64,000 nt of DNA, from positions 41,969 to 105,968 of the forward strand of contig CACFFJ010000003.1 in the NCBI GenBank assembly GCA_902565645.1, read 5' to 3'. This stretch comes from an uncultured Candidatus Actinomarina sp. (lineage in GTDB: Bacteria; Actinomycetota; Acidimicrobiia; Actinomarinales; Actinomarinaceae). This document shows positions 1 through 64,000 of this stretch, piece by piece. Within the stretch, counting starts at the first letter, position 1. Every line of letters starts with the position of its first letter. The translations under genes and the position numbers were made by a program. The notes beneath the pieces were generated by a model. That model saw only the letters and a list, made by a program, of their open reading frames with translations, did not search any database and had not been told where the DNA came from.

Positions 1-365
1 ATTACAAATAACGAAATATCTATTTTTTTAAAAATTTTGACGACTATTAATAAAGGTAGAGCTGATAAACCTATTGTTTCATTGACTAAAAATAAATAAT
101 CTGAATTAAATATAGCTTTTAAATTTTTAATGCTTAATAGTTTTGACGAATTCAAAGGCAAACTAAGAAATTTATTAAATATTTTGTCAATAAATGAAAT
201 TCCTTTTGTTACTAAATTTAAATTTTCATTTAACTCTATAACTTTTAGCTCAAATTCACTTTTATTAAATTTTGTAAGTCCATAGTAAAATTCTTGTGCT
301 TGGATATTATTAGATAGAAAATTTTTCTTCCTGCCTTTAGCAAAGATATAGGTAACTGTCTTCAT
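1..365 (-). CDS. hypothetical protein, N-terminal part only (gene runs off the left edge); possibly a glycosyltransferase
   Basis: My own minus-strand translation from the ATG at 365..363 (MKTVTYIFAKGRKKNFLSNNIQAQEFYYGLTKFNKSEFELKVIELNENL...) stays open to base 1. It is absent from the ORF track because there is no stop in the window. The function is guessed from context only. Confidence 0.4.
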   Translation of the reverse strand, partial: MKTVTYIFAKGRKKNFLSNNIQAQEFYYGLTKFNKSEFELKVIELNENLNLVTKGISFIDKIFNKFLSLPLNSSKLLSIKNLKAIFNSDYLFLVNETIGLSALPLLIVVKIFKKIDISLFV

Positions 366-438
366 GATTTTATATAAGTAGAATATACATATTTATTCTT
401 TATTAACTTATTAAATTAAAATTAACTAAAATAAAAAT

Positions 439-1566
439 GTGAATGTTGCGTTATTCCTAACATATGGCTATTCAATAAAAACCTGGAAAGACTCTGGAAC
501 ACTTGATAGAGAAATTTCAATATATAAAAATTTAAACAAAGTAAAAAATGTACAATTTTACATAATTAGTTATGGTAACGCTAGTGATGAAGCGCTAGTA
601 AGCAACGAAGATGGTATTAAAGTTCTGCCTATTTACAAATATTTTAATAAAAGTAAATATAGATTTGTTAATTTAATAAGATCGTTCAGCATTCCCAAAT
701 TAGTAAAAAATAATTTAAATGAAATATCTATCGTGCAGCAACACCAACTACATGGTTGTTGGGTTTCAATTCTTTATAGTTTCTTAATTAGAAAACCATA
801 TTATTTAAGAACCGGATATGATATGTATTTATTTTCTATACAAGAAAGAAAAAGTTTTCTGATACGAAGTGCCTACAAGTTACTAACAAATTTAGGTTTA
901 AGATTTTCAAATATTTATAGTGTGACAAATAAATCAGATTTAGCTTTTCTAACTAATAAATATACTAAACATTCTAATAAATTAAAGCTCCGACCTAATT
1001 TTGTTGAGGTAAATTATTCAGATTTTAATAAAAGAGATAATAATAAAATCTTATGTGTTGGTAGGATCGAAGAACAAAAAAACTTTGGGCTTTTAATTAA
1101 AGAATTTCAAAATACTGCTGATAAATTAGAAATTGATTTAGTTGGAGAAGGAAGCTTGAAAAATGATTTATCAAAAAGTGCACTCAAAAATAAGGTAAAA
1201 ATCAATTTTCTTGGAATGAAAAATAATAATGAATTATTAAAAATGTATACAAATTACAAGTTTTTTATAACAACCTCTAAGTTTGAAGGAAATCCAAAAA
1301 CATTGCTTGAGGCAATGGCTTCAGGGTGTGTTGTTTTTGCTAGTGATATACCAAACCATGAAGAATTAATAAAAAATGAAATTGATGGTTTTCTTTTTTC
1401 GCTAATAAATCCGGAGTTGCAAAAACTATTTTTTAAAGTTAAAAATCAAAGTAGTGCTTTAAATAAAATAAGCAATAATGCAATAAAAAAAGTTGATATA
1501 CATAATAACTTGAACAATTTAGTTGAAAACACGTTTAAAGATTATGAATTAATTCTGAATAAATAA
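439..1566 (+). CDS. glycosyltransferase, GT-B fold (family 4-like)
   Basis: 375-aa ORF with a GTG start. The C-terminal half carries the GT1/GT4-type motif TSKFEGNPKTLLEAMASGCVVFASDIPNHEELI. Confidence 0.8.
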   Translation: MNVALFLTYGYSIKTWKDSGTLDREISIYKNLNKVKNVQFYIISYGNASDEALVSNEDGIKVLPIYKYFNKSKYRFVNLIRSFSIPKLVKNNLNEISIVQQHQLHGCWVSILYSFLIRKPYYLRTGYDMYLFSIQERKSFLIRSAYKLLTNLGLRFSNIYSVTNKSDLAFLTNKYTKHSNKLKLRPNFVEVNYSDFNKRDNNKILCVGRIEEQKNFGLLIKEFQNTADKLEIDLVGEGSLKNDLSKSALKNKVKINFLGMKNNNELLKMYTNYKFFITTSKFEGNPKTLLEAMASGCVVFASDIPNHEELIKNEIDGFLFSLINPELQKLFFKVKNQSSALNKISNNAIKKVDIHNNLNNLVENTFKDYELILNK

Positions 1567-3338
1567 TTTTCAAGTACAAATAACTTCCAGATTCTCTGTG
1601 CATTTATTCTTGATTTATTTATTGAAAGTGTATTAATTACTTCAGGATTCATATTTTTAACAAACGTACCATTATTAATGGACTCTTTAATTAACTCGAT
1701 ATTTTCAAATACCCATGTTTCAATATCAAATACAAACCCTTGTTTTTTTCTTGTAACAAACTTGGGTCCAAAATCATCCAGTAAGTAATCACTTAAAATT
1801 TTCTTAGGATTAGTTGGTGAAAAATAATTATTAGTATGGGAAAGAATATATTCAATTAATAAATGGTCAACAAAAGGTGACCTTACTTCAAGTGAGTTTG
1901 CCATTGAAGTTCTATCTACTTTGAACATCATCATCTCAGATAGAAAAAATTTGTATTCAATTAATTGAAGAAGTTTATAATTATCATCGATTGAATAATC
2001 TTTAAAAAGAGTACCAATTTTACTTTCAAAAAAATTGGACTTTAATAATTTTAATAATTTGTTATCTTCCAAATATGATTTATATCTAGTCTCTAAATCA
2101 TCAGATTTGGAGGAGAAAATATTTCCAGTTCCTAAAAAAGGTGGGTATACATCATATAGTTTTGAAAATAACATTTTAAATTTATTTGAATTAATCAAAC
2201 TATTCTGAAATCTCTTATATCCTCCTAATAATTCATCTCCACCATCACCTGATATTGCAACTTTATATTTTTTTGACATCTCTTTACAAATTAGATATGA
2301 AGGAATTAAAGATGGATCTGAGTAAGGTTCGTCTAATGACTCCAGTGCAAATAATACATTTTCTATTGAAATGTTTGATGATAGTTTAATGGAAGCATGA
2401 TTTGTTTCATATTTCTCAGATACTAATTTTGCCCAATATGATTCATCATATTTTTTACTATCTATTTCAACATTAAATGTATTTATATTTGTATTGAAGT
2501 TTGTTGTGTTTTTTATTATTGATGTAGAGTCAAGACCACCTGATAAAAAATTAGCAATAGGTACATCTGCTGAATTTCTAACTGATATTGCATCACTTAA
2601 TATAGAAAAAAACTCATCATTTTGAAAAGGCTTACTGTCTACAAAGCTAGATATATCCCAAAATAATTCATTATCTTTTTTCTTTAAATTATTTTCATAA
2701 CTAATTTCAATTAACTCTGAGGGTTTTAATTTTTTTATATTTTCAAAGATTGTGTCTGGAGAACTAATTACACCATTCATTAAATATTCATTGATTGAAC
2801 CTTGAGAAATAGTTTTATTCTTTACCAATTTTGAAACTGCAATTAAGTTAGAACCAAACACTAAGGTATTGTTTGAAATGTGATAATAGAGAGGCTTCTG
2901 CCCAACTCTATCTCTTGCTAGCAAAATATTTCTTTTTCTTTTATCTACATAAAAAATTGAAAACTGGCCCCTTAATTTTGATATGAATTTTTTCCCATAA
3001 TATTCAAGGCCTTTTAAAACAACTTCCGAGTCTGAATGGCTTGTGTGGAATTTTATATTTTTTGCTTCAAGTTCTTTTCTTAATTGTAGATGATTATATA
3101 TCTCACCATTAAACATAAGTATTGAATTACCACCATTTGAACTCATAGGCTGGTCAGCGCTTTCAGATAAATCTAAAATAGACAATCTGTTAAATATTAG
3201 AGAGAAACTTAGTTCATTTTCTTCAAAAAATTCATATTTTTTTGAATCTGGGCCTCTGCAGTGTATCAGTTCATTTGCAATTTCTAATTCTTCTTTATTA
3301 ATACTCTCTAAAGAAATTTTACCGATAAATCCGCACAT
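1542..3338 (-). CDS. asparagine synthase (glutamine-hydrolysing) family amidotransferase
   Basis: 598 aa. The N-terminus is MCGFIG (Cys2 nucleophile of class II Gln amidotransferases). An SGGLDS PP-loop motif is present (FLSGGLDSTSII). Location in a glycan cluster suggests sugar amidation rather than Asn synthesis (inference). Confidence 0.85.
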   Translation of the reverse strand: MCGFIGKISLESINKEELEIANELIHCRGPDSKKYEFFEENELSFSLIFNRLSILDLSESADQPMSSNGGNSILMFNGEIYNHLQLRKELEAKNIKFHTSHSDSEVVLKGLEYYGKKFISKLRGQFSIFYVDKRKRNILLARDRVGQKPLYYHISNNTLVFGSNLIAVSKLVKNKTISQGSINEYLMNGVISSPDTIFENIKKLKPSELIEISYENNLKKKDNELFWDISSFVDSKPFQNDEFFSILSDAISVRNSADVPIANFLSGGLDSTSIIKNTTNFNTNINTFNVEIDSKKYDESYWAKLVSEKYETNHASIKLSSNISIENVLFALESLDEPYSDPSLIPSYLICKEMSKKYKVAISGDGGDELLGGYKRFQNSLINSNKFKMLFSKLYDVYPPFLGTGNIFSSKSDDLETRYKSYLEDNKLLKLLKSNFFESKIGTLFKDYSIDDNYKLLQLIEYKFFLSEMMMFKVDRTSMANSLEVRSPFVDHLLIEYILSHTNNYFSPTNPKKILSDYLLDDFGPKFVTRKKQGFVFDIETWVFENIELIKESINNGTFVKNMNPEVINTLSINKSRINAQRIWKLFVLENYLFRINS

Positions 3339-3388
3339 ATTTAATATTATATATTTAAATAAATATGATATTTAAACTTTAATTTAAT

Positions 3389-4330
3389 ATGAAAAGTAAT
3401 TTTGAATACAATTTTGTTTATTGTTTTGATAGCAATTATAATTTACAAGCGTTTACTTCAATTTATTCCTTACTAAAAAATATTAAAACTAAAATAAATA
3501 TTCATATAGTTCATGAAAACAAAAACCTAAGAGAGGTAATACCAAGCATAATTTTGTCTAATGAAAATCTTGAAAACTTAATTATCTATGAATTTCAAAA
3601 TTCAAATATTGATTTTCCTAATATTAAGGGAACACATGTTAGTGATGCTACTTACTTTAGATTGTTTATTCAAGACTATGTTGATAACCAAATTGAAAAC
3701 TTAATATATATAGATGCCGATACATTGTTTTTAAATAACCCTACAAACTCTATAAAAAATAACTTTGAAAAACTATTAAGTGATGGAAACTATGTTGCCG
3801 CAAATACCGAATTTTACCTAACTGAAGAAAATGAAAAAGCAAAGAGATTGAAAATTGATAAGTCATACTTTAATGCTGGAGTATTGTTGATTAACTTTAA
3901 ACGGTGGGTCGATGATGAATTAACAAAGAAATTGGTTAACCATTTAGATTTGATTAAAAATGATGTTGTAGAGTGGGATCAGGATGTTTTAAACTCCTAT
4001 TTTAATGGTAATTATACGGAGTTAGATAAGAGGCTTAATTTTAATTCAAATCAAATAACTAAAAACTTAATAGATGCTGGAAAAATAGATTTAATACACT
4101 TTATCGGAAGTAAAAAACCATGGACATTAGATGGGATATTTAACATCACATCTAAATACTATCATTCTTACTACTCTGAAATTTTTAATTCAAAATACCA
4201 TTTAATCCATGCATGGAGAAAGCGTTCAATCTTAATTTATATCAAGAGCATAGTAAATCTTAATTTATTTCGATTTGTCAGGCCTTGGGTTTTTACTAAA
4301 GAATTTATTAAATCTCTTTTTAAAAGTTAA
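3389..4330 (+). CDS. glycosyltransferase family 8 (RfaJ/LgtC-like)
   Basis: 313 aa with IYIDADTLFLN (DxD), YFNAGVLLINFKRW and WDQDVLNSYF motifs typical of GT8. Confidence 0.75.
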   Translation: MKSNFEYNFVYCFDSNYNLQAFTSIYSLLKNIKTKINIHIVHENKNLREVIPSIILSNENLENLIIYEFQNSNIDFPNIKGTHVSDATYFRLFIQDYVDNQIENLIYIDADTLFLNNPTNSIKNNFEKLLSDGNYVAANTEFYLTEENEKAKRLKIDKSYFNAGVLLINFKRWVDDELTKKLVNHLDLIKNDVVEWDQDVLNSYFNGNYTELDKRLNFNSNQITKNLIDAGKIDLIHFIGSKKPWTLDGIFNITSKYYHSYYSEIFNSKYHLIHAWRKRSILIYIKSIVNLNLFRFVRPWVFTKEFIKSLFKS

Positions 4331-4380
4331 GAATATAAAAAATATATATAATTAAACTTTACTTATATATAGGAACATTC

Positions 4381-5298
4381 TTGAGAATTATAATTTTTGG
4401 TAGCGGTGGGTTAGTTGGTTCTTCTCTAAATAGAGTTTTGAGTAGTCAAGATTATATCTCTGAATTACTACCTTCGACTAGAAATGATACTGACTTGTTT
4501 GATTTTCAAAATACAAAACAGACTATAGAAAAATTTGAGCCTGATCTGATAATTAACGCAGCAGCTAAAGTAGGTGGAATTCTTGCTAACAACTCATTTA
4601 GAACTCAATTTATATTAGAAAACTTAAAAATAAATATCAATATTTTGGAGTCAATAGAGAATGAGCCAAAGATAAAGCTTATTAATCTTGGAAGTAGTTG
4701 CATATATCCCTTAAATGCAAAAAATCCAATTGATGAAACGGAATTGATGAATGGAAAATTAGAACCCACAAATTCCCCTTATGCTATGGCTAAATTAACT
4801 GCTATCGAAATAGGCGATGCACTAAAAGAACAATATGGTCATAAAATACTAAACATCATGCCAACAAATTTATATGGGCCAAATGATAATTTTTCACATG
4901 AATCTAGCCATGTTATCCCAGGCTTAATTGCAAGAATCAATGAAGCAAAACAGAATAATGAAGAATCTTTTAATATTTGGGGTACCGGTAAACCGTTAAG
5001 AGAGTTTTTATATGTCGATGATCTCTCTTATGCGATTGATTTCTTCATTAGAAATGATATATTTGAAGGTTTATATAACGTAGGCTCAGGAGAAGAAATT
5101 TCTATATTTAACCTTGTAGAAAAAATTAAAAAAATTGTTTCATATAATGGGGATCTCAGTTTTGATCCATCTAAACCGGATGGCAATCCAAGAAAATTGC
5201 TTAATTCATCAAAAATATTTGAACTTGGTTGGAAGCCAAAAATTTCATTAGATGAGGGTCTTAAAAATACATATGAGTGGTATTTGAAAAATATTTAA
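4381..5298 (+). CDS. fcl: GDP-L-fucose synthase (GDP-4-keto-6-deoxymannose 3,5-epimerase/4-reductase)
   Basis: 305 aa with a TTG start. It has the Rossmann motif IIIFGSGGLVGSSL and the SDR catalytic SPYAMAKL (YxxxK). Length and overall pattern fit Fcl/WcaG. It lies convergent with gmd. Confidence 0.85.
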   Translation: MRIIIFGSGGLVGSSLNRVLSSQDYISELLPSTRNDTDLFDFQNTKQTIEKFEPDLIINAAAKVGGILANNSFRTQFILENLKININILESIENEPKIKLINLGSSCIYPLNAKNPIDETELMNGKLEPTNSPYAMAKLTAIEIGDALKEQYGHKILNIMPTNLYGPNDNFSHESSHVIPGLIARINEAKQNNEESFNIWGTGKPLREFLYVDDLSYAIDFFIRNDIFEGLYNVGSGEEISIFNLVEKIKKIVSYNGDLSFDPSKPDGNPRKLLNSSKIFELGWKPKISLDEGLKNTYEWYLKNI

Positions 5299-5309
5299 AT
5301 ATTTTTATT

Positions 5310-6338
5310 CTAATTTGAATGTTCCCATGAAGGCTTTAGTAAATTATTATCAATTAGAACTTTCTCTTTTTCTGCTAATTTAATGTCCTCTTCTACCATC
5401 ATTTTTACTAAATCTTTAAAAGAAGTTTTAGGTTCCCAACCTAATTCTTTTTTTACCTTACTAGGATCTCCAAGTAAATGATGGACTTCATTAGGTCTTT
5501 CATGCTTCTCAGAGTACTCAACATAATCCTCCCAATTTAATCCGACTATTTTAAAAGCTTCATCTGCAAATTCTTTAACAGTGTGTGTTTCTCCAGTTGC
5601 GAGAACCCAATCATCAGGTTTTGTATGTTGAAGCATTTTATACATACCATATGTATAATCACCAGCAAAACCCCAATCTCTTGAGGCATCAAGATTGCCT
5701 AGTGTTACTTTTTTCTGTATATTTTGATAAATTCTTCCAACAGCTCTGGATATCTTTCTAGTAACAAATGTCTCTCCTCTAAGTGGTGATTCGTGATTAA
5801 ATAGTATTCCATTTACTGCAAAAATGTCATAAGACTCTCTGTAAATTTTTGTTACATTATGAGAAAAAACTTTCGCAGCAGCATAAGGGCTTTTTGGATA
5901 AAAGGTTGAATCTTCATTAAGGGATTCTCCCGTAACACCTCCAAACATTTCAGAGGATGATGCTTGATAAAATTTAATATTTTTTTCAGTATTTCTTATT
6001 GTTTCTAAAATAGTTACAGTTCCTATTGTTCCAGTTTGAGTTGTATAAATTGGATTCTTAAATGAGACTGCAACATGTGATTGGGCAGCTAAATTATAAA
6101 CTTCATCAGGAAGGAGTTTGTTTATTAAGTTTGTCAAAGAAGAAGAATCTGTCAAATCAGAATAATGCAAATTAAGTTGTCCGGAAGGAAGGTATTCCGA
6201 AATTAGTGGATCTATTCTGTTGGTGTTTATATTTGAACTTCGTCTAATTAAACCATGAACTTCATAATTTCTTTCTAATAACAATTTAGATAAATAAAAT
6301 CCGTCTTGACCTGTAATCCCTGTTATTAGTGCTTTCAA
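5310..6338 (-). CDS. gmd: GDP-mannose 4,6-dehydratase
   Basis: 342 aa with ALITGITGQDGFYLSKLLL, NLAAQSHVAVSF, QASSSEMFG, SPYAAAKV and LFNHESPLRG, the classic Gmd signature. Confidence 0.9.
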   Translation of the reverse strand: MKALITGITGQDGFYLSKLLLERNYEVHGLIRRSSNINTNRIDPLISEYLPSGQLNLHYSDLTDSSSLTNLINKLLPDEVYNLAAQSHVAVSFKNPIYTTQTGTIGTVTILETIRNTEKNIKFYQASSSEMFGGVTGESLNEDSTFYPKSPYAAAKVFSHNVTKIYRESYDIFAVNGILFNHESPLRGETFVTRKISRAVGRIYQNIQKKVTLGNLDASRDWGFAGDYTYGMYKMLQHTKPDDWVLATGETHTVKEFADEAFKIVGLNWEDYVEYSEKHERPNEVHHLLGDPSKVKKELGWEPKTSFKDLVKMMVEEDIKLAEKEKVLIDNNLLKPSWEHSN

Positions 6339-6341
6339 TTG

Positions 6342-7634
6342 TTATTTCCTTTTATTTGAATCAAATTCTATATTACTTAATAACATTCCAATAACAAGGA
6401 AAAAAATAAAGGGAAAGCTTGGTGATTCCATTGATGAGTCAAACATTGAGACTATGAGAAAGGGGGATATGCAACTTAGTTTCTCCAACGTTTTCATATT
6501 GCTACTAGCTAATAAAACCCTTCTGTAAAATAAGAAAAACAATAGTAAATGAATCAGCCCTCCTCTTGCGTATATATTAATTAAATAATTATGAACATTT
6601 TCATTGGTTCCATCCATGCCTTGGTATGAAGGATTATTCATTGCATTTATTTTTTGAGAATAATTGGCACCCTTCAAAAAATTAAAATTACTATTAGAAT
6701 CTTCCAATACGTCTTGCCAAATTTGAAGCCTCCAATTAATGTTTCCGTCAGATGAATATATTCTGTTATTAACAAATGAAAATCTGATTTTATCTGGATT
6801 TGTATTTTTAACAGACAAGATATTTTCAACTACTGCTATTTGTCCTTCTTTTTCTATTTGCTCATCTTCAACAATTACATAGCTAGTCCCTAAAAACATT
6901 AAAGTACTTAGAGAAAAAACAATAAGCGTCTTAGCTTTAGTTTTAGATAATTTATTTAAATGAATAAATAGTTCAAAAGTCAAAAAAATAATGCAGGCCA
7001 ACGCTGACCCTCTGCTCATAACTAAAAAAATTGGTAAAAACAAAGCTGTGATTAGTAAAAAATAATAAATGTTGTTTTTGGAGTCAAAATAATAGTTGTT
7101 AAGAATCATAATCACTAAGTAAGCTAATAGTATTTCTGAGGCTTTTAAGAACTGAAATTTATCTGAATACACTTCGAAAAAACTTTTTAGGAAAGCTGGA
7201 TAATGAACAACTGATATTATGTAAATTACAAATAGTAGGAAATAAAAAAATCTTATATGATTTATGTTTAGTTTTAAATTTTTAAAAATTATTTTTCCTA
7301 ACAATATAAAAGAGGCCGTCCAAATATATAGACTTGACTTATAGACATATGGATCTAAGAGGTTATCTCTATTTATAACTACAAAAATTAAAAAAGTAGA
7401 ATTTATTAATAAAAATAATTTATAAAAGTTTGAATCAAACTCAATTACAAATCTATCTTTATTGAAAATAAGATACAAAGTTAAAATAAAAGCAAATAAA
7501 ATTAATAGTTCTCCTACCCTATAGGAAAAAAGATATAAACCCATAAATGACCTTCCAAATAAAAGAGTTAATACAATAAATGTTCCGAAAATAGGTTTAA
7601 AAAATCTCATAAATTTTATATTTTGAATATTCAT
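6342..7634 (-). CDS. O-antigen ligase/polymerase family membrane protein (Wzy-like)
   Basis: 430 aa and polytopic. The motif LVMSRGSALACIIFL resembles the Wzy_C/O-antigen-ligase domain core, followed by a large loop. It lies in a glycan cluster. Confidence 0.6.
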   Translation of the reverse strand: MNIQNIKFMRFFKPIFGTFIVLTLLFGRSFMGLYLFSYRVGELLILFAFILTLYLIFNKDRFVIEFDSNFYKLFLLINSTFLIFVVINRDNLLDPYVYKSSLYIWTASFILLGKIIFKNLKLNINHIRFFYFLLFVIYIISVVHYPAFLKSFFEVYSDKFQFLKASEILLAYLVIMILNNYYFDSKNNIYYFLLITALFLPIFLVMSRGSALACIIFLTFELFIHLNKLSKTKAKTLIVFSLSTLMFLGTSYVIVEDEQIEKEGQIAVVENILSVKNTNPDKIRFSFVNNRIYSSDGNINWRLQIWQDVLEDSNSNFNFLKGANYSQKINAMNNPSYQGMDGTNENVHNYLINIYARGGLIHLLLFFLFYRRVLLASSNMKTLEKLSCISPFLIVSMFDSSMESPSFPFIFFLVIGMLLSNIEFDSNKRK

Positions 7635-7639
7635 AATAT

Positions 7640-8734
7640 CTATATCTTATTAAAAATTTTTAATAATATTTTGTAAAGTAAAACAAAGGTGTTGTATAGT
7701 TTCTTTTTTAATTTATTAAACATAAAACCATACAGCACTTTTGTTTTTGAGTAAGGTTTTCTCAATCCCAAAACTTCTTTTTTACTATTTTCTAGATATT
7801 TAAGATGGTCTATCAATATTTTAAAAGAATTTTTAAAATCATAATTATAATTTTCAAGTTCTTTAAAATAGAAAGAGTAGTTCTCTATAATTTCTTCTAG
7901 TTTATTTTCAAAATTCTCTACTTCAAAAGTTACTCCATAATTTTTGCAATATTCTGGAAGCCCACCACTATTAAGATGTAAGATTGGCAACCTAGATAGT
8001 CCTGCTTCCATGTGATGATTTCCAGAAGGTTCGTTAATCGAAGCTGTCACATAAATATGATGTTTTTTCAATTCTTCTGAAAGATCTTTTTTGTCCATTA
8101 CTGGTAAGACATTAGAATTAAAAAATTTGAAATTTTTTGGTAAATTGCCAATATATGTAAATTCAATTTTATTATTCCATTTTTTAGTAGAAATTAAATT
8201 GTCTAATGTTTTGTATATATCGAAACCCTTCATTATATTTGAACTCCAATGATGTGTAACTATTTTCAGTTTTTCTGAGCCATTCCATTTAACTTTTTCG
8301 AAATTATTAAAAACTGTTGAATCAGGACCGCCTAATAAAGTAATGTTTTCTTTACTCTCTATCCCTTGAGCCTCATAAAGACTTCTAAGCCACTCACTAA
8401 CAAAGATTCTCGAATCAATATTTTGACTTGCCTTTATTATTTCTTTATTAACAAAATTTGTATTTTTTCTTTCATCACATTCATTAATCCTGTGTAGCGT
8501 AATTGCTTTAGGATTAATAAATTTTAAATAGAAATCAATATCATAATTATCAAATGTGCTTGTTTCAGAATTCACTAAAGGATTGGTTAGAAGAATAAAA
8601 TCTAAATCTTTATCTTTTAAATCGTGTAGCACGGTATAGCCAAGCTCTTCAAAACTATTTTTCAAATTAAGTAAATATTCATTACCACCTCCGTAAGGTC
8701 CGTCGATAACTCTAGATCCGATACTAATTTTCAT
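7640..8734 (-). CDS. putative glycosyltransferase (GT-B-like)
   Basis: 364 aa. INEPSGNHHMEAGLSRLPILHLNSGGLPEY resembles the E-x7-E nucleotide-sugar binding region of GT4 enzymes, but the match is divergent. Confidence 0.55.
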   Translation of the reverse strand: MKISIGSRVIDGPYGGGNEYLLNLKNSFEELGYTVLHDLKDKDLDFILLTNPLVNSETSTFDNYDIDFYLKFINPKAITLHRINECDERKNTNFVNKEIIKASQNIDSRIFVSEWLRSLYEAQGIESKENITLLGGPDSTVFNNFEKVKWNGSEKLKIVTHHWSSNIMKGFDIYKTLDNLISTKKWNNKIEFTYIGNLPKNFKFFNSNVLPVMDKKDLSEELKKHHIYVTASINEPSGNHHMEAGLSRLPILHLNSGGLPEYCKNYGVTFEVENFENKLEEIIENYSFYFKELENYNYDFKNSFKILIDHLKYLENSKKEVLGLRKPYSKTKVLYGFMFNKLKKKLYNTFVLLYKILLKIFNKI

Positions 8735-9638
8735 ATAAGCTATTAAACATTGCGTTATATTTATTCATACCATCCGGTATGGTATATTTTTTTGAATTAA
8801 TGTAAGCATAATTTGTGTCAACATTCTTAAATTTAAAAGAATCTGGAGAAAAAATAGAATCTTGATGTAAAATCTTATCAGCTATCCCAACATCTGTTGA
8901 GAAAATTGGTGTCTTAGTTATACCGCACTCAAGTATTGCCTGCGGACCACCTTCAAGTCTAGATGTAACTAAATACAAATCTAGAACATTGTATAGTTTG
9001 TTTAACATATCATAGTCCACCATTTCAAAATACTCATATGGAATTTTGTTCTCTTCCAGATGATTGATAATATACTGTCTCCTCTTTCCAGCAAGTACTA
9101 CCTTTACATCTTTAATCTCATTATTTATTTTTTTTACAATGTCAACAAAAATATCTGGCCCCTTAATAAGCTTTGGTGACTCAAGATCGTGACCTTCTGT
9201 GTCTCTTTGGAAACTTCCAATTAAAAATTCCGACTCATTAAAATTCAGTGTTTTTCTTAATTTATTTTTTTCATGAATTTCATAATAAATATTTTGATTC
9301 ACCCAAAAAGGGATTGAAGTAATTTTTTTACTTGTTAGTTTCTTTAATTGTTCAATTGTCTTGTCTGAAATAACGTGGTACTCATCCACAAAATAGTCTA
9401 GAGAATAAAAGTCGTCATCATCAAAACTTTCAGCATCTATATGATATAAAGAACATATTACTTTTGCTCTCTTTAAGTGTTTTTTAGATATTTTTTTCCA
9501 AGTCCAAGGTGAGATAATCCAGATAATATCTGATTCTTTAATTTTTTCTGTGACTTGAGAGCTATTATTCTTAATCCATTCACTTCTAAATCTATCTACT
9601 ACCCAATTTTCATTGATTTTATTAAGAAATATTTTCAT
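8724..9638 (-). CDS. putative glycosyltransferase (GT1/GT4-like)
   Basis: 304 aa with VTSRLEGGPQAILECGITKTPIFSTDVG. It overlaps the downstream gene by 11 nt. Confidence 0.6.
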   Translation of the reverse strand: MKIFLNKINENWVVDRFRSEWIKNNSSQVTEKIKESDIIWIISPWTWKKISKKHLKRAKVICSLYHIDAESFDDDDFYSLDYFVDEYHVISDKTIEQLKKLTSKKITSIPFWVNQNIYYEIHEKNKLRKTLNFNESEFLIGSFQRDTEGHDLESPKLIKGPDIFVDIVKKINNEIKDVKVVLAGKRRQYIINHLEENKIPYEYFEMVDYDMLNKLYNVLDLYLVTSRLEGGPQAILECGITKTPIFSTDVGIADKILHQDSIFSPDSFKFKNVDTNYAYINSKKYTIPDGMNKYNAMFNSLYEN

Positions 9639-9701
9639 AAATTTGTCTCATTACATATAATAGAATTTTCCAATTAGTAAATTACTTAATTTAAACTTTA
9701 A

Positions 9702-10682
9702 TTGATGGAAAATATTTTAATAACAGGAATATCTGGGCAAGATGGGCTTTTTTTAACAGCAAAATTACTAAATGAAAATAACAAAATTAAAATATTTGGT
9801 ACATCTAGGAATCCCTCTAAAATTTTTTTTGATAAGCTTAATACATTAGTCGGTGAAAATAAATTTAGCAATGTTGAACTAATTAAAATAGATCTAAATA
9901 ATTTTTCTAATGTTCAAGAATTAATTAATAAGGTTGAACCATGTTCAGTGTACAACCTTTCCGGTCCAAGCTCTGTCTATAATTCACTTAAAGACAGTGA
10001 AAATACTTCGAGGCAAATACTAAATATATTTGATAATCTAACAGAAGCATTAATCAAGAATAATCAATTTCCAAATTTTTTCCAGGCATCTTCATCTGAA
10101 ATGTTTGGCAATATTTCTTCAACTTTTCTAGATGAAAGTTCAGAATTTAATCCAAACTCACCATACGCAGTTTCAAAATTAGAAAACCACTATAAAGCAC
10201 TAGAGCTAAATAAGAATTATAATTGGCCGATAAAATCAGGAATATTATTTAATCACGAATCAGAATTTAGAAACAAAGACTATTTAATAATGAAACTAAT
10301 TTCTTCTGCTTTCAAAATTCAAAAAGGGGAAATAAAATACTTAGAACTGGGGAGTCTTTCATACATTCGTGACTGGTCGTTTGCTGGTGACACCATAAAT
10401 GCCATCTATGAAATTACCAATAATGGATCCTTATCGCATTATGTTATTGGAACAGGAGTTGAAAAATCTATAGAAGATATGGCAAAAATAGTATTCTCAT
10501 ATTTTGATCTTGATTTAGATAACTATTTAAAAATCAATAAAAGTTTACTGAGAAAAGGTGATCCTGTAAGGGTTGTTTCAAACCCAAGCAAACTAAAGGA
10601 GGAGTTACTCTGGAAACCTAAATTAGAATTTGAAGATTTAATTTATCGATGTATAAAAAAAGGAATTAAGTACTTGGAGTAA
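9702..10682 (+). CDS. Gmd-like NDP-sugar 4,6-dehydratase paralog (extended SDR)
   Basis: 326 aa with ILITGISGQDGLFLTAKLL, QASSSEMFG, SPYAVSKL and LFNHESEFR. The Gmd AAQSHV segment is replaced by SGPSSV. Confidence 0.7.
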   Translation: MMENILITGISGQDGLFLTAKLLNENNKIKIFGTSRNPSKIFFDKLNTLVGENKFSNVELIKIDLNNFSNVQELINKVEPCSVYNLSGPSSVYNSLKDSENTSRQILNIFDNLTEALIKNNQFPNFFQASSSEMFGNISSTFLDESSEFNPNSPYAVSKLENHYKALELNKNYNWPIKSGILFNHESEFRNKDYLIMKLISSAFKIQKGEIKYLELGSLSYIRDWSFAGDTINAIYEITNNGSLSHYVIGTGVEKSIEDMAKIVFSYFDLDLDNYLKINKSLLRKGDPVRVVSNPSKLKEELLWKPKLEFEDLIYRCIKKGIKYLE

Positions 10683-11361
10683 TGTCTTTTCTTACACAGT
10701 CTGCGAAATACTTCTGTTCACTTTTAAATCTGTTAGAAAGGTTATCATTTGTATTTAAAATATAGAGAGGTTTCTTAATAGTATAAATACTTATCCCTTT
10801 CTTAAGTAAGTCTTTGAATAATTTGTAATCTTGTGCCAAATAGAATTTCTCATCATACATTCCAATATCTTTCAAAACATCCTTATAAATCATCAGAGTT
10901 CCATGAATGAATGGGTTTTTATATTTAACTACGAACTCGTTAGGAAATTTATGACTAAACCTTGGGATAACATTACTTGTATCCTTTATGACTGCTCTTG
11001 AAGTACATACTTTGAATTTTGTATTGCTTAAAACACGAACTTGTTTTTCAATTCTGTCTATTAAAGAAATGTCATCTGAATCCTGTCTGGCAATTATTTC
11101 ACCCTTTGACTGATTGATTAAGAAATTTAATGATTTTGTTAAACCTAAATTATTTTCATTTTTATATAATTTTATTCTTTTATCATTTATCGACTTTAAA
11201 ATGCTGTAGGTATTATCATCAGATTGGTCGTCTACAATTAAAATCTCTATTTTTTCATAAGTCTGGTTTAATATAGACTCTACAGATTTCAATATATTCG
11301 ATTCATCATTCCTTACACTAATTAGTACGCTGACTAATTTTTTTTTGGTAATTTTATTCAT
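10666..11361 (-). CDS. glycosyltransferase family 2
   Basis: 231 aa with VSVLISVRNDESNILKSVESILNQTY, ILIVDDQSDDNT and RQDSDDIS (GT-A DxD motifs). Confidence 0.8.
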   Translation of the reverse strand: MNKITKKKLVSVLISVRNDESNILKSVESILNQTYEKIEILIVDDQSDDNTYSILKSINDKRIKLYKNENNLGLTKSLNFLINQSKGEIIARQDSDDISLIDRIEKQVRVLSNTKFKVCTSRAVIKDTSNVIPRFSHKFPNEFVVKYKNPFIHGTLMIYKDVLKDIGMYDEKFYLAQDYKLFKDLLKKGISIYTIKKPLYILNTNDNLSNRFKSEQKYFADCVRKDITPST

Positions 11362-12520
11362 CTGAAAATACTGCTGATATTGTTGAGTGTAAAGTTTCTG
11401 TATTTAACAAAAAATGGATTTTGGTAAATATTCCATCACTAATAGTTTTTACGAAATTTACATCAGATAATGAATTAATTTTTGTTTCAAGATCTTGATA
11501 GTCGAACTGTTTAAAACTAAGTGAATAATCTTTTGGAAAATACTCTGACATTCCACCAAAATCTGGGTAGATTATCGGAACTCCAAACATGGCGGCTTCA
11601 CATAAAATTCTTGGCTGCCCTTCTACTAATTTAGTAGCAGTTATGACAGCTTTTGATTTTTTAATAATTTGTAATGTATCTTCATGGCTTTTTTGACCTA
11701 AGAAAACAATTCCAGATTTTTTGTATTGATTTTTTAATAAATTTAATTGGTCTCCAGTTCCTACAATTTTTAATTCAAGCGAATTTTTATAAAGTTTATC
11801 CCAAGTATTTAGCAATTCAGCCAAACCTTTTTCTTCTGTAACTCTTCCTGCGTAAACAACATAATTGCTTTGAGAATTATAAGAATTAGTTGAATAATTT
11901 TCTAAATCAATAGGGTTGTAAAAAATTTTTATCTTTTTCTTATCTATTCCAAGTTCTTCAAGAAAATTGGCATGGTAATTGTTCATAATTAACAAATTAA
12001 TGTCTTGATTTAGGATCAGTTTAAAATACTTTTTCCCATACAAAATTACAAAAAATGATTTGATATATGACTCAGAATAATACTTATTAAAAAATTTATA
12101 ACCCTTATTAGTCAAGCCACATTTGTTACATGTTTTACCACGCTTAATATGTTTTTTTAAAGAAAAAAATCTGGTACAGCTATATCTAAAATTGTGTAAT
12201 TTCAAATATGTTTTTACATTGTAATTTTTTAAAATTTTAAAGATACCTAGATTTGCCTTGTACCAAGTATTGTGAATGTAAGCAAAATCAGGTTTAAAAT
12301 CTAAAATTTCTTTTTTTAAAATTTTGTTAGAAGTAAGATTGCTTCCAACAAAAAAACTAAAAAGATCACTTATTTTAAGGTTTTTTGAGTTGTCAAATTC
12401 AAGATATCTAACATCATAATATTTATTTAAAAACTTTAATTCATCTTTTATATTTGAGTCTTCGCCGCCAAACTCACGGTATTTAGTATTTATTACTATT
12501 ATTTTTTTTTTCAAACTCAT
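11354..12520 (-). CDS. glycosyltransferase, GT-B fold (family 4-like)
   Basis: 388 aa with TKLVEGQPRILCEAAMFGVPIIYPDFGGMSEYF. There is an ATGA start/stop overlap with the upstream ABC gene. Confidence 0.7.
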   Translation of the reverse strand: MSLKKKIIVINTKYREFGGEDSNIKDELKFLNKYYDVRYLEFDNSKNLKISDLFSFFVGSNLTSNKILKKEILDFKPDFAYIHNTWYKANLGIFKILKNYNVKTYLKLHNFRYSCTRFFSLKKHIKRGKTCNKCGLTNKGYKFFNKYYSESYIKSFFVILYGKKYFKLILNQDINLLIMNNYHANFLEELGIDKKKIKIFYNPIDLENYSTNSYNSQSNYVVYAGRVTEEKGLAELLNTWDKLYKNSLELKIVGTGDQLNLLKNQYKKSGIVFLGQKSHEDTLQIIKKSKAVITATKLVEGQPRILCEAAMFGVPIIYPDFGGMSEYFPKDYSLSFKQFDYQDLETKINSLSDVNFVKTISDGIFTKIHFLLNTETLHSTISAVFSDE

Positions 12521-14127
12521 TTAAGTTTTACTTTTCTTGATTCGTTTTCAATTTCAATTGAAATAACATTATCAATATCAATAAACTCTGTGTCATCATG
12601 AGTAGAATTTATTATTGTAACTTCTTTATTTTTTAACATTTCATAAAGAATTTTTTTAGACTCTTTATCTAAATTAGATGTGGCCTCATCAAAAAGAATT
12701 ATGTCAGGATCTGAAATAATAGTTCTTATAAATGCAATTTTTTGCATCTGACCTGATGATAAAGACTTATTGCTAACTTTTTTGTTGAGGTTATAATTTA
12801 TGTCTTCCTTAAAGACTTTCAATTTCTTCAAATAATCCATAAGAATAGTTTCATCTATATTTTTCCCATTTCCATACATTAAATTATCTAACAATGTAGC
12901 TTCAAATATTAATGGGGTAGCTCCAACATACCCAAACTTTTCTGAAAATGTTGATACAGTTCCTTCTGTTGGATAATAAAAACCGGCTAATAAGCCCAAC
13001 AAAGTACTCTTTCCTGATCCGTTTGAGCCAGAAATAATAGTATGGGTATTCTTTTGGATTTCAAGATTAACATTTTCAAATATGTAATCACTATTGAAAT
13101 ATTTAAAATATAAATTTTTAATCACTATTTTATCTTTTTTATCCTCAACAATAAAATTTTTCTTATTTTGAGCAATTTTGTTCTTCTCTAGCTCATAAAA
13201 CTTTTCAATATGCACATGAGAGTTGATAATTTGATTCAGGGAATTAGTTAAATTTCCAAATGATTGAAACAGCCTTAGTGTTACAGCGATAAAATCTAAG
13301 GAAATTGATTTTGAAAATATATTTCTAGAAATAATAACTGTTAATATTGTTAAGGTAAAAAAACTTGGCATCAATGAATTAATTAATGCATATTTCTGAT
13401 TATTAAAAAGGTTATAGACATAGCTATCAAGAGTTTTTGAAAATTCTTTAATCTCTGATTTATCTTTTTTAAGAATATTTATTAAAAATAAATTTTCAAC
13501 TACACGCTGAACTTCTTTATTTGAATCCTGGCCTTTTTCATATGATTTATGCATAAATAACCTCGACTTTTGTAGTAAATTCTTGATTGGAAATAAAAGA
13601 ATCAATATGCCAACTCCAAATGTAACTACAAACCTAAAGTCAGAAATAAATAAGTAAACAGCAAAGACAAATATTTGTAAGAAGCTGTTTAAAAAATTTG
13701 AAAAACTTGTATAAAAGTAAGAGATGTGAGTAGTTAGAACATTTATATAGAAATATGAATCTGCTACAGAGTAATTTCTTTTATCAAATATTTCTTTAAG
13801 CAAATAAATTTTTAAATTTTTGTTTACATTATGTTCAATTTTGTAGATTATAGTTTTTTGAAAATACTGAAAAATAAATCTTGAAAAAACTATGAGCAAT
13901 ATTAAATAAGAAGAACTTATTAATGTTTCTATAAGATTATTTACTATTGAAATCTGGGTGTATTGATTTGCAAGAATTGCAGAAAATATTGCAATTATAG
14001 CGATGTCTGAAAGAGCTGTAAGTTGTGATAACAGTACAGAGGTAAAAATTAATGCTTTTTTATTTTTAGTACCTGAAATTCTTGAAACATACAGAATATC
14101 AGTTATTAAATTTTTTACTTTCTGCAC
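12517..14127 (-). CDS. ABC transporter, fused permease/ATPase (MsbA-like exporter or flippase)
   Basis: 536 aa with an N-terminal 6-TM-like region. It has Walker A GSNGSGKST, the signature LSSGQMQK, Walker B ILFDEAT and an H-loop STHD. Confidence 0.85.
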   Translation of the reverse strand: MQKVKNLITDILYVSRISGTKNKKALIFTSVLLSQLTALSDIAIIAIFSAILANQYTQISIVNNLIETLISSSYLILLIVFSRFIFQYFQKTIIYKIEHNVNKNLKIYLLKEIFDKRNYSVADSYFYINVLTTHISYFYTSFSNFLNSFLQIFVFAVYLFISDFRFVVTFGVGILILLFPIKNLLQKSRLFMHKSYEKGQDSNKEVQRVVENLFLINILKKDKSEIKEFSKTLDSYVYNLFNNQKYALINSLMPSFFTLTILTVIISRNIFSKSISLDFIAVTLRLFQSFGNLTNSLNQIINSHVHIEKFYELEKNKIAQNKKNFIVEDKKDKIVIKNLYFKYFNSDYIFENVNLEIQKNTHTIISGSNGSGKSTLLGLLAGFYYPTEGTVSTFSEKFGYVGATPLIFEATLLDNLMYGNGKNIDETILMDYLKKLKVFKEDINYNLNKKVSNKSLSSGQMQKIAFIRTIISDPDIILFDEATSNLDKESKKILYEMLKNKEVTIINSTHDDTEFIDIDNVISIEIENESRKVKLK

Positions 14128-14178
14128 GATAATTAAGTATAAATAAGTTATTGTTATTTATATTTTATTTTTTATCTA

Positions 14179-15465
14179 TTAATTATTTTTAAGGTTTAAA
14201 TTAATAAATTTAATATATTCAATAGCCAACGTTGAAAGTAAGAAATAAAAAGGTAAGTCCATATAAACAAAAAAATAATCTTCTATTAGGTAGAAATGAT
14301 TAGTGTAAGAATAAAGTAAACCTGGAGAGCTGAACATAAATAGCGAATAAGAAAAGAATAATATTGTATTTTTGGTTTTTAGAATTACTTTAATTGGAAT
14401 TAACATGATTATTAGACGGTAATCATAGTTGGCAAATAATGACAAAGCTAAAAATAAATTTAGAAATGTAAAATCTATATGTTTTTCATAAAGTCCTGAA
14501 TATACAAAGTTGTTTTTAATTAAGAAGATAATATATGCCAAAATAATAACAAGGAAAATATAACTATATATATTTTCTATATTAAATGCATGTTGAAAAT
14601 TATTTGCTTCACTCAATAAGCCAAATGTTCTATCTGATCTGATAGGGCGGATAGGCTGTTTTAACTCAACTCCAAAAGATTTAACACTTAATAAAATTAC
14701 TCCTATAAAAATAGATAAAAAAGTTATATCAATTTTTATAGTTTTATACTTTTTTAATATAACTTTTAAAACTATATTTGAAATAAAAATAATTGCTGGA
14801 TAATACTTTACAAACGACAGAACTAATATAATTAAATTTCTTATATACTCCCTTTTGGTAAATCGATATGACGCAACTATCACTATCACTATCACTATAT
14901 CTAAGTTCATTCTTTCAAGTACAAAATTTAAAGAAGGTGAGAAAAAAAATAGTGAAATCAAATATGAGTTTTTAATATTTTCATTATCTATGATTAAGGT
15001 GTAAAAAATAAAAATTAAACTCAAAATTAATAAAGAACTAATAAGAGTCGCTGTCCATGGATTTACACTTACATTAAAAAATTCAAAAAATGGTCCGTAG
15101 GAAATATTATAAGGGCATGTCATACTTCTGCTGCTTCCATAAATTAAAAAGCTGTCGCCAACAGTGTCTGGTGAGCAGTACAAAGACATGAAGACTTCTT
15201 GTAAATCTATGAATCGGTAATCAAGAGAGTAATTCTGCTGAGATAATCTTGACCAAATTTGAGTTAAATTTAAATTAATACCGGAAATCCATCTCATAAA
15301 TAAAAAAGTAAAGAAAAAAAGCTTTAACCAAATTTTTTTTATATCTAGTTCAAATTCACTAGAGTAAATTATTAATATTGATATAACTGCAACGACTGGA
15401 AAATAATTGTAATTTATTAAAGCAATTAAAAAGGGAAATAAATATAAAAGATTAGCTATTTTCAT
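14179..15465 (-). CDS. polytopic membrane protein, function unknown
   Basis: 428-aa ORF, hydrophobic throughout (more than 10 predicted helices by eye). I recognise no catalytic motif. Confidence 0.5.
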   Translation of the reverse strand: MKIANLLYLFPFLIALINYNYFPVVAVISILIIYSSEFELDIKKIWLKLFFFTFLFMRWISGINLNLTQIWSRLSQQNYSLDYRFIDLQEVFMSLYCSPDTVGDSFLIYGSSRSMTCPYNISYGPFFEFFNVSVNPWTATLISSLLILSLIFIFYTLIIDNENIKNSYLISLFFFSPSLNFVLERMNLDIVIVIVIVASYRFTKREYIRNLIILVLSFVKYYPAIIFISNIVLKVILKKYKTIKIDITFLSIFIGVILLSVKSFGVELKQPIRPIRSDRTFGLLSEANNFQHAFNIENIYSYIFLVIILAYIIFLIKNNFVYSGLYEKHIDFTFLNLFLALSLFANYDYRLIIMLIPIKVILKTKNTILFFSYSLFMFSSPGLLYSYTNHFYLIEDYFFVYMDLPFYFLLSTLAIEYIKFINLNLKNN

Positions 15466-15973
15466 AATTGGACCTGTATAAAAATATAAAAATCATTAAA
15501 CCTGAAAAAAATGAAACATTATTTAGCAAATTGAATGAATATTTGTATGAAAATATGATTTGTAAATATAAGAATAGAATAAACAAAATACCAGCTAAAA
15601 AATTTTTATTAATAAATTTTTTTCTTGCAAATATTAGTAAAGCTAATGGAATCAATTGAGAAAGTCCTATATATAAAGACCTGCTGTAATATACTTGATA
15701 AAATTCCTTTTCATTTAAAAAGAATTTAGATTCTAACCTTCCTAGACAATTTAGGCCATAGTCTTTATAAAACTGGTTTAATTTAATATCAATAAAAGCA
15801 AAACGAAAATTTGATGATGGGGAATTTGATAATTCTTCAAGCATACTGCAGTTATTTCTTTGAGGGTTATCTAACAAATTTTGAGATTGCGAGGCTACAT
15901 AATAAAATCCTAAACTTAACATTATTAATGTAATTAAAATTACGATATTTTTTTTATTTATTAAAGTAATCAT
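15452..15973 (-). CDS. membrane protein, function unknown
   Basis: 173 aa. It has an N-terminal TM segment, a soluble segment and C-terminal TM helices. It overlaps the downstream gene by 14 nt. Confidence 0.45.
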   Translation of the reverse strand: MITLINKKNIVILITLIMLSLGFYYVASQSQNLLDNPQRNNCSMLEELSNSPSSNFRFAFIDIKLNQFYKDYGLNCLGRLESKFFLNEKEFYQVYYSRSLYIGLSQLIPLALLIFARKKFINKNFLAGILFILFLYLQIIFSYKYSFNLLNNVSFFSGLMIFIFLYRSNYENS

Positions 15974-16268
15974 TTTCTATAAAAATTATTTTACATCTTA
16001 AATCGTTGAAAAGTTTAATACGTGGATATATAAATACTAAAAAATGAACTTTGTATTACATTGATTAATTAATCTAATTTTTTTATTTATAGTTCTTATA
16101 TAAGGTTTATTACTTAAATCTAGGACACAATACGTGAAATTAAAAAAATTAATAAAACTTAATAAAAGTTAAGTAAGTAATGCTCCATTATTTACGATCA
16201 TATTGGCTAAATTAATACAAATTAATAATTTCAAGATAAAGTAATAAACTTTTAGTTTTACAATTAAC

Positions 16269-17672
16269 TTGGGAAGGTTCAAAAGCTTGGGAAGCAAAGC
16301 TACTTACTTAAAAGTTAAACTTAAAAAATATAGATTTTATATATTATTTTCTCCGATAATTTTAAATTCTATTTTTAATTTCCTTATCTCTTTTCAGAAA
16401 ATTTTTACAGATTTGAATATCTTTAACTTAATTTCAACATTTTTATTTTTTATATTTCTTTTTATTATTGGGTTGAATATTAAAGAAAGTTTGAATTTAA
16501 ATTCAATTTCTTTTGGGATCTGCAATTTTATTTTAAGTTTTTTTATTTTAGAAAACATTAATATTCTATTTAATCTAAAGTTAAATTTCTCTTCAGTAAT
16601 CTATCTAAATTTGATTAGTTGGATTTTAATATTTTTACTGAAGAGAAATGACACAAGTTTATTATTTTTTTTAATTACTTCAAGTACTTTTCTTAGAGTA
16701 TTCCATTATTTTTTTATTGAAAAGTTTGAAGTTAATCAAAATATTCGAGTTGATGCTGTATATTTCATTGAATTTTCAAAATTAATTTCAGAAAAAGGAT
16801 ATTTATTTTCTATAGAAAATAATATTTTTATAGGATATTCACAATTTAGTTCCTACCTTCACTCAATTTTTCATTATTTAAATTTTTTTACGAATGATTT
16901 TGTATATTTCAGAAGTACAACAAACGTTCTTTTCTTCCTATCGATTCTTTTAATTTTTGAATCTACTAGGGAGTTTTCTAACAAAATTTTGGGAATAATT
17001 TTATACATTTGTTTAACTCTAAATAGTGACTGGCTAAATTTTGTAATGATTGACTCTCTAATGTCAGAAGGAATTATGAATTATCTCTTTGCAGCTTTAG
17101 TGTTTTCACTTTTTAAAGAAGAAAATAAAAGATTAAGTTTTTTTCTTTTTGGTTTTTTAATTTTCAGTAAACAATTCTATATAGCATTAATACTTTTATC
17201 ATTACTAATATTTATCATAAATAGAAATTATCGAAATTTTGCTATCTACCTTGCTTCAGGTTATATATTTAAAACTATCCTTTACGCAACTAGGCTAAAA
17301 AATTTAGAACCAGATCACCATATAAGACAAATCGATATACAAGATACATTTTTTGACTTGTTGTTATTTCGAAATCTAAAAATCGAAAACATTCTCTTAA
17401 TTTTTAAAAATTTAGCTCAAGACAGACCTTTTACATTATTTTTAGTAATAATGACTCTTCTATATTTAATAAATCTAAAAACTAATAATGTTTATGAATT
17501 GAATTACTTTTTTTTCTTAATCTTTATAAATATCATTTTAGTTTTATTATTATACATCTCTGTTTGGAGGTTTATGGAGTTAGAATCTCCGATTAGATTT
17601 ATCCTAAACTTATATCTAATCAAATTTATATTTTTAACCAAAATATTAGACACATTTAAAAAAGAGATCTAA
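16269..17672 (+). CDS. polytopic membrane protein, function unknown
   Basis: 467 aa with a TTG start and about 12 hydrophobic segments. It is divergent from the 15973 gene across a 295-bp AT-rich spacer. Confidence 0.5.
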   Translation: MGRFKSLGSKATYLKVKLKKYRFYILFSPIILNSIFNFLISFQKIFTDLNIFNLISTFLFFIFLFIIGLNIKESLNLNSISFGICNFILSFFILENINILFNLKLNFSSVIYLNLISWILIFLLKRNDTSLLFFLITSSTFLRVFHYFFIEKFEVNQNIRVDAVYFIEFSKLISEKGYLFSIENNIFIGYSQFSSYLHSIFHYLNFFTNDFVYFRSTTNVLFFLSILLIFESTREFSNKILGIILYICLTLNSDWLNFVMIDSLMSEGIMNYLFAALVFSLFKEENKRLSFFLFGFLIFSKQFYIALILLSLLIFIINRNYRNFAIYLASGYIFKTILYATRLKNLEPDHHIRQIDIQDTFFDLLLFRNLKIENILLIFKNLAQDRPFTLFLVIMTLLYLINLKTNNVYELNYFFFLIFINIILVLLLYISVWRFMELESPIRFILNLYLIKFIFLTKILDTFKKEI

Positions 17673-17854
17673 TTACTATTTTCCAAAGGCTAAATGTAAT
17701 TACTCCCCTCCTGATATGCAGTTTTAAGGAAGTTTTATTAAGTAAATAGAGCCGTCATATGTTGTAACTATAATTTCATCATCTTTTCCGTAGTTAGTTC
17801 TAACACTTGTAGTTGTCAAAATTCTAAAAATTTAAAACCTTTTACTAGTTTTTG

Positions 17855-17900
17855 GTGGCCAGAGGCAGAATCGAACTGCCGACCCATTGTTTTTCAGATA
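17855..17900 (-). repeat. 46-nt copy of the 3' half of tRNA-Phe (att-like direct repeat, tRNA fragment)
   Basis: gtggccagaggcagaatcgaactgccgacccattgtttttcagata matches 18116..18161 at 44 of 46 positions by manual alignment. It covers the acceptor 3' strand, T arm, variable loop and anticodon loop, and lacks the 5' half. Confidence 0.85.
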
Positions 17901-17904
17901 TAAG

Positions 17905-18084
17905 CTATATAATTTTAAAATATTTTAAAGCACGAATAGCAAAATATATGATTACTAAAAAAATAACTCCAGCAGAAATAATTTCTGCAATACTGGTTCC
18001 TTTTGGAATGTAGGCAAAGGTAGCAAATATGCTACATGCACTTGCTAAAATTATTTGAATTACTTTCGTTTTTTTTTCTTTCAT
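17905..18084 (-). CDS. small hypothetical membrane protein (59 aa) between the tRNA-Phe fragment and the intact tRNA-Phe
   Basis: My own translation gives MKEKKTKVIQIILASACSIFATFAYIPKGTSIAEIISAGVIFLVIIYFAIRALKYFKII, with two hydrophobic segments. It is apparently too short to be listed in the ORF track. Confidence 0.35.
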   Translation of the reverse strand: MKEKKTKVIQIILASACSIFATFAYIPKGTSIAEIISAGVIFLVIIYFAIRALKYFKII

Positions 18085-18116
18085 AATTAGAATTTTCTGA
18101 TTTATTATTCATTTTG

Positions 18117-18189
18117 TGGCCAGAGGCAGAATCGAACTGCCGACCCCTTGTTTTTCAGACAAGTGCTCTACCGACTGAGCTATCTGGCC
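18117..18189 (-). tRNA. tRNA-Phe (anticodon GAA)
   Basis: The reverse complement GGCCAGATAGCTCAGTCGGTAGAGCACTTGTCTGAAAAACAAGGGGTCGGCAGTTCGATTCTGCCTCTGGCCA folds as a 73-nt cloverleaf. The anticodon loop is CTGAAAA. CCA is not encoded. Confidence 0.9.
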
Positions 18190-18195
18190 TTAAAG

Positions 18196-18270
18196 CGGGG
18201 ACGACGGGATTCGAACCCGCGACCTCCTGCGTGACAGGCAGGCGTAAACTCCAGACTTTACCACGCCCCC
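18196..18270 (-). tRNA. tRNA-Asp (anticodon GUC)
   Basis: The reverse complement GGGGGCGTGGTAAAGTCTGGAGTTTACGCCTGCCTGTCACGCAGGAGGTCGCGGGTTCGAATCCCGTCGTCCCCG has anticodon loop CTGTCAC, T loop TTCGAAT and a paired acceptor stem (one G-U). Confidence 0.9.
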
Positions 18271-18317
18271 GTAACTATAAAGTATAACTTAAAAATAATT
18301 AACCCGATTAAATAATT

Positions 18318-19775
18318 TTGCAATATCATATATATGTAATGAAAATTAAAAACATTTTAAAATACTTTGTAAGGTTTTTGTTCTTACAGTCTCTAATTTC
18401 ATTTCTTACTATTTGGTATTTTGATAACTATCTCTTTCAGAACCCAGAACATAAATTTAATATTTATCTGAAATTAGTTGAAGATAGGGAAAGATTCTAC
18501 AGTTTGATACCTTTGAGCTGGCTAACTGTAGATGCTTTAATTTTTGCAATCGTTGCATTATTTTTAATTCTTCTGTATTCAACAAAATTCTACACTTATG
18601 TAAATGAATTAGATTTTTCTTATGATAATAGATATATAGATGACTTCTTCATGTTATACCTTATGTGGAATAGTTACTTATTTTCGGCTTTATACATTTT
18701 TAGGGTTTCTGGATTATCACGCAGTTACCTAATGTTGTTTACGGTAATAATACCTACGATATTGTTAATTTTCAGAAATAGCGAAGTATTATCAATTTTG
18801 CTTGGAAGATCAGTAATTAATGAAAACTTTATTTCATTTAATTTAGATGAGTTTTCTAATTTTAGAAATTTAAGAATTGCAGCATTTAGAAGAAATGTTC
18901 AGTCAATCCAATGTAGTGAAGAAGAATTCTCCAAAGTTATACCCGATGAAATAAGTAAATTAAACAAAATTAAGAATATAAATTTAGTTATTTTGAAACT
19001 TGTTTCCAAGAATAGCTTGAGTAAAGACTTGGAAAAGTATTTGATAAATCTAAATAAAAAAGTTTTAATAATTTCAAATAATGAGTTATCTTTTAAGAGT
19101 AACTTTATTTATAGAGTTGAAAATGTTAACGATAATTATCTTTATTATTTCAACAACGATATTCAATATGGGGCTAAATATATTATAAAAAGACTTTTTG
19201 ATATTTCTTTATCAATTATCTTAATAATAATTTTATTTCCATTTTTTATCCTTATATGTGTATACATCTGGAAACTTGATTCAACTCCAATATTTATAAA
19301 GCAAGTTAGGGTTGGGTTACATGGTAAAAAATTTAATATGTTGAAATTCAGGACAATGTATATAAACTCACACGAAAAAAGAGACCAACTTAAAGACTTA
19401 AATCCAAAAGGAGGGCCCCTGTTTAAAATTGATAATGACCCAAGGCTAATAAATGGGGCCAAAGTTATAAGAAGATTAAGTATTGATGAATTGCCTCAGT
19501 TAATAAATGTAATTAAAGGTGAAATGTCTCTCGTCGGACCAAGGCCTTTGTTTGCTGATGATACTGAATATTTTGATAAAAATTATATGAGAAGATTAAA
19601 CGTTTTACCTGGAATGACGGGTCTATTACAAATTAACGATAGGAATACTGACGATTTTGAAATTTGGTATAAATATGATATGGAATACATTGAAAATTGG
19701 AGTTTGTACCTTGACGTAAAAATACTTTTAAAAACCTTTTCAGTAATTATTAGTAATAAAAATTCAGGTGTATAA
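18318..19775 (+). CDS. polyprenyl-phosphate sugar phosphotransferase (WbaP/bacterial sugar transferase family), initiating enzyme
   Basis: 485 aa with N-terminal TM helices. The C-terminal domain has PIFIKQVRVGLHGKKFNMLKFRTM and DELPQLINVIKGEMSLVGPRP. The listed start is TTG; an ATG at 18339 is an alternative. Confidence 0.85.
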   Translation: MQYHIYVMKIKNILKYFVRFLFLQSLISFLTIWYFDNYLFQNPEHKFNIYLKLVEDRERFYSLIPLSWLTVDALIFAIVALFLILLYSTKFYTYVNELDFSYDNRYIDDFFMLYLMWNSYLFSALYIFRVSGLSRSYLMLFTVIIPTILLIFRNSEVLSILLGRSVINENFISFNLDEFSNFRNLRIAAFRRNVQSIQCSEEEFSKVIPDEISKLNKIKNINLVILKLVSKNSLSKDLEKYLINLNKKVLIISNNELSFKSNFIYRVENVNDNYLYYFNNDIQYGAKYIIKRLFDISLSIILIIILFPFFILICVYIWKLDSTPIFIKQVRVGLHGKKFNMLKFRTMYINSHEKRDQLKDLNPKGGPLFKIDNDPRLINGAKVIRRLSIDELPQLINVIKGEMSLVGPRPLFADDTEYFDKNYMRRLNVLPGMTGLLQINDRNTDDFEIWYKYDMEYIENWSLYLDVKILLKTFSVIISNKNSGV

Positions 19776-19805
19776 GTAAAATAAATTACTGAATAGCATT
19801 GGATT

Positions 19806-21440
19806 ATGAAACTTAGTGAAAAAATAATTAGTAATAAATTTGAATATTTTCTTTTCTTATTACTAGCAGTTACAACATTATGGCTAAAAGAAATAAACTT
19901 TCTATTTTATGATACTAATGAAAGTCCAGATTTTGGTAAGTACTTTGTCTATATCAAGCATTTTTTTGATAATAGTTTAACATCACATGAACATGGACTA
20001 ATGTATTACTACTTACATGCATTAAATTACGATATTTTCTATTCTGAGTCAGTTAATACATATCTTGCTCTTCATAAATCAATACAACAAGTAAATTTTT
20101 ATATATATTTATTTGGTCTGTTAGGTTACTTCAATCTATTCCGCTTTTTCAATTTTTCAAGAATCTCTATCTATCTAACTTTCATTTTTATTAATTTTTT
20201 TCCTCCATCAATATCAATGAGGCTTGTTTTTAAACCTGAAATCTTAGCTTTTGCATTAATGCCTTGGGTAATATATTTTATAGAAAAATATTCAAGAGAT
20301 AAAAAAATTAAACACTTAGTTTTCTGTATACCTTTTTTGGTTTCTGCAGTAACACTTAAAGGAAACGTACTTGTAATTCTTATGGTCTACTTGTTTTATA
20401 GCTACTACAAATTAATTTTTAAAATGAAATTAAAAAACTTCTTATTGATTATTTTGTTGTTCTTTTCAACAACATTAATGGTGACTTTAGAAAATAACTC
20501 TGCAAACGGAAAGAATATATTAGACATACAGAGTGGTTCTGCAAATGAAGCTAACTATGATTTTAAAGCTCCCAGTTCTATTATTTTTAAAACAGATCTA
20601 TATGAACTTTTATCTAGTCCAATAAAACACAGCCATGCAGACTCCTTTATTGGAATTACTTTACTTGAAACAACTGGTGATTATTTTGATTTATATTGGG
20701 ATAATGATGCTACAAATTATTTTAAAAACAGAAAAAATTTTATTGAATTTAGGCAATCTAATGAAATCAAGGGTCCCGAATTTAATTCAGAAAACTTTGC
20801 TATAACGATATATCAACAAAGAAAGACTGATGTCTATATTTATGAATCTATTGGCTTAATAATTTCTATATATTTATTTTATTTACTTATAAAAAACACT
20901 CTTCAAAATAAAAAATATAGGAAATTTCTTTTTGCTTCATTTTTAGGAATGGTTATATTGCTATTTCATTCAATTTCAGGAATACCAAGAAATAATTTTG
21001 ATCCTTTGGTAGGTGACACATTTAAACCTTTATATTATTCATTCGTTTTTATATTCAGCTTTGCTTTTTTATTCGTAATACTATTTGAATCAAAAAAAAT
21101 AAAGACTGCTCATGTTTTTATTTATATGTTTCTAGTTGTTTTCTTGCTAGGGTTTCCAAAAGAACAAGATTATGATTTACAAGTAAACTTGGTTAACAAA
21201 ATACAAGATTCTATATATTGTGAAATTGAAAAAAATATATACTTAAGAGGTTCAGATTTTAAGAATATAGATTGTAAAATAGACCAAGGTATATATCCAG
21301 ATAGTCCTGATCCGAAGATAGAATTGTTTAAAAATGACTTAAATCATAAGCCGTTTAATTTAATATTAATTTTTTCTTATGTTTCAATAGCCTTTTACTC
21401 AATCATTAATAAAAGAAAAATTAAATTTTCCTCAACCTGA
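19806..21440 (+). CDS. polytopic membrane protein, function unknown (weak GT-C-like pattern)
   Basis: 544 aa with more than 10 TM segments. An acidic first loop (YDTNESPDFGKYF) and a later FKPEIL are weakly reminiscent of ArnT/PMT-type GT-C enzymes. Confidence 0.5.
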   Translation: MKLSEKIISNKFEYFLFLLLAVTTLWLKEINFLFYDTNESPDFGKYFVYIKHFFDNSLTSHEHGLMYYYLHALNYDIFYSESVNTYLALHKSIQQVNFYIYLFGLLGYFNLFRFFNFSRISIYLTFIFINFFPPSISMRLVFKPEILAFALMPWVIYFIEKYSRDKKIKHLVFCIPFLVSAVTLKGNVLVILMVYLFYSYYKLIFKMKLKNFLLIILLFFSTTLMVTLENNSANGKNILDIQSGSANEANYDFKAPSSIIFKTDLYELLSSPIKHSHADSFIGITLLETTGDYFDLYWDNDATNYFKNRKNFIEFRQSNEIKGPEFNSENFAITIYQQRKTDVYIYESIGLIISIYLFYLLIKNTLQNKKYRKFLFASFLGMVILLFHSISGIPRNNFDPLVGDTFKPLYYSFVFIFSFAFLFVILFESKKIKTAHVFIYMFLVVFLLGFPKEQDYDLQVNLVNKIQDSIYCEIEKNIYLRGSDFKNIDCKIDQGIYPDSPDPKIELFKNDLNHKPFNLILIFSYVSIAFYSIINKRKIKFSST

Positions 21441-23424
21441 ACCTACTGTTTAAAATCAAGATAATAAATGCATAAAAACAAAAAGGTACAAAGTAATTAA
21501 GAGAGTCATTTTTAAACGTATTTATAAATATATAGGTTGTGATCAAAACAAACTCATAATTTTTTCTGTTTTTATATAGAAATAAAAGTAAAGTCAAAAC
21601 TAATAAAACTAATGGCAAAACTCCAAAAAACAATAAGTAAGACAAGAATGATGAGTGTGGTAGCAAGAAAGATTCTGTACAAATAAACTTGGTTGTCAAA
21701 ATACAAAATTCTGTTTTGTTTATAACTACTTCTCCATAAAGTTGACCAAAATTTAAAGGACCAGATCCAAATAAAAATTCCATAAAAGTAGGATTATATC
21801 TACTGAAAAACACTCCCCATATTTCTGATCTATTTAAGAAGTAGGCAATTGTACTAAAGAAACTAAAAAAATATGAATACATAGTAGAATTTTCAAAATT
21901 TTTATTTAGTAACGTAAGATAGCTTGAATAAATGCTATCAAACTGAGAAGCATTTGCCTTATCTATTAATGACTCACTTAAAAATTGATAAGATAAAGTA
22001 AAGTTATTCGAACCTACTACTAATAAAAGCATAGCTATGACTACAAGAGAAATTAAAATATAGCCAATAAAGTTTTTCTTAGTTTGAAATTTGTTATTTA
22101 GAAGAAATAAATAAATTATTATTATGGAAAAAACTAATACAATAACTGTTCTATTGTCAGAGAAATATAGACCTAAAGCAGAAGAAAATATCCCAACTAT
22201 TCTGAAAAAATTTAACTTTTGAGTTTTAACAATATTAAAGAGTAGAAAAATCAAACAAATACCATAGAACTCTCCAATGGTTTCAGCACTAGGAGAAATA
22301 CCCCGCCAAGCTATTTTTAATGAATATTCATCGATTGAAAAAGGATTCTGTATATCAATCCCAAGTCTCTGGAGTCCTAAAAAATAATAATTGAAAAAAT
22401 TTATAATAGGAAAATTTGCACCTATGTAACTAGTTATTAGCAGAGCTGAAGAAGTAATACTTAGATTTTGAGTAAAAGAATCTAAATTGAATTTCTCTTT
22501 TAAATTTATATATATAAATTGAATCCCTTTTAGTAAAAGAAAAAAATAAATAATCCAAAACAAATTAGCATTAAATTCATAAATGCTGCTTGAGAATCCT
22601 CGGAACTTACCTAGGTTAAATGAATAACTCCCAGTTGAATTAAAAATCCACCAAGTTGATAAAGCTAAAAATACTTTATTAAATGTTTTATTAAATACAG
22701 AGTTGTCTTCTTTAGATACTAACGACTGGAAGCCAAAATAAACCAACAGCATTGATAAAAAATTAAGATTAAATCCACTGAATAATGCTGAAACTAAGTA
22801 CAAATAAGGAATGTAGTTTATAATGACATCTGACCTTTCCATAAAGGTCTCAACAAGTATTTTCAGCAACAAAAGAAAGGAAAAGAAAATTGGTATATAT
22901 GAATCAAGATAGTCAAAATCAAACAAGTAAAAGTTTTTTTCATAAAATCTGCTCTCACTATAAATTGAAAAGGTAAACAAATAAGAAACTAAGATTAAAG
23001 TCAGATTATGAAACCTTCTTTCAATCCTTTTATCATCTGGATTTTTATTTTTTGGTATAAAGCTAAATAAAATTATCCAAATGAATCCTTGAAATAATAA
23101 ATTTATAAATGAATTAGTACCTAATGAAATATAGAAAGCTGTTTCGAGGCTTTTTTCCAATACTGTAACTCCAGTTACCCTCCCAAAACATTTTATAGAC
23201 GACTTATTATCAAAACGAAAATAAAAGTGGTCTTGATAAATACTCTCGGAATTAGCTTTTAAAAAGTCAAATAGTGAAGCTTTGCATGGATTTATTTCAT
23301 AAAATGTAACATCTTCTTGGCTAACTTTTGCAGCAGGAACATTATTATCCAGGTGACTATTAAACCATGGTGCTACTAATAACAATACAATAAGAAAAAC
23401 TTTTGTTATCGTTTTTAATTCCAT
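21421..23424 (-). CDS. large polytopic membrane protein, function unknown (possible O-antigen-polymerase-like segment)
   Basis: 667 aa with a signal/anchor, a roughly 90-aa extracytoplasmic segment and many TM helices. LGLYFSDNRTVIVLVFSIII is loosely Wzy_C-like. Confidence 0.5.
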   Translation of the reverse strand: MELKTITKVFLIVLLLVAPWFNSHLDNNVPAAKVSQEDVTFYEINPCKASLFDFLKANSESIYQDHFYFRFDNKSSIKCFGRVTGVTVLEKSLETAFYISLGTNSFINLLFQGFIWIILFSFIPKNKNPDDKRIERRFHNLTLILVSYLFTFSIYSESRFYEKNFYLFDFDYLDSYIPIFFSFLLLLKILVETFMERSDVIINYIPYLYLVSALFSGFNLNFLSMLLVYFGFQSLVSKEDNSVFNKTFNKVFLALSTWWIFNSTGSYSFNLGKFRGFSSSIYEFNANLFWIIYFFLLLKGIQFIYINLKEKFNLDSFTQNLSITSSALLITSYIGANFPIINFFNYYFLGLQRLGIDIQNPFSIDEYSLKIAWRGISPSAETIGEFYGICLIFLLFNIVKTQKLNFFRIVGIFSSALGLYFSDNRTVIVLVFSIIIIYLFLLNNKFQTKKNFIGYILISLVVIAMLLLVVGSNNFTLSYQFLSESLIDKANASQFDSIYSSYLTLLNKNFENSTMYSYFFSFFSTIAYFLNRSEIWGVFFSRYNPTFMEFLFGSGPLNFGQLYGEVVINKTEFCILTTKFICTESFLLPHSSFLSYLLFFGVLPLVLLVLTLLLFLYKNRKNYEFVLITTYIFINTFKNDSLNYFVPFCFYAFIILILNSRFRLRKI

Positions 23425-23729
23425 ATTTTCACAAAAAATTTAAGTTTATTTTTAAAAAAACTAATAAATAATAACAAAATAACAATATAAAAAAGAACAT
23501 CTTGAAAAAATATCTCATTATTTATATCTGGCGAAAAACCCCAGCCTCCTGAAACGTAATGTTCACATTCAGTAAAAGAATTTACAAACACTTTATTTCC
23601 TTCTGAATCAAATAATTGCTTAATTGAATAGTTTGGATCGTTCTCAAAAACATAGTTTGGATCATTAGAAATATCTACCTTAATGAAATTAACTGGATAT
23701 TCACCGCATAATTTAGTAACTAAACTCAT
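23415..23729 (-). CDS. small C-terminally anchored protein, function unknown
   Basis: 104 aa. The soluble N-domain has a duplicated NDPNY motif, followed by one C-terminal TM helix. There is a 10-nt overlap with the downstream membrane protein gene. Confidence 0.45.
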   Translation of the reverse strand: MSLVTKLCGEYPVNFIKVDISNDPNYVFENDPNYSIKQLFDSEGNKVFVNSFTECEHYVSGGWGFSPDINNEIFFQDVLFYIVILLLFISFFKNKLKFFVKIWN

Positions 23730-23792
23730 AAAACCCTCTTATTAAAAAATTCTAATTAATAAAAAACTATATATTAGATTATTAAAATTTTG

Positions 23793-23865
23793 TGGGTCGG
23801 GTGGGAATCGAACCCACGACCTTGAGCTTAAAAGGCTCCTGCTCTACCAATTGAGCTACCGACCC
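23793..23865 (-). tRNA. tRNA-Lys (anticodon UUU)
   Basis: The reverse complement is GGGTCGGTAGCTCAATTGGTAGAGCAGGAGCCTTTTAAGCTCAAGGTCGTGGGTTCGATTCCCACCCGACCCA. The anticodon loop is CTTTTAA and the length is 73 nt. Confidence 0.9.
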
Positions 23866-23918
23866 TATCAATCATTAAAGAATACTAGATAAAAAATATT
23901 TAATTACGAAAATTATAA

Positions 23919-24236
23919 TTATTCTTCTTCAAAATCCTTGGTTTCATTATTTAGGTTTAAAATTTTTGCTCTTGTATCATTAATGGTTTTTGATACTTCT
24001 TCATTAATCTTTTTTATTATTTCTTTTGTTTCATTTTTGATATCTTCATCTTTAATGGTCGAATCAATTAATTTATTTAAACTCTTAAACAATTCAGAGG
24101 TGTTATCTATTGTGCTTCCTAAAGAGCCTTTCAAGTCTCCGACTAAGTCTTCGTCCTTAATTTTACTTTTGATTTTATCGGTAACCTCTGAAATGTCTTC
24201 AGATATATTCTCCCAACTACTGTTTTCATTACTCAT
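23919..24236 (-). CDS. acidic, Lys/Glu/Asp-rich hypothetical protein
   Basis: 105 aa (MSNENSSWENISEDISEVTDKIK...). The composition is hydrophilic and helix-like, and the gene is co-directional with the upstream gene. The overlapping plus-strand ORF 23938..24267 looks like its antisense shadow. Confidence 0.5.
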   Translation of the reverse strand: MSNENSSWENISEDISEVTDKIKSKIKDEDLVGDLKGSLGSTIDNTSELFKSLNKLIDSTIKDEDIKNETKEIIKKINEEVSKTINDTRAKILNLNNETKDFEEE

Positions 24237-24255
24237 ATATGAAATTATAAATTAT

Positions 24256-25098
24256 TTAAATTTTTGATTTATCTTTAAATTTTAAATTTGGATTTTTTGT
24301 TAACCTTTGTTTTGCCCATCTTGCTGGCGCTATTAACTTAAAAAATGGTGGAAGAAATGGTCTTATTATTTTCAACATTTTTAAGTTAAATCCTAAAACT
24401 ATATTTTTTAACTTTGATTGTTTAACTTCGTAAAGAGTTTTAAATTCTTCAGGTAGGGTCTGAAATGCAGTGAAAGCTATAAATGGCCATATTGGTTTAA
24501 TATGTAATGGGACAGGACCTCCTTTTATTATTTCTTCTACATCTTTTGCAACGTCAGTTTTTAATAGGTAATCTTTTTCTCTGGATTTTTTAACTATCCA
24601 CTCTTTAAGTTCTATATGTGTTTGTGGCATTAACTTTCTATCAATAAGTACTAACTCTGCAGCAACCATGTTCTCTTTATGGTATTGGTTTTTCTCTACT
24701 TCAGTAAGTTTTCTAACTGTTTTCTCATAAAAATATATTGAAGAGACTTGCAGGCAAGCATGGACCCATAAAAGCTGTTCTTGGTCTAAAGCGTCATATA
24801 TACCACCAGTTACTTCATCCTTGCCCTTTATTACCTCATGTAATTTATTAATTCTGATTGCACTTTCATCAGCCTCTTTTTTTGTACCAAAAGTAACTGA
24901 ATTTTGTAATGATAAGGTTCTAATTAATCGTTTCCAAGGATCCCTCTGGTAAAAAGATGTTTGCCTTGCTCCAGCAGCTATCAATGGATGAGCAGCGTGC
25001 ATTAATAACGCCCTAGCACCCCCAAAAAGAACTGTTATCTCTTTGTTAACTTCCCACATCATTGATTTTGGACCAAAATATCCTGGATCTCCTTGCAT
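24256..25098 (-). CDS. MpaB/DUF2236-family oxygenase-like protein
   Basis: 280 aa. YFGPKSMMWEVNKEITVLFGGARALLMHAAHPLIAAG...RDPWKRLIRT matches my memory of the DUF2236 N-terminal pattern. Confidence 0.65.
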   Translation of the reverse strand: MQGDPGYFGPKSMMWEVNKEITVLFGGARALLMHAAHPLIAAGARQTSFYQRDPWKRLIRTLSLQNSVTFGTKKEADESAIRINKLHEVIKGKDEVTGGIYDALDQEQLLWVHACLQVSSIYFYEKTVRKLTEVEKNQYHKENMVAAELVLIDRKLMPQTHIELKEWIVKKSREKDYLLKTDVAKDVEEIIKGGPVPLHIKPIWPFIAFTAFQTLPEEFKTLYEVKQSKLKNIVLGFNLKMLKIIRPFLPPFFKLIAPARWAKQRLTKNPNLKFKDKSKI

Positions 25099-25238
25099 AT
25101 ATAAATTTTATCAACCTTTATAGCTATTAATAATTACTTTGGTTCTTAAGAAGCCGTTTCTTTTCTTAAGTTAAATTTTGGGAATATCTATTTCCCTTCA
25201 TTAATATCTTCTTTTTGCTAATCAAGTAATATAGGTAT

Positions 25239-26576
25239 ATGCGGATTAAATTACTTATTTTAGCTCTCTTTGTTGCATTTTGCGGCGGAACATCTTCTGA
25301 AGGAGTAGATGCTGCTCAAGAAACTTCCACTACCGCTGCTCAAGAAACTTCCACTACGGCTGCTCAAGAAACTTCCACTACGGCTGCTCAAGAAACTTCC
25401 ACTACAACAGTTGCTAATATACCTAATATTCCTGCAGTTGATTTTGATATCCAAGAAATTTACAACACGAAATTAGTCGTTGAGCTTTGTGAAGATGCAA
25501 AAGATATTGAAAATACATCAGAAGAGTGTTTGAAACAATATTTAGACAATCTAGAAATAGTATTTGGTTATGCCGAAAGATTAGAAACATATATAAATGA
25601 TCTAGTAAATTATTTCGAAGAATACCCTGACCAAATGACGGAGCAGTATAAAAATTTATTTGATTTTATAAATACTGAGTGGCAAAGCGTTCCTCCTACA
25701 TATGGTACTGTGGCAATGAAATATACTCAAAGATTTGGTGGTGGAAGTATGCCAGGTGGTGGAAGTATGCCAGGTGGTGGAAGTATGCCAGGTGGTGGTT
25801 CCGGTGGATATACAGGAGGAAGTGATGACCCTCCTCAGTTGAAGAATTTATTGATTATGAATTGGGGGCCATACGATTCCTCCACAGCTATTTCTGGAGA
25901 TTTTGAGTTTAGTACAGCTAAGCAATTTATATATTTCGATGAGTTTGGTAGAGTCCATTCAGCTGGAACCCCTAATGCTTATGACAACCCAGCATTTGAA
26001 TATAAGGTGCCTTTAGATACGAAAGTATATATCCCAGCAGACGGTATTGTTGACTATATTCAATGGCAACCTTCTTCAGGATACAAACAAGATGATTGGG
26101 AGCTAACTATTAAACCAAGAGACGGAAGTGACTGGAGATTAGTAATAGACCATATTGTTAGCATTAGTTGTGAAAGAGCAGCTGGAGTTATTTGTGATAA
26201 CCCTATAACTGTGAACGGAGTTGAATTAACAAGTGGAATGACGGTTACAGCAGGAGATCTTCTTGGATATGTTGGAAACTTTGAAGATGGAGATGGAAAC
26301 GTAATTGGTAGAACAGAAATAACAGTTGGAAAATATGTTGCGGGCAGTGGGAGTAGTGGTGGAAATAAGGATTTTAACAACTATTGCCCAATGAATTACC
26401 TTCATGAAAGCGTGAAGTCAACTCTTGAAGCCTCAGTTACAGAGTTGATGGCCTCTTATGAATCATGGAAGGGTGATTCATCTTTTTATGATGAGGCCGA
26501 TATGGTTGCTCCTGGGTGTTGGTATTCAGAAATTTTGGAAGATGGGAATACTGGAAAAACAGTTCCTACTAAGTAA
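25239..26576 (+). CDS. secreted or lipid-anchored repeat protein, function unknown
   Basis: 445 aa with a signal peptide (MRIKLLILALFVAFCGG), 4x AAQETSTT and 3x GGSMPG repeats. The C-terminal beta-rich domain (VYIPADGIV..., VIDHIV..., VTAGDLLGYVG) is only loosely M23/LytM-like. Confidence 0.7.
   Translation: MRIKLLILALFVAFCGGTSSEGVDAAQETSTTAAQETSTTAAQETSTTAAQETSTTTVANIPNIPAVDFDIQEIYNTKLVVELCEDAKDIENTSEECLKQYLDNLEIVFGYAERLETYINDLVNYFEEYPDQMTEQYKNLFDFINTEWQSVPPTYGTVAMKYTQRFGGGSMPGGGSMPGGGSMPGGGSGGYTGGSDDPPQLKNLLIMNWGPYDSSTAISGDFEFSTAKQFIYFDEFGRVHSAGTPNAYDNPAFEYKVPLDTKVYIPADGIVDYIQWQPSSGYKQDDWELTIKPRDGSDWRLVIDHIVSISCERAAGVICDNPITVNGVELTSGMTVTAGDLLGYVGNFEDGDGNVIGRTEITVGKYVAGSGSSGGNKDFNNYCPMNYLHESVKSTLEASVTELMASYESWKGDSSFYDEADMVAPGCWYSEILEDGNTGKTVPTK
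25311..25406 (+). repeat. 4 x 24-bp near-perfect tandem repeat (coding, AAQETSTT)
   Basis: gctgctcaagaaacttccactacN occurs four times head to tail. Only the last base of the unit varies. Confidence 0.95.
25740..25793 (+). repeat. 3 x 18-bp perfect tandem repeat (coding, GGSMPG)
   Basis: ggtggaagtatgccaggt occurs three times head to tail, flanked by further ggt codons. Confidence 0.95.
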
Positions 26577-26639
26577 GCTTATTAAGAAACCATTTCTTTA
26601 CAATTTTTACACAAATATAATTAAATATGAAGTTAATTT

Positions 26640-27758
26640 ATGAAACAAAAATTACTCACATATATTACTTATCAGACTTTCCCTGCTGAAACAGCAAACA
26701 GTTTACAAACAATATCAAACATAAAATACTTTGTAAAAAATGGTTATGCAGTATCCCTGTACTTTCCCCTAAGGGATGAATTGAGCTCTGATAATATAAA
26801 TGAAATTAGTAAATACTACAGTATTGATGAAAAGTTTGAACTTGTTGGGTTAAAACATAATTTGCCATTTGGTAAAATAAAATTTTTTAAACCACTGTGG
26901 TTCCACATAAGTCATTTCTTATGGTCGAAAAAAAGTGTCAAAAATATTTTAAAATCTACAAAAAATGACCAAGTCTATTTCACTAGATCAGATTGGGTAT
27001 TATATTTTTTAGCTAAAAAAAATAAACATGTTATTTTTGAATGTCATCAGATTTCCAAAATAAGAAACTTAATCTTAAAAATTGTTTCTAAGAAAAAAAA
27101 TGTAAAAGTTATTTTTCTTAATGAAAAACTAGAAGAATACTTTACCCACCTTAATTTGAACTCAATTGTGCTACACAGTGGTGTTGATACTGACCTCTTC
27201 TTAGAATCAGATACTTTTAAAAAGGATAAGAAAAAAGTTGTTTTTGTAGGAAATCTATTAAGGTTTGGAAAAACAAGAGGTCTTGATTTTATAATTAATG
27301 CATTTACTGAATATGATAACTTGAAAGATTACACTCTAGAAATTATAGGAGGACCAAAAAAGGAAGCTGAAAAATTAATGCATTCATTACAAGAAAAAAA
27401 TATAAAAAATATTTCTATAACTGGAAGGCTTGATAGGAAAAATACAATTAAAAAAATCCAAGAATCAAGCATTGGTATTTTAATTAATTCCGACAAATCA
27501 ATACATTCAACAGATTTCACTTCACCCCTTAAATATTTTGAATATATATATGGTAATTTATCTGTAGTTGCTGTTGATTTTCCTTCTCATAGAATACTTC
27601 CTCATTCTGAAAGAATTAAATATTTTCCAATAGGAAATTTTGATGAATTTATTAAATCTATTTTAACTTCAAATTTAGAAATAAAAGAAATTGACTTAAC
27701 CAATATATCATTGGATTATCGAGTAAAGGAAATTATAAAATTTATAGAAAATAGTTAG
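26640..27758 (+). CDS. putative glycosyltransferase (GT-B, family 4-like)
   Basis: 372 aa. It has GT4-like architecture, with VVFVGNLLRFGKTRG and a C-terminal TSPLKYFEYIYGNLSVVAVDFPSH, but it is divergent. Confidence 0.6.
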   Translation: MKQKLLTYITYQTFPAETANSLQTISNIKYFVKNGYAVSLYFPLRDELSSDNINEISKYYSIDEKFELVGLKHNLPFGKIKFFKPLWFHISHFLWSKKSVKNILKSTKNDQVYFTRSDWVLYFLAKKNKHVIFECHQISKIRNLILKIVSKKKNVKVIFLNEKLEEYFTHLNLNSIVLHSGVDTDLFLESDTFKKDKKKVVFVGNLLRFGKTRGLDFIINAFTEYDNLKDYTLEIIGGPKKEAEKLMHSLQEKNIKNISITGRLDRKNTIKKIQESSIGILINSDKSIHSTDFTSPLKYFEYIYGNLSVVAVDFPSHRILPHSERIKYFPIGNFDEFIKSILTSNLEIKEIDLTNISLDYRVKEIIKFIENS

Positions 27759-27832
27759 CACGCCCGGAGGGATTCGAACCCCCAACCCTCTGATCCGAAG
27801 TCAGATGCTCTATCCAATTGAGCTACGGACGC
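27759..27832 (-). tRNA. tRNA-Arg (anticodon UCG)
   Basis: The reverse complement is GCGTCCGTAGCTCAATTGGATAGAGCATCTGACTTCGGATCAGAGGGTTGGGGGTTCGAATCCCTCCGGGCGTG. The anticodon loop is CTTCGGA. The acceptor stem has two G-U pairs. The 3' end abuts the stop codon of the convergent CDS. Confidence 0.85.
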
Positions 27833-27896
27833 TTGTATTATTACTTTAAAATAAAAGGTTAAATTTAAACTAATTATTTATATAATAGTTTCATTA

Positions 27897-28637
27897 ATGG
27901 ATAGTGTATTAATATTAAATACCGAAGTAAGCGTCACTTCAGTGGATGCTGTTGCTAAATTACTTCAAAAAAAAGATTCAAAAACAATTGCAATTTGTAA
28001 TGCAAATACTTTAGTTAGATCGTATAAAGATACAGATTTACAAAAAAAAATTAACTCACTCGATATTAGAACGCCTGATGGTTTCCCTGTAGCAAAAGCG
28101 TCAAAATACTTATATAAGAACAACCAAGAAAGAGTTGATGGGTATAATGTCTTTCACGAAACTATAAAAAAAGGGTTGAAAAATAACAAAAGTCATTATT
28201 TTTTTGGTAGTGATGAAGAAACTATTAAAAAATTAAAGAAAAACTTAGTTCATTTATACCCAGAAATTAATATTTCAGGATACATGTGTCCACCTATTTT
28301 GAGTTACAAACAATTAACAGACGATCAGTGGATTGATGACTTAAAAAATAAAGATCCAGATATTGTTTGGGTCTCATTAGGATTCCCTAAACAAGAAGAG
28401 TTTATAGAGTTGATAGCTAAAAGAGTTGAAATTAAATCAAATTTTATTGGAATCGGTGGTGTTTTTAGCTGGGTAGCAGGATCAATAATTAAAGCACCAG
28501 AAATATTAGCTAATATCGGGCTTGAATGGGTTTTTAGATTAATGCAGGAGCCAAGAAGATTATTTAAAAGATATTTAGTAGACAATTTTCTATTTATAAT
28601 TTACATCATAAAACAAATAATTAAAACTAAGAGATAA
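27897..28637 (+). CDS. tagA: WecB/TagA/CpsF-family glycosyltransferase (GT26)
   Basis: 246 aa with TPDGFPV, WVSLGFPKQEEFI and GLEWVFRLMQEPRRLFKRY. Confidence 0.85.
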   Translation: MDSVLILNTEVSVTSVDAVAKLLQKKDSKTIAICNANTLVRSYKDTDLQKKINSLDIRTPDGFPVAKASKYLYKNNQERVDGYNVFHETIKKGLKNNKSHYFFGSDEETIKKLKKNLVHLYPEINISGYMCPPILSYKQLTDDQWIDDLKNKDPDIVWVSLGFPKQEEFIELIAKRVEIKSNFIGIGGVFSWVAGSIIKAPEILANIGLEWVFRLMQEPRRLFKRYLVDNFLFIIYIIKQIIKTKR

Positions 28638-28652
28638 TTAAAAGCAGAATTA

Positions 28653-30290
28653 ATGAAAATATTAAAACCTTTAATTAGTGAATTTGAATCGCTATTAGAA
28701 AATTCAAATATTCATGAAGCAATCGATATAAAAATTTCCAGTATTGAAAAGTTTGATTACCAGATTAATAACTTAGTTAAGTATCAAAACCATAAAGATA
28801 TAGAGAAAATTTTAAATGGTGTAGAAAAATTAGCCTTAGATAATCAAATAATTGATTCATTTGAAATTACAGAAAAAAACTTTTTTAATTTTACAATAAA
28901 TTTGAATAATGTTCAGGATTATTTAGAAAATTTCAAAGAAAATATTAAAACTGAACATTCAAAGAAAATAATCATTGACTACGGTGGTCCAAATATTGGG
29001 AAGCCTTTGCATGTTGGACATTTGAGATCTTTAAATATTGGACGTAGCCTTTATCACACTAATAAATTAATAGGCAACAGTGTCACAAGTGATATTCACC
29101 TGGGTGACTGGGGTATGCCAGTAGCTCAAATTATTGCTTATTGTGAGATTCAAAATATAATTATAAATTCAATAACTGTTGACCAACTAATAGATATTTA
29201 TCCAAAATCTAGCGAACTATATAGAAGTGATAAATCATTTCAAATACTTGCAAAAGAAATAAATAAAAACTTAAACGAAAATGAAAACGAATCAATAAAA
29301 AAATGGAAGAGTATAAGAAACGTTTCTGTTTCAGAATTAAAAGAAACTTTATCAATTTTAAATCATGATTTCGACTTATGGCTTGGTGAAAGTGATGTTA
29401 ACAATATTATCAAACCGATGATAGAAAAATTGACAAAAGAGAAAAAAATAACATTAGACGATGGAGCTTTAGTAAGCACTCAAGAAAAAGAGCCAAAAAT
29501 TCTTATAACAAAATCCGATGGTTCATATTTATATTTAACAACCGACCTTGGAACTGTTCTTAATAGGCTGGAAAATTACGAACATGATATTGTCTTGTAT
29601 GTTGTTGATAATAGGCAAAAATTCCACTTTGAACAGTTGTTTGAAAGTATAGAATATTTTGACTTTCCAGAAAAAAAATATGAACATGTTGGATTTGGAA
29701 CTGTTAATGATGAAAAAGGTAATCCATTTAAGACTAGAGAGGGTGGTGTAAAACAACTGATTGATCTGTATAAAGACACCTGCGCTTATCTCAAAAATAT
29801 TAATAAAGACCTTAACGAAGAAACTATTCACGAATTAGCAAATACAGTCTTAACTTACAGTGATCTATTAACAAACCGAAAAACTGACTATAAATTTAAT
29901 TTAAATAAATTTACTAATATATCTGGTAAAACGGGTATATACGTCCAATATGCTCAAGTTCGTGCAAAAAGATTAATTGAAAAATCTCAAGATAAAGACA
30001 CTAATGGTGAGTTAATAATCACAAATGAGGAAGAAAGGAACTTAATTGTTTCATTGCTCAATTTAGAATTTTATATTAACCAATCAACTAAATTTAATGA
30101 ACCTCATCATCTCGCAAATTATTTATATGATATATCTAACCTATTTAACAATTTCTATCAAGGTGAAAATATACTTAGTGTAGAAAATGAGGAAGTAAAA
30201 AAGTCAAAGCTCCTTATTACAAAATATTTTTTACAAAATTCTAATTTAGTAATGTCTTGTCTGGGAATAAATCCTGTAAATAAAATGTAA
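28653..30290 (+). CDS. argS: arginine--tRNA ligase
   Basis: 545 aa. The HIGH region is GPNIGKPLHVGHLRS. It has an ArgRS-like N-terminal add-on domain and the typical C-terminal Met. Confidence 0.9.
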   Translation: MKILKPLISEFESLLENSNIHEAIDIKISSIEKFDYQINNLVKYQNHKDIEKILNGVEKLALDNQIIDSFEITEKNFFNFTINLNNVQDYLENFKENIKTEHSKKIIIDYGGPNIGKPLHVGHLRSLNIGRSLYHTNKLIGNSVTSDIHLGDWGMPVAQIIAYCEIQNIIINSITVDQLIDIYPKSSELYRSDKSFQILAKEINKNLNENENESIKKWKSIRNVSVSELKETLSILNHDFDLWLGESDVNNIIKPMIEKLTKEKKITLDDGALVSTQEKEPKILITKSDGSYLYLTTDLGTVLNRLENYEHDIVLYVVDNRQKFHFEQLFESIEYFDFPEKKYEHVGFGTVNDEKGNPFKTREGGVKQLIDLYKDTCAYLKNINKDLNEETIHELANTVLTYSDLLTNRKTDYKFNLNKFTNISGKTGIYVQYAQVRAKRLIEKSQDKDTNGELIITNEEERNLIVSLLNLEFYINQSTKFNEPHHLANYLYDISNLFNNFYQGENILSVENEEVKKSKLLITKYFLQNSNLVMSCLGINPVNKM

Positions 30291-30291
30291 A

Positions 30292-30834
30292 TTAGATAAA
30301 TAATTGTGATGAAATCATCCAGACAAACAATGTAAATCCATATGAAATCTTGTCAATAATAATCAATTTATTTCTTAAACTATGTTGTATAAACAAAACT
30401 ATTGGAATAGCTATAAAACCAGCAAAGGATACTGCTTTTGCGATTGAGGAAATATCATTCAAGATTAGAGTTATAGGACTTACAAAATATTGAAAAATAA
30501 TAAGAAATGTTAGAGATATAAATATTGAATAAATAATATTTAATATTAAATCTTTAAAAGTTGCATTGTAAACTCTAAGTACACTAAAAAATTCAACAGG
30601 TATAAATAAAATAAAAAGCCCTAAGAAAAAAAATATCAGAGTCCAGAACAATCCTTGACCATTCCAAGTAATAATATTTCTATCCACCCTGCCTATAACT
30701 TCCAATAATAAATACAAGGAATATCCTGAAATACCAGCTCCTAATGAAAATAAATATAGTCCAAAAATACTAAAAAAGTTCTTTGATTCAAATCTGAAGC
30801 TAATATTGCTACTGCTCATTTTTTGATATTGCAT
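30292..30834 (-). CDS. membrane protein, function unknown
   Basis: 180 aa with about 5 TM helices. Confidence 0.5.
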   Translation of the reverse strand: MQYQKMSSSNISFRFESKNFFSIFGLYLFSLGAGISGYSLYLLLEVIGRVDRNIITWNGQGLFWTLIFFFLGLFILFIPVEFFSVLRVYNATFKDLILNIIYSIFISLTFLIIFQYFVSPITLILNDISSIAKAVSFAGFIAIPIVLFIQHSLRNKLIIIDKISYGFTLFVWMISSQLFI

Positions 30835-30878
30835 ACTGTCATATACTAATGTTTTTTATATTAAAATAAATACTAATT

Positions 30879-31082
30879 ATGGAATTAATTGAAACTCCAA
30901 ATCCAAATGCAAAGAAAATATTAACTGATCTAGATGTTACTAGTGCGGAAAAAGAGTTAAGTAAAATAGATGGGATCAAGTCTGTTTTTTTAGGTCCTGG
31001 TTTTGTAACAATCACAAAAGAAGAAAATACAGAGTGGGAATCAATAAATCAAGACATTATTAACATCTTTGATAAACTGTAA
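30879..31082 (+). CDS. small Nfu/NifU N-terminal-domain-like protein
   Basis: 67 aa. MELIETPNPNAKKIL... resembles the Nfu_N domain start (xTPNPNxxKF). There is no CxxC-bearing C-terminal domain. Confidence 0.55.
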   Translation: MELIETPNPNAKKILTDLDVTSAEKELSKIDGIKSVFLGPGFVTITKEENTEWESINQDIINIFDKL

Positions 31083-31085
31083 TGT

Positions 31086-31697
31086 ATGGAAACATTTAAC
31101 CAAGACCCAAAACCAGGAAGGCTTGTATTGCCTTTAGTTCTAATAGGTATGATTGCAACTACTTATACTTTTGTTAATAGGGTGGCAACAAATAATGACT
31201 TAGATATTTCAGTTGAAGAAGAGGTGCCTGTAGTTGAAGAAGAAGCTGTTACAGAAGATTCAACAACAACTTCTACTACCACTACTACTCTACCTAATGA
31301 AGTTGTTACTTACCTTGAAGAAATACAAGCAGAAAAAGTTCAGTCTGACGAGTTGGGACAGAAGGTTCTTGAAGCAAATCAAAGATGGGATGATGAAGTT
31401 ACAAGCTATCAGGAAGCTAAAGATGAATTTGCTGCTTTTATTCAAGATGCGGAACAGTTTACAGCAACAGTTTCTGATCCAGGACCTCCAAATACATTTG
31501 CCAATTTAGTAACTAGTCACGAGGAATTAAAAGTTTTAGCGAATTTAATTTATGAAGACACAAAGGAATTGCTAGAAGGCTTAACTTCGTCAGATACTGG
31601 TGAAAGAAGAGCAGCTGCTCTTGAAGCATTCAATGAAAATTTAACTGCATTCCAACAAAAAGTGGATGAAATTATAGCTTCAGCAACTTCTAGCTAG
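31086..31697 (+). CDS. membrane-anchored acidic protein, function unknown
   Basis: 203 aa with one N-terminal TM helix, a Glu/Thr-rich linker (TTTSTTTTT) and a helical C-terminal region. Confidence 0.5.
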   Translation: METFNQDPKPGRLVLPLVLIGMIATTYTFVNRVATNNDLDISVEEEVPVVEEEAVTEDSTTTSTTTTTLPNEVVTYLEEIQAEKVQSDELGQKVLEANQRWDDEVTSYQEAKDEFAAFIQDAEQFTATVSDPGPPNTFANLVTSHEELKVLANLIYEDTKELLEGLTSSDTGERRAAALEAFNENLTAFQQKVDEIIASATSS

Positions 31698-32718
31698 AAG
31701 CAGCTGAGCAAACAGTATCAATCATTAACATTGCAATTACATAAGGATCTGCATTTGCGTTAGGTCTACGATCTTCTAGATATCCCTTTTTATCAACCTC
31801 TACTTGCCATGGAATTCTTATTGAGGCACCTCTATCGCTTACTCCGTAGGAAAACGTATCATACCTTTGTGTTTCATGATCACCTGTAAGCCTTTCCTCA
31901 ATTCCTTCTCCATAATTTTTTACATGGAGTTCAGCATTTTTTCCTAACGCTTCACATCCAGCAATGATTGCATCATAACCGTCATCTTCCCTCATTTCTT
32001 TAGTAGAGAAGTTAGTATGCATGCCAGCACCATTCCAGTCACCTTTTACTGGTTTTGCCTGAAGAGTTGCTGAAACATTATAGTCTTCAGCTATTCTATA
32101 AAGAAGCCATCTGGAAACCCATATGTGGTCTCCTATTTCAGGCGCTCCAACAGGACCAATTTGATATTCCCATTGTCCTGGCATTACTTCTGCATTAGTG
32201 CCTGAAATTTCTAAACCAGCTTCTATACAAGCTGTTGCATGTACCTCTGAAATATCTCTTCCATATACCTCATCTGCTCCAACTCCACAATAATAACCTC
32301 CCTGAGGGGCTGGGTATCCAGTAGGTGGAAATCCTAATGGTCGTCCATATTTTTGAGAATCATAAGATTGTTCATAAAATGTGTATTCTTGTTCTAATCC
32401 AAACAAAGGTTCAAATTCAGCAAAATTCTCAGCTGCTGCTACACATCCCGCTCTAGTATTTGAAGCATGTGGTGTCATATCTACATTTAAGACTTCACAC
32501 ATCACTAAAATGTTTTCTCCTCCCCTGATTGGATCCTTGAATGTAGAAACAGGTCTCAATACACAATCAGAATTGTCTCCTGTAGCTTGCTCTGTACTGG
32601 AACCATCAAAACCCCATATTGGTGGCTCTGTTCCTTTTTCCATAATTTTTGTTTTACTCCTTAATTTACTGGTCGGAGTTTTACCATCTATCCATATATA
32701 TTCTGCTTTTATTTTCAT
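31690..32718 (-). CDS. glnII: glutamine synthetase type II
   Basis: 342 aa with a eukaryote-like GSII pattern: MKIKAEYIWIDG and NGAGMHTNFS. Length is typical of GSII. Confidence 0.9.
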   Translation of the reverse strand: MKIKAEYIWIDGKTPTSKLRSKTKIMEKGTEPPIWGFDGSSTEQATGDNSDCVLRPVSTFKDPIRGGENILVMCEVLNVDMTPHASNTRAGCVAAAENFAEFEPLFGLEQEYTFYEQSYDSQKYGRPLGFPPTGYPAPQGGYYCGVGADEVYGRDISEVHATACIEAGLEISGTNAEVMPGQWEYQIGPVGAPEIGDHIWVSRWLLYRIAEDYNVSATLQAKPVKGDWNGAGMHTNFSTKEMREDDGYDAIIAGCEALGKNAELHVKNYGEGIEERLTGDHETQRYDTFSYGVSDRGASIRIPWQVEVDKKGYLEDRRPNANADPYVIAMLMIDTVCSAASS

Positions 32719-32785
32719 ATTTACTAATGTAGTATTTATTTTAAATATTTAGAAGAGTCATATATTAAATAAATGTTTCAAGATT

Positions 32786-33415
32786 ATGGTAAATGGATAT
32801 ATAAATTTAGATAAAGAACATGGTGATTTTATGTCTACATTAAAAAAAATAGGCATAAAAAAAATAAAGTTAGATAAGGTTGAGAAACAAAATCAGCTTG
32901 ATATTGTTATAACTTCTTTATCTAAATATGGTGAGACAAAGAAAAATCTTTCAAATATTGAGTCATCAAGTAATCCAATCCCTAGCTTGATAGTTGTAAA
33001 TAATAAAGAATTTGATCAAACTGTTGATTTAATTAGAAACAACAAAATTGAAATAATTTCAAATAAAAGCCTCCTGGGTGAAATTAATGCAAGAATAGAT
33101 TCATTATTAGGAGATAGTAATTCAGAAAAGTTAGAGTTCAAAGATTTAGTTATTAATTTAAAAACTTATGAAGCGAAAGTTGATAATGTACTCCTAGATT
33201 TAACATTCATGGAATATGAGCTATTGAAGTTTTTTATTGAAAATCAAGAAAATGTTTGGTCTAGAGAAGACATTCTTGAAAAAGTATGGGGATATGATTA
33301 TTTCGGTGGTGCAAGAACAGTTGATGTTCACGTAAGAAGATTGAGATCAAAACTTGGAGAAAGAAGAGCTTACTGGATTAAAACCGTTCATTCAGTTGGA
33401 TATAAGTTTAACTAA
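32786..33415 (+). CDS. OmpR/PhoB-family winged-helix regulator with a degenerate receiver domain (GlnR/GlnRII-like orphan)
   Basis: 209 aa. The C-terminal trans_reg_C pattern is LTFMEYELLKFFIENQ...RTVDVHVRRLRSKLG...VHSVGYKF. The N-terminal roughly 110 aa lack the DD pocket and the usual phospho-Asp. An alternative start is the ATG at 32831. The gene is divergent from glnII. Confidence 0.7.
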   Translation: MVNGYINLDKEHGDFMSTLKKIGIKKIKLDKVEKQNQLDIVITSLSKYGETKKNLSNIESSSNPIPSLIVVNNKEFDQTVDLIRNNKIEIISNKSLLGEINARIDSLLGDSNSEKLEFKDLVINLKTYEAKVDNVLLDLTFMEYELLKFFIENQENVWSREDILEKVWGYDYFGGARTVDVHVRRLRSKLGERRAYWIKTVHSVGYKFN

Positions 33416-33755
33416 AACTATTTCCACACCCACATGTTCTTGAAACATTTGGATTGTCTATTGAAAAACCCGTCTCCATGAGTCCTTCTTTATAGTCCAG
33501 TGTTGCTCCTTGAATGTGGTTAACACTTTCTGAATCAACAACTATATTGACACCATCATATTCTTCAGTTGAGTCACCTTCTAATTTTTCAGTATCAAAA
33601 TACATTTCGTATGAGTAGCCTGAACATCCACCAGGTTTTACTCCCATCCTTAAGAAGCTCTCGGCTGCATCTTCAGCTAGTTTTAACTCATTTAGTTTTT
33701 TTACAGCACTTTCAGTTGCTAAAACTATTCTTGATGATTTTATTTGTAAATCCAT
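33408..33755 (-). CDS. iron-sulfur cluster insertion protein (HesB/IscA/ErpA family)
   Basis: 115 aa with GGCSGYSY and a C-terminal CGCGNSF. Confidence 0.9.
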   Translation of the reverse strand: MDLQIKSSRIVLATESAVKKLNELKLAEDAAESFLRMGVKPGGCSGYSYEMYFDTEKLEGDSTEEYDGVNIVVDSESVNHIQGATLDYKEGLMETGFSIDNPNVSRTCGCGNSFS

Positions 33756-33830
33756 ACTTAATTATACCAAAATCTTGATATTTAAATAAATTAATTATTG
33801 GAAGCAGCATTTTGGTTATAAAATAGTTCT

Positions 33831-34964
33831 ATGATTCAAAATGATATTCTCTTGAAACATTTGTCGACTGTAATGGATCCGGAGTTAGGTGTAAATATCG
33901 TTGACCTCGGTATGGTTAAAAATCTAACATATAATGATTCAGAAATCACTATTGATCTTGCCTTGACAATTGCAGAGTGTCCTATGAGGAACCAAATAGA
34001 GTCTGAGATAAAAAGGAAACTTAAATTAATTGAAAACGTAAAAGAAGTAAAAATAAATGTAGTAGCAATGAATAAAGAAGATAGGGCCGCATTAATGTCA
34101 GTAGCTAGAAAAAATGCAAGAGAAAAAGCTGTACCTACACAGATCAATACACGTACAAGAGTAATAGCAATAGGAAGTGGTAAGGGTGGTGTTGGGAAAT
34201 CTACAATCTCAACAAATCTTGCTGTTGGTCTTGAGAAGTTAGGATTCACTACAGGATTACTTGATGCCGATATTTGGGGATTTTCAATACCTAGGTTACT
34301 AGGAATAGAAGGTCGGCTTGAAGCAAACGAAGAGAAGAAAATTATTCCATATAAAAAAGGGCGTTTGGAAGTCGTGTCTACTGGTTTAATAGCTGAAGAT
34401 GAAGACACTGCTTTAATGTGGAGAGGTTTAATGCTAAGTAAGGCATTAGAACAATTCTTATTTGATGTAGCTTGGGGTAATCTTGATTATTTAGTCATTG
34501 ACCTACCACCTGGTACGGGAGATATTCAAATGGCTCTAGGTAGGCTATTGCCTCAAACAGAATTACTTGTAATAACAACTCCTCAACCAAGTGCGCAAAA
34601 AGTTGCAACCAGAGTTGCGGACATGGCAAAAAGAAGTTTTATACCCCTGTTAGGTGTTGTAGAAAATATGTCTTATTTTGAAACAAGTGATAAAAATAAA
34701 TATCAAATTTTTGGGAAAGGTGGTGGAGATAAGCTTGCAGAAAAATTTGGCATACCATTATTAAGCAAAGTGCCTATAAGTGAAACATCTGTAGAGGAAT
34801 CAGAAAATGGGATTCCAATTCTTTTACAAGAAGATGAAAGTCCTACCAAAAATGCTCTCCAAGATCTTGTCACTAAGATTACAAAAGTTTTACCACCAGT
34901 CTCGGATGAAACATGTACAGGTAGGCTGGCTAAAGTTCTTGAAGAATTAGAAGCAGATCAATAA
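33831..34964 (+). CDS. Mrp/ApbC-family Fe-S cluster carrier ATPase with an N-terminal DUF59/MIP18 domain
   Basis: 377 aa with LSTVMDPELGVNIVDLGMV, a deviant Walker A (IGSGKGGVGKST) and DLPPGTGD. Confidence 0.9.
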   Translation: MIQNDILLKHLSTVMDPELGVNIVDLGMVKNLTYNDSEITIDLALTIAECPMRNQIESEIKRKLKLIENVKEVKINVVAMNKEDRAALMSVARKNAREKAVPTQINTRTRVIAIGSGKGGVGKSTISTNLAVGLEKLGFTTGLLDADIWGFSIPRLLGIEGRLEANEEKKIIPYKKGRLEVVSTGLIAEDEDTALMWRGLMLSKALEQFLFDVAWGNLDYLVIDLPPGTGDIQMALGRLLPQTELLVITTPQPSAQKVATRVADMAKRSFIPLLGVVENMSYFETSDKNKYQIFGKGGGDKLAEKFGIPLLSKVPISETSVEESENGIPILLQEDESPTKNALQDLVTKITKVLPPVSDETCTGRLAKVLEELEADQ

Positions 34965-34969
34965 ATTTT

Positions 34970-36265
34970 ATGGATAATGTATCTGTAAACAAATTAGTAG
35001 ATTCATATGAGAATCACCTACCTAGGGAAATTTGTTTAAGTGTGGCTAAAGATATTGTAAGCAAGTTTACGGATAAAGAAATTATTCTTCTGGAATACAA
35101 ATTAGCAATTGATAATTTAATGATAGGCGAACAAGTAAAAGTAGTTAACTGCACAGGGACACTTCTGCATACAAATCTTGGAAGAGCACAAACGGAGATA
35201 TCGTTCAGCGGCCACGCATCAAATATAGAATTTGACTTAAGTAATCAAAAAAGAGGTGAAAGAAATAGATATTTGACTTATGCAATGAATTTACTACTAG
35301 GTTCAGAGGGGGTTTGTTTTGTAAACAATAATGCTTCTTCATTATTTATTTCACTTAATATAATGAAAAAATCTAAAGGTATAGATTCAGTAATAATCTC
35401 CAGGGGAGAGGTTGTTGAGATTGGTGGTTCTTATAGGTTGCCCGAAATAATTGCTGAAACAGGATTAAAACTTATTGAAATTGGAACAACAAATAAAACG
35501 CATAAAAGAGATTATTCTTCTGCTTTAAAGCAGAATCCAAAAGCAGTTATTTTGAAAGTAAATAGATCTAATTTCTCGATCTCCGGGTTTGTTGAGGAAG
35601 TTTCGATTAGTGAATTAAAAACTATCGCTGATGAATATGGAGCATTGCTTATTCATGATATGGGTAGTGGTTTAGTTATTGAAAAAAAATTCTTAGAAAA
35701 AAACAATATTGACTATTTCAAAAATGAACAGCATGTTCAAGACTCACTTAAAGATGGGGCTGATTTGGTAATGTTTTCAGGAGATAAATTATTTGGCTCT
35801 ATACAGGCAGGAATTATTGCAGGAAGGAAACAGCTTATAAATAACATTAAAGAATCTCCACTTTTTCGAACATATCGCTGTTCCCCAGTTGTTACCTATG
35901 AGCTTCAGAGAACAACTAATTTATACTTGTCTAAAAAAGAAAATTTGATACCTCTTTGGAATTCTCTACAAGTTACGTATGATCAGTTGTTAGAAAGAGT
36001 TAAAAATATTTCAAACAAATTAACATTGGATCACTCTATAAATGATGACTATTCATTAATTGGAGGAGGAAGCATGCCTGAGGTAAAGATACCGTCCCCT
36101 GTTATATCAATAGCTACTTCAGAAGATAACAATATTTTAAGTAAGTTAGCAAGTTTAGAAATACCAGTAATTCCTAGAATTAAAGATAGCAAGGTTATTT
36201 TTGATATAAGATCATCATTTGAGGCTGATGACCCACTTATTATTAATGCGCTAAACAATTTATGA
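34970..36265 (+). CDS. selA: L-seryl-tRNA(Sec) selenium transferase
   Basis: 431 aa with NCTGTLLHTNLGRA and the PLP-lysine region FSGDKLFGSIQAGIIAGRK. There is an ATGA overlap with selB. Confidence 0.85.
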   Translation: MDNVSVNKLVDSYENHLPREICLSVAKDIVSKFTDKEIILLEYKLAIDNLMIGEQVKVVNCTGTLLHTNLGRAQTEISFSGHASNIEFDLSNQKRGERNRYLTYAMNLLLGSEGVCFVNNNASSLFISLNIMKKSKGIDSVIISRGEVVEIGGSYRLPEIIAETGLKLIEIGTTNKTHKRDYSSALKQNPKAVILKVNRSNFSISGFVEEVSISELKTIADEYGALLIHDMGSGLVIEKKFLEKNNIDYFKNEQHVQDSLKDGADLVMFSGDKLFGSIQAGIIAGRKQLINNIKESPLFRTYRCSPVVTYELQRTTNLYLSKKENLIPLWNSLQVTYDQLLERVKNISNKLTLDHSINDDYSLIGGGSMPEVKIPSPVISIATSEDNNILSKLASLEIPVIPRIKDSKVIFDIRSSFEADDPLIINALNNL

Positions 36266-37947
36266 CAGTATTAGCAACAGCAGGACATGTAGACCACGGT
36301 AAGTCTACATTTGTAAGTTTTCTTACAAGTCAAGAAACTGACAGATTGCCTGAAGAAAAAAATAGAGGTCTTACAATTAATCTTGGATATACATTTTTCA
36401 ACCACAAAAACCAAACTTATTCAATTGTCGATGTACCTGGTCATAGTGATTTTTTCAAAAATACCATGTCAGGATTTTCAAATGCTGATTTAATTCTATT
36501 TATAATTGATGCAAGTCAGGGCTGGTCTGCACAATCTGAACAACATTTCAATGCTTTAACTGAACTCGGTAAAAAAAATTTTATATTTGTATATACGAAA
36601 ACTGACTTGATTAATTCACCAATAGACACTGATGATTTGGACGAAAGATTAAAGAAAATAGATAATTTAAACTATACAGTAATTAAATTCAGCATTAAGG
36701 ACTCAAATAAAAATGAGTTGGTTGAACAAATTGTCAGTTTTATTAAATCATGTAATTTCAAAAATAAAATTTCATCTATGTGGATTGATAGGTCTTTCTC
36801 TCTTGAAGGAGTCGGTACAGTAATAACTGGTACTGCAAGTTCTTCATTTAAAACAGATAATATATATTATCCAATAGAGAATGCAAAATTAGAGATCAAA
36901 GAAATACAGAACATAAATAAATCTTATATCAAAAGTATTAATTCAAAAAGAATTGCTTTATCCCTGAAAAAAAGCAACAAAAATATACCGAAAAGAGGTG
37001 ACTTAATATCAAATAGAAATATTGAATTTACTAATTTAATATTTGTCAAATTCAATAAGGAGCTAGGAAATAAAAATTTTACAAAAGGAACCAAAAGATT
37101 GTTTATTGGAACAACAAGTATATTAATAAAGAATATTTGGGGTATAAAATCTAAAAAATTTCAATACGGTTTGATAGAGTTAAAAAAAGAAATGCCTTTC
37201 CTTAAAAAGGAAAATTTTGTAATCCAAAATACTGAAAATAATTTATTCCTAGGTGGCAAATTTTATTTCTTTATTAATAATCAATCTCTAAAAAAGAAGG
37301 TGATTAATTCATCTAAAAACAAAATCGTAATCAATTCTTTGTTTGAGTTATTCAATGCCTTAGAAAAAGATTTCACAGAAAAAGATGAAGCAACCTTTGA
37401 GATAAATAACTGGAGAATTAAAGAAGAACTCAAAGATGAGATTGAAAAAGACATCAAAGAAAACTATAAAAAAATTAATAAATCAGGTTTCGAAAATTAT
37501 ATGGGTAATAAGTATTTTTTAGATAGTAACTTATTAGAAAAACTGGTGGAAAGTTTAGGAGACCTACAACTAATAAATGACCAAATAAAGCTCAAAAAGA
37601 ATGAAAAAATGGTTGATATAGAAATATATGAAGAAGTTAAAGAATTACTTGGACCATCGTTAGATGTTAATGAAATTAGTTTACATAAATATGATAAAGA
37701 GAAAATTAAATCCTTATTTATTAATGAAAGGATTTATAGGATTAGCAAAAATTTAATAATTACTGATTTTCACTTTAATCAAATACTTGAAACACTGAAA
37801 TCGCTACCTGTCGAATTCAGTGTTTCAGATTTTAAAGAAAAAACAAAATTATCTAGAAAGTACACAATACCAATTTTGGAATTATTAGACAAAAAATTAA
37901 TCACAGCAAAGATAGACGGGGGAGGAAAGAGAAAGAAATTACTCTGA
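36262..37947 (+). CDS. selB: selenocysteine-specific translation elongation factor
   Basis: 561 aa with G1 TAGHVDHGKST, G3 DVPGH and G4 TKTD. It has the short EF-Tu-like domains II/III and a long Lys-rich C-terminal extension, as expected for SECIS-binding winged helices. Confidence 0.8.
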   Translation: MTVLATAGHVDHGKSTFVSFLTSQETDRLPEEKNRGLTINLGYTFFNHKNQTYSIVDVPGHSDFFKNTMSGFSNADLILFIIDASQGWSAQSEQHFNALTELGKKNFIFVYTKTDLINSPIDTDDLDERLKKIDNLNYTVIKFSIKDSNKNELVEQIVSFIKSCNFKNKISSMWIDRSFSLEGVGTVITGTASSSFKTDNIYYPIENAKLEIKEIQNINKSYIKSINSKRIALSLKKSNKNIPKRGDLISNRNIEFTNLIFVKFNKELGNKNFTKGTKRLFIGTTSILIKNIWGIKSKKFQYGLIELKKEMPFLKKENFVIQNTENNLFLGGKFYFFINNQSLKKKVINSSKNKIVINSLFELFNALEKDFTEKDEATFEINNWRIKEELKDEIEKDIKENYKKINKSGFENYMGNKYFLDSNLLEKLVESLGDLQLINDQIKLKKNEKMVDIEIYEEVKELLGPSLDVNEISLHKYDKEKIKSLFINERIYRISKNLIITDFHFNQILETLKSLPVEFSVSDFKEKTKLSRKYTIPILELLDKKLITAKIDGGGKRKKLL

Positions 37948-38223
37948 AAAAACTAAATCTCTCTTTCTTTCAACTTCATTTAAGCCACCCCAAATACCGA
38001 AAGGTTCAGCAATTTCCTTTGCTTCTTCAAGACATTCGAGTTTTACTGGACAACTACTGCAAACAGCTTTAGCTTTTGCTTCTCTTTTTTCTCTTTCTTC
38101 TTTCTTCTCGAAAGTAGCAGGAGGGAAAAACAAGTTGCTACTGTGTTGTCTGCACATTGCATCATATTGCCAAGAAGAAATTTTAATTTCCAACATATAG
38201 AAACCATATTTGATAAAAAGCAT
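37939..38223 (-). CDS. WhiB-family transcriptional regulator (4Fe-4S)
   Basis: Four Cys residues are present (C-x28-CSSCPVKLEC), plus GIWGGL followed by a basic tail. The more likely start is the ATG at 38196 (MLEIKISSWQYDAMC...). The gene overlaps the selB 3' end by 9 nt. Confidence 0.85.
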   Translation of the reverse strand: MLFIKYGFYMLEIKISSWQYDAMCRQHSSNLFFPPATFEKKEEREKREAKAKAVCSSCPVKLECLEEAKEIAEPFGIWGGLNEVERKRDLVFSE

Positions 38224-38269
38224 ATAGCAAAAGGTTTTTTTCGCGAAGTTTTACTACATTTTTCTTTAT

Positions 38270-39442
38270 TTATATTATTAAAGTGCCCTCTTCTTCTTTA
38301 ATAATGTGCTCTTCATTTACTTTATATTGCTTACCTTCCATGGTGTCTAACCTTATTTCTAATCCATCCAACTTAACTAATACGGCATCATTATCTAGAA
38401 TTTCAATAATTTTAACTTTTCTTCCCTCAAATGAAGTCATTGCACTTGTGTCTGTAGTTAGTCTAGACCTGATAACTGTTGGTATTGCTATAAAGTAAAA
38501 GGATGCTAATCCAAATGAAACTAGGCCTAATAAAATTGGATTAACGTTTACTTCATAATCATTAAACATTGAAAGTGAGGATAGGAATAGTAATGCAAAT
38601 GCCCCAATACCTAAAAAGGAGAAGTAACCCCTTGAAAGAATCTTGATATAGATTAAAAATGCAACAATAAATAAACCGATTCCAAAATAATTTATCCCAA
38701 ACTCTTCAAATGGCATTGACGAGAGAAGAATCAAACTGCCTCCTATAAATGCCATTAAGCCTGGACCTATTGCAAAAAGCTCTAATCCTACAAGTGCAAA
38801 TCCAAGAACAAAAAATAAATAAGTGAATACAGGGTTTGATATTGAAATGTAAAACCTTTCAATTAATGAGGGCTTAATAAATTGAATTTGGTTTGAAGAT
38901 AAGTTATTAGTGAGATTTAATTTTATAGATTCATTCGTTAAATTACTAGTAAAATTTTCTGAACTTAAATTCTCTAAGAAAGCTCCAATAGAGCCAACAA
39001 TAATATATCCTTCATAAATACCTTCAGAATTGGAGATTAATATAGTATTTTCATCGAAGTTACAATCATTTAAAGAGCAAAACTTTGTCTCTGTTTGTGT
39101 ATCAAAATTTACATTGATTATTCTAACTCCAGGGGTCAAACCAACAAAGTCAAAACTTTCTATAGTATCAAACTCAACATTTACTTTATATGGCCCCACC
39201 CAAAGTGCAGTAAAGAACTCTTGTTTTAAAATTTTCTCATTAAATCTTTTAAGTTGTTCAGAATTAAATTGCTTAGAGCTGTATTGAACTACAAGTAAGT
39301 CTGATTTTTGGTAATCAAACTCTTCAATATGTCTTGAAATAGATCTTGAATGCGCCGAGGAAAATATACCATCAATTTCAAAAATATTAATCTGCCCAAT
39401 GCTTATTGAAGCTAAAACTATTGAAAAAATTATATTTATCAT
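38270..39442 (-). CDS. NfeD-like membrane protein (degenerate ClpP-class N-domain, TM region, C-terminal OB-like domain)
   Basis: 390 aa. The architecture is a signal/anchor, a roughly 200-aa soluble domain, 5-6 TM helices and a C-terminal GRKVKIIEILDNDAVLVKLDGLEIRL beta domain. I could not find a catalytic Ser motif. Confidence 0.55.
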   Translation of the reverse strand: MINIIFSIVLASISIGQINIFEIDGIFSSAHSRSISRHIEEFDYQKSDLLVVQYSSKQFNSEQLKRFNEKILKQEFFTALWVGPYKVNVEFDTIESFDFVGLTPGVRIINVNFDTQTETKFCSLNDCNFDENTILISNSEGIYEGYIIVGSIGAFLENLSSENFTSNLTNESIKLNLTNNLSSNQIQFIKPSLIERFYISISNPVFTYLFFVLGFALVGLELFAIGPGLMAFIGGSLILLSSMPFEEFGINYFGIGLFIVAFLIYIKILSRGYFSFLGIGAFALLFLSSLSMFNDYEVNVNPILLGLVSFGLASFYFIAIPTVIRSRLTTDTSAMTSFEGRKVKIIEILDNDAVLVKLDGLEIRLDTMEGKQYKVNEEHIIKEEEGTLII

Positions 39443-39486
39443 TATTTATTTAGTCTAAAATTACAGGATAGTAATCTTTTAAAACT

Positions 39487-39816
39487 GTGAAAATATTATT
39501 AATAACTGATAACACTTGGGTTAAAGAGTCACTAGGGAAATATTTAGACTTTGACCATGAATTAGTTCATGAGAAAGAATTAAGTATTCCTGACTCTTAT
39601 TTTGACTATATTTTTGTTGATATGCAGGTTCAAAATAATGGTGGACCTTCAATAATAAGGGAGCTTAAAAGGAATGAAAGTACAAAAAACTCGTTTTTTG
39701 TACTATTAGCAGACAGAAAAGATGATGAAATACAAGCAAAACGCGTTGAATCTAATGGATTTCTGGTAAAGCCTATAACTAAAAGTAAATTAAATAATCT
39801 CTTTAATTTAAACTAG
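39487..39816 (+). CDS. single-domain response-regulator receiver (CheY-like)
   Basis: 109 aa with a GTG start. The pattern is KILLITDN, YIFVDMQV (putative phospho-Asp) and GFLVKPI (conserved Lys). Confidence 0.6.
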   Translation: MKILLITDNTWVKESLGKYLDFDHELVHEKELSIPDSYFDYIFVDMQVQNNGGPSIIRELKRNESTKNSFFVLLADRKDDEIQAKRVESNGFLVKPITKSKLNNLFNLN

Positions 39817-39842
39817 GATGCTCTAAAATCTAAATATATATA

Positions 39843-41099
39843 TTGAGTACTAACTTAGACATAATTCTATATTTACTAATACTTACATGTTTAGTATTTT
39901 CTGCCTTACTTTCTGGGTCTGAAACTGCTATTACTTCTATACCTAGAGAGAAAATACACCAACTTGATGATACTAAAAAAAACAAACGTATAAAACGTGC
40001 AAAAGATCAGATTGAAAAAACCATTGGTGGAATTCTTGTAGCAAACAATTTTGTAAACATACTTATGGCCTCATTAGCAACTATTTTATTCGTTAGGAGA
40101 TTTGGAGAAAGAACTGGAGGGGTAATTGCAACACTGTTTATAACAATGCTTGTTCTTGTTTTTGGAGAAGTAACTCCTAAGACAATTGCAACAAGAAAGC
40201 CTGTGGAATTTATATCTAGAACATCAATACTTATTGATTATCTATCAAGAATATTTGCACCATTTACTAATTTAATTACAGGATCTATAAATAAATACGG
40301 TACTAAAAACATTGGCGATATGGATGGAGATAATGAGATAACTGAAGCCGACATACAAGCATTAACTGCGTTGGGTGAGCAAGAAGGTCAAATACTTCCA
40401 GCTGAAAGAGAAATCATTGATTCGCTTTTAGAGTTTTCAGATAGACCAATTAAAGAAATTATGACTCCAAGGGTAGATGTTTTATTTCTTTCAACACCTC
40501 TTTCAATAAAAGCAGCTCGATCAATTGTTGATGAAAAAAGAATTTCTAGAATGCCAGTTTCTAAGAGTGAGTCACTTGACGATACCTATGGTGTTGTATA
40601 CGTTAAAGACTTGCTAAATCTTAAGGTGGATTCGGATACTATTGAAATTGAAAACTTAGTTAAAGATGTTATATATTTACCTGAATATACAACAGTTCTT
40701 TCAGCATTAAATATCCTGAGAGAGAACAAGTCAAGCTTTGCATGTGTTATTGATGAAAATGGCGGAATAGAGGGTGTAATTACGATTAAAGATGTTTTGT
40801 CAGAATTTGTAGGTGACCTTCCAGACGAACACGATCAAAGATTTTTAGGTATTAGAAGACTAGGTCCAGGACAATGGAGAATTGATGGGAAAACAGATAT
40901 TGATGATTTTGAAGAATTTTTTGGATTAAAACCAAACGAAAAAGATGTAGCAACTGTTGGCGGTCTGTTCTTAAGTCACTCAGAGCAACTTCCAAGTGAA
41001 GGTGAGAAAATTACAATTGATGGTCTTGAAGTTACCGTCTTAGAAATTGACAACAGGAGAATTGAGTCTGTTGTAGTAAAAAAAATAGCAAAGAAGTAA
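39843..41099 (+). CDS. CNNM/HlyC-CorC-family transporter (DUF21 + CBS pair + CorC_HlyC)
   Basis: 418 aa with a TTG start. It has an N-terminal 4-TM DUF21-like region (GSETAITS), a tandem CBS region and a C-terminal transporter-associated domain. Confidence 0.85.
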   Translation: MSTNLDIILYLLILTCLVFSALLSGSETAITSIPREKIHQLDDTKKNKRIKRAKDQIEKTIGGILVANNFVNILMASLATILFVRRFGERTGGVIATLFITMLVLVFGEVTPKTIATRKPVEFISRTSILIDYLSRIFAPFTNLITGSINKYGTKNIGDMDGDNEITEADIQALTALGEQEGQILPAEREIIDSLLEFSDRPIKEIMTPRVDVLFLSTPLSIKAARSIVDEKRISRMPVSKSESLDDTYGVVYVKDLLNLKVDSDTIEIENLVKDVIYLPEYTTVLSALNILRENKSSFACVIDENGGIEGVITIKDVLSEFVGDLPDEHDQRFLGIRRLGPGQWRIDGKTDIDDFEEFFGLKPNEKDVATVGGLFLSHSEQLPSEGEKITIDGLEVTVLEIDNRRIESVVVKKIAKK

Positions 41100-41128
41100 G
41101 ATTTAAATAATCAACTAAACTCAATGTT

Positions 41129-41401
41129 ATGGCATTGTTTTGGCAAATAGTAACACTCTTATCTGTTTGGCTACTTTATGGTCTAGCAGCATCATTCTTT
41201 GTAAAGAATGTTAATAGAAGAGATTATCTTTTATTAATTTGTTCTGGTTTAATTGGAGGTTTATTAGGCGGAAGAATTGGAAATATATTAGATGTCCCTG
41301 ATAATATATGGTGGCTTAGGGAGGTTATAAAATTTGGAATAACAATACTTTCCATGCACACGCTACATAATGTTTTTAAATGGAGAAAATATCAAAAATA
41401 A
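41129..41401 (+). CDS. small membrane protein (weak GlsB/YeaQ/YmgE resemblance)
   Basis: 90 aa with 3 hydrophobic segments and a Gly-zipper-like LIGGLLGGRIG. Confidence 0.4.
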   Translation: MALFWQIVTLLSVWLLYGLAASFFVKNVNRRDYLLLICSGLIGGLLGGRIGNILDVPDNIWWLREVIKFGITILSMHTLHNVFKWRKYQK

Positions 41402-41683
41402 TTATTTCTTTGGGATCCTTGCTACTTTAAGTAAATTTCCATTTTCATCAATTAGTCCAGCCCTTTTTGATAGCATTTTTGGGTTAAATGAAAATAAATT
41501 TCTTTTCCAGGTTGCAATATATCCATAACCTCCAACTACATCTAATTTATTTAATGCTTCTTCAAGCTCAGCAGTTGACGCAGCTACAGCAATTGGTAAA
41601 TCATCTTGATATATAGCATCCCACTCTTCTGAGTCTTTTACTTTTCCTGAATTAAAAAGTAAGTTAATTATGTCTTCAGTCAT
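41402..41683 (-). CDS. hypothetical protein translationally coupled to ptsH
   Basis: 93 aa and soluble, with no motif I recognise. The start overlaps the ptsH stop (ATGACTGA). Confidence 0.5.
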   Translation of the reverse strand: MTEDIINLLFNSGKVKDSEEWDAIYQDDLPIAVAASTAELEEALNKLDVVGGYGYIATWKRNLFSFNPKMLSKRAGLIDENGNLLKVARIPKK

Positions 41684-41936
41684 CTTTAGTAATTAACTCT
41701 TCAAACTTTAACATATAGTCATCTTCATTTTCTCCATTCAGAGTTAAATCAAATGAAGTATCTTTTTTAATACCAAGTTTTAAAATGCCTATCATGCTCT
41801 TGCCGTCAACTTCCTGATCGTTATAGGAAATAGTTACTTCTCCATTAAATTCTTGAGCTATCTTAACAAATTCTGCAGCTGGTCTTGCATGCAGCCCAAC
41901 TGATGATCTAATTGTTAAGTTTTTTGAAATTGACAT
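41676..41936 (-). CDS. ptsH: phosphocarrier protein HPr
   Basis: 86 aa with the active-site His in VGLHARPAAEFV. Confidence 0.85.
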   Translation of the reverse strand: MSISKNLTIRSSVGLHARPAAEFVKIAQEFNGEVTISYNDQEVDGKSMIGILKLGIKKDTSFDLTLNGENEDDYMLKFEELITKDD

Positions 41937-41940
41937 CTAA

Positions 41941-43014
41941 TTATTTTAACTTACTTGTATAAAATTCCAAATCACTATCAACTTGCCAATACGTAAGAAG
42001 GAATTCTTCCAATCCATTTTCAAATAATTTTTTAAACTCTCTAAATCCATCAACATTTTCGTAATTAAAATTCTGTAATAAATGAAATACTTCCTGAAAG
42101 GTACCAAAATTTAAATTTTCTTTTAAAAGAAAATAAAGTGGTCCGTGAAATCTTTCTGATTTACTAAATTTCAATATGGGGTTTCTTGCAACTCGAATTA
42201 AGCTGTCTTTAATCTCTACCATTGAGAATCTCTCTAAAATTTTTTCTTTATATGTATCTATATTCTTTGTTTCTTTACTAAATGATAAGTATGCATTTCC
42301 AAGTGAGTCTATTGCGTTTTTTGAAAATTCAATACTTTTTTCATCTTCAAATAATTGATGAATAAATTCCTTATCCTTGCTTAAGCCAAAATAAGCTAAC
42401 TGCAAATGCAGACCATTTAATATCCAAAGTTTTTTTGTAAACTCTTTTTCGTAATCACCGTAGCTAACAACTTCTGAAGGTTCCAACGGCGATTTTCCCT
42501 TATCCTCTAATATTATTGATCCATATTCTTCAACTGTTACATCAATTGAATCATGTAATTGCGGAGGTACTATTTTATCTACTACTGCATCAATAACATT
42601 TAAATTATCAATCTCAATTTTTGCTTCCTTATAAGAAGAGGAAGATGCTCTATATTTATTCTCAAAAGCAATAAAATCAACTTTTTTCTCTAATTTAGCT
42701 GAAGATATTTTCTCTAAAACATTTACTAGATGATCAGGCCCGACAGATGTTGTTATTAAGTCAGCCTTTTCTAAAGCTGATTTCAATTCATCCCGATTAT
42801 CAAGTTCAATTGCAGAAAAATTTGAAACTGAAATATGATCTGAAGTCTGTTTTGAAAAGTTTGAAACAATATAGCTATCAATTAAATTTAATTTTGATAC
42901 TAATTCATTATCTACATCTACAAAAATAATGTTATATTTATTTTCCTCAAGGACGGGAGCAATAAATCCTCGGCCTATATTTCCTGCTCCAAAGTGTACT
43001 GCTAGTTTACTCAT
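41941..43014 (-). CDS. mtlD: mannitol-1-phosphate 5-dehydrogenase
   Basis: 357 aa with an N-terminal AVHFGAGNIGRGFI. Length fits the MtlD family. It lies in the mannitol PTS context. Confidence 0.85.
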   Translation of the reverse strand: MSKLAVHFGAGNIGRGFIAPVLEENKYNIIFVDVDNELVSKLNLIDSYIVSNFSKQTSDHISVSNFSAIELDNRDELKSALEKADLITTSVGPDHLVNVLEKISSAKLEKKVDFIAFENKYRASSSSYKEAKIEIDNLNVIDAVVDKIVPPQLHDSIDVTVEEYGSIILEDKGKSPLEPSEVVSYGDYEKEFTKKLWILNGLHLQLAYFGLSKDKEFIHQLFEDEKSIEFSKNAIDSLGNAYLSFSKETKNIDTYKEKILERFSMVEIKDSLIRVARNPILKFSKSERFHGPLYFLLKENLNFGTFQEVFHLLQNFNYENVDGFREFKKLFENGLEEFLLTYWQVDSDLEFYTSKLK

Positions 43015-43439
43015 TAGCTAAAAAGTTCATAGATCTTATCTGCAGAATCTAATTTCCAAATTTTCTTTGCATCTTCAGGGTCTTCTATCAAATCTGCAAG
43101 TTTACTTAAAACATCCATGTGTTCATCATCTTTAGCTGCAATACCAACAATTATATATGCTACCTCACCGTTCCATTCAACACCTTTATGGGATTGAATA
43201 ATTGATATCCCAGTTTCATTGATATACTTTTTACCTTCTTCCATGCCATGAGGAATGGCTACCCCATTGCCTATATAAGTTGCAAAACCTTCTTTTTCTA
43301 ATTTTTCAAGCATTGAGTCAATATACTCTTCTTGAATATTTCCACTTTTAATTAATAAGCTTCCCGCAAGTTTCGTTGCTTCTTCCTTGCTTGAAAGCTC
43401 TTGTGAGACAGCAATTGCTGATTTTTTGAGAATTTCCAT
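43014..43439 (-). CDS. PTS EIIA component, mannitol/fructose type (EIIA-2)
   Basis: 141 aa with the phosphorylatable His in GNGVAIPHG. Confidence 0.85.
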   Translation of the reverse strand: MEILKKSAIAVSQELSSKEEATKLAGSLLIKSGNIQEEYIDSMLEKLEKEGFATYIGNGVAIPHGMEEGKKYINETGISIIQSHKGVEWNGEVAYIIVGIAAKDDEHMDVLSKLADLIEDPEDAKKIWKLDSADKIYELFS

Positions 43440-43442
43440 TAC

Positions 43443-43766
43443 TTAAGCTGAATGAATATCATTTCCTTTTGATAAGTCATCAACTAATTTATTTATTGCT
43501 GGATCATTCATAAACATATTAAACGTAACCACAACAGAATTTTCAGCTACCTCTCTTGCTCTGCCAGAAAGACCTTTGTGGGCTACTACAACGTCTGCAT
43601 CTGCTGGTATTAAGTTCACCGGAGAATGCTCAACATCAATCTCTAATCCTGCTTTAGCTAATTTTTTAATTAAGCCATTCTTAACCATTAAGCTTGAACC
43701 CATTCCTGCTTCACAAGCTAAAACGATTTTCTTTACTTCACTTGTAGGTATTGAATCTTTGCTCAT
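43443..43766 (-). CDS. PTS EIIB component, mannitol type
   Basis: 107 aa with the active Cys in IVLACEAGMGSSLM. A good SD (GAGGAG) lies upstream. Confidence 0.8.
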   Translation of the reverse strand: MSKDSIPTSEVKKIVLACEAGMGSSLMVKNGLIKKLAKAGLEIDVEHSPVNLIPADADVVVAHKGLSGRAREVAENSVVVTFNMFMNDPAINKLVDDLSKGNDIHSA

Positions 43767-43790
43767 AATTTTCTCCTCTTTCTATATATT

Positions 43791-43825
43791 ATATAAAAAG
43801 TTTGGGGAGGTAAAACCTCCCCAAA
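43791..43825 (-). terminator. rho-independent-terminator-like hairpin between the EIIC and EIIB genes
   Basis: Minus-strand RNA: UUUGGGGAGG-UUUUA-CCUCCCCAAA (10-bp perfect stem) followed by CUUUUUAUAU. It lies in the 81-nt spacer after the EIIC stop. Confidence 0.6.
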
Positions 43826-43847
43826 CAACATTTTAGCTTAAAGAAAC

Positions 43848-44909
43848 TTAAGCAGTTGGAACGTTGACATCAATTGTGTCTTCGACTCCAGCATCAGTTT
43901 CTGTTATTGGTCTTGCTCTTAGGATAATAGTACCTACGACTGCAGCAGCTACTGCTCCAATCAATACACCACCTAATACAGCAAAGTGTCCACCCTTAGG
44001 TGTGACAGCTAAGTATGCAAAAATACTTCCTGGTGAAGGTGTTGCCACCAAACCAGCTCCAGTAATCTGGAACCAAAGGTCAGCACAAATTCCACCTGCC
44101 CACATACTTAGGATCATAATTGGATGTCCTAATACATATGGGAAGTAAATTTCATGAATTCCTCCGAAGAAGTGAATGATAATGGAACCTGGAGCTGATT
44201 GCTTCCACATTCCAGTACCTGCAAACCAATAAGCAAGCAACAAACCTAGACCTGGTCCAGGATTTGTTTCAAGCAAAAACCAGATGGATTGACCAGTTTC
44301 AGCAGCTTCAGCTGCACCAAGTGGTCCTAATACACCGTGGTTGATTGCATTATTTAAAAATAGTACTTTGGCAACTTCAATAGGAATGTCTGCAAGAGGT
44401 ACTAGACCTGCGTCTACTAATGCACCAGCTGCATTTCCTAAGAAATCGGTTATTCCTTGCAGAATTGGACCGATTACGTTCTTGCTTACTACAGCAAGAA
44501 TTGTTCCAAGGATACCAAGTGAGAAGTTGTCAACCAACATCTCAAAGCCTTCTGGAGTTGCAGGTTGCAAAGCTCCGTCAACTTTCTTTTGTACCCATGC
44601 TGCCAAAGGACCCATGGCCATAGCTCCTAAGAATTGAGGAGTAGTTGATCCTACAACAATAGCTGTAGTTACAACTGCACCAATTACACCACCTCTGTGT
44701 CCATGAACCATTTTTCCACCTGTATAACCAATAAGTATTGGTAACAAGCTCACGATCATTGGACCTACCATTTCAGACAGACCTTCGTTAGGTACCCATC
44801 CTGTTGGTATAAAGAGAGCTGTAATCAAACCCCAAGCGATGAAAGCACCGATGTTAGGAATAACCATTCCTGCCATAGCACCACCAACGCGTTGTATGGA
44901 TTCTTTCAT
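43848..44909 (-). CDS. mtlA: PTS EIIC component, mannitol-specific
   Basis: 353 aa and polytopic. MKESIQRVGGAMAGMVIPNIGAFIAWG matches the MtlA EIIC N-terminus. It has no fused B/A domains. Confidence 0.9.
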   Translation of the reverse strand: MKESIQRVGGAMAGMVIPNIGAFIAWGLITALFIPTGWVPNEGLSEMVGPMIVSLLPILIGYTGGKMVHGHRGGVIGAVVTTAIVVGSTTPQFLGAMAMGPLAAWVQKKVDGALQPATPEGFEMLVDNFSLGILGTILAVVSKNVIGPILQGITDFLGNAAGALVDAGLVPLADIPIEVAKVLFLNNAINHGVLGPLGAAEAAETGQSIWFLLETNPGPGLGLLLAYWFAGTGMWKQSAPGSIIIHFFGGIHEIYFPYVLGHPIMILSMWAGGICADLWFQITGAGLVATPSPGSIFAYLAVTPKGGHFAVLGGVLIGAVAAAVVGTIILRARPITETDAGVEDTIDVNVPTA

Positions 44910-44940
44910 TTTTCAATCTCCTTTGATTGATTAATTAATC

Positions 44941-44956
44941 GTCGTAATTTTACGAC
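44941..44956. promoter_or_regulatory. candidate operator palindrome upstream of the mannitol operon
   Basis: GTCGTAA-TT-TTACGAC (7-bp perfect arms) lies 32 nt upstream of the EIIC start codon. Confidence 0.25.
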
Positions 44957-45075
44957 ACATCCATTATATTTATTTACTTTTCAGTTTTCTTTGAAAAAAA
45001 ACTGAATTTTTGAAATTTATGTAACTAATTTTTAGAAAAAATGGTCATTGTTCAGGTTTTTTTATCGAAGAATCA

Positions 45076-45492
45076 TTGATTAAACTAATGAAATTAATGA
45101 ATTTTTTAAAAAATGCAATAATTATAGGCTTTCTTGTTACGCTTTTAATAGCGATATCTTTTGGAGCAACAAATTCATTAGTTACTAACGCATCCAAACC
45201 CATTACTAATGCTATTACAGGATCTTTTAAGGTTTCTCCATCAGAAGAATTGTTTACTGATGAAACAATTCAAGTAACTATTGAAAGAAAGAAAAAAGAA
45301 GGAGCTGAGCAATTAATTAGTGATTGCTTAAATTATTATTCAGAAGAGTATCCGGAATATAAAAATATAACATGCAACTTGATTATTAAAACAAATCTAC
45401 TTATCGATAATAGTTGTCAATATATAGTTGGAGTCCTAAAAGAAGAAAATGGAAAAAATACAATTAGCTTAAATATAGATCCTGAGTGTTAA
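45076..45492 (+). CDS. N-terminally anchored or secreted hypothetical protein
   Basis: 138 aa with an N-terminal TM/signal segment. No motif recognised. Confidence 0.45.
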   Translation: MIKLMKLMNFLKNAIIIGFLVTLLIAISFGATNSLVTNASKPITNAITGSFKVSPSEELFTDETIQVTIERKKKEGAEQLISDCLNYYSEEYPEYKNITCNLIIKTNLLIDNSCQYIVGVLKEENGKNTISLNIDPEC

Positions 45493-45499
45493 CTTTAAG

Positions 45500-45778
45500 C
45501 TAATCAAAGATAGAGCCTAAAAGGCTGTCTTCTTCTGTTTCTATCTCTGCTAAAGTATCTCCAACACTTATAACAGAACCTTCTTCAGCATTTAATTTAA
45601 TTATTTTCCCTGTAAATGGAGAGTCCAAGTCCATATCAACTTTATCAGTTGATATCTCTGCAACAATATCTCCTTTGCTTACCTCTGAACCTTCCGAAAT
45701 CTTCCATTTCAATAGCTCAGCTTCTGTCATTTGATCAGACATTGCAGGTAGAATAATTTTTTCCTTACCCATTTTCAA
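45500..45778 (-). CDS. stand-alone lipoyl-attachment domain protein (E2 lipoyl domain only)
   Basis: 92 aa with the lipoyl-lysine motif EISTDKVDMDL. It ends in an acidic linker-like tail. No acyltransferase catalytic domain follows. Confidence 0.8.
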   Translation of the reverse strand: MKMGKEKIILPAMSDQMTEAELLKWKISEGSEVSKGDIVAEISTDKVDMDLDSPFTGKIIKLNAEEGSVISVGDTLAEIETEEDSLLGSIFD

Positions 45779-46757
45779 CCATTTTAATAATTGAATTAAT
45801 TATGTCTTCTTTTTGTGGTATAACTTTATTCTCTAGATGTTTTGCTGAAGGCATAGGAGAATGCAAACCAGACAATAATCTTGGTTGAGTATTTAGTTTA
45901 GTAAATGCATCTGAAGATACCACTTTTGAAATTACAGTTGTTCCTACTGAACTATCTCCAACCGCCTCCTGGCACACTAATAGTTTTCCAGTTTTTTCAA
46001 CAGAGCTAATTATTAAATCTACATCAAGAGGAGAGAGGGTAAGGAGGTCTATAAGTTCTACTGAATACTTTTCTAGTTTTTTATCGCTAATTGCCTCTTT
46101 TGCGGTGTTTACCATATTTGAATATGAAACAACTGTTATGTCTGAACCTTCCCTAACAATATTTCCTTTCCCTAATAATTCTGAGGTTTTAGGAATGGTA
46201 TTAAGTTGGACATCTTCTTTGATCTTATATATTAATTTATGTTCCATAAATATTATTGGATTTCTATCAACAAAAGAAGCTAATAGCAAATCGTAAGCAT
46301 TCTGTGGGCCTGATGGTGTAACAACTTTTAAACCTGGTACATGACAGAACCAGGACTCCAAAGACTGGCTGTGTTGAGCAGCCGCACCAGTTCCACCTCC
46401 GCTAGCTCCTCTTACAACTATTGGAACATCAATCGTGCCTCCATACATAAAATGTAATTTAGCTGCTTGGTTAACAATGGGATCCATTGCATTAGCTATA
46501 AAATCACTGAATTGCATTTCAACAATTGGTCTTGCACCTGTTATAGCTGCCCCTACTCCAAGTCCTGCTATAGCATCTTCGGATATAGGTGTGTCCTTTA
46601 TTCTATCTTCTCCGTATTTTTCCAATAAACCATCGGTTACCCCAAAAGCACCTCCATATATTCCAATATCTTCACCAGCTAAAAAGGCTTCTTCGTAATT
46701 GTCCAAACATAAAGAAATAGCCGACTTAATAGCTTGGCCGGTAGTCATTTCAGGCAT
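45765..46757 (-). CDS. TPP-dependent 2-oxoacid/acetoin dehydrogenase E1 component, beta subunit
   Basis: Homology starts at MPEMTTGQAIKSAISL..., then DTPISEDAIAGLGVGAA and HSQSLESWF. I set the start at the ATG at 46757 (ATGCCTGA overlap with the alpha stop) rather than the ORF-track start at 46850. Confidence 0.85.
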   Translation of the reverse strand: MPEMTTGQAIKSAISLCLDNYEEAFLAGEDIGIYGGAFGVTDGLLEKYGEDRIKDTPISEDAIAGLGVGAAITGARPIVEMQFSDFIANAMDPIVNQAAKLHFMYGGTIDVPIVVRGASGGGTGAAAQHSQSLESWFCHVPGLKVVTPSGPQNAYDLLLASFVDRNPIIFMEHKLIYKIKEDVQLNTIPKTSELLGKGNIVREGSDITVVSYSNMVNTAKEAISDKKLEKYSVELIDLLTLSPLDVDLIISSVEKTGKLLVCQEAVGDSSVGTTVISKVVSSDAFTKLNTQPRLLSGLHSPMPSAKHLENKVIPQKEDIINSIIKMVENG

Positions 46758-47709
46758 ATGAATCCTCTTCCAAATTTGTTTGAGAGCTTTCTGGGGACTG
46801 AAGAGCTTTTTTAACCGAAGATTTAATCTCATCTTTAACCTCAGATTCAATCTTTTCTAAATCAGTTTTTTTAATATTCTCTTCCAGTAATTTACTAGTA
46901 AATCTAATCAAAGGATCTTTTTCTTCTTTCCAAAAATTAATTTCATCATCTGTTCTGTATAAATTCCTATCAGATTTTGAGTGACCCCTGTATCTGTAGG
47001 TAACACATTCAATAAATCGAGGTTTGCAATTTGATATTATCTCTTTTTTATTAGTTAAAACAGATTGATAAACAGCTTCGACATCATTTCCATCAATAGA
47101 GCTGCTTTCAATTCCATATGATTCAGCTCTCTTGACGATCGATCCTCCTGCAATGGCATTTTTAGATGCCATTGACATTCCATATTGATTGTTTTCGCAT
47201 AAGAACAATACAGGTAGTTGCCATAATGATGCTAAATTTAATGCTTCATGAAAAGACCCTTCATTTACTGCTCCATCTCCAAAAAAACATAGCACTATGT
47301 TGTCTTTTTTTTGCATCTTTAGTGACTGAGCTGCTCCTACCGCAATTGTTAAGCTCCCAGCAACAACTCCATTAGCTCCAAGGTTGCCATTAGAAAGATC
47401 TGCAATATGCATTGATCCACCTCTTCCTCTGCAATAACCATCTTCTCTACCAAGAAGTTCTGCAAACATCCGGAAAGGTTCTGCTCCTTTTGCTAAGCAG
47501 TGACCATGCCCTCTATGGGTTGAGGTTATTAAATCTTCTTTATCTAGAGCTAAGCATGCGCCCGTTGCTGTTGCCTCTTGACCAATAGATAGATGCATTG
47601 TGCCATGTAAAATGCCTCTGGAAAACATTTCTTCTAAAGATTCTTCAAATAATCGAATGAGTAGCATCATTCTAAAAAGTTCTAATTTTCTATTTTTATC
47701 CAGATCCAT
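46750..47709 (-). CDS. TPP-dependent 2-oxoacid/acetoin dehydrogenase E1 component, alpha subunit
   Basis: 319 aa with HLSIGQEA, STHRGHGH and the TPP motif FFGDGAVNEGSFHEALN...LCENNQYGMS. Confidence 0.85.
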   Translation of the reverse strand: MDLDKNRKLELFRMMLLIRLFEESLEEMFSRGILHGTMHLSIGQEATATGACLALDKEDLITSTHRGHGHCLAKGAEPFRMFAELLGREDGYCRGRGGSMHIADLSNGNLGANGVVAGSLTIAVGAAQSLKMQKKDNIVLCFFGDGAVNEGSFHEALNLASLWQLPVLFLCENNQYGMSMASKNAIAGGSIVKRAESYGIESSSIDGNDVEAVYQSVLTNKKEIISNCKPRFIECVTYRYRGHSKSDRNLYRTDDEINFWKEEKDPLIRFTSKLLEENIKKTDLEKIESEVKDEIKSSVKKALQSPESSQTNLEEDSYA

Positions 47710-47713
47710 ATCT

Positions 47714-48964
47714 TTAGTTTTTTTGCTTTTTTCTTAAATCATTAATTAAATTATCAGGAAGTTCAATACTGTCGATTGATATAGGGTCACCTTCTTTAAT
47801 TGGTTTTGTAATCTCTCCTCCTTCAAGCAAGCCTAATGGGACTAAACCATCAGCATCAGATAAAGGATATGCTACACCGTAAGATGAAAACCCTCCTATT
47901 CCGTCAACAGTTTCTCCTGGTTCTAAATCTTTTTTGGCATGTCCAACTACTTCTGAAATCCAGGTTTTAGGTTGTAATCCAGATTCGTTATTTATAATAG
48001 CCATACCCACACTCCTTGGAGCCTCAACGGAAGCAAGGTGATAAGGCCTATATAGTGTGTAGTAAGGGCCTTCTCCCATTGAAAGGTACTCCATTTCTTC
48101 AATAACAGTTTGACTATCACTTTTAACAATAGAGAAAACACCCGGTGCAGGCCCAAATGCAAAGTCAACTCTGCCTGATTCACTAAGTACTCCTCCATCT
48201 TCTTTTGGGATTAATGTTTTGTTTAAGTCTTGCACTTCACTTACAGGACCATTCATTCCTACTTTATCTAAAGGAAGACCTATTCCGTTCGAAAGGGATG
48301 TCATTTCAATCATTGTCTTACTACCATCAACAAAACTTGCTAACATCTTTGGATTCATTTTTTTCTTTTTTGCCTCACTACTTAAAGAATCTGGTGTTGC
48401 TTTTTGATCCAAAGGATTATTCTTTCCCTTTCCAACACAAACAACTTCAAAGCCTGTATCAATAGAAAAATCATAGAGCTCTTTACATACAACTGGCTCA
48501 TCACCATTGGCCACACTATATATAACATTTTTCTCTTTTGATAATTGTGTTAAATATAATCCCACTGTTACGTCTGTTTCAACATTAAGCATCAATACAT
48601 GCTTGCCAGCTGTTAGACAAGAATATGCAACCTCTGCCCCAACCCAGGGCACTCCTGTAGCCTCATAGACTATATCTATTGGGAGCTCAGCCAAAGCATT
48701 GACATCTGATACCACTCCACCATTTCCTTTTTCAATTGAAGAGCTTGCTTCATTGTCGTAACCAATAGAATTCATTCCAGATAAAGTTAGTGCTTTCTCT
48801 GCTCTGTTTTTATCAATGTCTGCACAAGCAACCAAATCCATTCCTTGAATTTTTCCTATTTGTGCAGCTAAACCAGTACCCATTTGACCAGCGCCTACTA
48901 AACCAACCCTTACAGGTCTACCTAAATCTTTCTCTCTTTCAAGTAATGCTTCTGTTAAATTCAT
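47714..48964 (-). CDS. NAD(P)-dependent oxidoreductase with a C-terminal SAF-like domain (homoserine-dehydrogenase-like fold family)
   Basis: 416 aa with the Rossmann motif RVGLVGAGQMGTGL. The C-terminal ...GEITKPIKEGDPISIDSIELP is a SAF-like beta-clip. It resembles proteins commonly annotated as predicted homoserine dehydrogenase / SAF domain oxidoreductase. Confidence 0.65.
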   Translation of the reverse strand: MNLTEALLEREKDLGRPVRVGLVGAGQMGTGLAAQIGKIQGMDLVACADIDKNRAEKALTLSGMNSIGYDNEASSSIEKGNGGVVSDVNALAELPIDIVYEATGVPWVGAEVAYSCLTAGKHVLMLNVETDVTVGLYLTQLSKEKNVIYSVANGDEPVVCKELYDFSIDTGFEVVCVGKGKNNPLDQKATPDSLSSEAKKKKMNPKMLASFVDGSKTMIEMTSLSNGIGLPLDKVGMNGPVSEVQDLNKTLIPKEDGGVLSESGRVDFAFGPAPGVFSIVKSDSQTVIEEMEYLSMGEGPYYTLYRPYHLASVEAPRSVGMAIINNESGLQPKTWISEVVGHAKKDLEPGETVDGIGGFSSYGVAYPLSDADGLVPLGLLEGGEITKPIKEGDPISIDSIELPDNLINDLRKKQKN

Positions 48965-49320
48965 TAGAAAATATTTATTGTGTCGCCCAAAACTATTTCA
49001 GGTATTTTTGAATATGAACAACTAACGTCTCCTGGTAAAGCAGCTTCTTGAGCCGAGTCTAGTTTTAACACAAGGTGGCCAAGATTTTTAAAATTTTCAT
49101 TTGCTACTTCACCAATTGCTGTGACTTTTAAAGTTTCTCCTGATAACTCGATTGTTGTACCAACAACAATCTCACCATTAACAGGGTTAAGTTTATGAAC
49201 AACTGCAACATCCTGTAATTCTTCAGGTGCATTATCTCCAAAAAAAACAACTATACCTTCTGCCAAAAAAAGCCCTGATTGTTCCCCTAATCTAACTATT
49301 TTGGAGGAATATATTGACAT
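48964..49320 (-). CDS. srlB: PTS EIIA component, glucitol/sorbitol family
   Basis: 118 aa. ...VTAIGEVANENFKNLGHLVLKLD...PGDV parallels E. coli SrlB as I recall it (VTAVGSVAEDNLRELGHVTLRFDG...PGTV). Confidence 0.8.
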   Translation of the reverse strand: MSIYSSKIVRLGEQSGLFLAEGIVVFFGDNAPEELQDVAVVHKLNPVNGEIVVGTTIELSGETLKVTAIGEVANENFKNLGHLVLKLDSAQEAALPGDVSCSYSKIPEIVLGDTINIF

Positions 49321-49698
49321 TTAGGCTTCTGTTATTTGATCCTCAGAAACTCCTGATACGAAATTCTCTTCTTTAATAAATTGTGCAAGAGGGCCAGCAG
49401 GTGTGGTGTCATGTATGTCAATTGTTGGAACTCCCTTCATTGGATAAACACCAATTCTTGCAGTTCCTCCACAGTCAATGACTGCGCAAGCCATTGCTTT
49501 AAAACTTCCTTCTGGTGATGATTTAAAACCATCAAATGCTTCTGCCCCAGTCATGTCAGCAATTTTTTGTGCTACTGGGTGAATCCCTCCACCAGTAATG
49601 CATACAATATATTTTTTTTCAGCATCAGGTGCTACCTCTAAAGGGCCACCCCAGCCACTTGGGCCGGCTTCTACTTTTACTTTTTTATACTCTGCCAT
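49321..49698 (-). CDS. PTS EIIB domain, glucitol/sorbitol family (equivalent to the SrlE N-terminal domain) as a separate protein
   Basis: 125 aa with SGWGGPLEV, YIVCITGGG, VIDCGGTARIGVYP and GPLAQFI, matching the SrlE N-domain as recalled. An SD (AAGGAG) lies upstream. Confidence 0.8.
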   Translation of the reverse strand: MAEYKKVKVEAGPSGWGGPLEVAPDAEKKYIVCITGGGIHPVAQKIADMTGAEAFDGFKSSPEGSFKAMACAVIDCGGTARIGVYPMKGVPTIDIHDTTPAGPLAQFIKEENFVSGVSEDQITEA

Positions 49699-49714
49699 TT
49701 TGCTCCTTAAATAT

Positions 49715-49748
49715 TTGTAACGCTCTGATTTTACACAGAGCGTTACAA
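49715..49748 (-). promoter_or_regulatory. perfect 13-bp-stem intercistronic hairpin between the EIIC-half and EIIB genes
   Basis: ttgtaacgctctg-attttaca-cagagcgttacaa. On the minus-strand RNA it is followed by AUAUUUAAGGAGCAAAAUG, so the U tract is weak and the hairpin sits immediately before the SD. Confidence 0.5.
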
Positions 49749-49771
49749 TTTATAAAATTGTTTAACTAAAT

Positions 49772-50296
49772 TTACAAACCTAGTGCAAACAAATAACCAA
49801 CAACGACTGATATTGGTCCAGTTATCATTCTACTTGTAAGAACTGCTGGAACTCCAACCTCTACAGTCTCAGGTTCGGCTTCACCTAAAGCTAAGCCAAC
49901 GGGAACGAAATCGCACCCAACCTGGGGGTTAATTGCAAACAATGCAGGTAGTGCCATAGAAACATCAATATTTCCACGACCAATTTCTGTACCAACTAAG
50001 ACTCCAACAATTTGTGCTATAACAGCACCGGGTCCTAATAGTGGTGACAGAATAGGTATTGCACAAATGATACATACGATCATTAGTCCACCTAAGCTAC
50101 TTGCAAACCCTTTTATACCATTAGCGATAAGATCGCCAACACCTGTTTCTAATATTAATCCAATAACAAAAGTCACAAATGCCATAAAAGGAATGATTGT
50201 CTTAAGACATAGATCAACAGCGTCTCGACCTGCTTGAAACAATGTTCCAACAACTCCACCTACTGACCTACCTATACGTTCTATTAAAGCTTGCAT
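49772..50296 (-). CDS. PTS EIIC membrane domain, glucitol/sorbitol family (equivalent to the SrlE C-terminal half)
   Basis: LFQAGRDAVDLCLKTIIPFMAF, LSPLLGPGAVIAQIVGVL and ALFAINPQVGCDFVPVGL parallel the SrlE C-half. I set the start at the ATG at 50296 (TAATG overlap with the srlA stop), not the ORF-track start at 50326. Confidence 0.8.
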   Translation of the reverse strand: MQALIERIGRSVGGVVGTLFQAGRDAVDLCLKTIIPFMAFVTFVIGLILETGVGDLIANGIKGFASSLGGLMIVCIICAIPILSPLLGPGAVIAQIVGVLVGTEIGRGNIDVSMALPALFAINPQVGCDFVPVGLALGEAEPETVEVGVPAVLTSRMITGPISVVVGYLFALGL

Positions 50297-50841
50297 TATG
50301 CTGCACCTCCTTGGCGTGATTTCCACATCATGCTAAAGATAATGTCTGTCACAATACCTCTGATCAAGATAACAACTAAGCCTGCAAGAAGGTATCTCAC
50401 TGCTAAAGCTGTCACCATGTCTGGTGCAACCATTTCAACGCCAGCCGCAATTCCAAGCCAGACAAATAATTCACCACCGTTTGCATGTGGGAATATTCCT
50501 GTGATTGGATGCACAAAGCTAACAGCTGCATCATAGAACGCTGGTTTGTTTTTTTCTGGTAAGAATGTACCAAATGTATAGCAAACAGGGTTAGTAAGCA
50601 TAAATACTGCTACAAAAGCTAGCAAGGTATATCGGACTGGAACATACATCCATCCTTCTTGCGATGCCCATTTAGCAAAGCCTTCAACCCTTTCTTCACC
50701 TATGAATTTAACGACAGCATTAACTGCTGTTAAAAACACAACTACAATTGGGATAATACCTGTGGTGAACCCTACAAAAACATCTGCAGCGGTTCTAAAC
50801 ACTTGTATAAACGCTTCGGCACCAGCCACTAAAGCATCCAT
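50296..50841 (-). CDS. srlA: PTS EIIC component, glucitol/sorbitol family (SrlA-like)
   Basis: 181 aa. FLPEKNKPAFYDAA...GIFPHANGGELFVWLGIAAG parallels E. coli SrlA (FMPEKYKPSYYAAA...[20 protein letters not shown], as recalled). Confidence 0.85.
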   Translation of the reverse strand: MDALVAGAEAFIQVFRTAADVFVGFTTGIIPIVVVFLTAVNAVVKFIGEERVEGFAKWASQEGWMYVPVRYTLLAFVAVFMLTNPVCYTFGTFLPEKNKPAFYDAAVSFVHPITGIFPHANGGELFVWLGIAAGVEMVAPDMVTALAVRYLLAGLVVILIRGIVTDIIFSMMWKSRQGGAA

Positions 50842-50855
50842 AGTTTATCCTTTCT

Positions 50856-51236
50856 CTATTTTGCTGAACTACTCTGTTTCTCGCTATTAATCTTTTTAAT
50901 TAAAGCATCAGCAGCCATTTTTGCTGCTTCATAGAGTGGTTCTTCTTTATCTGAATCTTTTATTTCAGATAAAGTTTTTCCAATAATTGTTGATTCTTTT
51001 TTACCTTTAGCAAAGACAGTTGTCCCCTCTAAGGTAACTGCATCAATGATTACGGAATTAAAATTGGCAGATACTGCTACATAAACTTTTTTTCTGCCCC
51101 ATTTTGGTTGATTTACACCTATAGCAACAATTAATCCAGGACCCTTAAGCTCATTAACAATGTTTAAGAAGCTGGTTGCTTGTGCTTTTGCCATCCGCAT
51201 TTGAAGCACCCACATAAATGCGAGTCCTAAAAACAA
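50856..51236 (-). CDS. gutM: GutM-like glucitol operon activator
   Basis: 126 aa with an N-terminal TM helix, then ...RKKVYVAVSANFNSVIIDAVTLEGTTVFAKGK, similar to the E. coli GutM core (RVVVAIALDDQQRIVDTLFMKGLTVFARPQ, as recalled). The start (TTG 51236 or ATG 51215) is uncertain. Confidence 0.65.
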   Translation of the reverse strand: MFLGLAFMWVLQMRMAKAQATSFLNIVNELKGPGLIVAIGVNQPKWGRKKVYVAVSANFNSVIIDAVTLEGTTVFAKGKKESTIIGKTLSEIKDSDKEEPLYEAAKMAADALIKKINSEKQSSSAK

Positions 51237-51392
51237 GGCTCCTAAGGCATATGGTGAACTAAATATCTTGTTCTCCCCCCAACAACAAAATGTTATTTAA
51301 TATAATTCTACAAACTTCAAGTAGCCCAAGTCGAGGTATTCCAGAAAAAATAAATACTCTAAGTAACTATTTGTTGATATTTTGGTAGAAAA

Positions 51393-52076
51393 TTAATCTT
51401 CTAATAGCTTCTCTAACTGAAAAACATCTTCCACAAAGGTAACTTTCATATTTCTTGGATCTCCAGGAATAACCATTGCTTCCATTCCTGAATATTTTGA
51501 TACACATTCTGTAGTATCAACAGCTTGCCAATTGTCTAGTTTTGCTAACTCATATGATTTCCATAGCTCACTTGCTGGAAAGACTTGTGGGGTTTGTATT
51601 TCAACAATTGTTTCAATATCAACACTAGACGACTTCTCTTTTTTACTTAGATTCTTGGAGTTGAAACCAGGAGCAGCTGCACCATACTTATTAGCAACAT
51701 TTATTAATTCATTAAGAAGATAATCAGGCAGAAGTGGTCTTGCTCCATCATGAATTAAAATCAAATCTTCTTCTTCAACTTTTTTAGAATCTTTTAGATA
51801 CTTCAAGCCCTCATACTCGCTTTCATGTCTTGAGTTTCCTCCAACAACTACACCTATTAATTTTTTTGGATCAATAAGTTCAATTACGTTATTTGTTTTG
51901 TCCCAATCTTCCTCTCTTATTACAAGAATAATTGAATCAACTAATTCTGATTTTTCCAAAGTTTCAAGAGGCCAACATAAAGCTGGTTTTCTACCAATAG
52001 GAAAATAAACTTTGTTTTCTTCATCTGAAAATCTGTTACTAGATCCGCCAGCTAATAGGATTGCGTGGGTTTTCAT
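51393..52076 (-). CDS. IspD/TarI-family sugar-alcohol-phosphate cytidylyltransferase
   Basis: 227 aa with ILLAGGSSNRF, IHDGARPL and IQTPQVF. I cannot separate IspD (MEP) from ribitol-5-P or another CDP-alditol enzyme by eye. There is an ATGA overlap with ptsI. Confidence 0.8.
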   Translation of the reverse strand: MKTHAILLAGGSSNRFSDEENKVYFPIGRKPALCWPLETLEKSELVDSIILVIREEDWDKTNNVIELIDPKKLIGVVVGGNSRHESEYEGLKYLKDSKKVEEEDLILIHDGARPLLPDYLLNELINVANKYGAAAPGFNSKNLSKKEKSSSVDIETIVEIQTPQVFPASELWKSYELAKLDNWQAVDTTECVSKYSGMEAMVIPGDPRNMKVTFVEDVFQLEKLLED

Positions 52077-53704
52077 AAATTTATTTTATCTAATTTATCT
52101 CTAACTTCACCAGCACTCTGAGAAGATAAGATTTCTTTTCTTAGTTCTTCTATATCCATTGATCTAATTTGATTTACTTTCTGAAATACAAAAGGTGCTG
52201 AAGCAGAAGACATACTAAAAACTCTTAATCCTAAAACATATAATACAGCAGCAGATAAAGCATCTGAAGCCATTTCTCCACATACTGAAACCTCAACATT
52301 ATTTTGATTACTTACATGTATCACATTGTCTATAGCTTTTAATACTGCTGGGTGTAAGGGGTCTTGATACTTTATTAGTTCTGGATTCCCTCTGTCTGCA
52401 GCCATAATGTACTGGGTTAAGTCATTTGTACCTATTGAAAAGAAATCAACATACTTACTAAACTCTTCAACTAATAAAGTAGATGCTGGGGTTTCTATCA
52501 TAATCCCTACTTCTGGTTTATTAACTTTTAACTTCTTTGCAATTTTTTCTACAATCAAATTTGATTCGGTAAAGTCTTCAATGGTTGATATCATTGGAAA
52601 CATTATTTTTATCCTCTCAAGGTCTTCTGAAGTTAAAATTGATTCAATTTGGCTTTCCAATAATTCTTTTTTGTCTAGTGAAAGTCTTATGCCTCTCACA
52701 CCAAGAAAGGGGTTTTCTTCTTGGGGTAAATCTAAGTAAGGAACAATTTTATCACCACCAATGTCTAAAGTTCTATAAACAATCTTTCCTGTAAATTTTT
52801 TTTGTATTTTTTCTAGAATTAATTTTTGATCTTCAACTGTTGGCTTATTTTTTCTATCTAAATATATAAATTCTGACCTGAATAATCCTATTGAATCTAG
52901 AAAAGGGTGCTCAAAGTTTTCTATTTCTTCATTTGATCCTATGTTTACTCTAAACTCTAGATCAGAAGACTCGTATAGCTCTTTTGTGAATTTCTCAATT
53001 ATCTCTTTTTGAAGCCTCTTAGTCTCATTAATACTACTAATTTTCTCTTTATTTGGGTTTATATTGACTTCTCCAATTTCTCCATCTATTGCAAGGGTAT
53101 CTTTTTCTTGAATTTCGTGTATTTCTTGACCAAGGCCAATTACGCAAGGTATACCTAAATTTTTTGCAACAATAACAGCATGGGAAGTTGGTCCACCATC
53201 TTTTAAAATAATTCCTTTCACATAAGACATATTCATTGAAGAGGTGTCAGCAGGAGTAAGATCTGAAGCAACTAATATTGAATCTCCTTCTAATGTGTCT
53301 GAATCCTGAATACCTTGCATTGTTTTTATTAAATGCTTACCAACTGATAATATGTCTTCTGCTCTTTGACTAAAATATTCATCATCCATAGCCCCAAGAA
53401 CTTCTGAATTTGATTTAAATACTTCAAAAACATCCTTTATAGAATTTTCTTTTTTCTCATCTATTGAATCAATAATTTCAGGGTCTTGCATGATTAATAT
53501 ATAAGCACCTAATACATCTGCCTCATCATGTCGTTCACTATCTTTAAACTCATCTATCTGTAAAGTAAATTTATCTATAAGCTTTTTTATAGAATCAGTA
53601 AACGAATTCTTTGCTGAGATAGATAAATCAACTTCATTTTCATAAATAAACACTGGCCCAATAGCAGTACCTATGGAGACGCCATTTCCCTTAACAGTTT
53701 TCAT
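52073..53704 (-). CDS. ptsI: phosphoenolpyruvate-protein phosphotransferase (PTS Enzyme I)
   Basis: 543 aa with the active His in GGPTSHAVIVAKNLGIPCV and a C-terminal PEP-utilising TIM-barrel pattern (IGTNDLTQY). Confidence 0.9.
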   Translation of the reverse strand: MKTVKGNGVSIGTAIGPVFIYENEVDLSISAKNSFTDSIKKLIDKFTLQIDEFKDSERHDEADVLGAYILIMQDPEIIDSIDEKKENSIKDVFEVFKSNSEVLGAMDDEYFSQRAEDILSVGKHLIKTMQGIQDSDTLEGDSILVASDLTPADTSSMNMSYVKGIILKDGGPTSHAVIVAKNLGIPCVIGLGQEIHEIQEKDTLAIDGEIGEVNINPNKEKISSINETKRLQKEIIEKFTKELYESSDLEFRVNIGSNEEIENFEHPFLDSIGLFRSEFIYLDRKNKPTVEDQKLILEKIQKKFTGKIVYRTLDIGGDKIVPYLDLPQEENPFLGVRGIRLSLDKKELLESQIESILTSEDLERIKIMFPMISTIEDFTESNLIVEKIAKKLKVNKPEVGIMIETPASTLLVEEFSKYVDFFSIGTNDLTQYIMAADRGNPELIKYQDPLHPAVLKAIDNVIHVSNQNNVEVSVCGEMASDALSAAVLYVLGLRVFSMSSASAPFVFQKVNQIRSMDIEELRKEILSSQSAGEVRDKLDKINL

Positions 53705-53778
53705 TATTTCATCAAGTTACACAAAAAAAATGTATTTTGCAATGAAGGATTATTTCAAAATCTTATTAATTTAAATAT

Positions 53779-54243
53779 GTGAAGTTTTTATTAATTGATT
53801 TTAGAAACACTCCAACAATAGGGTACGTAAGGTATTCTCCAGAAACAGATTTGGAGTTTGATAAAAGAACAGAATTTTTAAATATCAATAACACAATCAG
53901 AGACTTTAAAGAAGAGGTTTGTATTATTGTTGATGAATATTCTGGAGATGAACCTTTTTTAACAGTTGCTCTTAAAAAATTGTTAGATTCTGATTACAAA
54001 ATAACCACTAAAGATGTAACAAATGCTATTAAAAGAATTGATAACTCAGGAAAGATTAATTCACATTTAGATAGGGAAAAATATGAAAGACTCTCAACCC
54101 CGATTAAAGCTGAAGTTAAATGTATTGAAAAATACTTTAACACTAACTCATCTTGGGATTTTGAAAAATATCTAAGATTAAACAATGTCCAATATAAGGA
54201 TTATCAAAGAGTAGAAGCAGGTTTAATTTTAGAATCAAAGTAG
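53779..54243 (+). CDS. hypothetical protein
   Basis: 154 aa with a GTG start, soluble, no motif recognised. Its 3' end overlaps the convergent EamA gene by 40 nt. Confidence 0.45.
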   Translation: MKFLLIDFRNTPTIGYVRYSPETDLEFDKRTEFLNINNTIRDFKEEVCIIVDEYSGDEPFLTVALKKLLDSDYKITTKDVTNAIKRIDNSGKINSHLDREKYERLSTPIKAEVKCIEKYFNTNSSWDFEKYLRLNNVQYKDYQRVEAGLILESK

Positions 54244-55055
54244 ACCTGAAATACTCCGACAATCAAAACTATTGAGAAGCCAATAACTTGCTTAGGTTCT
54301 AACATTTCATTTAAGATTATTGCTCCTAAGACAACACCAGTTACCGGTTCAAGGTAAGTTATAGTACTAACAGCTAAAGGTTTTATTACTTTAACAACAT
54401 ACCAATAAGTAGTTAAACCTAAAGCAGTCAAAATTAAACCAAGGAATAAACTAATCAAAATATTTGAAACCATCCAACTCCATCCATCAAATGTGAATTT
54501 GATAAGAATTAAGGCAGCTATCAATAATTGAGAAAAAGCAACTTTTAATCCACCAATCTTAGATGAGTATCTTTCTCCTATAGTTATTATAAAAGCCAAA
54601 CTTATGGCACTTATTATCCCGTACAAAACACCATTCAGTGACTCTATTTTGGAAATATCAAGAAGTAGGTACAAACCAAAGAATCCAAACAATATTAAAA
54701 CTATTTGATAATACATTGGTTTAGTTCCACGGGCAAACTCTATAAATATAACAAATATCGGATAAGAGAAAACTAAACCTATACCAACAGCAACAGAGTT
54801 TAGCTCTATAGATTCAAACATAGTTACCCAATGTATAGCAAGTAAAGGGCCTAGAATAAATCCTGGTCTTATTAGCTCTCTAAAATTTCTTTCTTTTCTA
54901 AATAAAATAAATCCTAAAAATATAGACCCAATAAACGTTCTGATTCCAACAAGTGAAATGGAACTAATGTCTGATGTTTTAATAATTAAAGGTATTGTTC
55001 CCCAAGATATAGCCAATACAGTTATGGCTAGATACGCCCTGAGAACTTGGTTCAC
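54204..55055 (-). CDS. EamA/DMT-family transporter
   Basis: 283 aa with about 10 TM helices in two similar halves, the typical drug/metabolite transporter pattern. Confidence 0.75.
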   Translation of the reverse strand: MNQVLRAYLAITVLAISWGTIPLIIKTSDISSISLVGIRTFIGSIFLGFILFRKERNFRELIRPGFILGPLLAIHWVTMFESIELNSVAVGIGLVFSYPIFVIFIEFARGTKPMYYQIVLILFGFFGLYLLLDISKIESLNGVLYGIISAISLAFIITIGERYSSKIGGLKVAFSQLLIAALILIKFTFDGWSWMVSNILISLFLGLILTALGLTTYWYVVKVIKPLAVSTITYLEPVTGVVLGAIILNEMLEPKQVIGFSIVLIVGVFQVYFDSKIKPASTL

Positions 55056-56413
55056 TATTCTTCTTGTCTTGAATAGTTACTAAATTGAGTGTATTCCTTA
55101 CTGAAGTAAAGATCTACCTTGCCAGTTGATCCCGATCTATGTTTTACAATATTAACTTCCGCAACACCAGGTCTTTCTGTTCCTGGGTTATAGTAGTCAT
55201 CCCTGTAAAGCATCATTACGATATCAGCATCTTGCTCAATAGCTCCTGACTCTCTTAAGTCTCCTAACCTTGGTCTTTTATCTTCTCTAGCTTCAGCAGC
55301 TCTGTTCAGCTGAGATAATGCAATAATTGGAACCTTCAATTCTCTAGCTAAATTCTTTAAGTTTCTACTTATCTCTGCAATCTCTTGTTGTCTATTATCC
55401 CCTGACATGCCCTGCATTAATTGAAGATAGTCAACAACTATTAAATCAAGACCCTTTGAAGCTTTAAGCCTTCTTGATTTGGCTCTTATATCAGTAACTG
55501 TTATTACAGAAGCATCATCAAAATATAATGGCATGTTGTTTACTTTTGAAGCAGCCTCAACAACTCTTGACCATTTTTCCGGACCTAACTGACCTTTCCT
55601 GGCATCACCCGATGTTACTTTTGCTTCAGAAAATAAAACTCGCTGAACTAATTCTTCTTTTGTCATTTCAAGAGAGAAGAAGGCAGTTATTTTATTTTCT
55701 TTTGCAACATTGGTCGAGATATTTAGTGCTAATGAAGATTTACCCATGCTTGGGCGAGCAGCAATAACAACAAGGTTTCCATCTTGTAATCCAGCTAATG
55801 TAGAATCTAAATCTGAAAAGTGTGTTGGAAGCCCAGAAAGCCCTGTTCCTTGGTTTTCTATTTCTTCTATTCTTTCAATAGCTCCATCCAGAACATCGGA
55901 AACCCCAATTAATCCTTCTCCTATAGCATCATCTGAAGCACTAAAAATAGATTGTTCTGCTTCATCAATAACATTTGCAATTTCTTTATCAGTTGCATAT
56001 GCCAACAATTCAATTCTTCCACTTGCTTTTAACAATTTTCTTCTGTTTGAATTCTCCAGAACTATTTCAATGTATCTTTCAAAGTTTGCTGAGCTTGGGA
56101 CGTTATCTACTAATTGAGCAATTGTTGAGGTTTTAAGATTAGTAGTATTTTTTTTATCTTTAAAAACAACCTCTGATACTGTTACGCTATCTATTGGCTT
56201 TCCGGAGTCAAATAGTTCTTTCATTGCATCAAATATTGTTTGATTCGTAGGGCTATAAAAATCCTGAGACTTGATTTCCTCCATTAATCTATTGGAGGCG
56301 TCTCTCGACAAAAGAGCACTACCTAATAACGCCTCTTCTGCTTCAATACTATGAGGCGGTGTTTTTTGAACACCAATTGAATCTCTTGAAGAAATTGCCT
56401 CTGGTCCTGCCAT
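55055..56413 (-). CDS. dnaB: replicative DNA helicase
   Basis: 452 aa with PHSIEAEEALLGS, Walker A ARPSMGKSSLALN and the RecA-like C-domain (DYLQLM). Confidence 0.95.
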   Translation of the reverse strand: MAGPEAISSRDSIGVQKTPPHSIEAEEALLGSALLSRDASNRLMEEIKSQDFYSPTNQTIFDAMKELFDSGKPIDSVTVSEVVFKDKKNTTNLKTSTIAQLVDNVPSSANFERYIEIVLENSNRRKLLKASGRIELLAYATDKEIANVIDEAEQSIFSASDDAIGEGLIGVSDVLDGAIERIEEIENQGTGLSGLPTHFSDLDSTLAGLQDGNLVVIAARPSMGKSSLALNISTNVAKENKITAFFSLEMTKEELVQRVLFSEAKVTSGDARKGQLGPEKWSRVVEAASKVNNMPLYFDDASVITVTDIRAKSRRLKASKGLDLIVVDYLQLMQGMSGDNRQQEIAEISRNLKNLARELKVPIIALSQLNRAAEAREDKRPRLGDLRESGAIEQDADIVMMLYRDDYYNPGTERPGVAEVNIVKHRSGSTGKVDLYFSKEYTQFSNYSRQEE

Positions 56414-56865
56414 TATGCTGACTCCGGAATGACTTCAAGAATTACTTCAAAATCAACATCTTCACTTAATTGTATTTTTATATTATGGAGGCCAATTTCT
56501 TTTACTTGATTTTCTGCAACAATTTGTTTCTCTTCAAGCCGGAATCCCGAAAATTTTTCAATTACTTCAGCAATTTCTAAGGTGCTAACCGATGCATAAA
56601 GGGTCCCTTCATCAGTTGATGTTTGAGGGAGAACTAAATGTGCATCAGCAAGTGCTAACTTTATAGATTCTGCTAATTCTTTATTTTCTTCAATTGCTTC
56701 CTCTCTCTTCTCTTGCATTTTTTGAGCAATTGATATATTTGAATTAGTAGCAACAATCGCTAAATTTTTTGGAATTAAATAGTTCCTTGCATAGCCTTTA
56801 GCTACATCAACAATGTCACCCTTCCTACCAAGTTTTTGTATATCTTTATTTAATATTAATTTCAT
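56413..56865 (-). CDS. rplI: 50S ribosomal protein L9
   Basis: 150 aa beginning MKLILNKDIQKLGRKGDIVDVAKGYARNYLIPKNLA. Confidence 0.9.
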   Translation of the reverse strand: MKLILNKDIQKLGRKGDIVDVAKGYARNYLIPKNLAIVATNSNISIAQKMQEKREEAIEENKELAESIKLALADAHLVLPQTSTDEGTLYASVSTLEIAEVIEKFSGFRLEEKQIVAENQVKEIGLHNIKIQLSEDVDFEVILEVIPESA

Positions 56866-57143
56866 CTTCTGTTGTAAGACTGCTTATAAGTACTTGTAGT
56901 GACATATGGAAGTAGTGCAAGCTCTCTTGCAATCTTTACTAATCTTGCAACTTTTGCTTGTTCCTGTTTTGTTATACCAGTAATTAAACTAGAACGAATC
57001 TTTCCTCTGTCGGAAACAAATTTTTCTAATAACTTAACATCTTTATAGGTTGCTTGTTCTATTTGTTGTTTCGTTATTCTTCTTTGTTTCGGAGCTTCAT
57101 ATTTTGAGCTCTTAAACTTTCCTGATCTACCTTGTTGTGCCAT
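56862..57143 (-). CDS. rpsR: 30S ribosomal protein S18
   Basis: 93 aa with DVKLLEKFVSDRGKI...TGITKQEQAKVARLVKIARELALLPY. Confidence 0.9.
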   Translation of the reverse strand: MAQQGRSGKFKSSKYEAPKQRRITKQQIEQATYKDVKLLEKFVSDRGKIRSSLITGITKQEQAKVARLVKIARELALLPYVTTSTYKQSYNRR

Positions 57144-57152
57144 AAAAATTCC

Positions 57153-57581
57153 TTAAAAAGGTGCTTCGTTTTCTTCAAAGTCATCTCTAGCTTTTGGGGT
57201 ATCACTACCTCCTGTAGACCCTCCTGAAGTTCTTTCTATATTTGCTCTAGCCCATCGTAAGCTTGGAGCTATTTCGTCTATAGCTATATCAACTACTGAT
57301 CGGTTTTGTCCTTCTTGTGTTTCCCAAGATCTGTAATTAAGTCTCCCTACTACTATTACTCTCATTCCTTTTTGAAGAGATGAAGAAGCATTTTCAGCCA
57401 TGTCATTCCAAACTGTTCCTTGAAAATACATTGGCTCACCTTCTTCCCATGAACCATCAGAGTTTCTTTTTCTTTTATTTTGAGCAATTCTTATTTCAGC
57501 TAAAGTAGCTCCTGAGTCAGTAACTCTAACTTCAGGATCTGCCGTTAAGTTGCCTACTATTGTAACTGTATTATCTACCAT
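57153..57581 (-). CDS. ssb: single-stranded DNA-binding protein
   Basis: 142 aa with an OB-fold start (VTIVGNLTADPE), a Gly-rich linker and an acidic tail (DDFEENEAPF). Confidence 0.9.
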   Translation of the reverse strand: MVDNTVTIVGNLTADPEVRVTDSGATLAEIRIAQNKRKRNSDGSWEEGEPMYFQGTVWNDMAENASSSLQKGMRVIVVGRLNYRSWETQEGQNRSVVDIAIDEIAPSLRWARANIERTSGGSTGGSDTPKARDDFEENEAPF

Positions 57582-57593
57582 TTTTCTATACCT

Positions 57594-57881
57594 CTAGCTT
57601 TCCATCTTTAATACTTTGTGTCTAATCACATCATCAGATATTTTTAGCACTCTATCTAGCTCATTTGGAAGATTTGCTGGTCCCTCAAACGAAGTAATTG
57701 TATATATACCTTCATTGAAAGTTTCAATTTGATATGCTAATTTTCTTTTTTGCCAGACACCTTGCTCTTGTACATTACCCCCATTTGATGTAATTACTTC
57801 AGTAATGTTTTCATGTATTTCATTAACTACAGAGTCTTCTGCAGTAGGTCTCAAGATTGAGACTAAGTCATATTTTTTCAT
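57594..57881 (-). CDS. rpsF: 30S ribosomal protein S6
   Basis: 95 aa beginning MKKYDLVSILRP. It is the first gene of the rpsF-ssb-rpsR-rplI block. Confidence 0.9.
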   Translation of the reverse strand: MKKYDLVSILRPTAEDSVVNEIHENITEVITSNGGNVQEQGVWQKRKLAYQIETFNEGIYTITSFEGPANLPNELDRVLKISDDVIRHKVLKMES

Positions 57882-57900
57882 ATCTCTCCTATGGACACTT

Positions 57901-57927
57901 GTACGTGGCTTCTTTCGAAGCAGGTAC
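57901..57927 (-). promoter_or_regulatory. hairpin in the rpsF 5' leader (candidate S6:S18 autoregulatory element)
   Basis: Minus-strand RNA: GUAC-CU-GCUUC-GAAA-GAAGC-CAC-GUAC. It has a GNRA tetraloop and an asymmetric internal loop, and lies 20 nt upstream of the rpsF AUG. Confidence 0.35.
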
Positions 57928-57952
57928 TTATTAATTTAATACTAGAAAAGAG

Positions 57953-58816
57953 TTATGACAGAATTTTCTTAACTTCTTTTTTCCACTCTTTTATGTTATT
58001 TTCTGTGAGCTCTCCTGCATCATATGAGTGATTTTCTGTAGGAAAAGTCTGCTTTTCTATATCATTTTTAAAGCTTTTCATGCTATCTACAACATTCTCA
58101 TATTGATTTGAGTATCTTTTTACAAACTTTGCATCTATATACTCTTTAGACTTCATACCAATTAAATCATGATAAACAAGCACTTGGCCATCAACTTTTA
58201 CTCCTGCACCAATACCTATTGTTGGTATTGAAATATTTTCAGTCACTGTTTCTGCAACGATAGAAGGGACTCCCTCTAAAACTATTGCAAAACATCCAAG
58301 CGATTCGAGTGTGATTGCATCTTCAAGTAGCTGTGTTGCTAACTCTAGAGTTCTACCTTGTATCTTATAGCCACCCATAACATTTTTTGATTGGGGTGTA
58401 AGACCTAGGTGCCCCATTACTGGAATTTCTGCATTAACTAACGCCTCTATCATATTTTTTCTCTTAGAGCCTCCCTCAAGTTTTACACCATCTGCTTTAC
58501 CTTCCTGAATAAAACGTGAGGCATTATGCAAGGTTTCTTTTGGTGTGCTGTGAAAACTCATATACGGCATATCAGCAACAACTAAGGATACCGGCTTAGC
58601 TCTTGTGACTGCTTTTACATGGTGAAGCATTTCATCCATAGTCACAGAAAGTGTATCGTCATGTCCAAGAACTACTTGCGCTAAAGAGTCTCCTACTAAA
58701 ATAATATCTATCTCAGCTTCAGAAACTGCTTTTGCAGATGGGTAGTCGTAAGCGGTCATCATTGATATGACTCTATCGTTTTTTAAACTAACTATTTTAG
58801 GTACTGTTTTTTTCAT
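57953..58816 (-). CDS. panB: 3-methyl-2-oxobutanoate hydroxymethyltransferase
   Basis: 287 aa with MMTAYDYPSA, LVGDSLAQVVLGHDDT and VKLEGG. Confidence 0.9.
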   Translation of the reverse strand: MKKTVPKIVSLKNDRVISMMTAYDYPSAKAVSEAEIDIILVGDSLAQVVLGHDDTLSVTMDEMLHHVKAVTRAKPVSLVVADMPYMSFHSTPKETLHNASRFIQEGKADGVKLEGGSKRKNMIEALVNAEIPVMGHLGLTPQSKNVMGGYKIQGRTLELATQLLEDAITLESLGCFAIVLEGVPSIVAETVTENISIPTIGIGAGVKVDGQVLVYHDLIGMKSKEYIDAKFVKRYSNQYENVVDSMKSFKNDIEKQTFPTENHSYDAGELTENNIKEWKKEVKKILS

Positions 58817-58909
58817 ATTTATCTCTCCGCCTTACTGGTCGAAGGACTTAACACCATTTTAGATTAATAATTTCAATAAACAAAAACTTATAATTATTAT
58901 CTAGGTAGT

Positions 58910-59506
58910 GTGAAAAATTTAAAATATCTATTTCTATTAGTATTAATTGCATGTACAAGTTCAATTTTTGGTGGCTCTATGTCTAGTGAAAAAGCATACT
59001 TTGCTGGAGGGTGTTTTTGGTGTATGGAACCTCCTTTCGAAGCACTAGATGGCGTTATTGAAGCAACCTCAGGATATATGGGTGGAGATGTAGAGAACCC
59101 AACTTATGAACAGGTAACTACTGGTCAAACTGGGCATGCAGAGGTTGTTGAAATTGTATTTGATCCAGAGATAGTTTCTTATGAGGAGCTACTAGAAGTA
59201 TTTTGGAGGAATATTGATCCTACAGCATTAAATTACCAATTTGCTGATGTCGGTTCACAATACAGAACAGAAATATTTACTGTAGGAGAAGAGCAAAATC
59301 GTTTAGCTCAAGAATCAAAAGTTAAGTTAGAGGAGTCTGGCAAGTTTAATAAACCAATTGTTACTGCTATTTCACCTGCACCAGTTTTTTATATAGCTGA
59401 AGAATATCATCAAGACTACTACAAAAAACAAAGCGTTAGATATCAGTTATATGCAAGAGCAAGTGGACGAAAAGGTTTCCTTGAAGATACCTGGGGAGAC
59501 GAATAA
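58910..59506 (+). CDS. msrA: peptide-methionine (S)-S-oxide reductase with a lipoprotein-type signal peptide
   Basis: 198 aa with a GTG start. The N-terminus is MKNLKYLFLLVLIAC (lipobox-like LIAC). The catalytic motif is GGCFWCMEP. Confidence 0.9.
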   Translation: MKNLKYLFLLVLIACTSSIFGGSMSSEKAYFAGGCFWCMEPPFEALDGVIEATSGYMGGDVENPTYEQVTTGQTGHAEVVEIVFDPEIVSYEELLEVFWRNIDPTALNYQFADVGSQYRTEIFTVGEEQNRLAQESKVKLEESGKFNKPIVTAISPAPVFYIAEEYHQDYYKKQSVRYQLYARASGRKGFLEDTWGDE

Positions 59507-59562
59507 ATTCTCTTACTCTAATCTAACTAGAAAAAATAATTTTACTTCTTTATAATTTTTTC

Positions 59563-60432
59563 ATGAACACAAAAATTTGTGTAATAGGAAGCTCAAATAT
59601 AGATCAATTTTCATATGTTGCAAATATACCTGCTGATGGAGAGACGGTTTTTGGTGACTCATACGAAACAGGTTTTGGTGGAAAAGGGGCAAATCAAGCA
59701 ATTATGGCAGGATTACTTGGTGCTGAAACAACTATGATCACCTGTCTAGGTAGTGATATTTTTGCTGAAAGTACTATTGAAAATTTTAAAAACAATGGTG
59801 TCAATGTAGATCATATTCAAAGAGTTAATGGCTCAAGTGGTGTTGCTCCTATTTGGGTTGATTCAAATGGACAAAATAGAATAATTGTAATTCCTGGTGC
59901 AAATAATTTAATAGATGCGGACAAAGCAATTTCTTCAATAGAAAAGATAGCCGACCTTTCAGTCCTAGTTGGACAGTGTGAAATTCCAATGGAAGTAAAT
60001 CAAAAAGTTTTTCAATTTGCTAAAAATAAAAATATAACAACTATTTTCAACCCTGCACCAGCTCAAAAATTAGATGAAGAGTTCCTAGAGTATGTTAATT
60101 GGTTGATTCCAAATGAAATAGAGTTTGAAGTAATTAGTGGTATGAAAGTAAATGATGAAAATTTAATTAACTTCAAAAAAGAAATACCTTCTAATCTCCT
60201 AGTAACTCTTGGTGAAAATGGTGCAGTTTTAGTAGAGGACGAAAGTGTCTTATATTTCGATGCCCCTAAAGTTAATGTTGTTGATACTACTGGAGCTGGA
60301 GATGCATTTATTGGAGCTTTTGCTTTTGGTCTTTCCTCTTCAGAAAGTCTAAATAAATCAATAGAACTAGCTGTTGAGAAAGCAAGCTTATCGGTTACAA
60401 AAAAAGGTACTCAGTCTTCCTATTTAAATTAA
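59563..60432 (+). CDS. rbsK: ribokinase (PfkB family)
   Basis: 289 aa with GSSNIDQ, GGKGANQA and DTTGAGDAFIGAF. Confidence 0.8.
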   Translation: MNTKICVIGSSNIDQFSYVANIPADGETVFGDSYETGFGGKGANQAIMAGLLGAETTMITCLGSDIFAESTIENFKNNGVNVDHIQRVNGSSGVAPIWVDSNGQNRIIVIPGANNLIDADKAISSIEKIADLSVLVGQCEIPMEVNQKVFQFAKNKNITTIFNPAPAQKLDEEFLEYVNWLIPNEIEFEVISGMKVNDENLINFKKEIPSNLLVTLGENGAVLVEDESVLYFDAPKVNVVDTTGAGDAFIGAFAFGLSSSESLNKSIELAVEKASLSVTKKGTQSSYLN

Positions 60433-60653
60433 TCTTTTTTTCTAAGATCTTTAGTTTTAATTAACCAAGATATAGTGACACCGATGGCGATAACAAAGAT
60501 AAATATTCCAAAATACTCATGCTCAACAATCTTAAATTCTGAATTAGAAAAAAAGACTCTATCAACTAAGGAAGAAAGGAATCTTAAAATAATCCCAGTA
60601 CCAACTAGAGCTATAAAAGATCCTATAAATTTATTAGGTAACTTATCTTCCAT
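60429..60653 (-). CDS. small two-TM membrane protein
   Basis: 74 aa with two hydrophobic helices and a basic tail. It is a tandem partner of 60655..60870. Confidence 0.4.
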   Translation of the reverse strand: MEDKLPNKFIGSFIALVGTGIILRFLSSLVDRVFFSNSEFKIVEHEYFGIFIFVIAIGVTISWLIKTKDLRKKD

Positions 60654-60654
60654 T

Positions 60655-60870
60655 TCATTCTTCTTCTATGTAGCTTTTATTAAACATCCAAATAATCGTA
60701 TATATTAAAGCTAAGGCAAAAATGTAATAATTGTAATTAGGTATATCTGAAATTCCTAAGCTAAATATTGCATCAATTATGGCAGTGAATATTCTTAATA
60801 GTATTCCAGACCAAATCAGTCTCCAGATATCAAATCTTTTAAAAATTGAAATAATATTTCCACTATCCAT
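60655..60870 (-). CDS. small two-TM membrane protein
   Basis: 71 aa with the same architecture as the downstream neighbour and an acidic tail. Confidence 0.4.
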   Translation of the reverse strand: MDSGNIISIFKRFDIWRLIWSGILLRIFTAIIDAIFSLGISDIPNYNYYIFALALIYTIIWMFNKSYIEEE

Positions 60871-60897
60871 GAATTAAATTTTACACACGTTTATGTG

Positions 60898-61707
60898 TTA
60901 TGAGCTCTCAACTTTTAAGCTTGATTCCAATATTATCTTTGTTGCATTACTAACAGATTTTAGGTATTCATCCTTTGATAGAGCTTCTTTTCTGTTTTGA
61001 TCCCCATAAACAACAAGAAGGGCTCCTGTTCTAATTTTTCTGTAACTACCAACAACAAATAAAGTTGAAACTTCCATTTCTGAACAAAGAACACCTCCTT
61101 TAACCCAAGCTTCCCATTTCTCATGTAACTCATGAGAAACTGGCATCGAGTCTGGATCATGTTGTCCATAAAATGAATCCTTTGATTGCACAACTCCTAT
61201 ATGATAAGTTCCACCATGAGCTTTTGTGGCTTCTTCTAACGCACTAACCATATCAGCAGATGGAACAGCGGGAAACTCTATTGGCATATATTGAGGTGAA
61301 GTTCCTTCTTGTCTAACAGCTCCATTAGCAATAACTAAGTCTCCTATTCTTGTGTGCTCTTGCATTGCCCCAGATGTCCCAAGACGTACTAATGTCTTAG
61401 CTCCTATGTTTGCTAATTCTTCTACTGCTATTGCTGCGGAAGGGCAGCCTATTCCCGTCGATGTAACACTTACAGGCCTGCCTTTATAAGTACCGGTAAT
61501 TGTTTTATATTCTCTGTTGTATGCAACTTCTTTTGCATCTTCGAAGTGTTCAGCGATAAATTCTACTCTTCCAGGGTCACCAGGAAGAATAACGAAATCA
61601 GCAATATCACCTTCTTTTAACTGTATGTGATATTGACGATCACCATCTAACATTGACTTCTTTTCTGACATAAATTTGATGATATCAAAGCAAGAACTAA
61701 AGGTCAC
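60898..61707 (-). CDS. udp: uridine phosphorylase (PNP/UDP family 1)
   Basis: ILPGDPGRVEFIAEHF, STGIGCPSAAIAVEEL, RLGTSGAMQ and SEMEVSTLF closely parallel E. coli Udp as recalled. The likely true start is the ATG at 61671 (MSEKKS...). Confidence 0.8.
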   Translation of the reverse strand: MTFSSCFDIIKFMSEKKSMLDGDRQYHIQLKEGDIADFVILPGDPGRVEFIAEHFEDAKEVAYNREYKTITGTYKGRPVSVTSTGIGCPSAAIAVEELANIGAKTLVRLGTSGAMQEHTRIGDLVIANGAVRQEGTSPQYMPIEFPAVPSADMVSALEEATKAHGGTYHIGVVQSKDSFYGQHDPDSMPVSHELHEKWEAWVKGGVLCSEMEVSTLFVVGSYRKIRTGALLVVYGDQNRKEALSKDEYLKSVSNATKIILESSLKVESS

Positions 61708-61761
61708 TAAGTTTTTTAATAAATATGTAGAAATTACTCGGAAAACTGATACTTTATTGAT

Positions 61762-62961
61762 ATGGATATTCCAACAATTGATTTCCCGAACTCAGATAAA
61801 GAGTTCATAGATAATCCTTACCCTTACATGAAAGAACTTAGGGAAACGTCACCTATACATTACGACACATTCAGCGGTTTAAATCTGATTACTAAATTCG
61901 AAGATGTAAAAAGTGTACAAACAAGTAAGACTTTCTCTTCTTCTGACCCTGAGGAAATAAAGGCCTCTGATGAAAAAGTTTCCCAAAGAGAAGAGTATCA
62001 ATATTTTTGGAGAACAGAAGAGTTCTCATTATTGAACTTAGAGGGTCAACTACATGGAGATTTAAGAGGGCTTGTTGCAAAAGCTTTTTCAAACCGGCAA
62101 GTTCAAGAGCTACGACCGTTTATGGAAAAAAAGTCTAACGAACTTTTATCTTCAGTTAATCCTGATAGGTTTGATTTGTTAAAAGACTATGCACAACCAT
62201 ATTCAGTCTCTGTGATTGGTGCACTGCTTGGAGTGCCAAAAGAACAATATGATAATTTTCTATACTGGTCAAACTGCATTGTTAAAATGTATGATTTAAA
62301 AATATCAAAAGAAGATGCTGACGAGGCTGAACAAGCTGCCAAAGATTTTTATTACTACATAACTGGCCTAATTGAAGAAAAAAGCAAAAATCCTCAAAAT
62401 GATATGATCTCTAGGTTGTCTGTTGTGACGGAAAATAATCAAAAATTAACAGTTGATCAAATAGTCTGTACTGTGATTCTCTTGTTAAATGCAGGTCATG
62501 AAGCAACAGTAAATACAATTGGAAACTCTATGGTCGCTTTAAACAATAACAATATAAATACTAAAGGTCTTAATAAAAAATTTGAAATAAAAGACGTAAT
62601 TGAAGAACTAATTAGGTGGGATAGCCCTCTTCAGTTTTTTCAAAGGTGGGTTACTGAAGATACAGAGCTTGCAGGTTTTAAACTTGAGAAAAATTCAAAA
62701 GTTGCAATTTTACTTGGTTCTGCAAATAGAGATGAAGATGCTTTTAACCAAGCAGAAAGTATTAATTTTGAAAGGTCGAATTATGGTCATACAAGTTTTG
62801 GTGGTGGTGTGCATTTTTGTTTGGGTGCACATTTAGCAAGACTTGAGCTTGAGGTTTCTTTTTTGAACCTATTTAAACATGAAATTAGATTATTAGAAAA
62901 GCCAGAGAGGACTGGTGCGTTCGGCATCAGAGGTTTTAAAGAAGTAATTGTATCAATATAA
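61762..62961 (+). CDS. cytochrome P450
   Basis: 399 aa with the I-helix LLNAGHEATVNT, ExxR (ELIRWDSP) and the heme-Cys loop FGGGVHFCLGAHLA. Confidence 0.9.
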   Translation: MDIPTIDFPNSDKEFIDNPYPYMKELRETSPIHYDTFSGLNLITKFEDVKSVQTSKTFSSSDPEEIKASDEKVSQREEYQYFWRTEEFSLLNLEGQLHGDLRGLVAKAFSNRQVQELRPFMEKKSNELLSSVNPDRFDLLKDYAQPYSVSVIGALLGVPKEQYDNFLYWSNCIVKMYDLKISKEDADEAEQAAKDFYYYITGLIEEKSKNPQNDMISRLSVVTENNQKLTVDQIVCTVILLLNAGHEATVNTIGNSMVALNNNNINTKGLNKKFEIKDVIEELIRWDSPLQFFQRWVTEDTELAGFKLEKNSKVAILLGSANRDEDAFNQAESINFERSNYGHTSFGGGVHFCLGAHLARLELEVSFLNLFKHEIRLLEKPERTGAFGIRGFKEVIVSI

Positions 62962-63013
62962 AAAATAACAATATATTTCTACACATTTTTTAGATTCTAT
63001 TTAAACTTCAGAT

Positions 63014-64000
63014 ATGGCAAAATCTAAAAAGTATGGCATCAACACAAAAGCACTCCATACACAAAAAAGAATCGATCTCCCAACAGGTGATGTTATGCCT
63101 CCAATTCATCTATCAACAACATATGAAAATACAGTCCCTGGTGAGTCAGAGTATTTTTATGGAAGAGTAAGTAATCCAACTAGAGAAATCTTTGAAAGAA
63201 CTATTTCTTCTTTAGAAGGAAATGAAAATTATGAAGAGCTACCTGGGCTAGCAATGGCCTCAGGAATGGCAGCCGTTTCATTGATTGGAGAACTTATAAA
63301 ACCTGATGAAAATGTAGTAATTACAAAAGATGTGTATGGGGGAACAACTAATTTTTTCGCAACAATTGCTAGAAAAAGAGGTTTGGAAGTGCATTTCTGT
63401 GATATGTACGATATTGAAAAACTTGAAACCTTAATTAATAAGAAAACAAAACTTGTTTGGATTGAATCCCCTTCAAATCCAAATATGAATATATATGACT
63501 TAAAAAAGATTTCTGAAATAGCACACAAAGAAGAAGCACTTTTAGTTGCCGATAGTACTTTTTGTACTCCATTTATAACTAGGCCTTTCGAACACGGTGT
63601 AGACATTATCATGCACTCCACAACAAAATATATTGGTGGACATAGCGATACTTTAGGTGGTGTTGTTGTTACGAACAATCAGGAAGTATATGAAACGCTT
63701 TATGAATATCAAAAAACTAGTGGTGGCATTATGGCTCCCTTTGATGCGTACTTATGTCAAAGAGGTCTTTACACTCTTGGGCCAAGAATCGAATTACACT
63801 CAAAAAACGCCCATCAGTTATCAGAATATTTAGCAAACTCAGAATACATAAAAGAAGTTAAGTATCCAGGTCTTACAGAGAGTCATAACCATGATGTTGC
63901 AGTAAAACAAATGGACTATTTTGGAGGAATGCTAAGTTTCTTCCTTGAAGATAGCATTAACGAGTCTAAATTTTGGGAAGAATTGGATCTTTATAAATTA
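63014..64000 (+). CDS. Cys/Met-metabolism PLP-dependent enzyme (cystathionine gamma-synthase/lyase / O-acylhomoserine sulfhydrylase family), 3'-truncated by the window edge
   Basis: My own translation from the ATG at 63014: MAKSKKYGINTKALHTQ...YGRVSNPTREIFE...AMASGMAA...HSTTKYIGGHSDTLGG (PLP-Lys). It stays open to base 64000 and is absent from the ORF track because there is no stop. Confidence 0.85.
   Translation, partial: MAKSKKYGINTKALHTQKRIDLPTGDVMPPIHLSTTYENTVPGESEYFYGRVSNPTREIFERTISSLEGNENYEELPGLAMASGMAAVSLIGELIKPDENVVITKDVYGGTTNFFATIARKRGLEVHFCDMYDIEKLETLINKKTKLVWIESPSNPNMNIYDLKKISEIAHKEEALLVADSTFCTPFITRPFEHGVDIIMHSTTKYIGGHSDTLGGVVVTNNQEVYETLYEYQKTSGGIMAPFDAYLCQRGLYTLGPRIELHSKNAHQLSEYLANSEYIKEVKYPGLTESHNHDVAVKQMDYFGGMLSFFLEDSINESKFWEELDLYKL

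Follow-up and report, generated by a model that had tools for sequence, protein, structure and literature searches.

How did the 3' half of a single-copy tRNA-Phe gene come to stand a second time beside the intact gene, with one small reading frame enclosed between the two? The question arises in the genome of an uncultured Candidatus Actinomarina sp., in a stretch of 64,000 nucleotides that was analysed as a whole and is referred to below as the window. An initial annotation, made from the sequence alone, had read the repeat as an att-like scar and proposed that this tRNA-Phe is or was an integration hot spot, what is left there being a decayed element or else one boundary of integrations that occurred in series. 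Actinomarina ranks with the smallest and most abundant of free-living bacteria in the sea, and the diversity among its strains is concentrated in a single island that is bounded by tRNAs. The group has been reported to be without mobile elements.

The source genome (864 kb at 75% completeness, 32.0% G+C; same-genus genomes measure 0.9-1.1 Mb) agrees with the description of Ca. Actinomarinales as organisms of the class Acidimicrobiia with about 1.1 Mb of DNA of low G+C content. To the left of the repeat unit lie genes for glycosyltransferases and ABC transporters and to the right a gene for a Bac_transf (WbaP-type) sugar transferase. The tRNA genes for Phe, Asp, Lys and Arg all fall within 10 kb, with tRNA-Lys and tRNA-Arg a few kb past tRNA-Asp, and this set agrees with the published right boundary of the hypervariable region. 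The unit sits at a tRNA within the envelope-glycan island, a setting that corresponds to fGI1, the flexible genomic island or hypervariable region described for Candidatus Actinomarina. The tRNA-direct-repeat cassettes of fGI1 in Ca. Actinomarinales, that is, the same phenomenon, have already been described by Lopez-Perez et al. 2020, mSystems (PMC7771536), where tRNA-Phe is given as single-copy. A second study ('Actinomarina, resolved', bioRxiv 10.64898/2026.04.03.716425) deals with the tRNA-bounded hypervariable region and calls the mechanism of integration unidentified. Neither of the two mentions an integrase or names an element.

Results

The repeat and the gene that it encloses

Comparison of the window with itself reproduced the repeat of the initial annotation: 17855-17900 and 18116-18161 are equal at 44 of 46 positions, the former copy deviating by a C to A change at 17886 and a C to T change at 17899. 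A repeat finder returned a longer match of 59 nt at 88% (17851-17909 versus 18112-18170). Both ARAGORN and Rfam find an intact minus-strand tRNA-Phe(GAA) at 18116/7-18189, with a tRNA-Asp next to it at 18195/6-18270 (Table 1), and they bear out the view that the repeated segment reaches from the 3' end to the anticodon stem of the intact tRNA-Phe. The segment spans the 3' strand of the acceptor, the T arm, the variable loop and the anticodon loop (TTTTCAG, 17891-17897 in the copy and 18152-18158 in the intact gene), and identity stops 1-3 nt inside the 5' strand of the anticodon stem. A 22-nt core has exactly two occurrences in the 864-kb assembly as compared to none of a reversed control pattern, and tRNA-Phe is the only one of the 38 tRNAs of the genome to have a partial duplicate. 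The repeat is therefore real and not a matter of chance.

Table 1. Features at the tRNA-Phe locus; positions are counted from the first nucleotide of the window.
Feature	Position	Strand	Remark
31-aa reading frame with TTG start	17724-17819	minus	treated as non-coding spacer; no family, no homologue
Trailer of the former tRNA 3' end, AAAACCTTTTACTAGTTTTTG	17834-17854	minus	belongs to older DNA on the left
Displaced 3' half of tRNA-Phe, putative attL-type copy of the core	17855-17900	minus	44/46 to the intact gene
ATATAAG, putative remnant of the element-side core site C'	17898-17904		stop codon of the 59-aa gene directly adjoins
Gene for a 59-aa membrane protein	17905-18084	minus	two hydrophobic helices; sole cargo of the unit
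31-nt spacer, gene start to tRNA 3' end	18085-18115		without arm-type repeats
Intact single-copy tRNA-Phe(GAA)	18116-18189	minus	putative attR-type junction
tRNA-Asp(GTC)	18195-18270	minus	conserved partner of tRNA-Phe at the hot spot in all relatives

As had been noted, the 215 bp between the copies hold one reading frame only, which extends from 17905 to 18084 on the minus strand and encodes 59 amino acids. It represents a real gene, since homologues of the protein are present in 35 of 64 genomes of the genus, usually 0.15-3 kb from the tRNA-Phe array and on the tRNA strand. The identical protein is encoded on 22 metagenome contigs, and Pfam holds no family for it. What had been labelled a 'tiny cargo' is a conserved gene for a small membrane protein and probably the remnant of a two-gene cassette (see below). 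In many relatives, longer homologues of 81-85 aa are located just beyond the outermost half.

The reading frame of 31 codons to the left of the displaced half, formerly taken for a gene remnant, gained no support as such. It exists mechanically, yet it is without a match in Pfam, and a DNA search of 64 relatives with its surroundings (17660-17854, 195 nt) revealed no homologue and only two short AT-rich matches. The observation that an integrase is absent, on the other hand, stands: no tyrosine recombinase (PF00589) was found in the window, and the genome as a whole has a single PF00589 match, which is of Xer type and lies on a different contig.

The locus among relatives

A 30-nt core of the repeat was found in 54 of 64 same-genus genomes, 30 of which contain 2-4 copies. 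Most of the copies form tandem arrays beside tRNA-Phe/tRNA-Asp with a spacing of 208 bp to ~4 kb, and in every copy of every relative (60+ copies) tRNA identity stops at the anticodon loop. The cargo between the copies varies by genome and consists of unrelated genes, among them those for membrane proteins of 127 aa (in a 665-bp unit) and of 81 aa, for a GNAT acetyltransferase (in a 992-bp unit), for an MFS transporter together with a DsrE-like protein, for a methyltransferase together with a large membrane protein, and for an HExxH protein. At one and the same position, strains and species thus differ in content, and the highly variable locus, with its one to four half copies and different cargo, bears out the notion that tRNA-Phe serves as an integration hot spot.

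Individual cassettes can be recognized in more than one genome. The 127-aa cassette is the sole cassette in genome G018 and the outer of two in G007, and G064 contains the 81-aa cassette of G007 as well, there preceded by other cassettes. Between genomes in which the right flanks are 69-73% identical and the left flanks cannot be aligned, integrase-less cassettes show an identity of 98.7-99.7%. An identity of 99% within these gene-sized cassettes as opposed to about 70% in the flanking DNA argues that they have recently crossed species borders as discrete units bounded by tRNA halves.

Layout of the cassettes

Read on the plus strand of the window, a typical cassette starts with the tRNA half, which closes in CCCCTTGT-TTTTCAG, followed by AYAAGGG. 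The latter completes an inverted repeat of CCCTTGT over the 7-nt loop and corresponds to a C-O-C' core arrangement; in the window its counterpart would be the ATATAAG next to the stop codon of the 59-aa gene. Next comes a semi-conserved left arm of ~110 nt, which consists of CAAACCWTTTGACCT...TTTTAACTTATT and the inverted repeat CGCTCRTT...AATGAGCG, and then the cargo. The right arm carries two direct repeats, 25-35 nt ahead of AAAAACCYT and the tRNA copy that comes next. Each arm of the 127-aa cassette contains two copies of the word GTGACAGTTTT, and other cassettes have arm words such as GTGTGCGGTTTT or TTGGACGAC. Such an order of motifs is that of a lambda-type attP with arm-type sites, and the 665-bp cassette thus amounts to roughly one attP plus one gene. 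Many arrays in relatives are made up of such integrase-less cassettes that keep a full attP. We also considered the inverted repeat CGCTCRTT...AATGAGCG of the left arm as a structured RNA or attC-like hairpin and rejected this, with a consensus energy of -1.9 kcal/mol and a double change in 2 of 7 pairs only.

Integrases and circular elements

Nearly all genomes of the genus encode only two Xer-type recombinases. Apart from this pair, the intact tyrosine recombinases of the genus are two element integrases, both of which reside at other tRNAs. Genome G073 has an intact integrase of 366 aa beside a tRNA-Val(TAC) with three extra 3' halves, and this array shows the same right ends, made up of AAAAACCCT and direct repeats, as the tRNA-Phe cassettes; in G045 an integrase lies between two full copies of tRNA-Ile. 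Within tRNA-Phe arrays, remnants of an integrase are present in G003 (145 aa) and G002 (shorter). Compared to 401 genomes of the class, the G003 remnant matched itself, the remnant of G002 and, outside the genus, only distant integrases (<=46% identity). When a single genome of each species was searched for the full integrase, nothing but the G003 remnant was returned; intact copies are therefore missing from the species-representative genomes.

Metagenomes were scanned with the 145-aa remnant of G003 as the query. A full-length integrase of 382 aa, 96-98% identical to the remnant, is encoded on seven metagenome contigs, five of which carry a tRNA-Phe half with 44 of 44 positions equal ~170-330 nt downstream; the other two end sooner. 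The ends of the contigs L139 and L141 (Ga0208298_1002258 and Ga0208793_1004742) repeat each other with a period of 6,020 bp and an overlap of 98.7-99.3%, an imperfect match for which a tandem integrated pair would give the same picture as a circle. A further contig of 9,282 bp (L172), whose integrase is 81% identical, has an exact terminal overlap of 127 bp and accordingly a unit of 9,155 bp. Exact terminal overlap is the usual signature of a circular assembly.

The elements encode the integrase, which combines PF00589 with an AP2-like N-terminal domain (phrog_1), an HTH_17 protein of 73-78 aa of the excisionase type, a small HTH regulator, an AAA_25 RepA/DnaB-like replication helicase, a conserved protein of ~250 aa without known function, and cargo. 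On L141, L167 and L171-L173 the gene lists comprise int, HTH_17, HTH, AAA_25 and unknowns only. The integrase family contains 75 clusters at 47-95% identity, many of them on contigs of ~6 kb, and the G+C content of the elements is 33.6-35.1% versus 32.0% for the genome. The attP core of the elements corresponds to the last 44 nt of tRNA-Phe. It is flanked by an improved inverted repeat (CCCTTGT / AYAAGGG) round the 7-nt anticodon loop and, on both sides, by arm-type direct repeats (ATCGTCCC or TTTTCCCCGCAC). The P arms of the elements turn up again beside the intact tRNA-Phe of G003 and G049, and integrated copies of the elements adjoin genes for acyltransferases and ABC transporters of the kind that the island typically contains. 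Viral contigs contained no match to the exact 30-nt core and thus no sign of the attP on known phage contigs.

Judging from these sequences, the circular elements of 6.0 and 9.2 kb are likely to be the agents of insertion at tRNA-Phe, on which their predicted integrases would act. Where the initial annotation had suggested to look for the core, the genome itself contains no copy beyond the two at the locus, relatives have further copies at a locus that varies among them, and metagenomes contain intact, apparently circular integrase-bearing elements with the same core of 44 nt. The outcome named there as speaking against a hot spot, a fragment and spacer identical in all relatives and no element that carries the core, is clearly not what we find.

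The window unit compared to a two-gene cassette

Ten of the contigs with the identical 59-aa protein were inspected, and all ten have a gene for a 168-aa flavin reductase (PF01613) 60 nt upstream of the 59-aa gene. In five of them the stop codon is followed by 7 nt (yccatat) and the tRNA-Phe half, exactly as in the window, and the yccatat junction is shared by L151, L152, L156 and L159. Four contigs continue with other DNA after the 59-aa gene, and in the remaining one 12 nt of the half are left. The order in L155 is tRNA-Asp, tRNA-Phe, 65 nt, flavin reductase, 60 nt, 59-aa gene, 7 nt, a degenerate half and the trailer. In L159 another cassette is placed between the tRNA and the cassette of flavin reductase and 59-aa gene.

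Homology between these contigs and the window (97-100%) starts precisely at the ATG of the 59-aa gene and extends through the half. Since it begins only there and does not include the reductase, the window unit of 261 bp is probably a reduced form of the two-gene cassette of 819 bp. No homologue of the flavin reductase was found in the source genome and in the loci of relatives, and the 31-nt spacer of the window shows no homology to the spacer or the flavin reductase segment at the same place in the metagenome contigs. As no residual homology is left at the junctions, a deletion of the reductase gene in the window and its insertion in the contigs look alike.

Arm-type repeats were found neither in the non-coding parts of the window unit nor in those of the two-gene form. 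Both forms are also without a P' arm, and the 59-aa gene abuts the core. One and the same junction of gene and half, at 97-99% nucleotide identity, occurs beside differing trailers in the window, L151/L152, L155, L156 and L159. The halves themselves are mutated differently (the window copy at 17886, those of L151/L152 in the T loop, that of L155 to heavy degeneration), and such differing point mutations fit neutral decay. We also considered the 59-aa gene as a native chromosomal neighbour of tRNA-Phe, in view of the longer homologues beyond the outermost half in many relatives. For this lineage the reading was dismissed, as the contigs with the identical protein place the gene between the tRNA and a half, and here it is cargo.

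The trailer of the window, AAAACCTTTTACTAGTTTTTG, resembles the AAAAACCYT(+TATGGTTATTG) trailers which close cassettes and elements in relatives, and the trailer region is 90.8% identical over 65 nt to positions 6642-6704 of L038. This similarity indicates that the displaced half and its trailer belong to older resident DNA, as is predicted by a model in which insertions are stacked.

Discussion

Origin of the repeat

We consider it highly probable that the repeat is the attL-type scar of a tyrosine-integrase insertion into tRNA-Phe and that the enclosed DNA is a decayed and now immobile cassette. As no integrase, excisionase or arm-type repeat is located in or near the unit, its integrase origin is deduced from relatives. 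According to the mechanism that we propose, small circular elements would insert at the single-copy tRNA-Phe via an attP core equal to the last 44 nt of the gene, with strand exchange presumably taking place in the anticodon loop. The tRNA half of the incoming element would complete the gene, and the old half together with its trailer would be pushed outward. In the window, the segment 18116-18158 of the intact tRNA-Phe would accordingly have been supplied by the element inserted last. Repeated insertion would lead to tandem arrays such as those seen in relatives, and the window unit would be a decayed product, in which the 59-aa gene alone is left between the displaced half and the tRNA. Such a unit should no longer be mobile by site-specific recombination and would be lost or exchanged only through its 44/46-nt repeats. 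A decayed element and a boundary of serial integrations, offered as alternatives by the initial annotation, would then both apply.

The integrase model, with its core plus arms, offers a poor explanation for one finding: the armless junction beside different trailers. Either later integrase events reshuffled the neighbours, or homologous recombination took place via the tRNA genes and the 44-nt half; both are possibilities. The second may be extended to a different history of the window unit, in which the scar originally stems from some integrase event and the armless cassette reached this genome by homologous recombination, with the tRNA halves as portable anchors. Exchange would have occurred on one side within ~150 nt of identical tRNA genes and on the other between the 44-nt half and the 3' half of the recipient's tRNA. 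The lack of arm-type repeats and of a P' arm in both the window unit and the cassette of reductase and 59-aa gene is in favour of such a route, as are the recurrence of the gene-half junction in front of differing trailers and the fact that hardly any Actinomarina genome encodes an integrase beyond the Xer pair. However, 44 nt is close to the lower limit of RecA-dependent exchange, and the differing trailers could also result from later integrase events. Moreover, the attP arms of most cassettes in relatives are complete and have their arm-type sites in pairs, which suggests that movement is as a rule driven by an integrase. Arrival by homologous recombination thus appears unlikely to us, though it deserves to be kept in mind.

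But might the half have been retained because it is of use to the 59-aa gene, either as a structure for 3' processing or stabilisation or as the substitute for a terminator of read-through from the tRNA operon, so that it is under selection rather than decaying? Its position would suit such a role, as it starts 7 nt past the stop codon both in the window and in five metagenome contigs, and the gene itself starts 31 nt past the 3' end of the tRNA, on the same strand and with no promoter-like signal above shuffled expectation. Terminator scans round the unit likewise gave nothing above shuffled expectation, and thus no terminator-like site. Of the ten contigs that encode the identical protein, four are without a half behind the gene and one has 12 nt of it only, and the copies differ in their point mutations in the pattern of neutral decay. 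A function of the half is therefore very improbable. Local duplication by replication slippage or unequal crossing-over, with no mobile element involved, might be suggested by a unit of merely 261 bp without a mobility gene. We give hardly any credence to it, as the boundary at the anticodon loop recurs in the 60+ copies of relatives and in the attP of integrase-bearing elements, the cargo is unrelated DNA rather than a copy of the neighbourhood, and the same gene-half junction is present in other genetic backgrounds.

Returning to insertion by a tyrosine integrase as the preferred explanation, we tentatively put forward a wider proposal, about which we are less than confident. A so far undescribed family of circular elements of 6-9 kb that combine integrase, excisionase and helicase, together with their integrase-less mini-cassettes of the 'attP plus one gene' type, may build and continually reshuffle the envelope island, and armless cassettes may still move by means of tRNA halves that act as portable homology anchors. 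The island would then be a tRNA-anchored, integron-like gene bank.

Relation to known systems

The finding in the window adds one more, ordinary case to a phenomenon that has been published. With the fGI1 cassettes (PMC7771536) the window unit shares the organism group, the glycan island, the tRNAs Phe/Asp/Lys/Arg at the right boundary and the direct repeat of a tRNA. It differs from the published cassettes in being the probable armless remnant of a two-gene cassette, and the cassettes are here traced to probable circular int-xis-rep elements of 6.0 and 9.2 kb. What the window unit has of its own is its extreme reduction, its probable derivation from a cassette of flavin reductase and 59-aa gene, and its missing arms; by itself the window adds little, namely one more scar in the most reduced form.

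As compared to a lambda-type integrative element, the window unit agrees in its core, which is the 3' part of a tRNA, in the boundary at the 7-nt loop and in the C' remnant ATATAAG. It has neither a tyrosine integrase of its own nor arm-type repeats, whereas an integrase is encoded by the related metagenome elements, and arm-type repeats are present in the cassettes of relatives and in the autonomous elements.

By analogy of organization, the functionally closest system would be the tycheposon family of Prochlorococcus, a streamlined marine bacterium; these tyrosine-recombinase elements target tRNA genes and carry a replication module as well as cargo (Hackl et al., bioRxiv 10.1101/2020.12.28.424599). 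There, new insertions drive older ones into the island, in which partial tRNAs and fragmented integrases are scattered. The same combination of a tRNA target, tyrosine recombinase plus replication module, stacking and partial tRNAs is seen in the related elements and arrays described here, and of it the window unit is only a remnant. The host phylum is a different one, however, and the tycheposon study (bioRxiv 10.1101/2020.12.28.424599) is without mention of Actinomarina or Actinobacteria. Different from the tycheposons, the integrase here has an AP2-like N-terminal domain, and integrase-less cassettes of gene size that keep a complete attP are a prominent feature.

Several other systems show partial similarities. 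The integrase-less cassettes are like the cis-mobilizable elements (CIMEs) of streptococci. CIMEs consist of DNA between attL and attR without recombination genes of its own, which accretes in tandem at a tRNA or another att site and can be mobilised by a related autonomous element. They derive, however, from conjugative elements, whereas no conjugation gene was found here, and mobilisation of the armless window unit in cis or in trans is doubtful. Actinomycete integrative and conjugative elements (AICEs) of the pSAM2 type reside in actinobacteria, target the 3' part of a tRNA gene by means of a tyrosine integrase and Xis, and have a small circular form that replicates itself. The elements described here share these traits, but neither an FtsK/TraB-like transfer gene nor a RepSA-type rolling-circle initiator was found on them; their replication would depend on the AAA_25 RepA/DnaB-like helicase instead, and they are only 6-9 kb in size. 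Integrons, finally, likewise form arrays of gene-sized, promoter-poor and recombinase-free cassettes that are stacked at one site and shuffled between genomes. Yet the cassettes at tRNA-Phe have no attC hairpin, IntI or attI, and their site is built like a lambda-type attP, with arm repeats and a core that derives from a tRNA. What the arrays have in common with integrons is the outcome, not the mechanism.

We found no publication on circular integrase elements of 6-9 kb as island builders, and such a role is testable. The window leads onward to these elements and their family of 382-aa integrases, with an attP core identical to tRNA-Phe.

Results and Discussion

In alignment A1 (left arms of 15 cassettes of the tRNA-Phe/tRNA-Asp hot spot), columns 68-102 show an inverted repeat, CGCTCRTT (N about 21) AATGAGCG, that is conserved in most of these arms at 55-90 nt from the core. 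The 6-kb, probably circular integrase-bearing element from metagenomes has it at this distance in its P' arm. The motif folds weakly (-1.9 kcal/mol) and may be a protein-binding site. At one locus of G012, a genome of the same genus, left-arm and right-arm motifs adjoin the intact tRNA-Phe and are separated from each other by only about 120 nt, which leaves no space for cargo. This site looks like an 'empty' attP cassette, and no outer tRNA half was found with up to 2 mismatches allowed.

Many attL/attP junctions are reported by ARAGORN as 'tRNA-Phe' genes of 79-82 nt whose anticodon falls at position 39-40. The 5' half of these pseudo-tRNAs is imitated by the element side (GGCC..., with an extended anticodon stem), and tRNA counts in Actinomarina annotations could be inflated by such calls.

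The 59-aa membrane protein gene, sole cargo of the unit in the window, has a paralogue (87% nucleotide identity over 86 nt) divergently upstream of tRNA-Asp in one metagenome contig (L155), and this small-protein family therefore occurs on both sides of the tRNA pair in that population. Another contig (L160) has the order reductase, 59-aa gene (TAA stop), reductase, the second flavin reductase gene starting without a tRNA half in between, as if two cassettes had fused and the att copy had been lost.

A tRNA-Phe 3' fragment is also present at a second conserved chromosomal site common to six genomes of the genus. It reaches 6 nt deeper into the tRNA (..TTTTTCAGACAAGTG) and is followed by a conserved gene start (GTCACGTATAATACCTACATGAAAAGAATTTATAC); tRNA-Val(GAC) lies 2.5-3 kb away, with tRNA-Cys and tRNA-Gly farther out. 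One possible origin is an ancient att site that was translocated; another is a breakpoint from rearrangement of the island.

Duplications were seen at other tRNA genes as well. About 5 kb of G045, holding a 336-aa integrase gene and tRNA-Leu(TAA), is enclosed by two full 78-nt copies of tRNA-Ile(GAT), the entire tRNA being doubled rather than half of it. G073 has three additional 3'-half copies (46-57 nt) of tRNA-Val(TAC), which bound three segments: two cassettes that lack an integrase, and a unit of about 6 kb that encodes a DUF3631 protein together with an intact integrase of 366 aa. At their right ends these copy the tRNA-Phe layout, with direct repeats GTGCGGTTTTT and then CTGAAAAACCCT.

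Coordinates of the features within extracted loci (second-site entries refer to reoriented locus copies)
Feature	Locus	Position
Adjacent arm motifs	L045 (G012:C7)	about 6390-6512
Junction 'tRNA-Phe'	L033	9664-9742
Junction 'tRNA-Phe'	L034	6971-7050
Junction 'tRNA-Phe'	L038	6657-6738
Junction 'tRNA-Phe'	L105	3877-3956
Junction 'tRNA-Phe'	L110, L112, L114, L135, L138-L140	
59-aa gene paralogue	L155	1-86
59-aa gene, second reductase start	L160	569-919
Second-site fragment	L039 (G013)	~2897-2937
Second-site fragment	L047 (G010)	6675-6718
Second-site fragment	L111 (G066)	6123-6166
Second-site fragment	L118 (G060)	4145-4176
Second-site fragment	L120 (G072)	4248-4287
Second-site fragment	L122 (G054)	4311-4342
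tRNA-Ile(GAT) duplication	L082 (G045:C1:219500-238500)	6342-11382
tRNA-Val(TAC) array	L081 (G073:C3:165000-184000)	651-9900

Follow-up and report, generated by a model that had tools for sequence, protein, structure and literature searches.

A probably functional selA-selB pair of Candidatus Actinomarina, with selC and a selenoprotein-type selD elsewhere in the genomes of its relatives

The full selenocysteine (Sec) trait of Actinomarina is already known from "Actinomarina, resolved" (Nielsen and Lui, April 2026; bioRxiv 10.64898/2026.04.03.716425), in which selA, selB, selC, and selD were reported for 84 out of 84 complete Actinomarina genomes, with approximately five predicted selenoproteins per complete genome. 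Expressed as fractions of the genome counted from dnaA, selA was placed at ~0.90–0.93, selC at ~0.10, and selD at ~0.08, or at the mirrored positions, and SelB was found to score below its KEGG profile threshold (268 vs. 306). The selA-selB pair discussed here lies in a 64-kb stretch of DNA (the window), and it is very probable that it represents a functional selA-selB of Candidatus Actinomarina (order Actinomarinales, class Acidimicrobiia). Nothing essential separates it from the published genomes: the genus-level lineage and the genes are the same, selC and selD appear to lie elsewhere, with selD itself a selenoprotein gene, and SelB is present though it stays under a profile threshold. The window is a further instance from a strain with ~30% G+C, and the finding is correct but ordinary. 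[quoted passage not shown]

The G+C content of the window (30.3%) and the presence of whiB fit a streamlined actinobacterium, in line with the original prediction, which had recognized an AT-rich, minimal genome of actinobacterial type from the sequence alone. That prediction had also described selA and selB as overlapping by ATGA and as lying between iscA/mrp and whiB with intergenic gaps below 80 nt, and this layout is borne out by the features listed in Table 1. The shared ATGA can be read directly from the sequence, the gaps upstream of selA are 75 nt (iscA-mrp) and 5 nt (mrp-selA), and whiB overlaps the 3′ end of selB by 9 nt. The gene order iscA-[mrp]-selA-selB-whiB is kept in relatives with 57–72% SelA identity, with iscA holding its position in five related loci (L011–L015) and whiB in three of these (L011, L013, and L014). 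The ATGA overlap, which probably couples the translation of the two genes, also occurs in L011–L015 and in most related selAB loci, including those of high-G+C Acidimicrobiales, with which the window also shares the SelB N-terminus MTV[LI]ATAGHVDHGKST. In Escherichia coli selAB forms its own operon, whereas in the window it follows mrp. The Phe, Asp, Lys, and Arg tRNA genes represent the right edge of an envelope-glycan hypervariable region (HVR), and the tRNA-Arg gene ends 7.1 kb upstream of selA. This is the same position, at the right boundary of a tRNA-bounded HVR next to these four tRNAs, as that of selA in the published genomes (Nielsen and Lui, 2026).

Table 1. Features of the selAB locus and its surroundings (positions are those of the window).
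Feature	Position	Strand	Evidence or remark
tRNA-Phe, Asp, Lys, and Arg genes	18116..27832	-	ARAGORN and Rfam
iscA/HesB-type Fe-S carrier gene	33408..33755	-	PF01521, 60.5 bits; divergent from mrp
mrp/apbC-like P-loop NTPase gene	33831..34964	+	PF10609, 281.6 bits, and PF01883; gap to selA, 5 nt
selA, L-seryl-tRNA(Sec) selenium transferase, 431 aa	34970..36265	+	TIGR00474, PF03841, 3w1h alignment
Lys273 codon in FSGDKLFG, presumed PLP-binding lysine of SelA	35786..35788	+	motif location and 3w1h alignment
ATGA overlap	36262..36265	+	selB start codon over selA stop codon
selB, selenocysteine-specific elongation factor, 561 aa	36262..37947	+	TIGR00475, PF00009, PF09107, PDB and Foldseek matches
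SelB GTPase motifs G1 GHVDHGKST (residues 8-16), G3 DVPGH (57-61), G4 TKTD (112-115)	36283..36606	+	motif location
SelB C-terminal winged-helix domain, presumed SECIS-binding module (residues 513-552; LSRKYTIPILELLD at 530-543)	37798..37917	+	PF09107
whiB	37939..38223	-	PF02467, 75.1 bits; convergent with selB

The first gene of the pair is readily assigned. SelA scores 364.6 bits against TIGR00474 over residues 31–429, which is above the curated equivalog cutoff of 267.9, and 316.9 bits against PF03841 (cutoff 22.8). Its residues 17–426 align with SelA of Aquifex aeolicus and E. coli (3w1h/3w1k and 8uzw); for 3w1h the alignment covers residues 30–444 with an E-value of 2.6e-69. The PLP-lysine motif of these enzymes is kept, with FSGDKLFG (residues 269–276) aligned with SGDKLLGGPQAG (SGDKLLGG) of 3w1h, and the motif around Lys273, which from known SelA biology we take to be the PLP lysine, is invariant in 112 out of 112 Actinomarinales SelA sequences. 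The protein is somewhat shorter than its A. aeolicus and E. coli counterparts (431 vs. 452–463 aa). The N-terminal domain of SelA binds the D-arm of tRNA(Sec). This segment is present in the protein from the window but weakly conserved: the TIGR00474 match begins at profile position 49 and the 3w1h alignment opens at residue 17 as against residue 30 in the A. aeolicus chain (452 aa), so that the region looks ~13 residues shorter. Among the matches listed, relatives at 56–98% identity span the full 431 aa, and dN/dS for selA across relatives is 0.12–0.14. A locus search with the SelA protein as the sole query returned only distant Firmicutes and deltaproteobacterial SelA. As a PLP enzyme, SelA is predicted to turn Ser-tRNA(Sec) into Sec-tRNA(Sec) with selenophosphate that SelD makes.

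For SelB the match to TIGR00475 extends over profile positions 2–566 of 581 but, at 222.7 bits, remains below the curated cutoff of 242.25; this score depends on the sequences on which the profile was trained, and the assignment rests on the other features of the protein. The G domain is recognized by PF00009 (100.1 bits) and residues 513–552 by PF09107 (40.5 bits; cutoff 23.2). In 72 Acidimicrobiia SelB sequences the G1 and G3 motifs are invariant throughout (72/72), as are T112 of G4 and R532 and D543 of the C-terminal domain, while K113, D115, K533, and L539 are conserved in at least 90%. The top PDB sequence matches are the SelB structures 4zu9 (E 7.5e-44) and 5lzb_z, and a Foldseek search with the AF2 model (pLDDT 84.4, pTM 0.72) also had full-length bacterial SelB as its best matches (4zu9, E 1e-36 over 595 columns, and 5lzb_z), with an identity to 4zu9 of 24% in that alignment. 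Like A. aeolicus and E. coli SelB (4zu9 and 5lzb), the model combines a G domain with domains II and III, followed by four winged-helix-like (helix-strand) modules at residues 341–559, and the C-terminal winged-helix region aligns with residues 436–575 of 4zu9. The length is similar to that of A. aeolicus SelB (561 vs. 582 aa), and dN/dS for selB across relatives is 0.19–0.26. This EF-Tu-like GTPase is predicted to bind Sec-tRNA(Sec) and, by analogy with the solved SelB structures, presumably recognizes with its C-terminal module a SECIS hairpin just 3′ of an in-frame UGA; it would then bring Sec-tRNA(Sec) to the ribosome.

The remaining Sec machinery is absent from the window, as the original prediction had noted for tRNA-Sec, selD, and gene pairs broken by an in-frame TGA. 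Searches of the 64 kb for tRNA-Sec with ARAGORN and with Rfam at the gathering threshold gave only the four tRNAs of Table 1, and a BLAST search with an Actinomarina selC against the window gave T-loop matches only. No selD was found in the 64 kb, and three TGA read-through scripts agreed that UGA-interrupted genes are missing from it, returning only antisense frames, read-throughs of at most seven codons, and upstream extensions overlapping a neighboring gene. The same prediction had taken the retention of selAB to mean that the genome encodes one or more selenoproteins outside the window, together with selC and selD, and that the selenoprotein gene would likely be mis-annotated. Both expectations find support in related Actinomarina genomes, and what they suggest for the genome of the window is drawn from these relatives, the nearest of which compared for selAB is ~77% identical at the nucleotide level.

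A relaxed pattern applied at the DNA level (G-U-[GA]-x-K with a DDA[AG] motif) identified a Sec-type selD in nine Actinomarinales loci, whereas the narrower pattern GUGCK found it only in MedAcidi-G1 Acidimicrobiales (44% G+C) and not in Actinomarina. The Actinomarina selD is itself a selenoprotein gene, its codon 12 being an in-frame UGA (MRLTEYSHGSGUACK...). Across nine Actinomarinales genomes the 66 nt 3′ of this UGA hardly vary, and they fold with approximately -9.9 kcal/mol, a hint of a SECIS hairpin that may be bound by SelB. Public gene calls either shorten the Sec-type selD to 318 aa or leave it out, and the selenoproteins of this lineage are therefore under-counted in public protein sets. 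Two AT-rich-looking matches to the MedAcidi SelD query were rejected: P0229 is a SAR202/Dehalococcoidia SelD with its Sec codon called as Trp, and P0189 could not be traced to Actinomarina. The Actinomarina tRNA-Sec, found with both RF01852 and ARAGORN in five loci (L098–L101 and L195), is 95 nt long and scores 75.3 bits against RF01852 (cutoff 47). All four sel genes occur in a single assembly, that of Ca. Actinomarina sp. LRMED-058, with selAB (locus L132) on contig 2 and selC (L195) on JBJKUL010000001.1, and selAB and the Sec-type selD occur together in four further assemblies, i.e., for five of the nine selD loci in all.

On JBJKUL010000001.1 selC and selD are 27.5 kb apart, and on a JGI contig of 960 kb they are 28.5 kb apart; a walk along ~40 kb between the two genes in relatives revealed no SelW-like or other UGA-containing gene. 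In this genus the two genes lie ~27–28 kb from each other and unclustered with selAB, from which they are separated by the replication origin and by ~0.18–0.2 genome lengths (~200 kb), unlike three high-G+C loci (L181, L163, and L128) in which selB shares an 8-kb block with a selC-like sequence. With selC and selD ~200 kb away, a 64-kb window around selAB could not hold them. This dispersal, with selAB at the edge of the HVR and selD and selC far from it, also means that fragmentary MAGs and SAGs will often look incomplete for the pathway. Judging from Supplementary Table 8 of Nielsen and Lui (2026), the placement of selC within the HVR that they give for 32 genomes seems to reflect mirrored genome orientation.

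It could be argued that selAB is a decaying or repurposed remnant in a lineage that no longer decodes UGA as Sec, where the pair persists by chance or has another role, since the window lacks selC, selD, and a selenoprotein gene and SelB falls below its curated cutoff. A remnant is, however, hard to reconcile with two intact genes under purifying selection across relatives that are 56–98% identical, with conserved catalytic and GTPase motifs. Moreover, relatives possess selC as well as a selD whose full-length product itself requires Sec decoding, and the full sel set occurs in every one of the 84 complete genomes (Nielsen and Lui, 2026). We consider loss or change of function very improbable. 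Still less credence can be given to the proposal that the reading frames belong to other families, i.e., that they encode a generic translational GTPase and another kind of PLP enzyme, for instance a DgaE/SelA-related lyase, a reassignment by profile searches that the original prediction had itself put forward as an alternative. There are weak secondary matches to DgaE-type, EF-Tu, EF-1alpha, and IF2-gamma models, but the DgaE models score only 37.6 and 26.8 bits, far below their cutoffs, against 364.6 bits for the SelA equivalog. The selB model is matched over its full length, the SelB-specific winged-helix domain (PF09107) is present, and solved SelB structures are the best matches in both sequence and fold. 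Profile and structure comparisons thus refute the reassignment and keep both proteins as SelA and SelB.

A further question is posed by the Mrp-like ATPase encoded directly upstream. Its protein has no CxxC after ENMS, and this cluster-bridging motif is missing in three out of three copies examined. To the best of our knowledge, there is no known case of an Mrp protein in a Sec system. The gene might encode a working partner in the selenocysteine pathway rather than being a neighbor left by genome shrinkage: only 5 nt separate it from selA, which has the same orientation, the mrp-selA order is kept in relatives at 64–72% SelA identity, and the loss of CxxC is shared by all three copies. In that case, mrp-selA-selB could be a functional operon for which Mrp was recruited in low-G+C Actinomarina, e.g., to handle selenium and sulfur species for SelA or SelD or to tell them apart. 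However, in a clade with 57% identity (L013–L015) mrp is missing at this position and the iscA intergenic region leads straight into selA, and the linkage is therefore not required. Furthermore, genes are tightly packed throughout the window (coding fraction ~94%), so that close spacing of mrp and selA is expected by chance. We therefore regard a role of this ATPase in the pathway as improbable, and an operon of this kind as equally doubtful.

The selA and selB genes are probably co-transcribed behind mrp as the first gene of the unit. A scan for promoters and terminators around the selAB locus gave matches no more numerous than in shuffled sequence. Stretches of mrp, selA, and selB, as well as the selA/selB junction, are represented in marine metatranscriptome contigs with at least 95% identity, in short and shallow pieces (depth 2–8) that could include some DNA carry-over. 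One of these contigs, at 36224–36428, crosses the selA/selB overlap.

On the evidence of its sequence, the first of the two sel ORFs (Table) is SelA: it scored 364.6 bits against TIGR00474 (cutoff 267.9) and 316.9 bits against PF03841, Aquifex aeolicus SelA (3w1h) aligns through its residues 30-444 with residues 17-426 of the ORF (E 2.6e-69), and Lys273 is present in an SGDK motif that is invariant in 112 relatives. Sequence and modeled fold together identify the second ORF as SelB. Its score against TIGR00475 (222.7 bits, over profile positions 2-566 of 581) is slightly below the cutoff of 242.25; the SelB-specific winged-helix family PF09107 was found at residues 513-552 (40.5 bits, cutoff 23.2), and the top PDB sequence matches were SelB 4zu9 and 5lzb_z. 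An AlphaFold2 model based on an input alignment of 72 Acidimicrobiia SelB sequences (mean pLDDT 84.4, pTM 0.72) comprises a G domain, a pair of beta-barrel domains, and, at residues 341-559, four modules of helix-strand (winged-helix-like) type. When the model was compared with known structures by Foldseek, bacterial SelB 4zu9, which is full-length, was the best match (E 1e-36, with 595 columns aligned), and SelB 5lzb_z, from E. coli and bound to the ribosome, was also among the best. Invariant in the 72 sequences are G1 (GHVDHGKST), G3 (DVPGH), T112 of G4 (TKTD), and R532 and D543 of the C-terminal core LSRKY..LE.LD, and K113, D115, K533, and L539 are conserved in at least 90%. Since all domains and motifs are present, the low TIGR00475 score points to divergence and not to the loss of a domain.

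Coordinates of the selAB genes and their neighbors in the window
Feature	Position	Strand	Remark
iscA-type gene	33408-33755	-	divergent, upstream of selA
mrp/apbC-type P-loop NTPase gene	33831-34964	+	ends 5 nt before selA
selA ORF	34970-36265	+	431 aa
selB ORF	36262-37947	+	561 aa
whiB	37939-38223	-	downstream; overlaps selB end by 9 nt

The original prediction described a selA-selB pair overlapping by ATGA between iscA/mrp and whiB, with neither a tRNA-Sec nor a UGA-split gene in the window, and every point was borne out. The ATGA lies at 36262-36265, and the G+C content of the window is 30.3%. ARAGORN and Rfam (gathering threshold) returned only tRNA-Phe, Asp, Lys, and Arg from the window, and Actinomarina selC as BLAST query gave only T-loop matches to these same four. 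TGA is the stop codon of 7 of the 61 chosen ORFs of at least 100 aa; for the real genes among these seven the frame remains open for at most 7 codons past the TGA, and three read-through scans of the window yielded no plausible UGA-interrupted gene.

Among the matches listed, relatives of SelA range from 98 to 56% identity, nearly all across the full 431 aa, and the order iscA-[mrp]-selA-selB-whiB is kept in relatives' loci with 57-72% SelA identity. A search of species-representative genomes with a DNA pattern spanning the stop of selA and the start of selB retrieved 90 stretches; most are from “Ca. Actinomarina” SAGs and MAGs, and others come from Acidimicrobiales of high G+C, in which the ATGA overlap is the same. 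In comparisons with six relatives, the dN/dS of selA was 0.12-0.25, and 0.12-0.14 if only the five that are 72-85% identical at the amino-acid level are counted; that of selB was 0.19-0.26. Within one and the same pair of genomes, SelB has diverged far faster than SelA; in comparisons of the window with three related loci (L166, L122, and L190) amino-acid identity is 59-60% vs. 82-85% and dN 0.29-0.31 vs. 0.07-0.09. Four marine metatranscriptomes contained contigs with at least 95% identity to parts of mrp, selA, selB, and the selA/selB junction (36224-36428), at low depth and with iscA much more abundant, which weakly suggests that the selAB locus is expressed, as the contigs are short and may represent DNA carry-over.

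The prediction that the retention of selAB implies Sec partners elsewhere was checked in related genomes, the nearest of which has ~77% nucleotide identity over selAB, and is supported by them. With the search pattern M-R-L-T ... G-UGA-[GA]-x-K ... DDA[AG], a selD of 342-343 aa with UGA as codon 12 (MRLTEYSHGSGUACKLSPSEL...) was found in nine Actinomarinales loci (G+C content ~34%), two of them on contigs of ~1 Mb. The 66 nt following the UGA (predicted fold ~-9.9 kcal/mol) are nearly identical, including synonymous sites, in nine Actinomarinales genomes (loci L043, L051, L053, L057, L058, L066, L073, L076, and L083), which suggests a putative RNA-level, SECIS-type constraint. The selenoprotein gene was also expected to be mis-annotated and this proved to be so in relatives: public gene calls cut selD at the UGA (318 vs. 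342 aa; L092-L096) or omit it entirely (L097 427-1383, NCBI assembly GCA_045563135.1). In many public SelD entries from AT-rich SAR202/Dehalococcoidia, Trp stands in the place of Sec (GGWAGK; P0229, P0413-P0433, P0488-P0490, and P0496-P0497), evidently because metagenome gene callers used genetic code 4 for TGA.

Walking stepwise from selD along contigs by exact protein matches led to selC, a tRNA-Sec of 95 nt with anticodon UCA (ARAGORN; RF01852 75.3 bits, cutoff 47), whose distance from selD is 28.5 kb in a JGI contig of 960,641 bp and 27.5 kb in JBJKUL010000001.1, a contig of “Ca. Actinomarina sp. LRMED-058.” As contig 2 of the latter assembly carries selA-selB (L132), all four components occur in one named assembly; selAB and Sec-type selD also occur together in AH-545-I07, bin97s, NIOZ-UU119, and SRR13122196_binner13. 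The sequence of the Actinomarina tRNA-Sec does not differ among five contigs of different samples (L098-L101 1091-1185; L195, the LRMED-058 selC locus, 2853-2947). It has four non-standard pairs compared to the Rfam family consensus, and is followed ~55 nt downstream by an hflX-like GTPase gene. A selC-like sequence is found within the 8-kb block of selB at three high-G+C Acidimicrobiales/actinobacterial loci (L181 902-995, L163 7748-7828, and L128 2158-2238) and, therefore, the dispersed arrangement in Actinomarina is probably derived.

These results contradict the view that selAB is a decaying or repurposed remnant: both genes are under purifying selection, the SelA and SelB motifs are intact, and all Sec partners are found in relatives. 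The profile scores and fold matches rule out assignment of the ORFs to other families. That the upstream Mrp is functionally linked with selAB is possible but improbable. Such a link would fit with the absence of the usual CxxC after ENMS (VENMSYFETSDKNKYQIFGKGGG) in the Mrp/ApbC-type NTPases of the window and two relatives (L011 and L012, both 8868-9995), all three of which have just two cysteines, at residues 50 and 362. However, the clade with 57% SelA identity has no mrp at this position (L013, L014, and L015, Actinomarinales, 9893-10001), selA directly following a 107-nt intergenic region, and close packing is general in the window, which is ~94% coding.

A Sec system with partners elsewhere in the genome is already known for the genus, and selAB of the window is a further instance. 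Nielsen and Lui (2026, bioRxiv 10.64898/2026.04.03.716425) reported selC, selA, and selD in 84 out of 84 complete Actinomarina genomes, SelB below its KEGG profile threshold, and ~5 predicted selenoproteins per genome, including Sec-form SelD. Their layout matches that of the window, where glycan genes and tRNA-Phe/Asp/Lys/Arg (18116-27832) are followed 7.1 kb further by selA. In their Supplementary Table 8, selA lies at ~0.87-0.93, selC at ~0.10-0.13, and selD at ~0.075-0.09 of the genome from dnaA, so that ~200 kb, with the origin in between, separate selC and selD from selAB, which explains the absence of these two from a 64-kb window. The 32 genomes with the flag “selC in HVR = Y” (the hypervariable region of envelope-glycan genes) all have selA at 0.07-0.11, selC at 0.87-0.895, and selD at 0.905-0.92. 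These positions mirror (as 1 - x) those in the remaining 52 (~0.90, ~0.10, and ~0.08, respectively), so that the relative arrangement of the sel genes is constant. The reported variable placement of selC inside the HVR looks like an artefact of genome orientation, and mirroring of the HVR may also account for the “secondary hotspot at 10-15%.” The text of the preprint places selA at 91-92% “in all genomes,” at odds with the 32 mirrored rows.

What the first reader, a model, noticed from the sequence alone, without database searches (positions are those of the whole stretch)
45500..51236. Nine-gene operon joining a glucitol-family PTS to a SAF-domain dehydrogenase, a TPP-dependent E1 alpha/beta pair and a lone lipoyl carrier: candidate undescribed sugar-alcohol cleavage pathway
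Seen in sequence, all on the minus strand. Gene junctions (upstream to downstream):

| Junction | Spacing |
|---|---|
| gutM-like to srlA-like EIIC | 14-nt gap |
| srlA-like to SrlE-C-half | TAATG overlap |
| SrlE-C-half to EIIB domain | 73-nt spacer with hairpin |
| EIIB domain to srlB-like EIIA | TAAATG |
| EIIA to 416-aa Rossmann + SAF-like oxidoreductase | TAATG overlap |
| oxidoreductase to E1 alpha | 4-nt gap |
| E1 alpha to E1 beta | ATGCCTGA overlap |
| E1 beta to 92-aa lipoyl domain | 14-nt overlap |

- The slot directly after EIIA, which in the E. coli srlAEBD-gutMRQ operon holds the SDR sorbitol-6-P dehydrogenase SrlD, is taken by the unrelated SAF-domain oxidoreductase.
- There is no SrlD-type SDR, GutR or GutQ.
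- No E2 catalytic domain or E3 occurs anywhere in the window.

Established knowledge: acetoin dehydrogenase (AcoA/B E1) uses TPP to cleave a ketol next to its carbonyl and passes the acyl unit to a lipoyl group.

Inference: a polyol is imported and phosphorylated by the PTS and oxidised to a keto-sugar phosphate by the SAF oxidoreductase. The E1 then cleaves it oxidatively, and the two-carbon (or other) acyl unit is carried on the free-standing lipoyl protein. I am not aware of a described PTS-linked pathway of this kind.
Basis: partly seen in the sequence, partly recalled or inferred. Interest (0 to 1): 0.8.

Follow-up and report, generated by a model that had tools for sequence, protein, structure and literature searches.

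The report
Candidate methylerythritol breakdown operon
A sugar-alcohol importer, a DXR-II-type enzyme of isoprenoid metabolism and a thiamine/lipoyl cleavage enzyme are linked in a gene cluster that recurs across five bacterial phyla. It probably breaks down (and partly salvages) the plant and microbial metabolite 2-C-methyl-D-erythritol, a pathway I could not find described.

Summary

1. The "SAF oxidoreductase" is a DXR-II/DRL enzyme.
   - DRL_cat scores 2.6e-61, and Brucella DXR-II (3UPY) matches at E 3e-96.
   - All substrate-anchoring residues are kept.
   - This enzyme type interconverts MEP and DXP.
2. The lone lipoyl protein is a lineage-specific truncation. In almost all other genomes the same slot holds a full E2.
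3. The linkage is not local.
   - Of 80 species-representative loci, 55 carry the gut-type PTS, 47 carry E1αβ and 43 carry both.
   - A DRL–E1α–E1β–E2(–Lpd–LipA) core recurs with three different uptake and phosphorylation modules: PTS, MFS + FGGY kinase, and ABC + PfkB kinase.
   - An IspD homologue is often included.

**Best explanation (confidence 0.5, inferred).**
- The PTS imports 2-C-methyl-D-erythritol as MEP.
- IspD salvages part of it.
- DRL runs in reverse to give DXP.
- E1 cleaves DXP, acetoin-style, into acetyl-lipoyl plus glyceraldehyde-3-P.

No paper describing this was found. If true, it would explain the puzzling distribution of DXR-II.

The parts
52073..53704 (-). PTS enzyme I (PEP-protein phosphotransferase); overlaps the IspD start by 4 nt
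   Evidence: Pfam PEP-utilizers_C/N and mobile domain. EI lies in or next to the cluster in many related loci.
51393..52076 (-). IspD-like cytidylyltransferase (MEP cytidylyltransferase family); proposed salvage branch MEP -> CDP-ME
   Evidence: Pfam IspD 1.1e-34. NCBIfam TIGR00453 scores 145 bits, below its cut-off of 181. An IspD homologue lies within 10 kb of DRL in 41 of 80 loci.
51237..51392 (-). 156-nt intergenic region, probable promoter/regulatory region of the nine-gene unit
   Evidence: Largest gap in the neighbourhood. Partly conserved in relatives. No Rfam family matched.
50856..51236 (-). GutM-like activator (start uncertain: TTG at 51236, or ATG at 51215)
   Evidence: Pfam GutM 3.9e-14. 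Gene callers give 119 aa.
50296..50841 (-). SrlA-type EIIC of a glucitol-family PTS
   Evidence: PF03608 2.1e-65. NCBIfam NF049923 scores 202 bits, above its cut-off of 150.
49772..50296 (-). C-terminal (membrane, EIIC2) half of SrlE, encoded as a separate gene ahead of the EIIB half
   Evidence: PF07663 2.1e-45. Matches positions 157-329 of the SrlE model. The same split and permuted order is seen in many actinobacterial loci.
49715..49748 (-). Conserved hairpin/palindrome (TTGTAACGCTCTG-N8-CAGAGCGTTACAA) inside the 73-nt spacer
   Evidence: Fold z-score -5.2. The arms are invariant in relatives while the loop and flanks vary. Unique in the window. Function unknown.
49321..49698 (-). EIIB domain (N-terminal half of SrlE)
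   Evidence: PF03612 1.7e-51, model positions 1-116.
48964..49320 (-). SrlB-type EIIA
   Evidence: PF03829 3.9e-31.
47714..48964 (-). DXR-II / DRL-family oxidoreductase (Rossmann + DRL catalytic + SAF); proposed MEP -> DXP step
   Evidence: - PF21135 2.6e-61.
- Brucella DRL 3UPY/3UPL E 3.2e-96 over residues 11-412.
- Residues kept: G121, D167, E168, E174, F178, K191, K193, N194, D225, K228, T229, E232, R320, Y322, H323.
- Falls in the same NJ clade as Brucella DXR-II.
46750..47709 (-). E1 alpha (TPP-binding) of a PDH/acetoin-dehydrogenase-type E1
   Evidence: PF00676 7.8e-77. TIGR03182 scores 349 bits, below its cut-off of 394. The GDG...NN TPP motif and the 'RGHS' catalytic His are read in the sequence. 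Closest solved structure is human PDH E1 alpha.
45765..46757 (-). E1 beta
   Evidence: PF02779 and PF02780. The 'DTPISE' Glu and 'AAQHSQ' His are present. Closest solved structures are PDH E1 beta.
45500..45772 (-). 90-aa lipoyl domain protein: an E2 truncated just after the lipoyl domain
   Evidence: PF00364 1.8e-18; the best NCBIfam match is the lipoyl end of acetoin-DH E2. The TDK lipoyl-lysine is invariant. The protein ends at the 'LLGSIFD' motif, which in full-length cluster E2s precedes the linker. No E2 catalytic domain in the window.
41679..44909 (-). Neighbouring mannitol PTS (EIIC, EIIB, EIIA), MtlD and HPr. This is context, a separate unit.
   Evidence: Pfam. HPr found by tblastn at 41679-41936. 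A convergent ORF (45076-45492, + strand) separates it from the nine genes.

Best explanation
The cluster encodes uptake and use of 2-C-methyl-D-erythritol (ME). Each step is marked as shown or inferred.

[quoted passage not shown] The precedent is that the Salmonella sorbitol PTS does exactly this.
2. **Salvage branch (inferred).** The IspD homologue converts part of the MEP to CDP-ME, feeding isoprenoid synthesis.
4. **Cleavage (inferred).** DXP is a methyl ketol like acetoin. The E1 alpha/beta attacks its C2 carbonyl with TPP and releases glyceraldehyde 3-phosphate, which is DXP synthase chemistry in reverse. It then reductively acetylates the lipoyl-lysine.
5. **Acetyl transfer.** In most carriers a cluster-encoded E2 (and sometimes E3 and LipA) passes the acetyl group to CoA (composition shown). 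In this streamlined marine actinobacterium the E2 is cut down to its lipoyl domain. Transfer to CoA and re-oxidation must then rely on an E2 core and Lpd encoded elsewhere (inferred).

Net: ME -> acetyl-CoA + GAP.
For: **The oxidoreductase is a DXR-II.**
- DRL_cat scores 2.6e-61 and 3UPY matches at E 3e-96.
- The residues that PMC3847144 gives as anchoring fosmidomycin/substrate (K191, K193, T229) and forming the dimer interface (E174, F178, R320, Y322) are all kept.
- DLO-like outgroups differ at these sites.

**The DRL-E1-E2 linkage is conserved.**
- Counts over 80 species-representative loci are PTS 55, E1ab 47, both 43. They span Actinomycetota, Chloroflexota, Spirochaetota, Bacillota and Alphaproteobacteria.
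- The DRL-E1a-E1b-E2 core recurs with three unrelated uptake/phosphorylation modules:

| Module | Examples |
|---|---|
| gut-type PTS | window; Terrarubrum |
| MFS + FGGY kinase, with E3 | Priestia plasmid |
| ABC + PfkB kinase, with E3 and LipA | Agrobacterium; S. meliloti |

- The DRLs of Agrobacterium and Aminobacter are 73-74% identical to the characterised Brucella DXR-II, and each is followed directly by E1a-E1b-E2.
- Some of these E2s are true acetoin-type AcoC (NF011457 406 bits against a cut-off of 307).

**MEP is the shared metabolite.**
- An IspD homologue lies within 10 kb of DRL in 41 of 80 loci.
- MEP is the only metabolite I know of that DXR-II and IspD share.

**Directionality.**
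- TPP chemistry needs a carbonyl. With DRL placed between the kinase/PTS and E1, only the direction MEP -> DXP -> E1 is chemically consistent.
- Nearly all cluster DRLs carry an Asp at the end of Rossmann strand beta-2, the NAD-type signature. Biosynthetic Brucella DRL has 'SARR' there.

**The E1 and lipoyl parts look functional.**
- E1 catalytic motifs and the lipoyl-lysine are intact.
- The genes are under purifying selection.

**Literature.**
- The sorbitol PTS transports ME in Salmonella (Testa 2004; only the citation was seen).
- PDH E1 (aceE) mutants can make DXP (PMC3424233).
- Functional DXR-II occurs in organisms without any MEP pathway (Chloroflexus, Finegoldia), and its distribution is still unexplained (PMC3847144; PMC13001223).
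Against: - There are no biochemical or expression data for any cluster member.
- The DXR equilibrium favours MEP (my knowledge of published DXR-I work), so the reverse direction needs pull from E1.
- IspD is an anabolic enzyme and sits oddly in a catabolic cluster. It scores below NCBI's IspD equivalog cut-off.
- Some operons have PTS + DRL but no E1/E2 within 8-10 kb: Listeria lmo0542-0547 and Alkalispirochaeta L069.
- In L. salivarius, fsa and tkt follow the cluster instead.
- Other homologues with the DXR-II signature sit with FGGY kinase, a Zn-ADH and isomerases, without E1.
- A subset of actinobacterial cluster DRLs has T229A. The window protein has H250N.
- In 'Ca. Actinomarina' relatives, DRL + IspD occur without PTS or E1. 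DRL is therefore probably also the biosynthetic DXR in this order.
- The availability of ME in seawater is undocumented in what I could search.
- How acetyl-dihydrolipoyl on a free domain is discharged here is unknown.
Confidence: 0.5

Rival explanations
1. Same pathway architecture, different substrate. The PTS imports another polyol, for example a 1-deoxy/6-deoxy alditol, a tetritol/pentitol, or sorbitol. The DRL-family enzyme acts as a plain polyol-phosphate 2-dehydrogenase. E1/E2 then cleaves the resulting ketose phosphate into an acyl (acetyl or glycolyl) unit and an aldose phosphate.
For: - The conserved DRL-E1-E2 core with interchangeable uptake modules supports the architecture but does not name the substrate.
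- The PTS components belong to the glucitol family.
- The T229A and H250N variants and the fsa/tkt neighbours in L. salivarius hint at other specificities.
- The kinases are ribulokinase/xylulokinase-like and ribokinase-like.
Against: - DRLs 73-74% identical to the characterised Brucella DXP reductoisomerase sit in the same DRL-E1-E2 arrangement.
- IspD, whose substrate is MEP, is a recurrent neighbour.
- An ordinary ketose phosphate such as F6P, Xu5P or Ru5P needs no dedicated E1/E2 complex.
- Acetoin-type E2s fit a methyl ketol.
Confidence: 0.25
2. Biosynthetic reading. DRL and IspD are simply this organism's MEP-pathway enzymes. E1ab is either its pyruvate dehydrogenase E1 or an alternative DXP synthase (pyruvate + GAP -> DXP). 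The PTS genes are neighbours only because the genome is extremely compact.
For: - 'Ca. Actinomarina' relatives keep EI-IspD-DRL without PTS or E1.
- In acI-like actinobacteria the cluster lies between carD-ispD(degenerate) and ispF-cysS.
- PDH E1 mutants can make DXP.
- Actinomarinales have a median intergenic spacer of 2-3 bp, so tight junctions alone mean little (PMC7771536).
Against: - The PTS/kinase + DRL + E1 + E2 linkage recurs in large genomes and on accessory plasmids of bacteria from lineages that ordinarily carry chromosomal PDH and MEP genes (my assumption; not checked in these genomes).
- E2, E3 and LipA in the clusters point to oxidative acyl transfer, not carboligation.
- SorC-type sugar-phosphate regulators and uptake systems are catabolic hallmarks.
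- A DXP synthase needs no lipoyl acceptor, yet the lipoyl domain is retained and conserved.
Confidence: 0.12
3. An ordinary sorbitol PTS operon, with DRL as a non-orthologous sorbitol-6-P dehydrogenase, lying next to a decaying and functionally unrelated acetoin/2-oxoacid dehydrogenase remnant.
For: - A KEGG-based study of this order reads these genes as sorbitol uptake and degradation (PMC7771536).
- The E2 is truncated here. In some freshwater relatives its catalytic His is lost, which could look like decay.
Against: - The E1/lipoyl linkage is conserved across phyla.
- E1 motifs and the lipoyl-lysine are intact.
- Variants are mostly synonymous.
- The lipoyl gene is as conserved (72%) as its neighbours (70-76%) between clades.
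Confidence: 0.05

Closest known systems
E. coli/Salmonella srlAEBD-gutMRQ glucitol operon (Gut-family PTS)
   Same: SrlA, SrlE, SrlB and GutM homologues in one operon. The Salmonella system is reported to take up 2-C-methyl-D-erythritol (Testa 2004, citation seen).
   Different: There is no SrlD, GutR or GutQ. SrlE is split and its halves are encoded in permuted order. A DXR-II enzyme, E1ab and a lipoyl domain follow EIIA.
DXR-II / DRL of Brucella abortus (PDB 3UPL/3UPY), the alternative DXP reductoisomerase of the MEP pathway
   Same: Same three-domain protein, E 3e-96, with all substrate-anchoring and dimer-interface residues kept. Falls in the same tree clade.
   Different: - About 40% global identity.
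- Asp at the Rossmann beta-2 end instead of 'SARR'.
- H250N.
- Embedded in a transport + E1/E2 cluster and proposed to run MEP -> DXP rather than DXP -> MEP.
Acetoin dehydrogenase enzyme system (AcoA/AcoB/AcoC/AcoL)
   Same: Heterodimeric TPP E1 with a lipoyl acceptor, proposed to cleave a methyl ketol next to its carbonyl. Some cluster E2s are genuine AcoC-type. The window lipoyl domain's best NCBIfam hit is AcoC.
   Different: The proposed substrate is a phosphorylated C5 ketol (DXP) that yields GAP. In the window there is no E2 catalytic domain and no E3. Most cluster E2s elsewhere are of the classical 2-oxoacid_dh type.
DXP synthase (DXS) and PDH E1 variants that form DXP
   Same: TPP-bound hydroxyethyl intermediate plus GAP and DXP. 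aceE mutants make DXP in vivo (PMC3424233).
   Different: Here the reaction is proposed to run in the cleavage direction, with the hydroxyethyl unit oxidised onto lipoate. The E1ab protein family is only distantly related to DXS.
Listeria monocytogenes lmo0542-lmo0547 (SorC regulator, DXR-II, GutM, gut PTS)
   Same: A DXR-II-clade gene in one cluster with GutM and a glucitol-family PTS and a SorC-type regulator. Same signature residues.
   Different: No E1/E2 and no IspD nearby. The function of the Listeria cluster is also unknown.

Membership tests
DXR-II / DRL (PF21135; Carretero-Paulet 2013) | DRL catalytic domain plus N-terminal Rossmann and C-terminal SAF-like domain, with full-length similarity to Brucella DRL | tested here: met
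   PF21135 scores 206.9 bits against a cut-off of 27. SAF and NAD_binding_3 are present. 3UPY matches at E 3.2e-96 over residues 11-412.
DXR-II / DRL (PF21135; Carretero-Paulet 2013) | Substrate/fosmidomycin-anchoring residues K191, K193, T229 and dimer residues E174, F178, R320, Y322 (Brucella numbering) | tested here: met
   All are conserved in the window protein. H250 is Asn.
DXR-II / DRL (PF21135; Carretero-Paulet 2013) | Clusters with validated DXR-II rather than with the DLO1/DLO2 oxidoreductases | tested here: met
   In the NJ tree of 194 sequences, the window falls in the E168/K191/K193/N194/T229 clade with Brucella. More distant sequences carry other residues (Q168, N/R191 and so on).
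DXR-II / DRL (PF21135; Carretero-Paulet 2013) | Catalyses DXP <-> MEP (complements a dxr mutant) | not testable with these tools
   Needs enzymology or complementation.
DXR-II / DRL (PF21135; Carretero-Paulet 2013) | NADPH as cofactor (biosynthetic direction) | tested here: inconclusive
   The window has 'CADID' with an Asp at the end of beta-2, whereas Brucella has 'LSARRL'. By the general Rossmann rule this predicts NAD preference, but the rule has exceptions.
Glucitol/sorbitol (Gut) family PTS | SrlA-type EIIC | tested here: met
   NF049923 scores 202 bits against a cut-off of 150; PF03608 2.1e-65.
Glucitol/sorbitol (Gut) family PTS | SrlE (EIIB + EIIC2) as one polypeptide | tested here: not met
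   Both halves are present but as two genes in permuted order. Each scores below the whole-protein cut-off (268 and 157 bits against 400).
Glucitol/sorbitol (Gut) family PTS | SrlB-type EIIA and GutM | tested here: met
   PF03829 3.9e-31 and PF06923 3.9e-14. Both are below the NCBIfam equivalog cut-offs.
Glucitol/sorbitol (Gut) family PTS | Partner SDR sorbitol-6-P dehydrogenase (SrlD/GutF); sorbitol as substrate | tested here: not met
   No SDR of that type in the operon or among the window ORFs scanned. Substrate specificity itself is not testable here.
Acetoin / 2-oxoacid dehydrogenase complex | E1 alpha with TPP motif and catalytic His; E1 beta with TPP-activating Glu and His | tested here: met
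   PF00676, PF02779 and PF02780. The motifs GDG..NN, RGHS, DTPISE and AAQHSQ are read in the translations.
Acetoin / 2-oxoacid dehydrogenase complex | E2 with lipoyl domain, E3-binding domain and acyltransferase core | tested here: not met
   The window has only the lipoyl domain (90 aa), and no catalytic domain anywhere in the 64 kb. Full E2s are present at the same position in relatives.
Acetoin / 2-oxoacid dehydrogenase complex | E3 (dihydrolipoyl dehydrogenase) in the operon | tested here: not met
   No Lpd in the window. Lpd is present in the clusters of Thermovorax, Nocardia, Mycolicibacterium, Priestia, Agrobacterium and S. meliloti.
Acetoin / 2-oxoacid dehydrogenase complex | Substrate class (2-oxoacid versus ketol) | not testable with these tools
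   I know of no sequence determinant for this. E1 alpha falls just below the PDH_E1_alph_y cut-off (349 bits against 394).
IspD (MEP cytidylyltransferase) | IspD fold and equivalog-level score | tested here: inconclusive
   PF01128 1.1e-34, but TIGR00453 scores 145 bits against a cut-off of 181. It scores better than the ribitol-5-P cytidylyltransferase model (87 bits).

The most novel reading that the evidence does not exclude
DXR-II is primarily a catabolic enzyme. It would be an NAD+-linked MEP dehydrogenase/isomerase in a widespread, undescribed pathway that degrades 2-C-methyl-D-erythritol to acetyl-CoA + glyceraldehyde-3-P. The cleavage step would use an acetoin-dehydrogenase-like E1 that runs DXP-synthase chemistry in reverse.

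On this reading the 'redundant' or orphan DXR-II genes have a simple explanation. That covers Listeria, Chloroflexus and Finegoldia. The biosynthetic DXR-II of Brucella would be a secondary recruitment of this catabolic enzyme.

In abundant marine and freshwater actinobacteria the same module would double as an ME salvage route that bypasses DXS and DXR.
Probability: 0.4. Interest if true: 0.9.

Novelty: new variant of a known kind. Interest (0 to 1): 0.8.

Why it matters
- **A new catabolic route.** If right, this defines a route for a branched C5 polyol derived from the MEP pathway of plants, algae and bacteria. It would also show a new reaction for the E1 family: oxidative cleavage of DXP.
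- **An open question in isoprenoid biology.** It would answer why DXR-II exists alongside DXR-I, why it occurs in organisms with no MEP pathway, and why its distribution is so patchy (PMC3847144; still called unexplained in a 2026 review, PMC13001223).
- **A carbon source for abundant bacteria.** It assigns a concrete carbon source to very abundant streamlined marine (Actinomarinales) and freshwater (acI-like) actinobacteria. Their "sorbitol" PTS has been read only from KEGG.
- **Antibiotic relevance.** PTS-mediated ME salvage would bypass DXS and DXR, which matters for fosmidomycin-type antibiotics. This follows from the model and has not been tested; the Listeria cluster is one place to look.
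- **Directly testable.** Culturable carriers exist, including S. meliloti Rm41, A. tumefaciens, Priestia and Streptomyces ipomoeae.

Tried and rejected
- **Promoter/terminator scan of 41.5-54.5 kb.** Counts were at or below the shuffled expectation, so it was uninformative.
- **Rfam scan.** No credible family in the operon or its leader.
- **First locus scan.** Close relatives of the window were therefore not among the 80 loci kept.
- **Bias in the scan.** One of the two search peptides contains T229, which biases the loci towards the DXR-II signature.
- **ORF calling.** Naive ORF calling in high-GC loci produced antisense artefacts. I relied on tblastn of the window proteins instead.
- **Literature.** Searches for ME catabolism or utilisation, for DXR-II after 2013, and for lmo0546 found nothing on a catabolic role. 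Testa 2004 is not held, so only its title could be cited. No data on ME in seawater were found.
- **E1 specificity residues.** I considered comparing cluster E1s with PDH/BCKDH E1s for phosphate-binding residues.
- **Whole-genome gene content.** I could not check whether this organism has dxs, DXR-I, ispE-H, another E2 or Lpd. Only 64 kb plus flanks of relatives were readable.
- **Simple remnant idea rejected.** The idea that the lipoyl gene is a decaying remnant does not fit. The lysine, the length and the C-terminal motif are conserved between clades.

Full report
**1. The observation**

- The ORF list and the sequence give GutM (50856-51236), SrlA (50296-50841) and the C-terminal half of SrlE (49772-50296).
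- A 73-nt spacer follows, and then the EIIB half of SrlE (49321-49698) and SrlB (48964-49320).
- Next come a 416-aa oxidoreductase (47714-48964), E1 alpha (46750-47709) and E1 beta (45765-46757).
- A 90-aa lipoyl protein (45500-45772) closes the set.
- All junctions (gaps, TAATG/TAAATG and ATGCCTGA overlaps) are as stated.
- Pfam and NCBIfam confirm every domain call.
- The window holds no E2 catalytic domain and no dihydrolipoyl dehydrogenase. No SrlD-type SDR turned up among the ORFs scanned.

- Upstream on the same strand, after a 156-nt gap, lie an IspD homologue and PTS enzyme I, which overlap each other.
- Downstream, beyond a convergent ORF, lies a mannitol PTS with MtlD and HPr.

**2. 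The organism**

- Contigs 74% identical at the DRL protein come from Tara Oceans metagenomes. They show the same gene order and carry WhiB nearby.
- The window's exact DRL protein occurs in 282 blocks of the assembly collection and in an NCBI assembly (GCA_902551005.1; I take it to be a marine single-cell genome).
- With about 30% G+C, this fits the streamlined marine 'Candidatus Actinomarinales'.
- A published KEGG-based survey credits this order with mannitol and sorbitol PTS uptake. It reports a median intergenic spacer of 2-3 bp (PMC7771536).
- Tight junctions in this genome are therefore weak evidence on their own. The argument has to come from other genomes.

**3. What the oxidoreductase is**

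It is not an anonymous SAF dehydrogenase.
- It hits Pfam DRL_cat at 2.6e-61.
- It aligns over its whole length with the Brucella abortus DXR-like enzyme (PDB 3UPY/3UPL, E 3.2e-96). That enzyme is the type II DXP reductoisomerase, which makes MEP from DXP.
- The paper that defined DXR-II against its non-DXR relatives (DLO1, DLO2) names two residue sets. K191, K193 and T229 anchor fosmidomycin/substrate, and E174, F178, R320 and Y322 form the dimer interface (PMC3847144). All are conserved in the window protein.
- More distant homologues carry other residues at these sites.
- In a rough NJ tree, the window protein, all PTS- or E1-linked homologues and the Brucella enzyme share one clade.

Differences from Brucella:
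- H250 is Asn.
- The end of Rossmann strand beta-2 reads 'CADID', with an Asp, where Brucella has 'LSARRL'.
- Nearly every cluster-linked homologue has this acidic residue. By the general Rossmann rule this predicts NAD rather than NADP, which would suit an oxidative role. This is an inference.

**4. The linkage recurs**

I scanned one genome per species (GTDB) with a DRL alignment and kept 80 loci. I then searched them with the window's own proteins.

| Feature within 10 kb of DRL | Loci (of 80) |
|---|---|
| Glucitol-family PTS | 55 |
| E1 alpha/beta | 47 |
| PTS and E1 together | 43 |
| IspD homologue | 41 |
| Neither PTS nor E1 | 21 |

- Most of the 12 'PTS only' cases are short contigs. 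Two of them begin with an E2 fragment.
- Carriers include Streptomyces, Nocardia, Amycolatopsis, Mycolicibacterium, Cryobacterium, Klenkia, Rubrobacter and Nanopelagicales. They also include Ktedonobacterales, Caldilineaceae, spirochaetes, Thermovorax and Chelatococcus.

Annotated records add decisive variants.

| Record | Gene order |
|---|---|
| Priestia aryabhattai plasmid | E1a-E1b-E2-LpdA, SorC regulator, MFS transporter, SorC regulator, DRL, FGGY kinase |
| Agrobacterium tumefaciens plasmid | SorC regulator, ABC transporter, PfkB kinase, DRL, E1a, E1b, E2, LpdA, LipA |
| Sinorhizobium meliloti Rm41 plasmid | Kinase and ABC transporter divergent from SorC regulator, DRL, E1a, E1b, E2, LpdA, LipA |
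| Terrarubrum plasmid | EI + gut PTS + GutM, divergent from DRL-E1a-E1b-AcoC-type E2 |
| Aminobacter plasmid | DRL-E1a-E1b followed by an E2 passing NCBI's acetoin-dehydrogenase E2 equivalog (406 bits against 307) |

- The Agrobacterium and Aminobacter DRLs are 73-74% identical to the characterised Brucella enzyme.
- A DLO-like homologue (36% identity, Mesorhizobium) has no E1 nearby.

The core DRL-E1-E2 thus stays constant while three unrelated uptake-plus-phosphorylation modules are swapped in. That is the usual signature of a catabolic pathway.

**5. The lone lipoyl protein**

- In the other lineages where the contig reaches far enough (about 40 loci), the gene after E1 beta is a full E2. 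It has a lipoyl domain, an E3-binding domain and an acyltransferase core.
- Only the window's clade has a 90-aa product.
- That product ends exactly after an 'LLGSIFD' motif. In full-length actinobacterial E2s the same motif precedes the linker. The TDK lipoyl-lysine is invariant.
- In three freshwater acI-like loci the E2 core is present, but its catalytic DHR motif reads DLR.
- 'Ca. Actinomarina' single-cell genomes have only EI-IspD-DRL, with no gut PTS and no E1.
- So the dedicated transacetylase has been reduced stepwise in streamlined actinobacteria. The free-standing carrier is a derived state, not the ancestral design.

It is not decaying.
- Between the two marine clades, the lipoyl protein is 72% identical. 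DRL, E1a and E1b are 74%, 76% and 70%.
- Population variants across the operon are mostly synonymous.
- E1 catalytic motifs are intact.

**6. Mechanism**

I commit to the following model and mark the basis of each step.
1. **Import.** The PTS imports 2-C-methyl-D-erythritol and releases MEP. This is inferred. The precedent is the report that the Salmonella sorbitol PTS transports ME. I could see only its citation, not the paper.
2. **Salvage.** IspD draws MEP into isoprenoid synthesis. This is inferred from family membership and from recurrent co-location.
3. **Rearrangement.** DRL converts MEP to DXP. Family membership is shown. The direction is inferred from pathway logic: TPP chemistry needs a carbonyl, MEP has none and DXP has one. 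With DRL placed between the kinase or PTS and E1, only MEP -> DXP -> E1 works.
4. **Cleavage.** E1 cleaves DXP between C2 and C3. DXP is CH3-CO-CHOH-R, the same motif as acetoin. The products would be GAP and hydroxyethyl-TPP, and the latter reductively acetylates the lipoyl-lysine. This is inferred, and three observations support it:
   - acetoin-type E2s occur in some clusters;
   - E2/E3/LipA are present in others;
   - PDH E1 variants can form DXP in vivo (PMC3424233).
5. **Discharge.** In the window organism, an E2 core and Lpd encoded elsewhere must pass the acetyl group to CoA and re-oxidise the carrier. This is inferred and is the weakest step.

**7. What argues against it**

- There is no biochemistry.
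- Published DXR-I work, as I recall it, puts the equilibrium on the MEP side.
- IspD is an odd member of a catabolic cluster, and it scores below NCBI's equivalog cut-off.
- Listeria monocytogenes has SorC-DXR-II-GutM-gut PTS (lmo0547-0542) with no E1/E2 within 8 kb. Alkalispirochaeta L069 also has PTS + DRL with no E1/E2 within 10 kb.
- Ligilactobacillus salivarius has fsa and tkt after the cluster.
- A further group of homologues with the DXR-II signature sits with ABC transporters, FGGY kinases, a Zn-dependent dehydrogenase, and SIS, RpiB and FucI-like isomerases, without E1.
- Some actinobacterial cluster DRLs have T229A.
- In this order DRL is probably also the biosynthetic DXR (the Actinomarina loci), so it may be dual-purpose.

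I therefore give 0.5 to the ME reading. I give about 0.75 to the more general statement that a phosphorylated polyol is converted by DRL to a ketol phosphate that E1/E2 cleaves oxidatively.

**8. Comparison with what is known**

- The parts are known families. The combination is not described in anything I could find.
- The DXR-II literature treats the enzyme purely as biosynthetic. It records as unexplained that functional DXR-II coexists with DXR-I (for example in Listeria and other Firmicutes).
- Functional DXR-II also occurs in Chloroflexus, which uses only the mevalonate pathway. Finegoldia has it too, although it has no MEP or mevalonate pathway at all (PMC3847144).
- A 2026 review still says no pattern explains its distribution (PMC13001223).
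- A catabolic role would account for these cases.

**9. Verdict**

- The likely function is a new pathway built from known enzyme families.
- It is directly testable in culturable carriers.

Noticed in passing
window 49715-49748 (spacer between the SrlE C-half and EIIB): A perfect 12-13 bp inverted repeat (TTGTAACGCTCTG-N8-CAGAGCGTTACAA). Its arms are invariant in relatives with 74-75% protein identity, while the loop and flanks vary. It is unique in the window. It could be an RNA hairpin (processing or stability) or a protein operator inside the operon.
   Followed up: partly
L031, L040, L044 (freshwater acI-like Actinomycetes), E2 gene after E1 beta: The E2 acyltransferase core is present but shortened (about 350-366 aa). 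Its catalytic DHRxxDG motif reads DLRxxDFYDG, so the catalytic His is lost. This looks like an intermediate stage towards the lipoyl-only gene of the window clade.
   Followed up: partly
L031, L040, L044, L065 (and similar loci): The whole PTS-DRL-E1-E2-IspD cluster sits between carD plus a degenerate IspD paralogue and ispF-cysS. The degenerate paralogue has lost its N-terminal CTP-binding Gly/Arg motif. The cluster thus lies inside the canonical actinobacterial carD-ispD-ispF-cysS block, and the intact IspD is the one in the cluster.
   Followed up: partly
20 loci, e.g. L044 12305-12616, L022 6044-6355: A small (about 103 aa) protein with two CxxC pairs and no Pfam match lies directly after the cluster IspD in Actinomycetota and Chloroflexota. 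Its function is unknown.
   Followed up: no
L057, L059, L062, L072, L076 ('Ca. Actinomarina' single-cell genomes): These loci are syntenic with the window (DnaB, EamA, EI, IspD, DRL, mannitol PTS, MtlD, HPr). They lack the gut PTS, E1ab and the lipoyl gene. The module therefore varies in presence between genera of the order.
   Followed up: partly
L034, L050, L061, L066, L068, L071, L074, L075, L077, L080, L082: A second genomic context exists for homologues with the DXR-II signature. It combines an ABC transporter, an FGGY kinase, a Zn-dependent alcohol dehydrogenase, SIS and RpiB-type isomerases and a FucI-like protein, with no E1/E2. This may be a different route for the same or a related substrate.
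   Followed up: partly
window 439-28637: A low-GC (23-28%) stretch full of glycosyltransferases, GDP-mannose dehydratase/epimerases, a Wzy-like protein, an asparagine synthase-like protein, a sugar transferase and several ORFs with no family. It resembles the flexible cell-envelope island (fGI1) described for Actinomarinales.
   Followed up: partly
window 45076-45492 (+): A convergent 138-aa ORF with no Pfam match ends 7 nt from the lipoyl gene's stop. A 127-aa counterpart sits at the same place in relatives (L001-L004).
   Followed up: no
window 34970-37947: SelA and SelB genes (selenocysteine incorporation) in a very small genome.
   Followed up: no
window 24256-25098 and 61762-62961: An MpaB/Lcp-type oxygenase domain protein and a cytochrome P450.
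   Followed up: no
L092 (Ligilactobacillus salivarius plasmid): DRL + gut PTS + GutM + SorC regulator are followed by fructose-6-phosphate aldolase and transketolase. Lactobacilli, as far as I know, use only the mevalonate pathway, so this may be another way of disposing of the DRL product.
   Followed up: no
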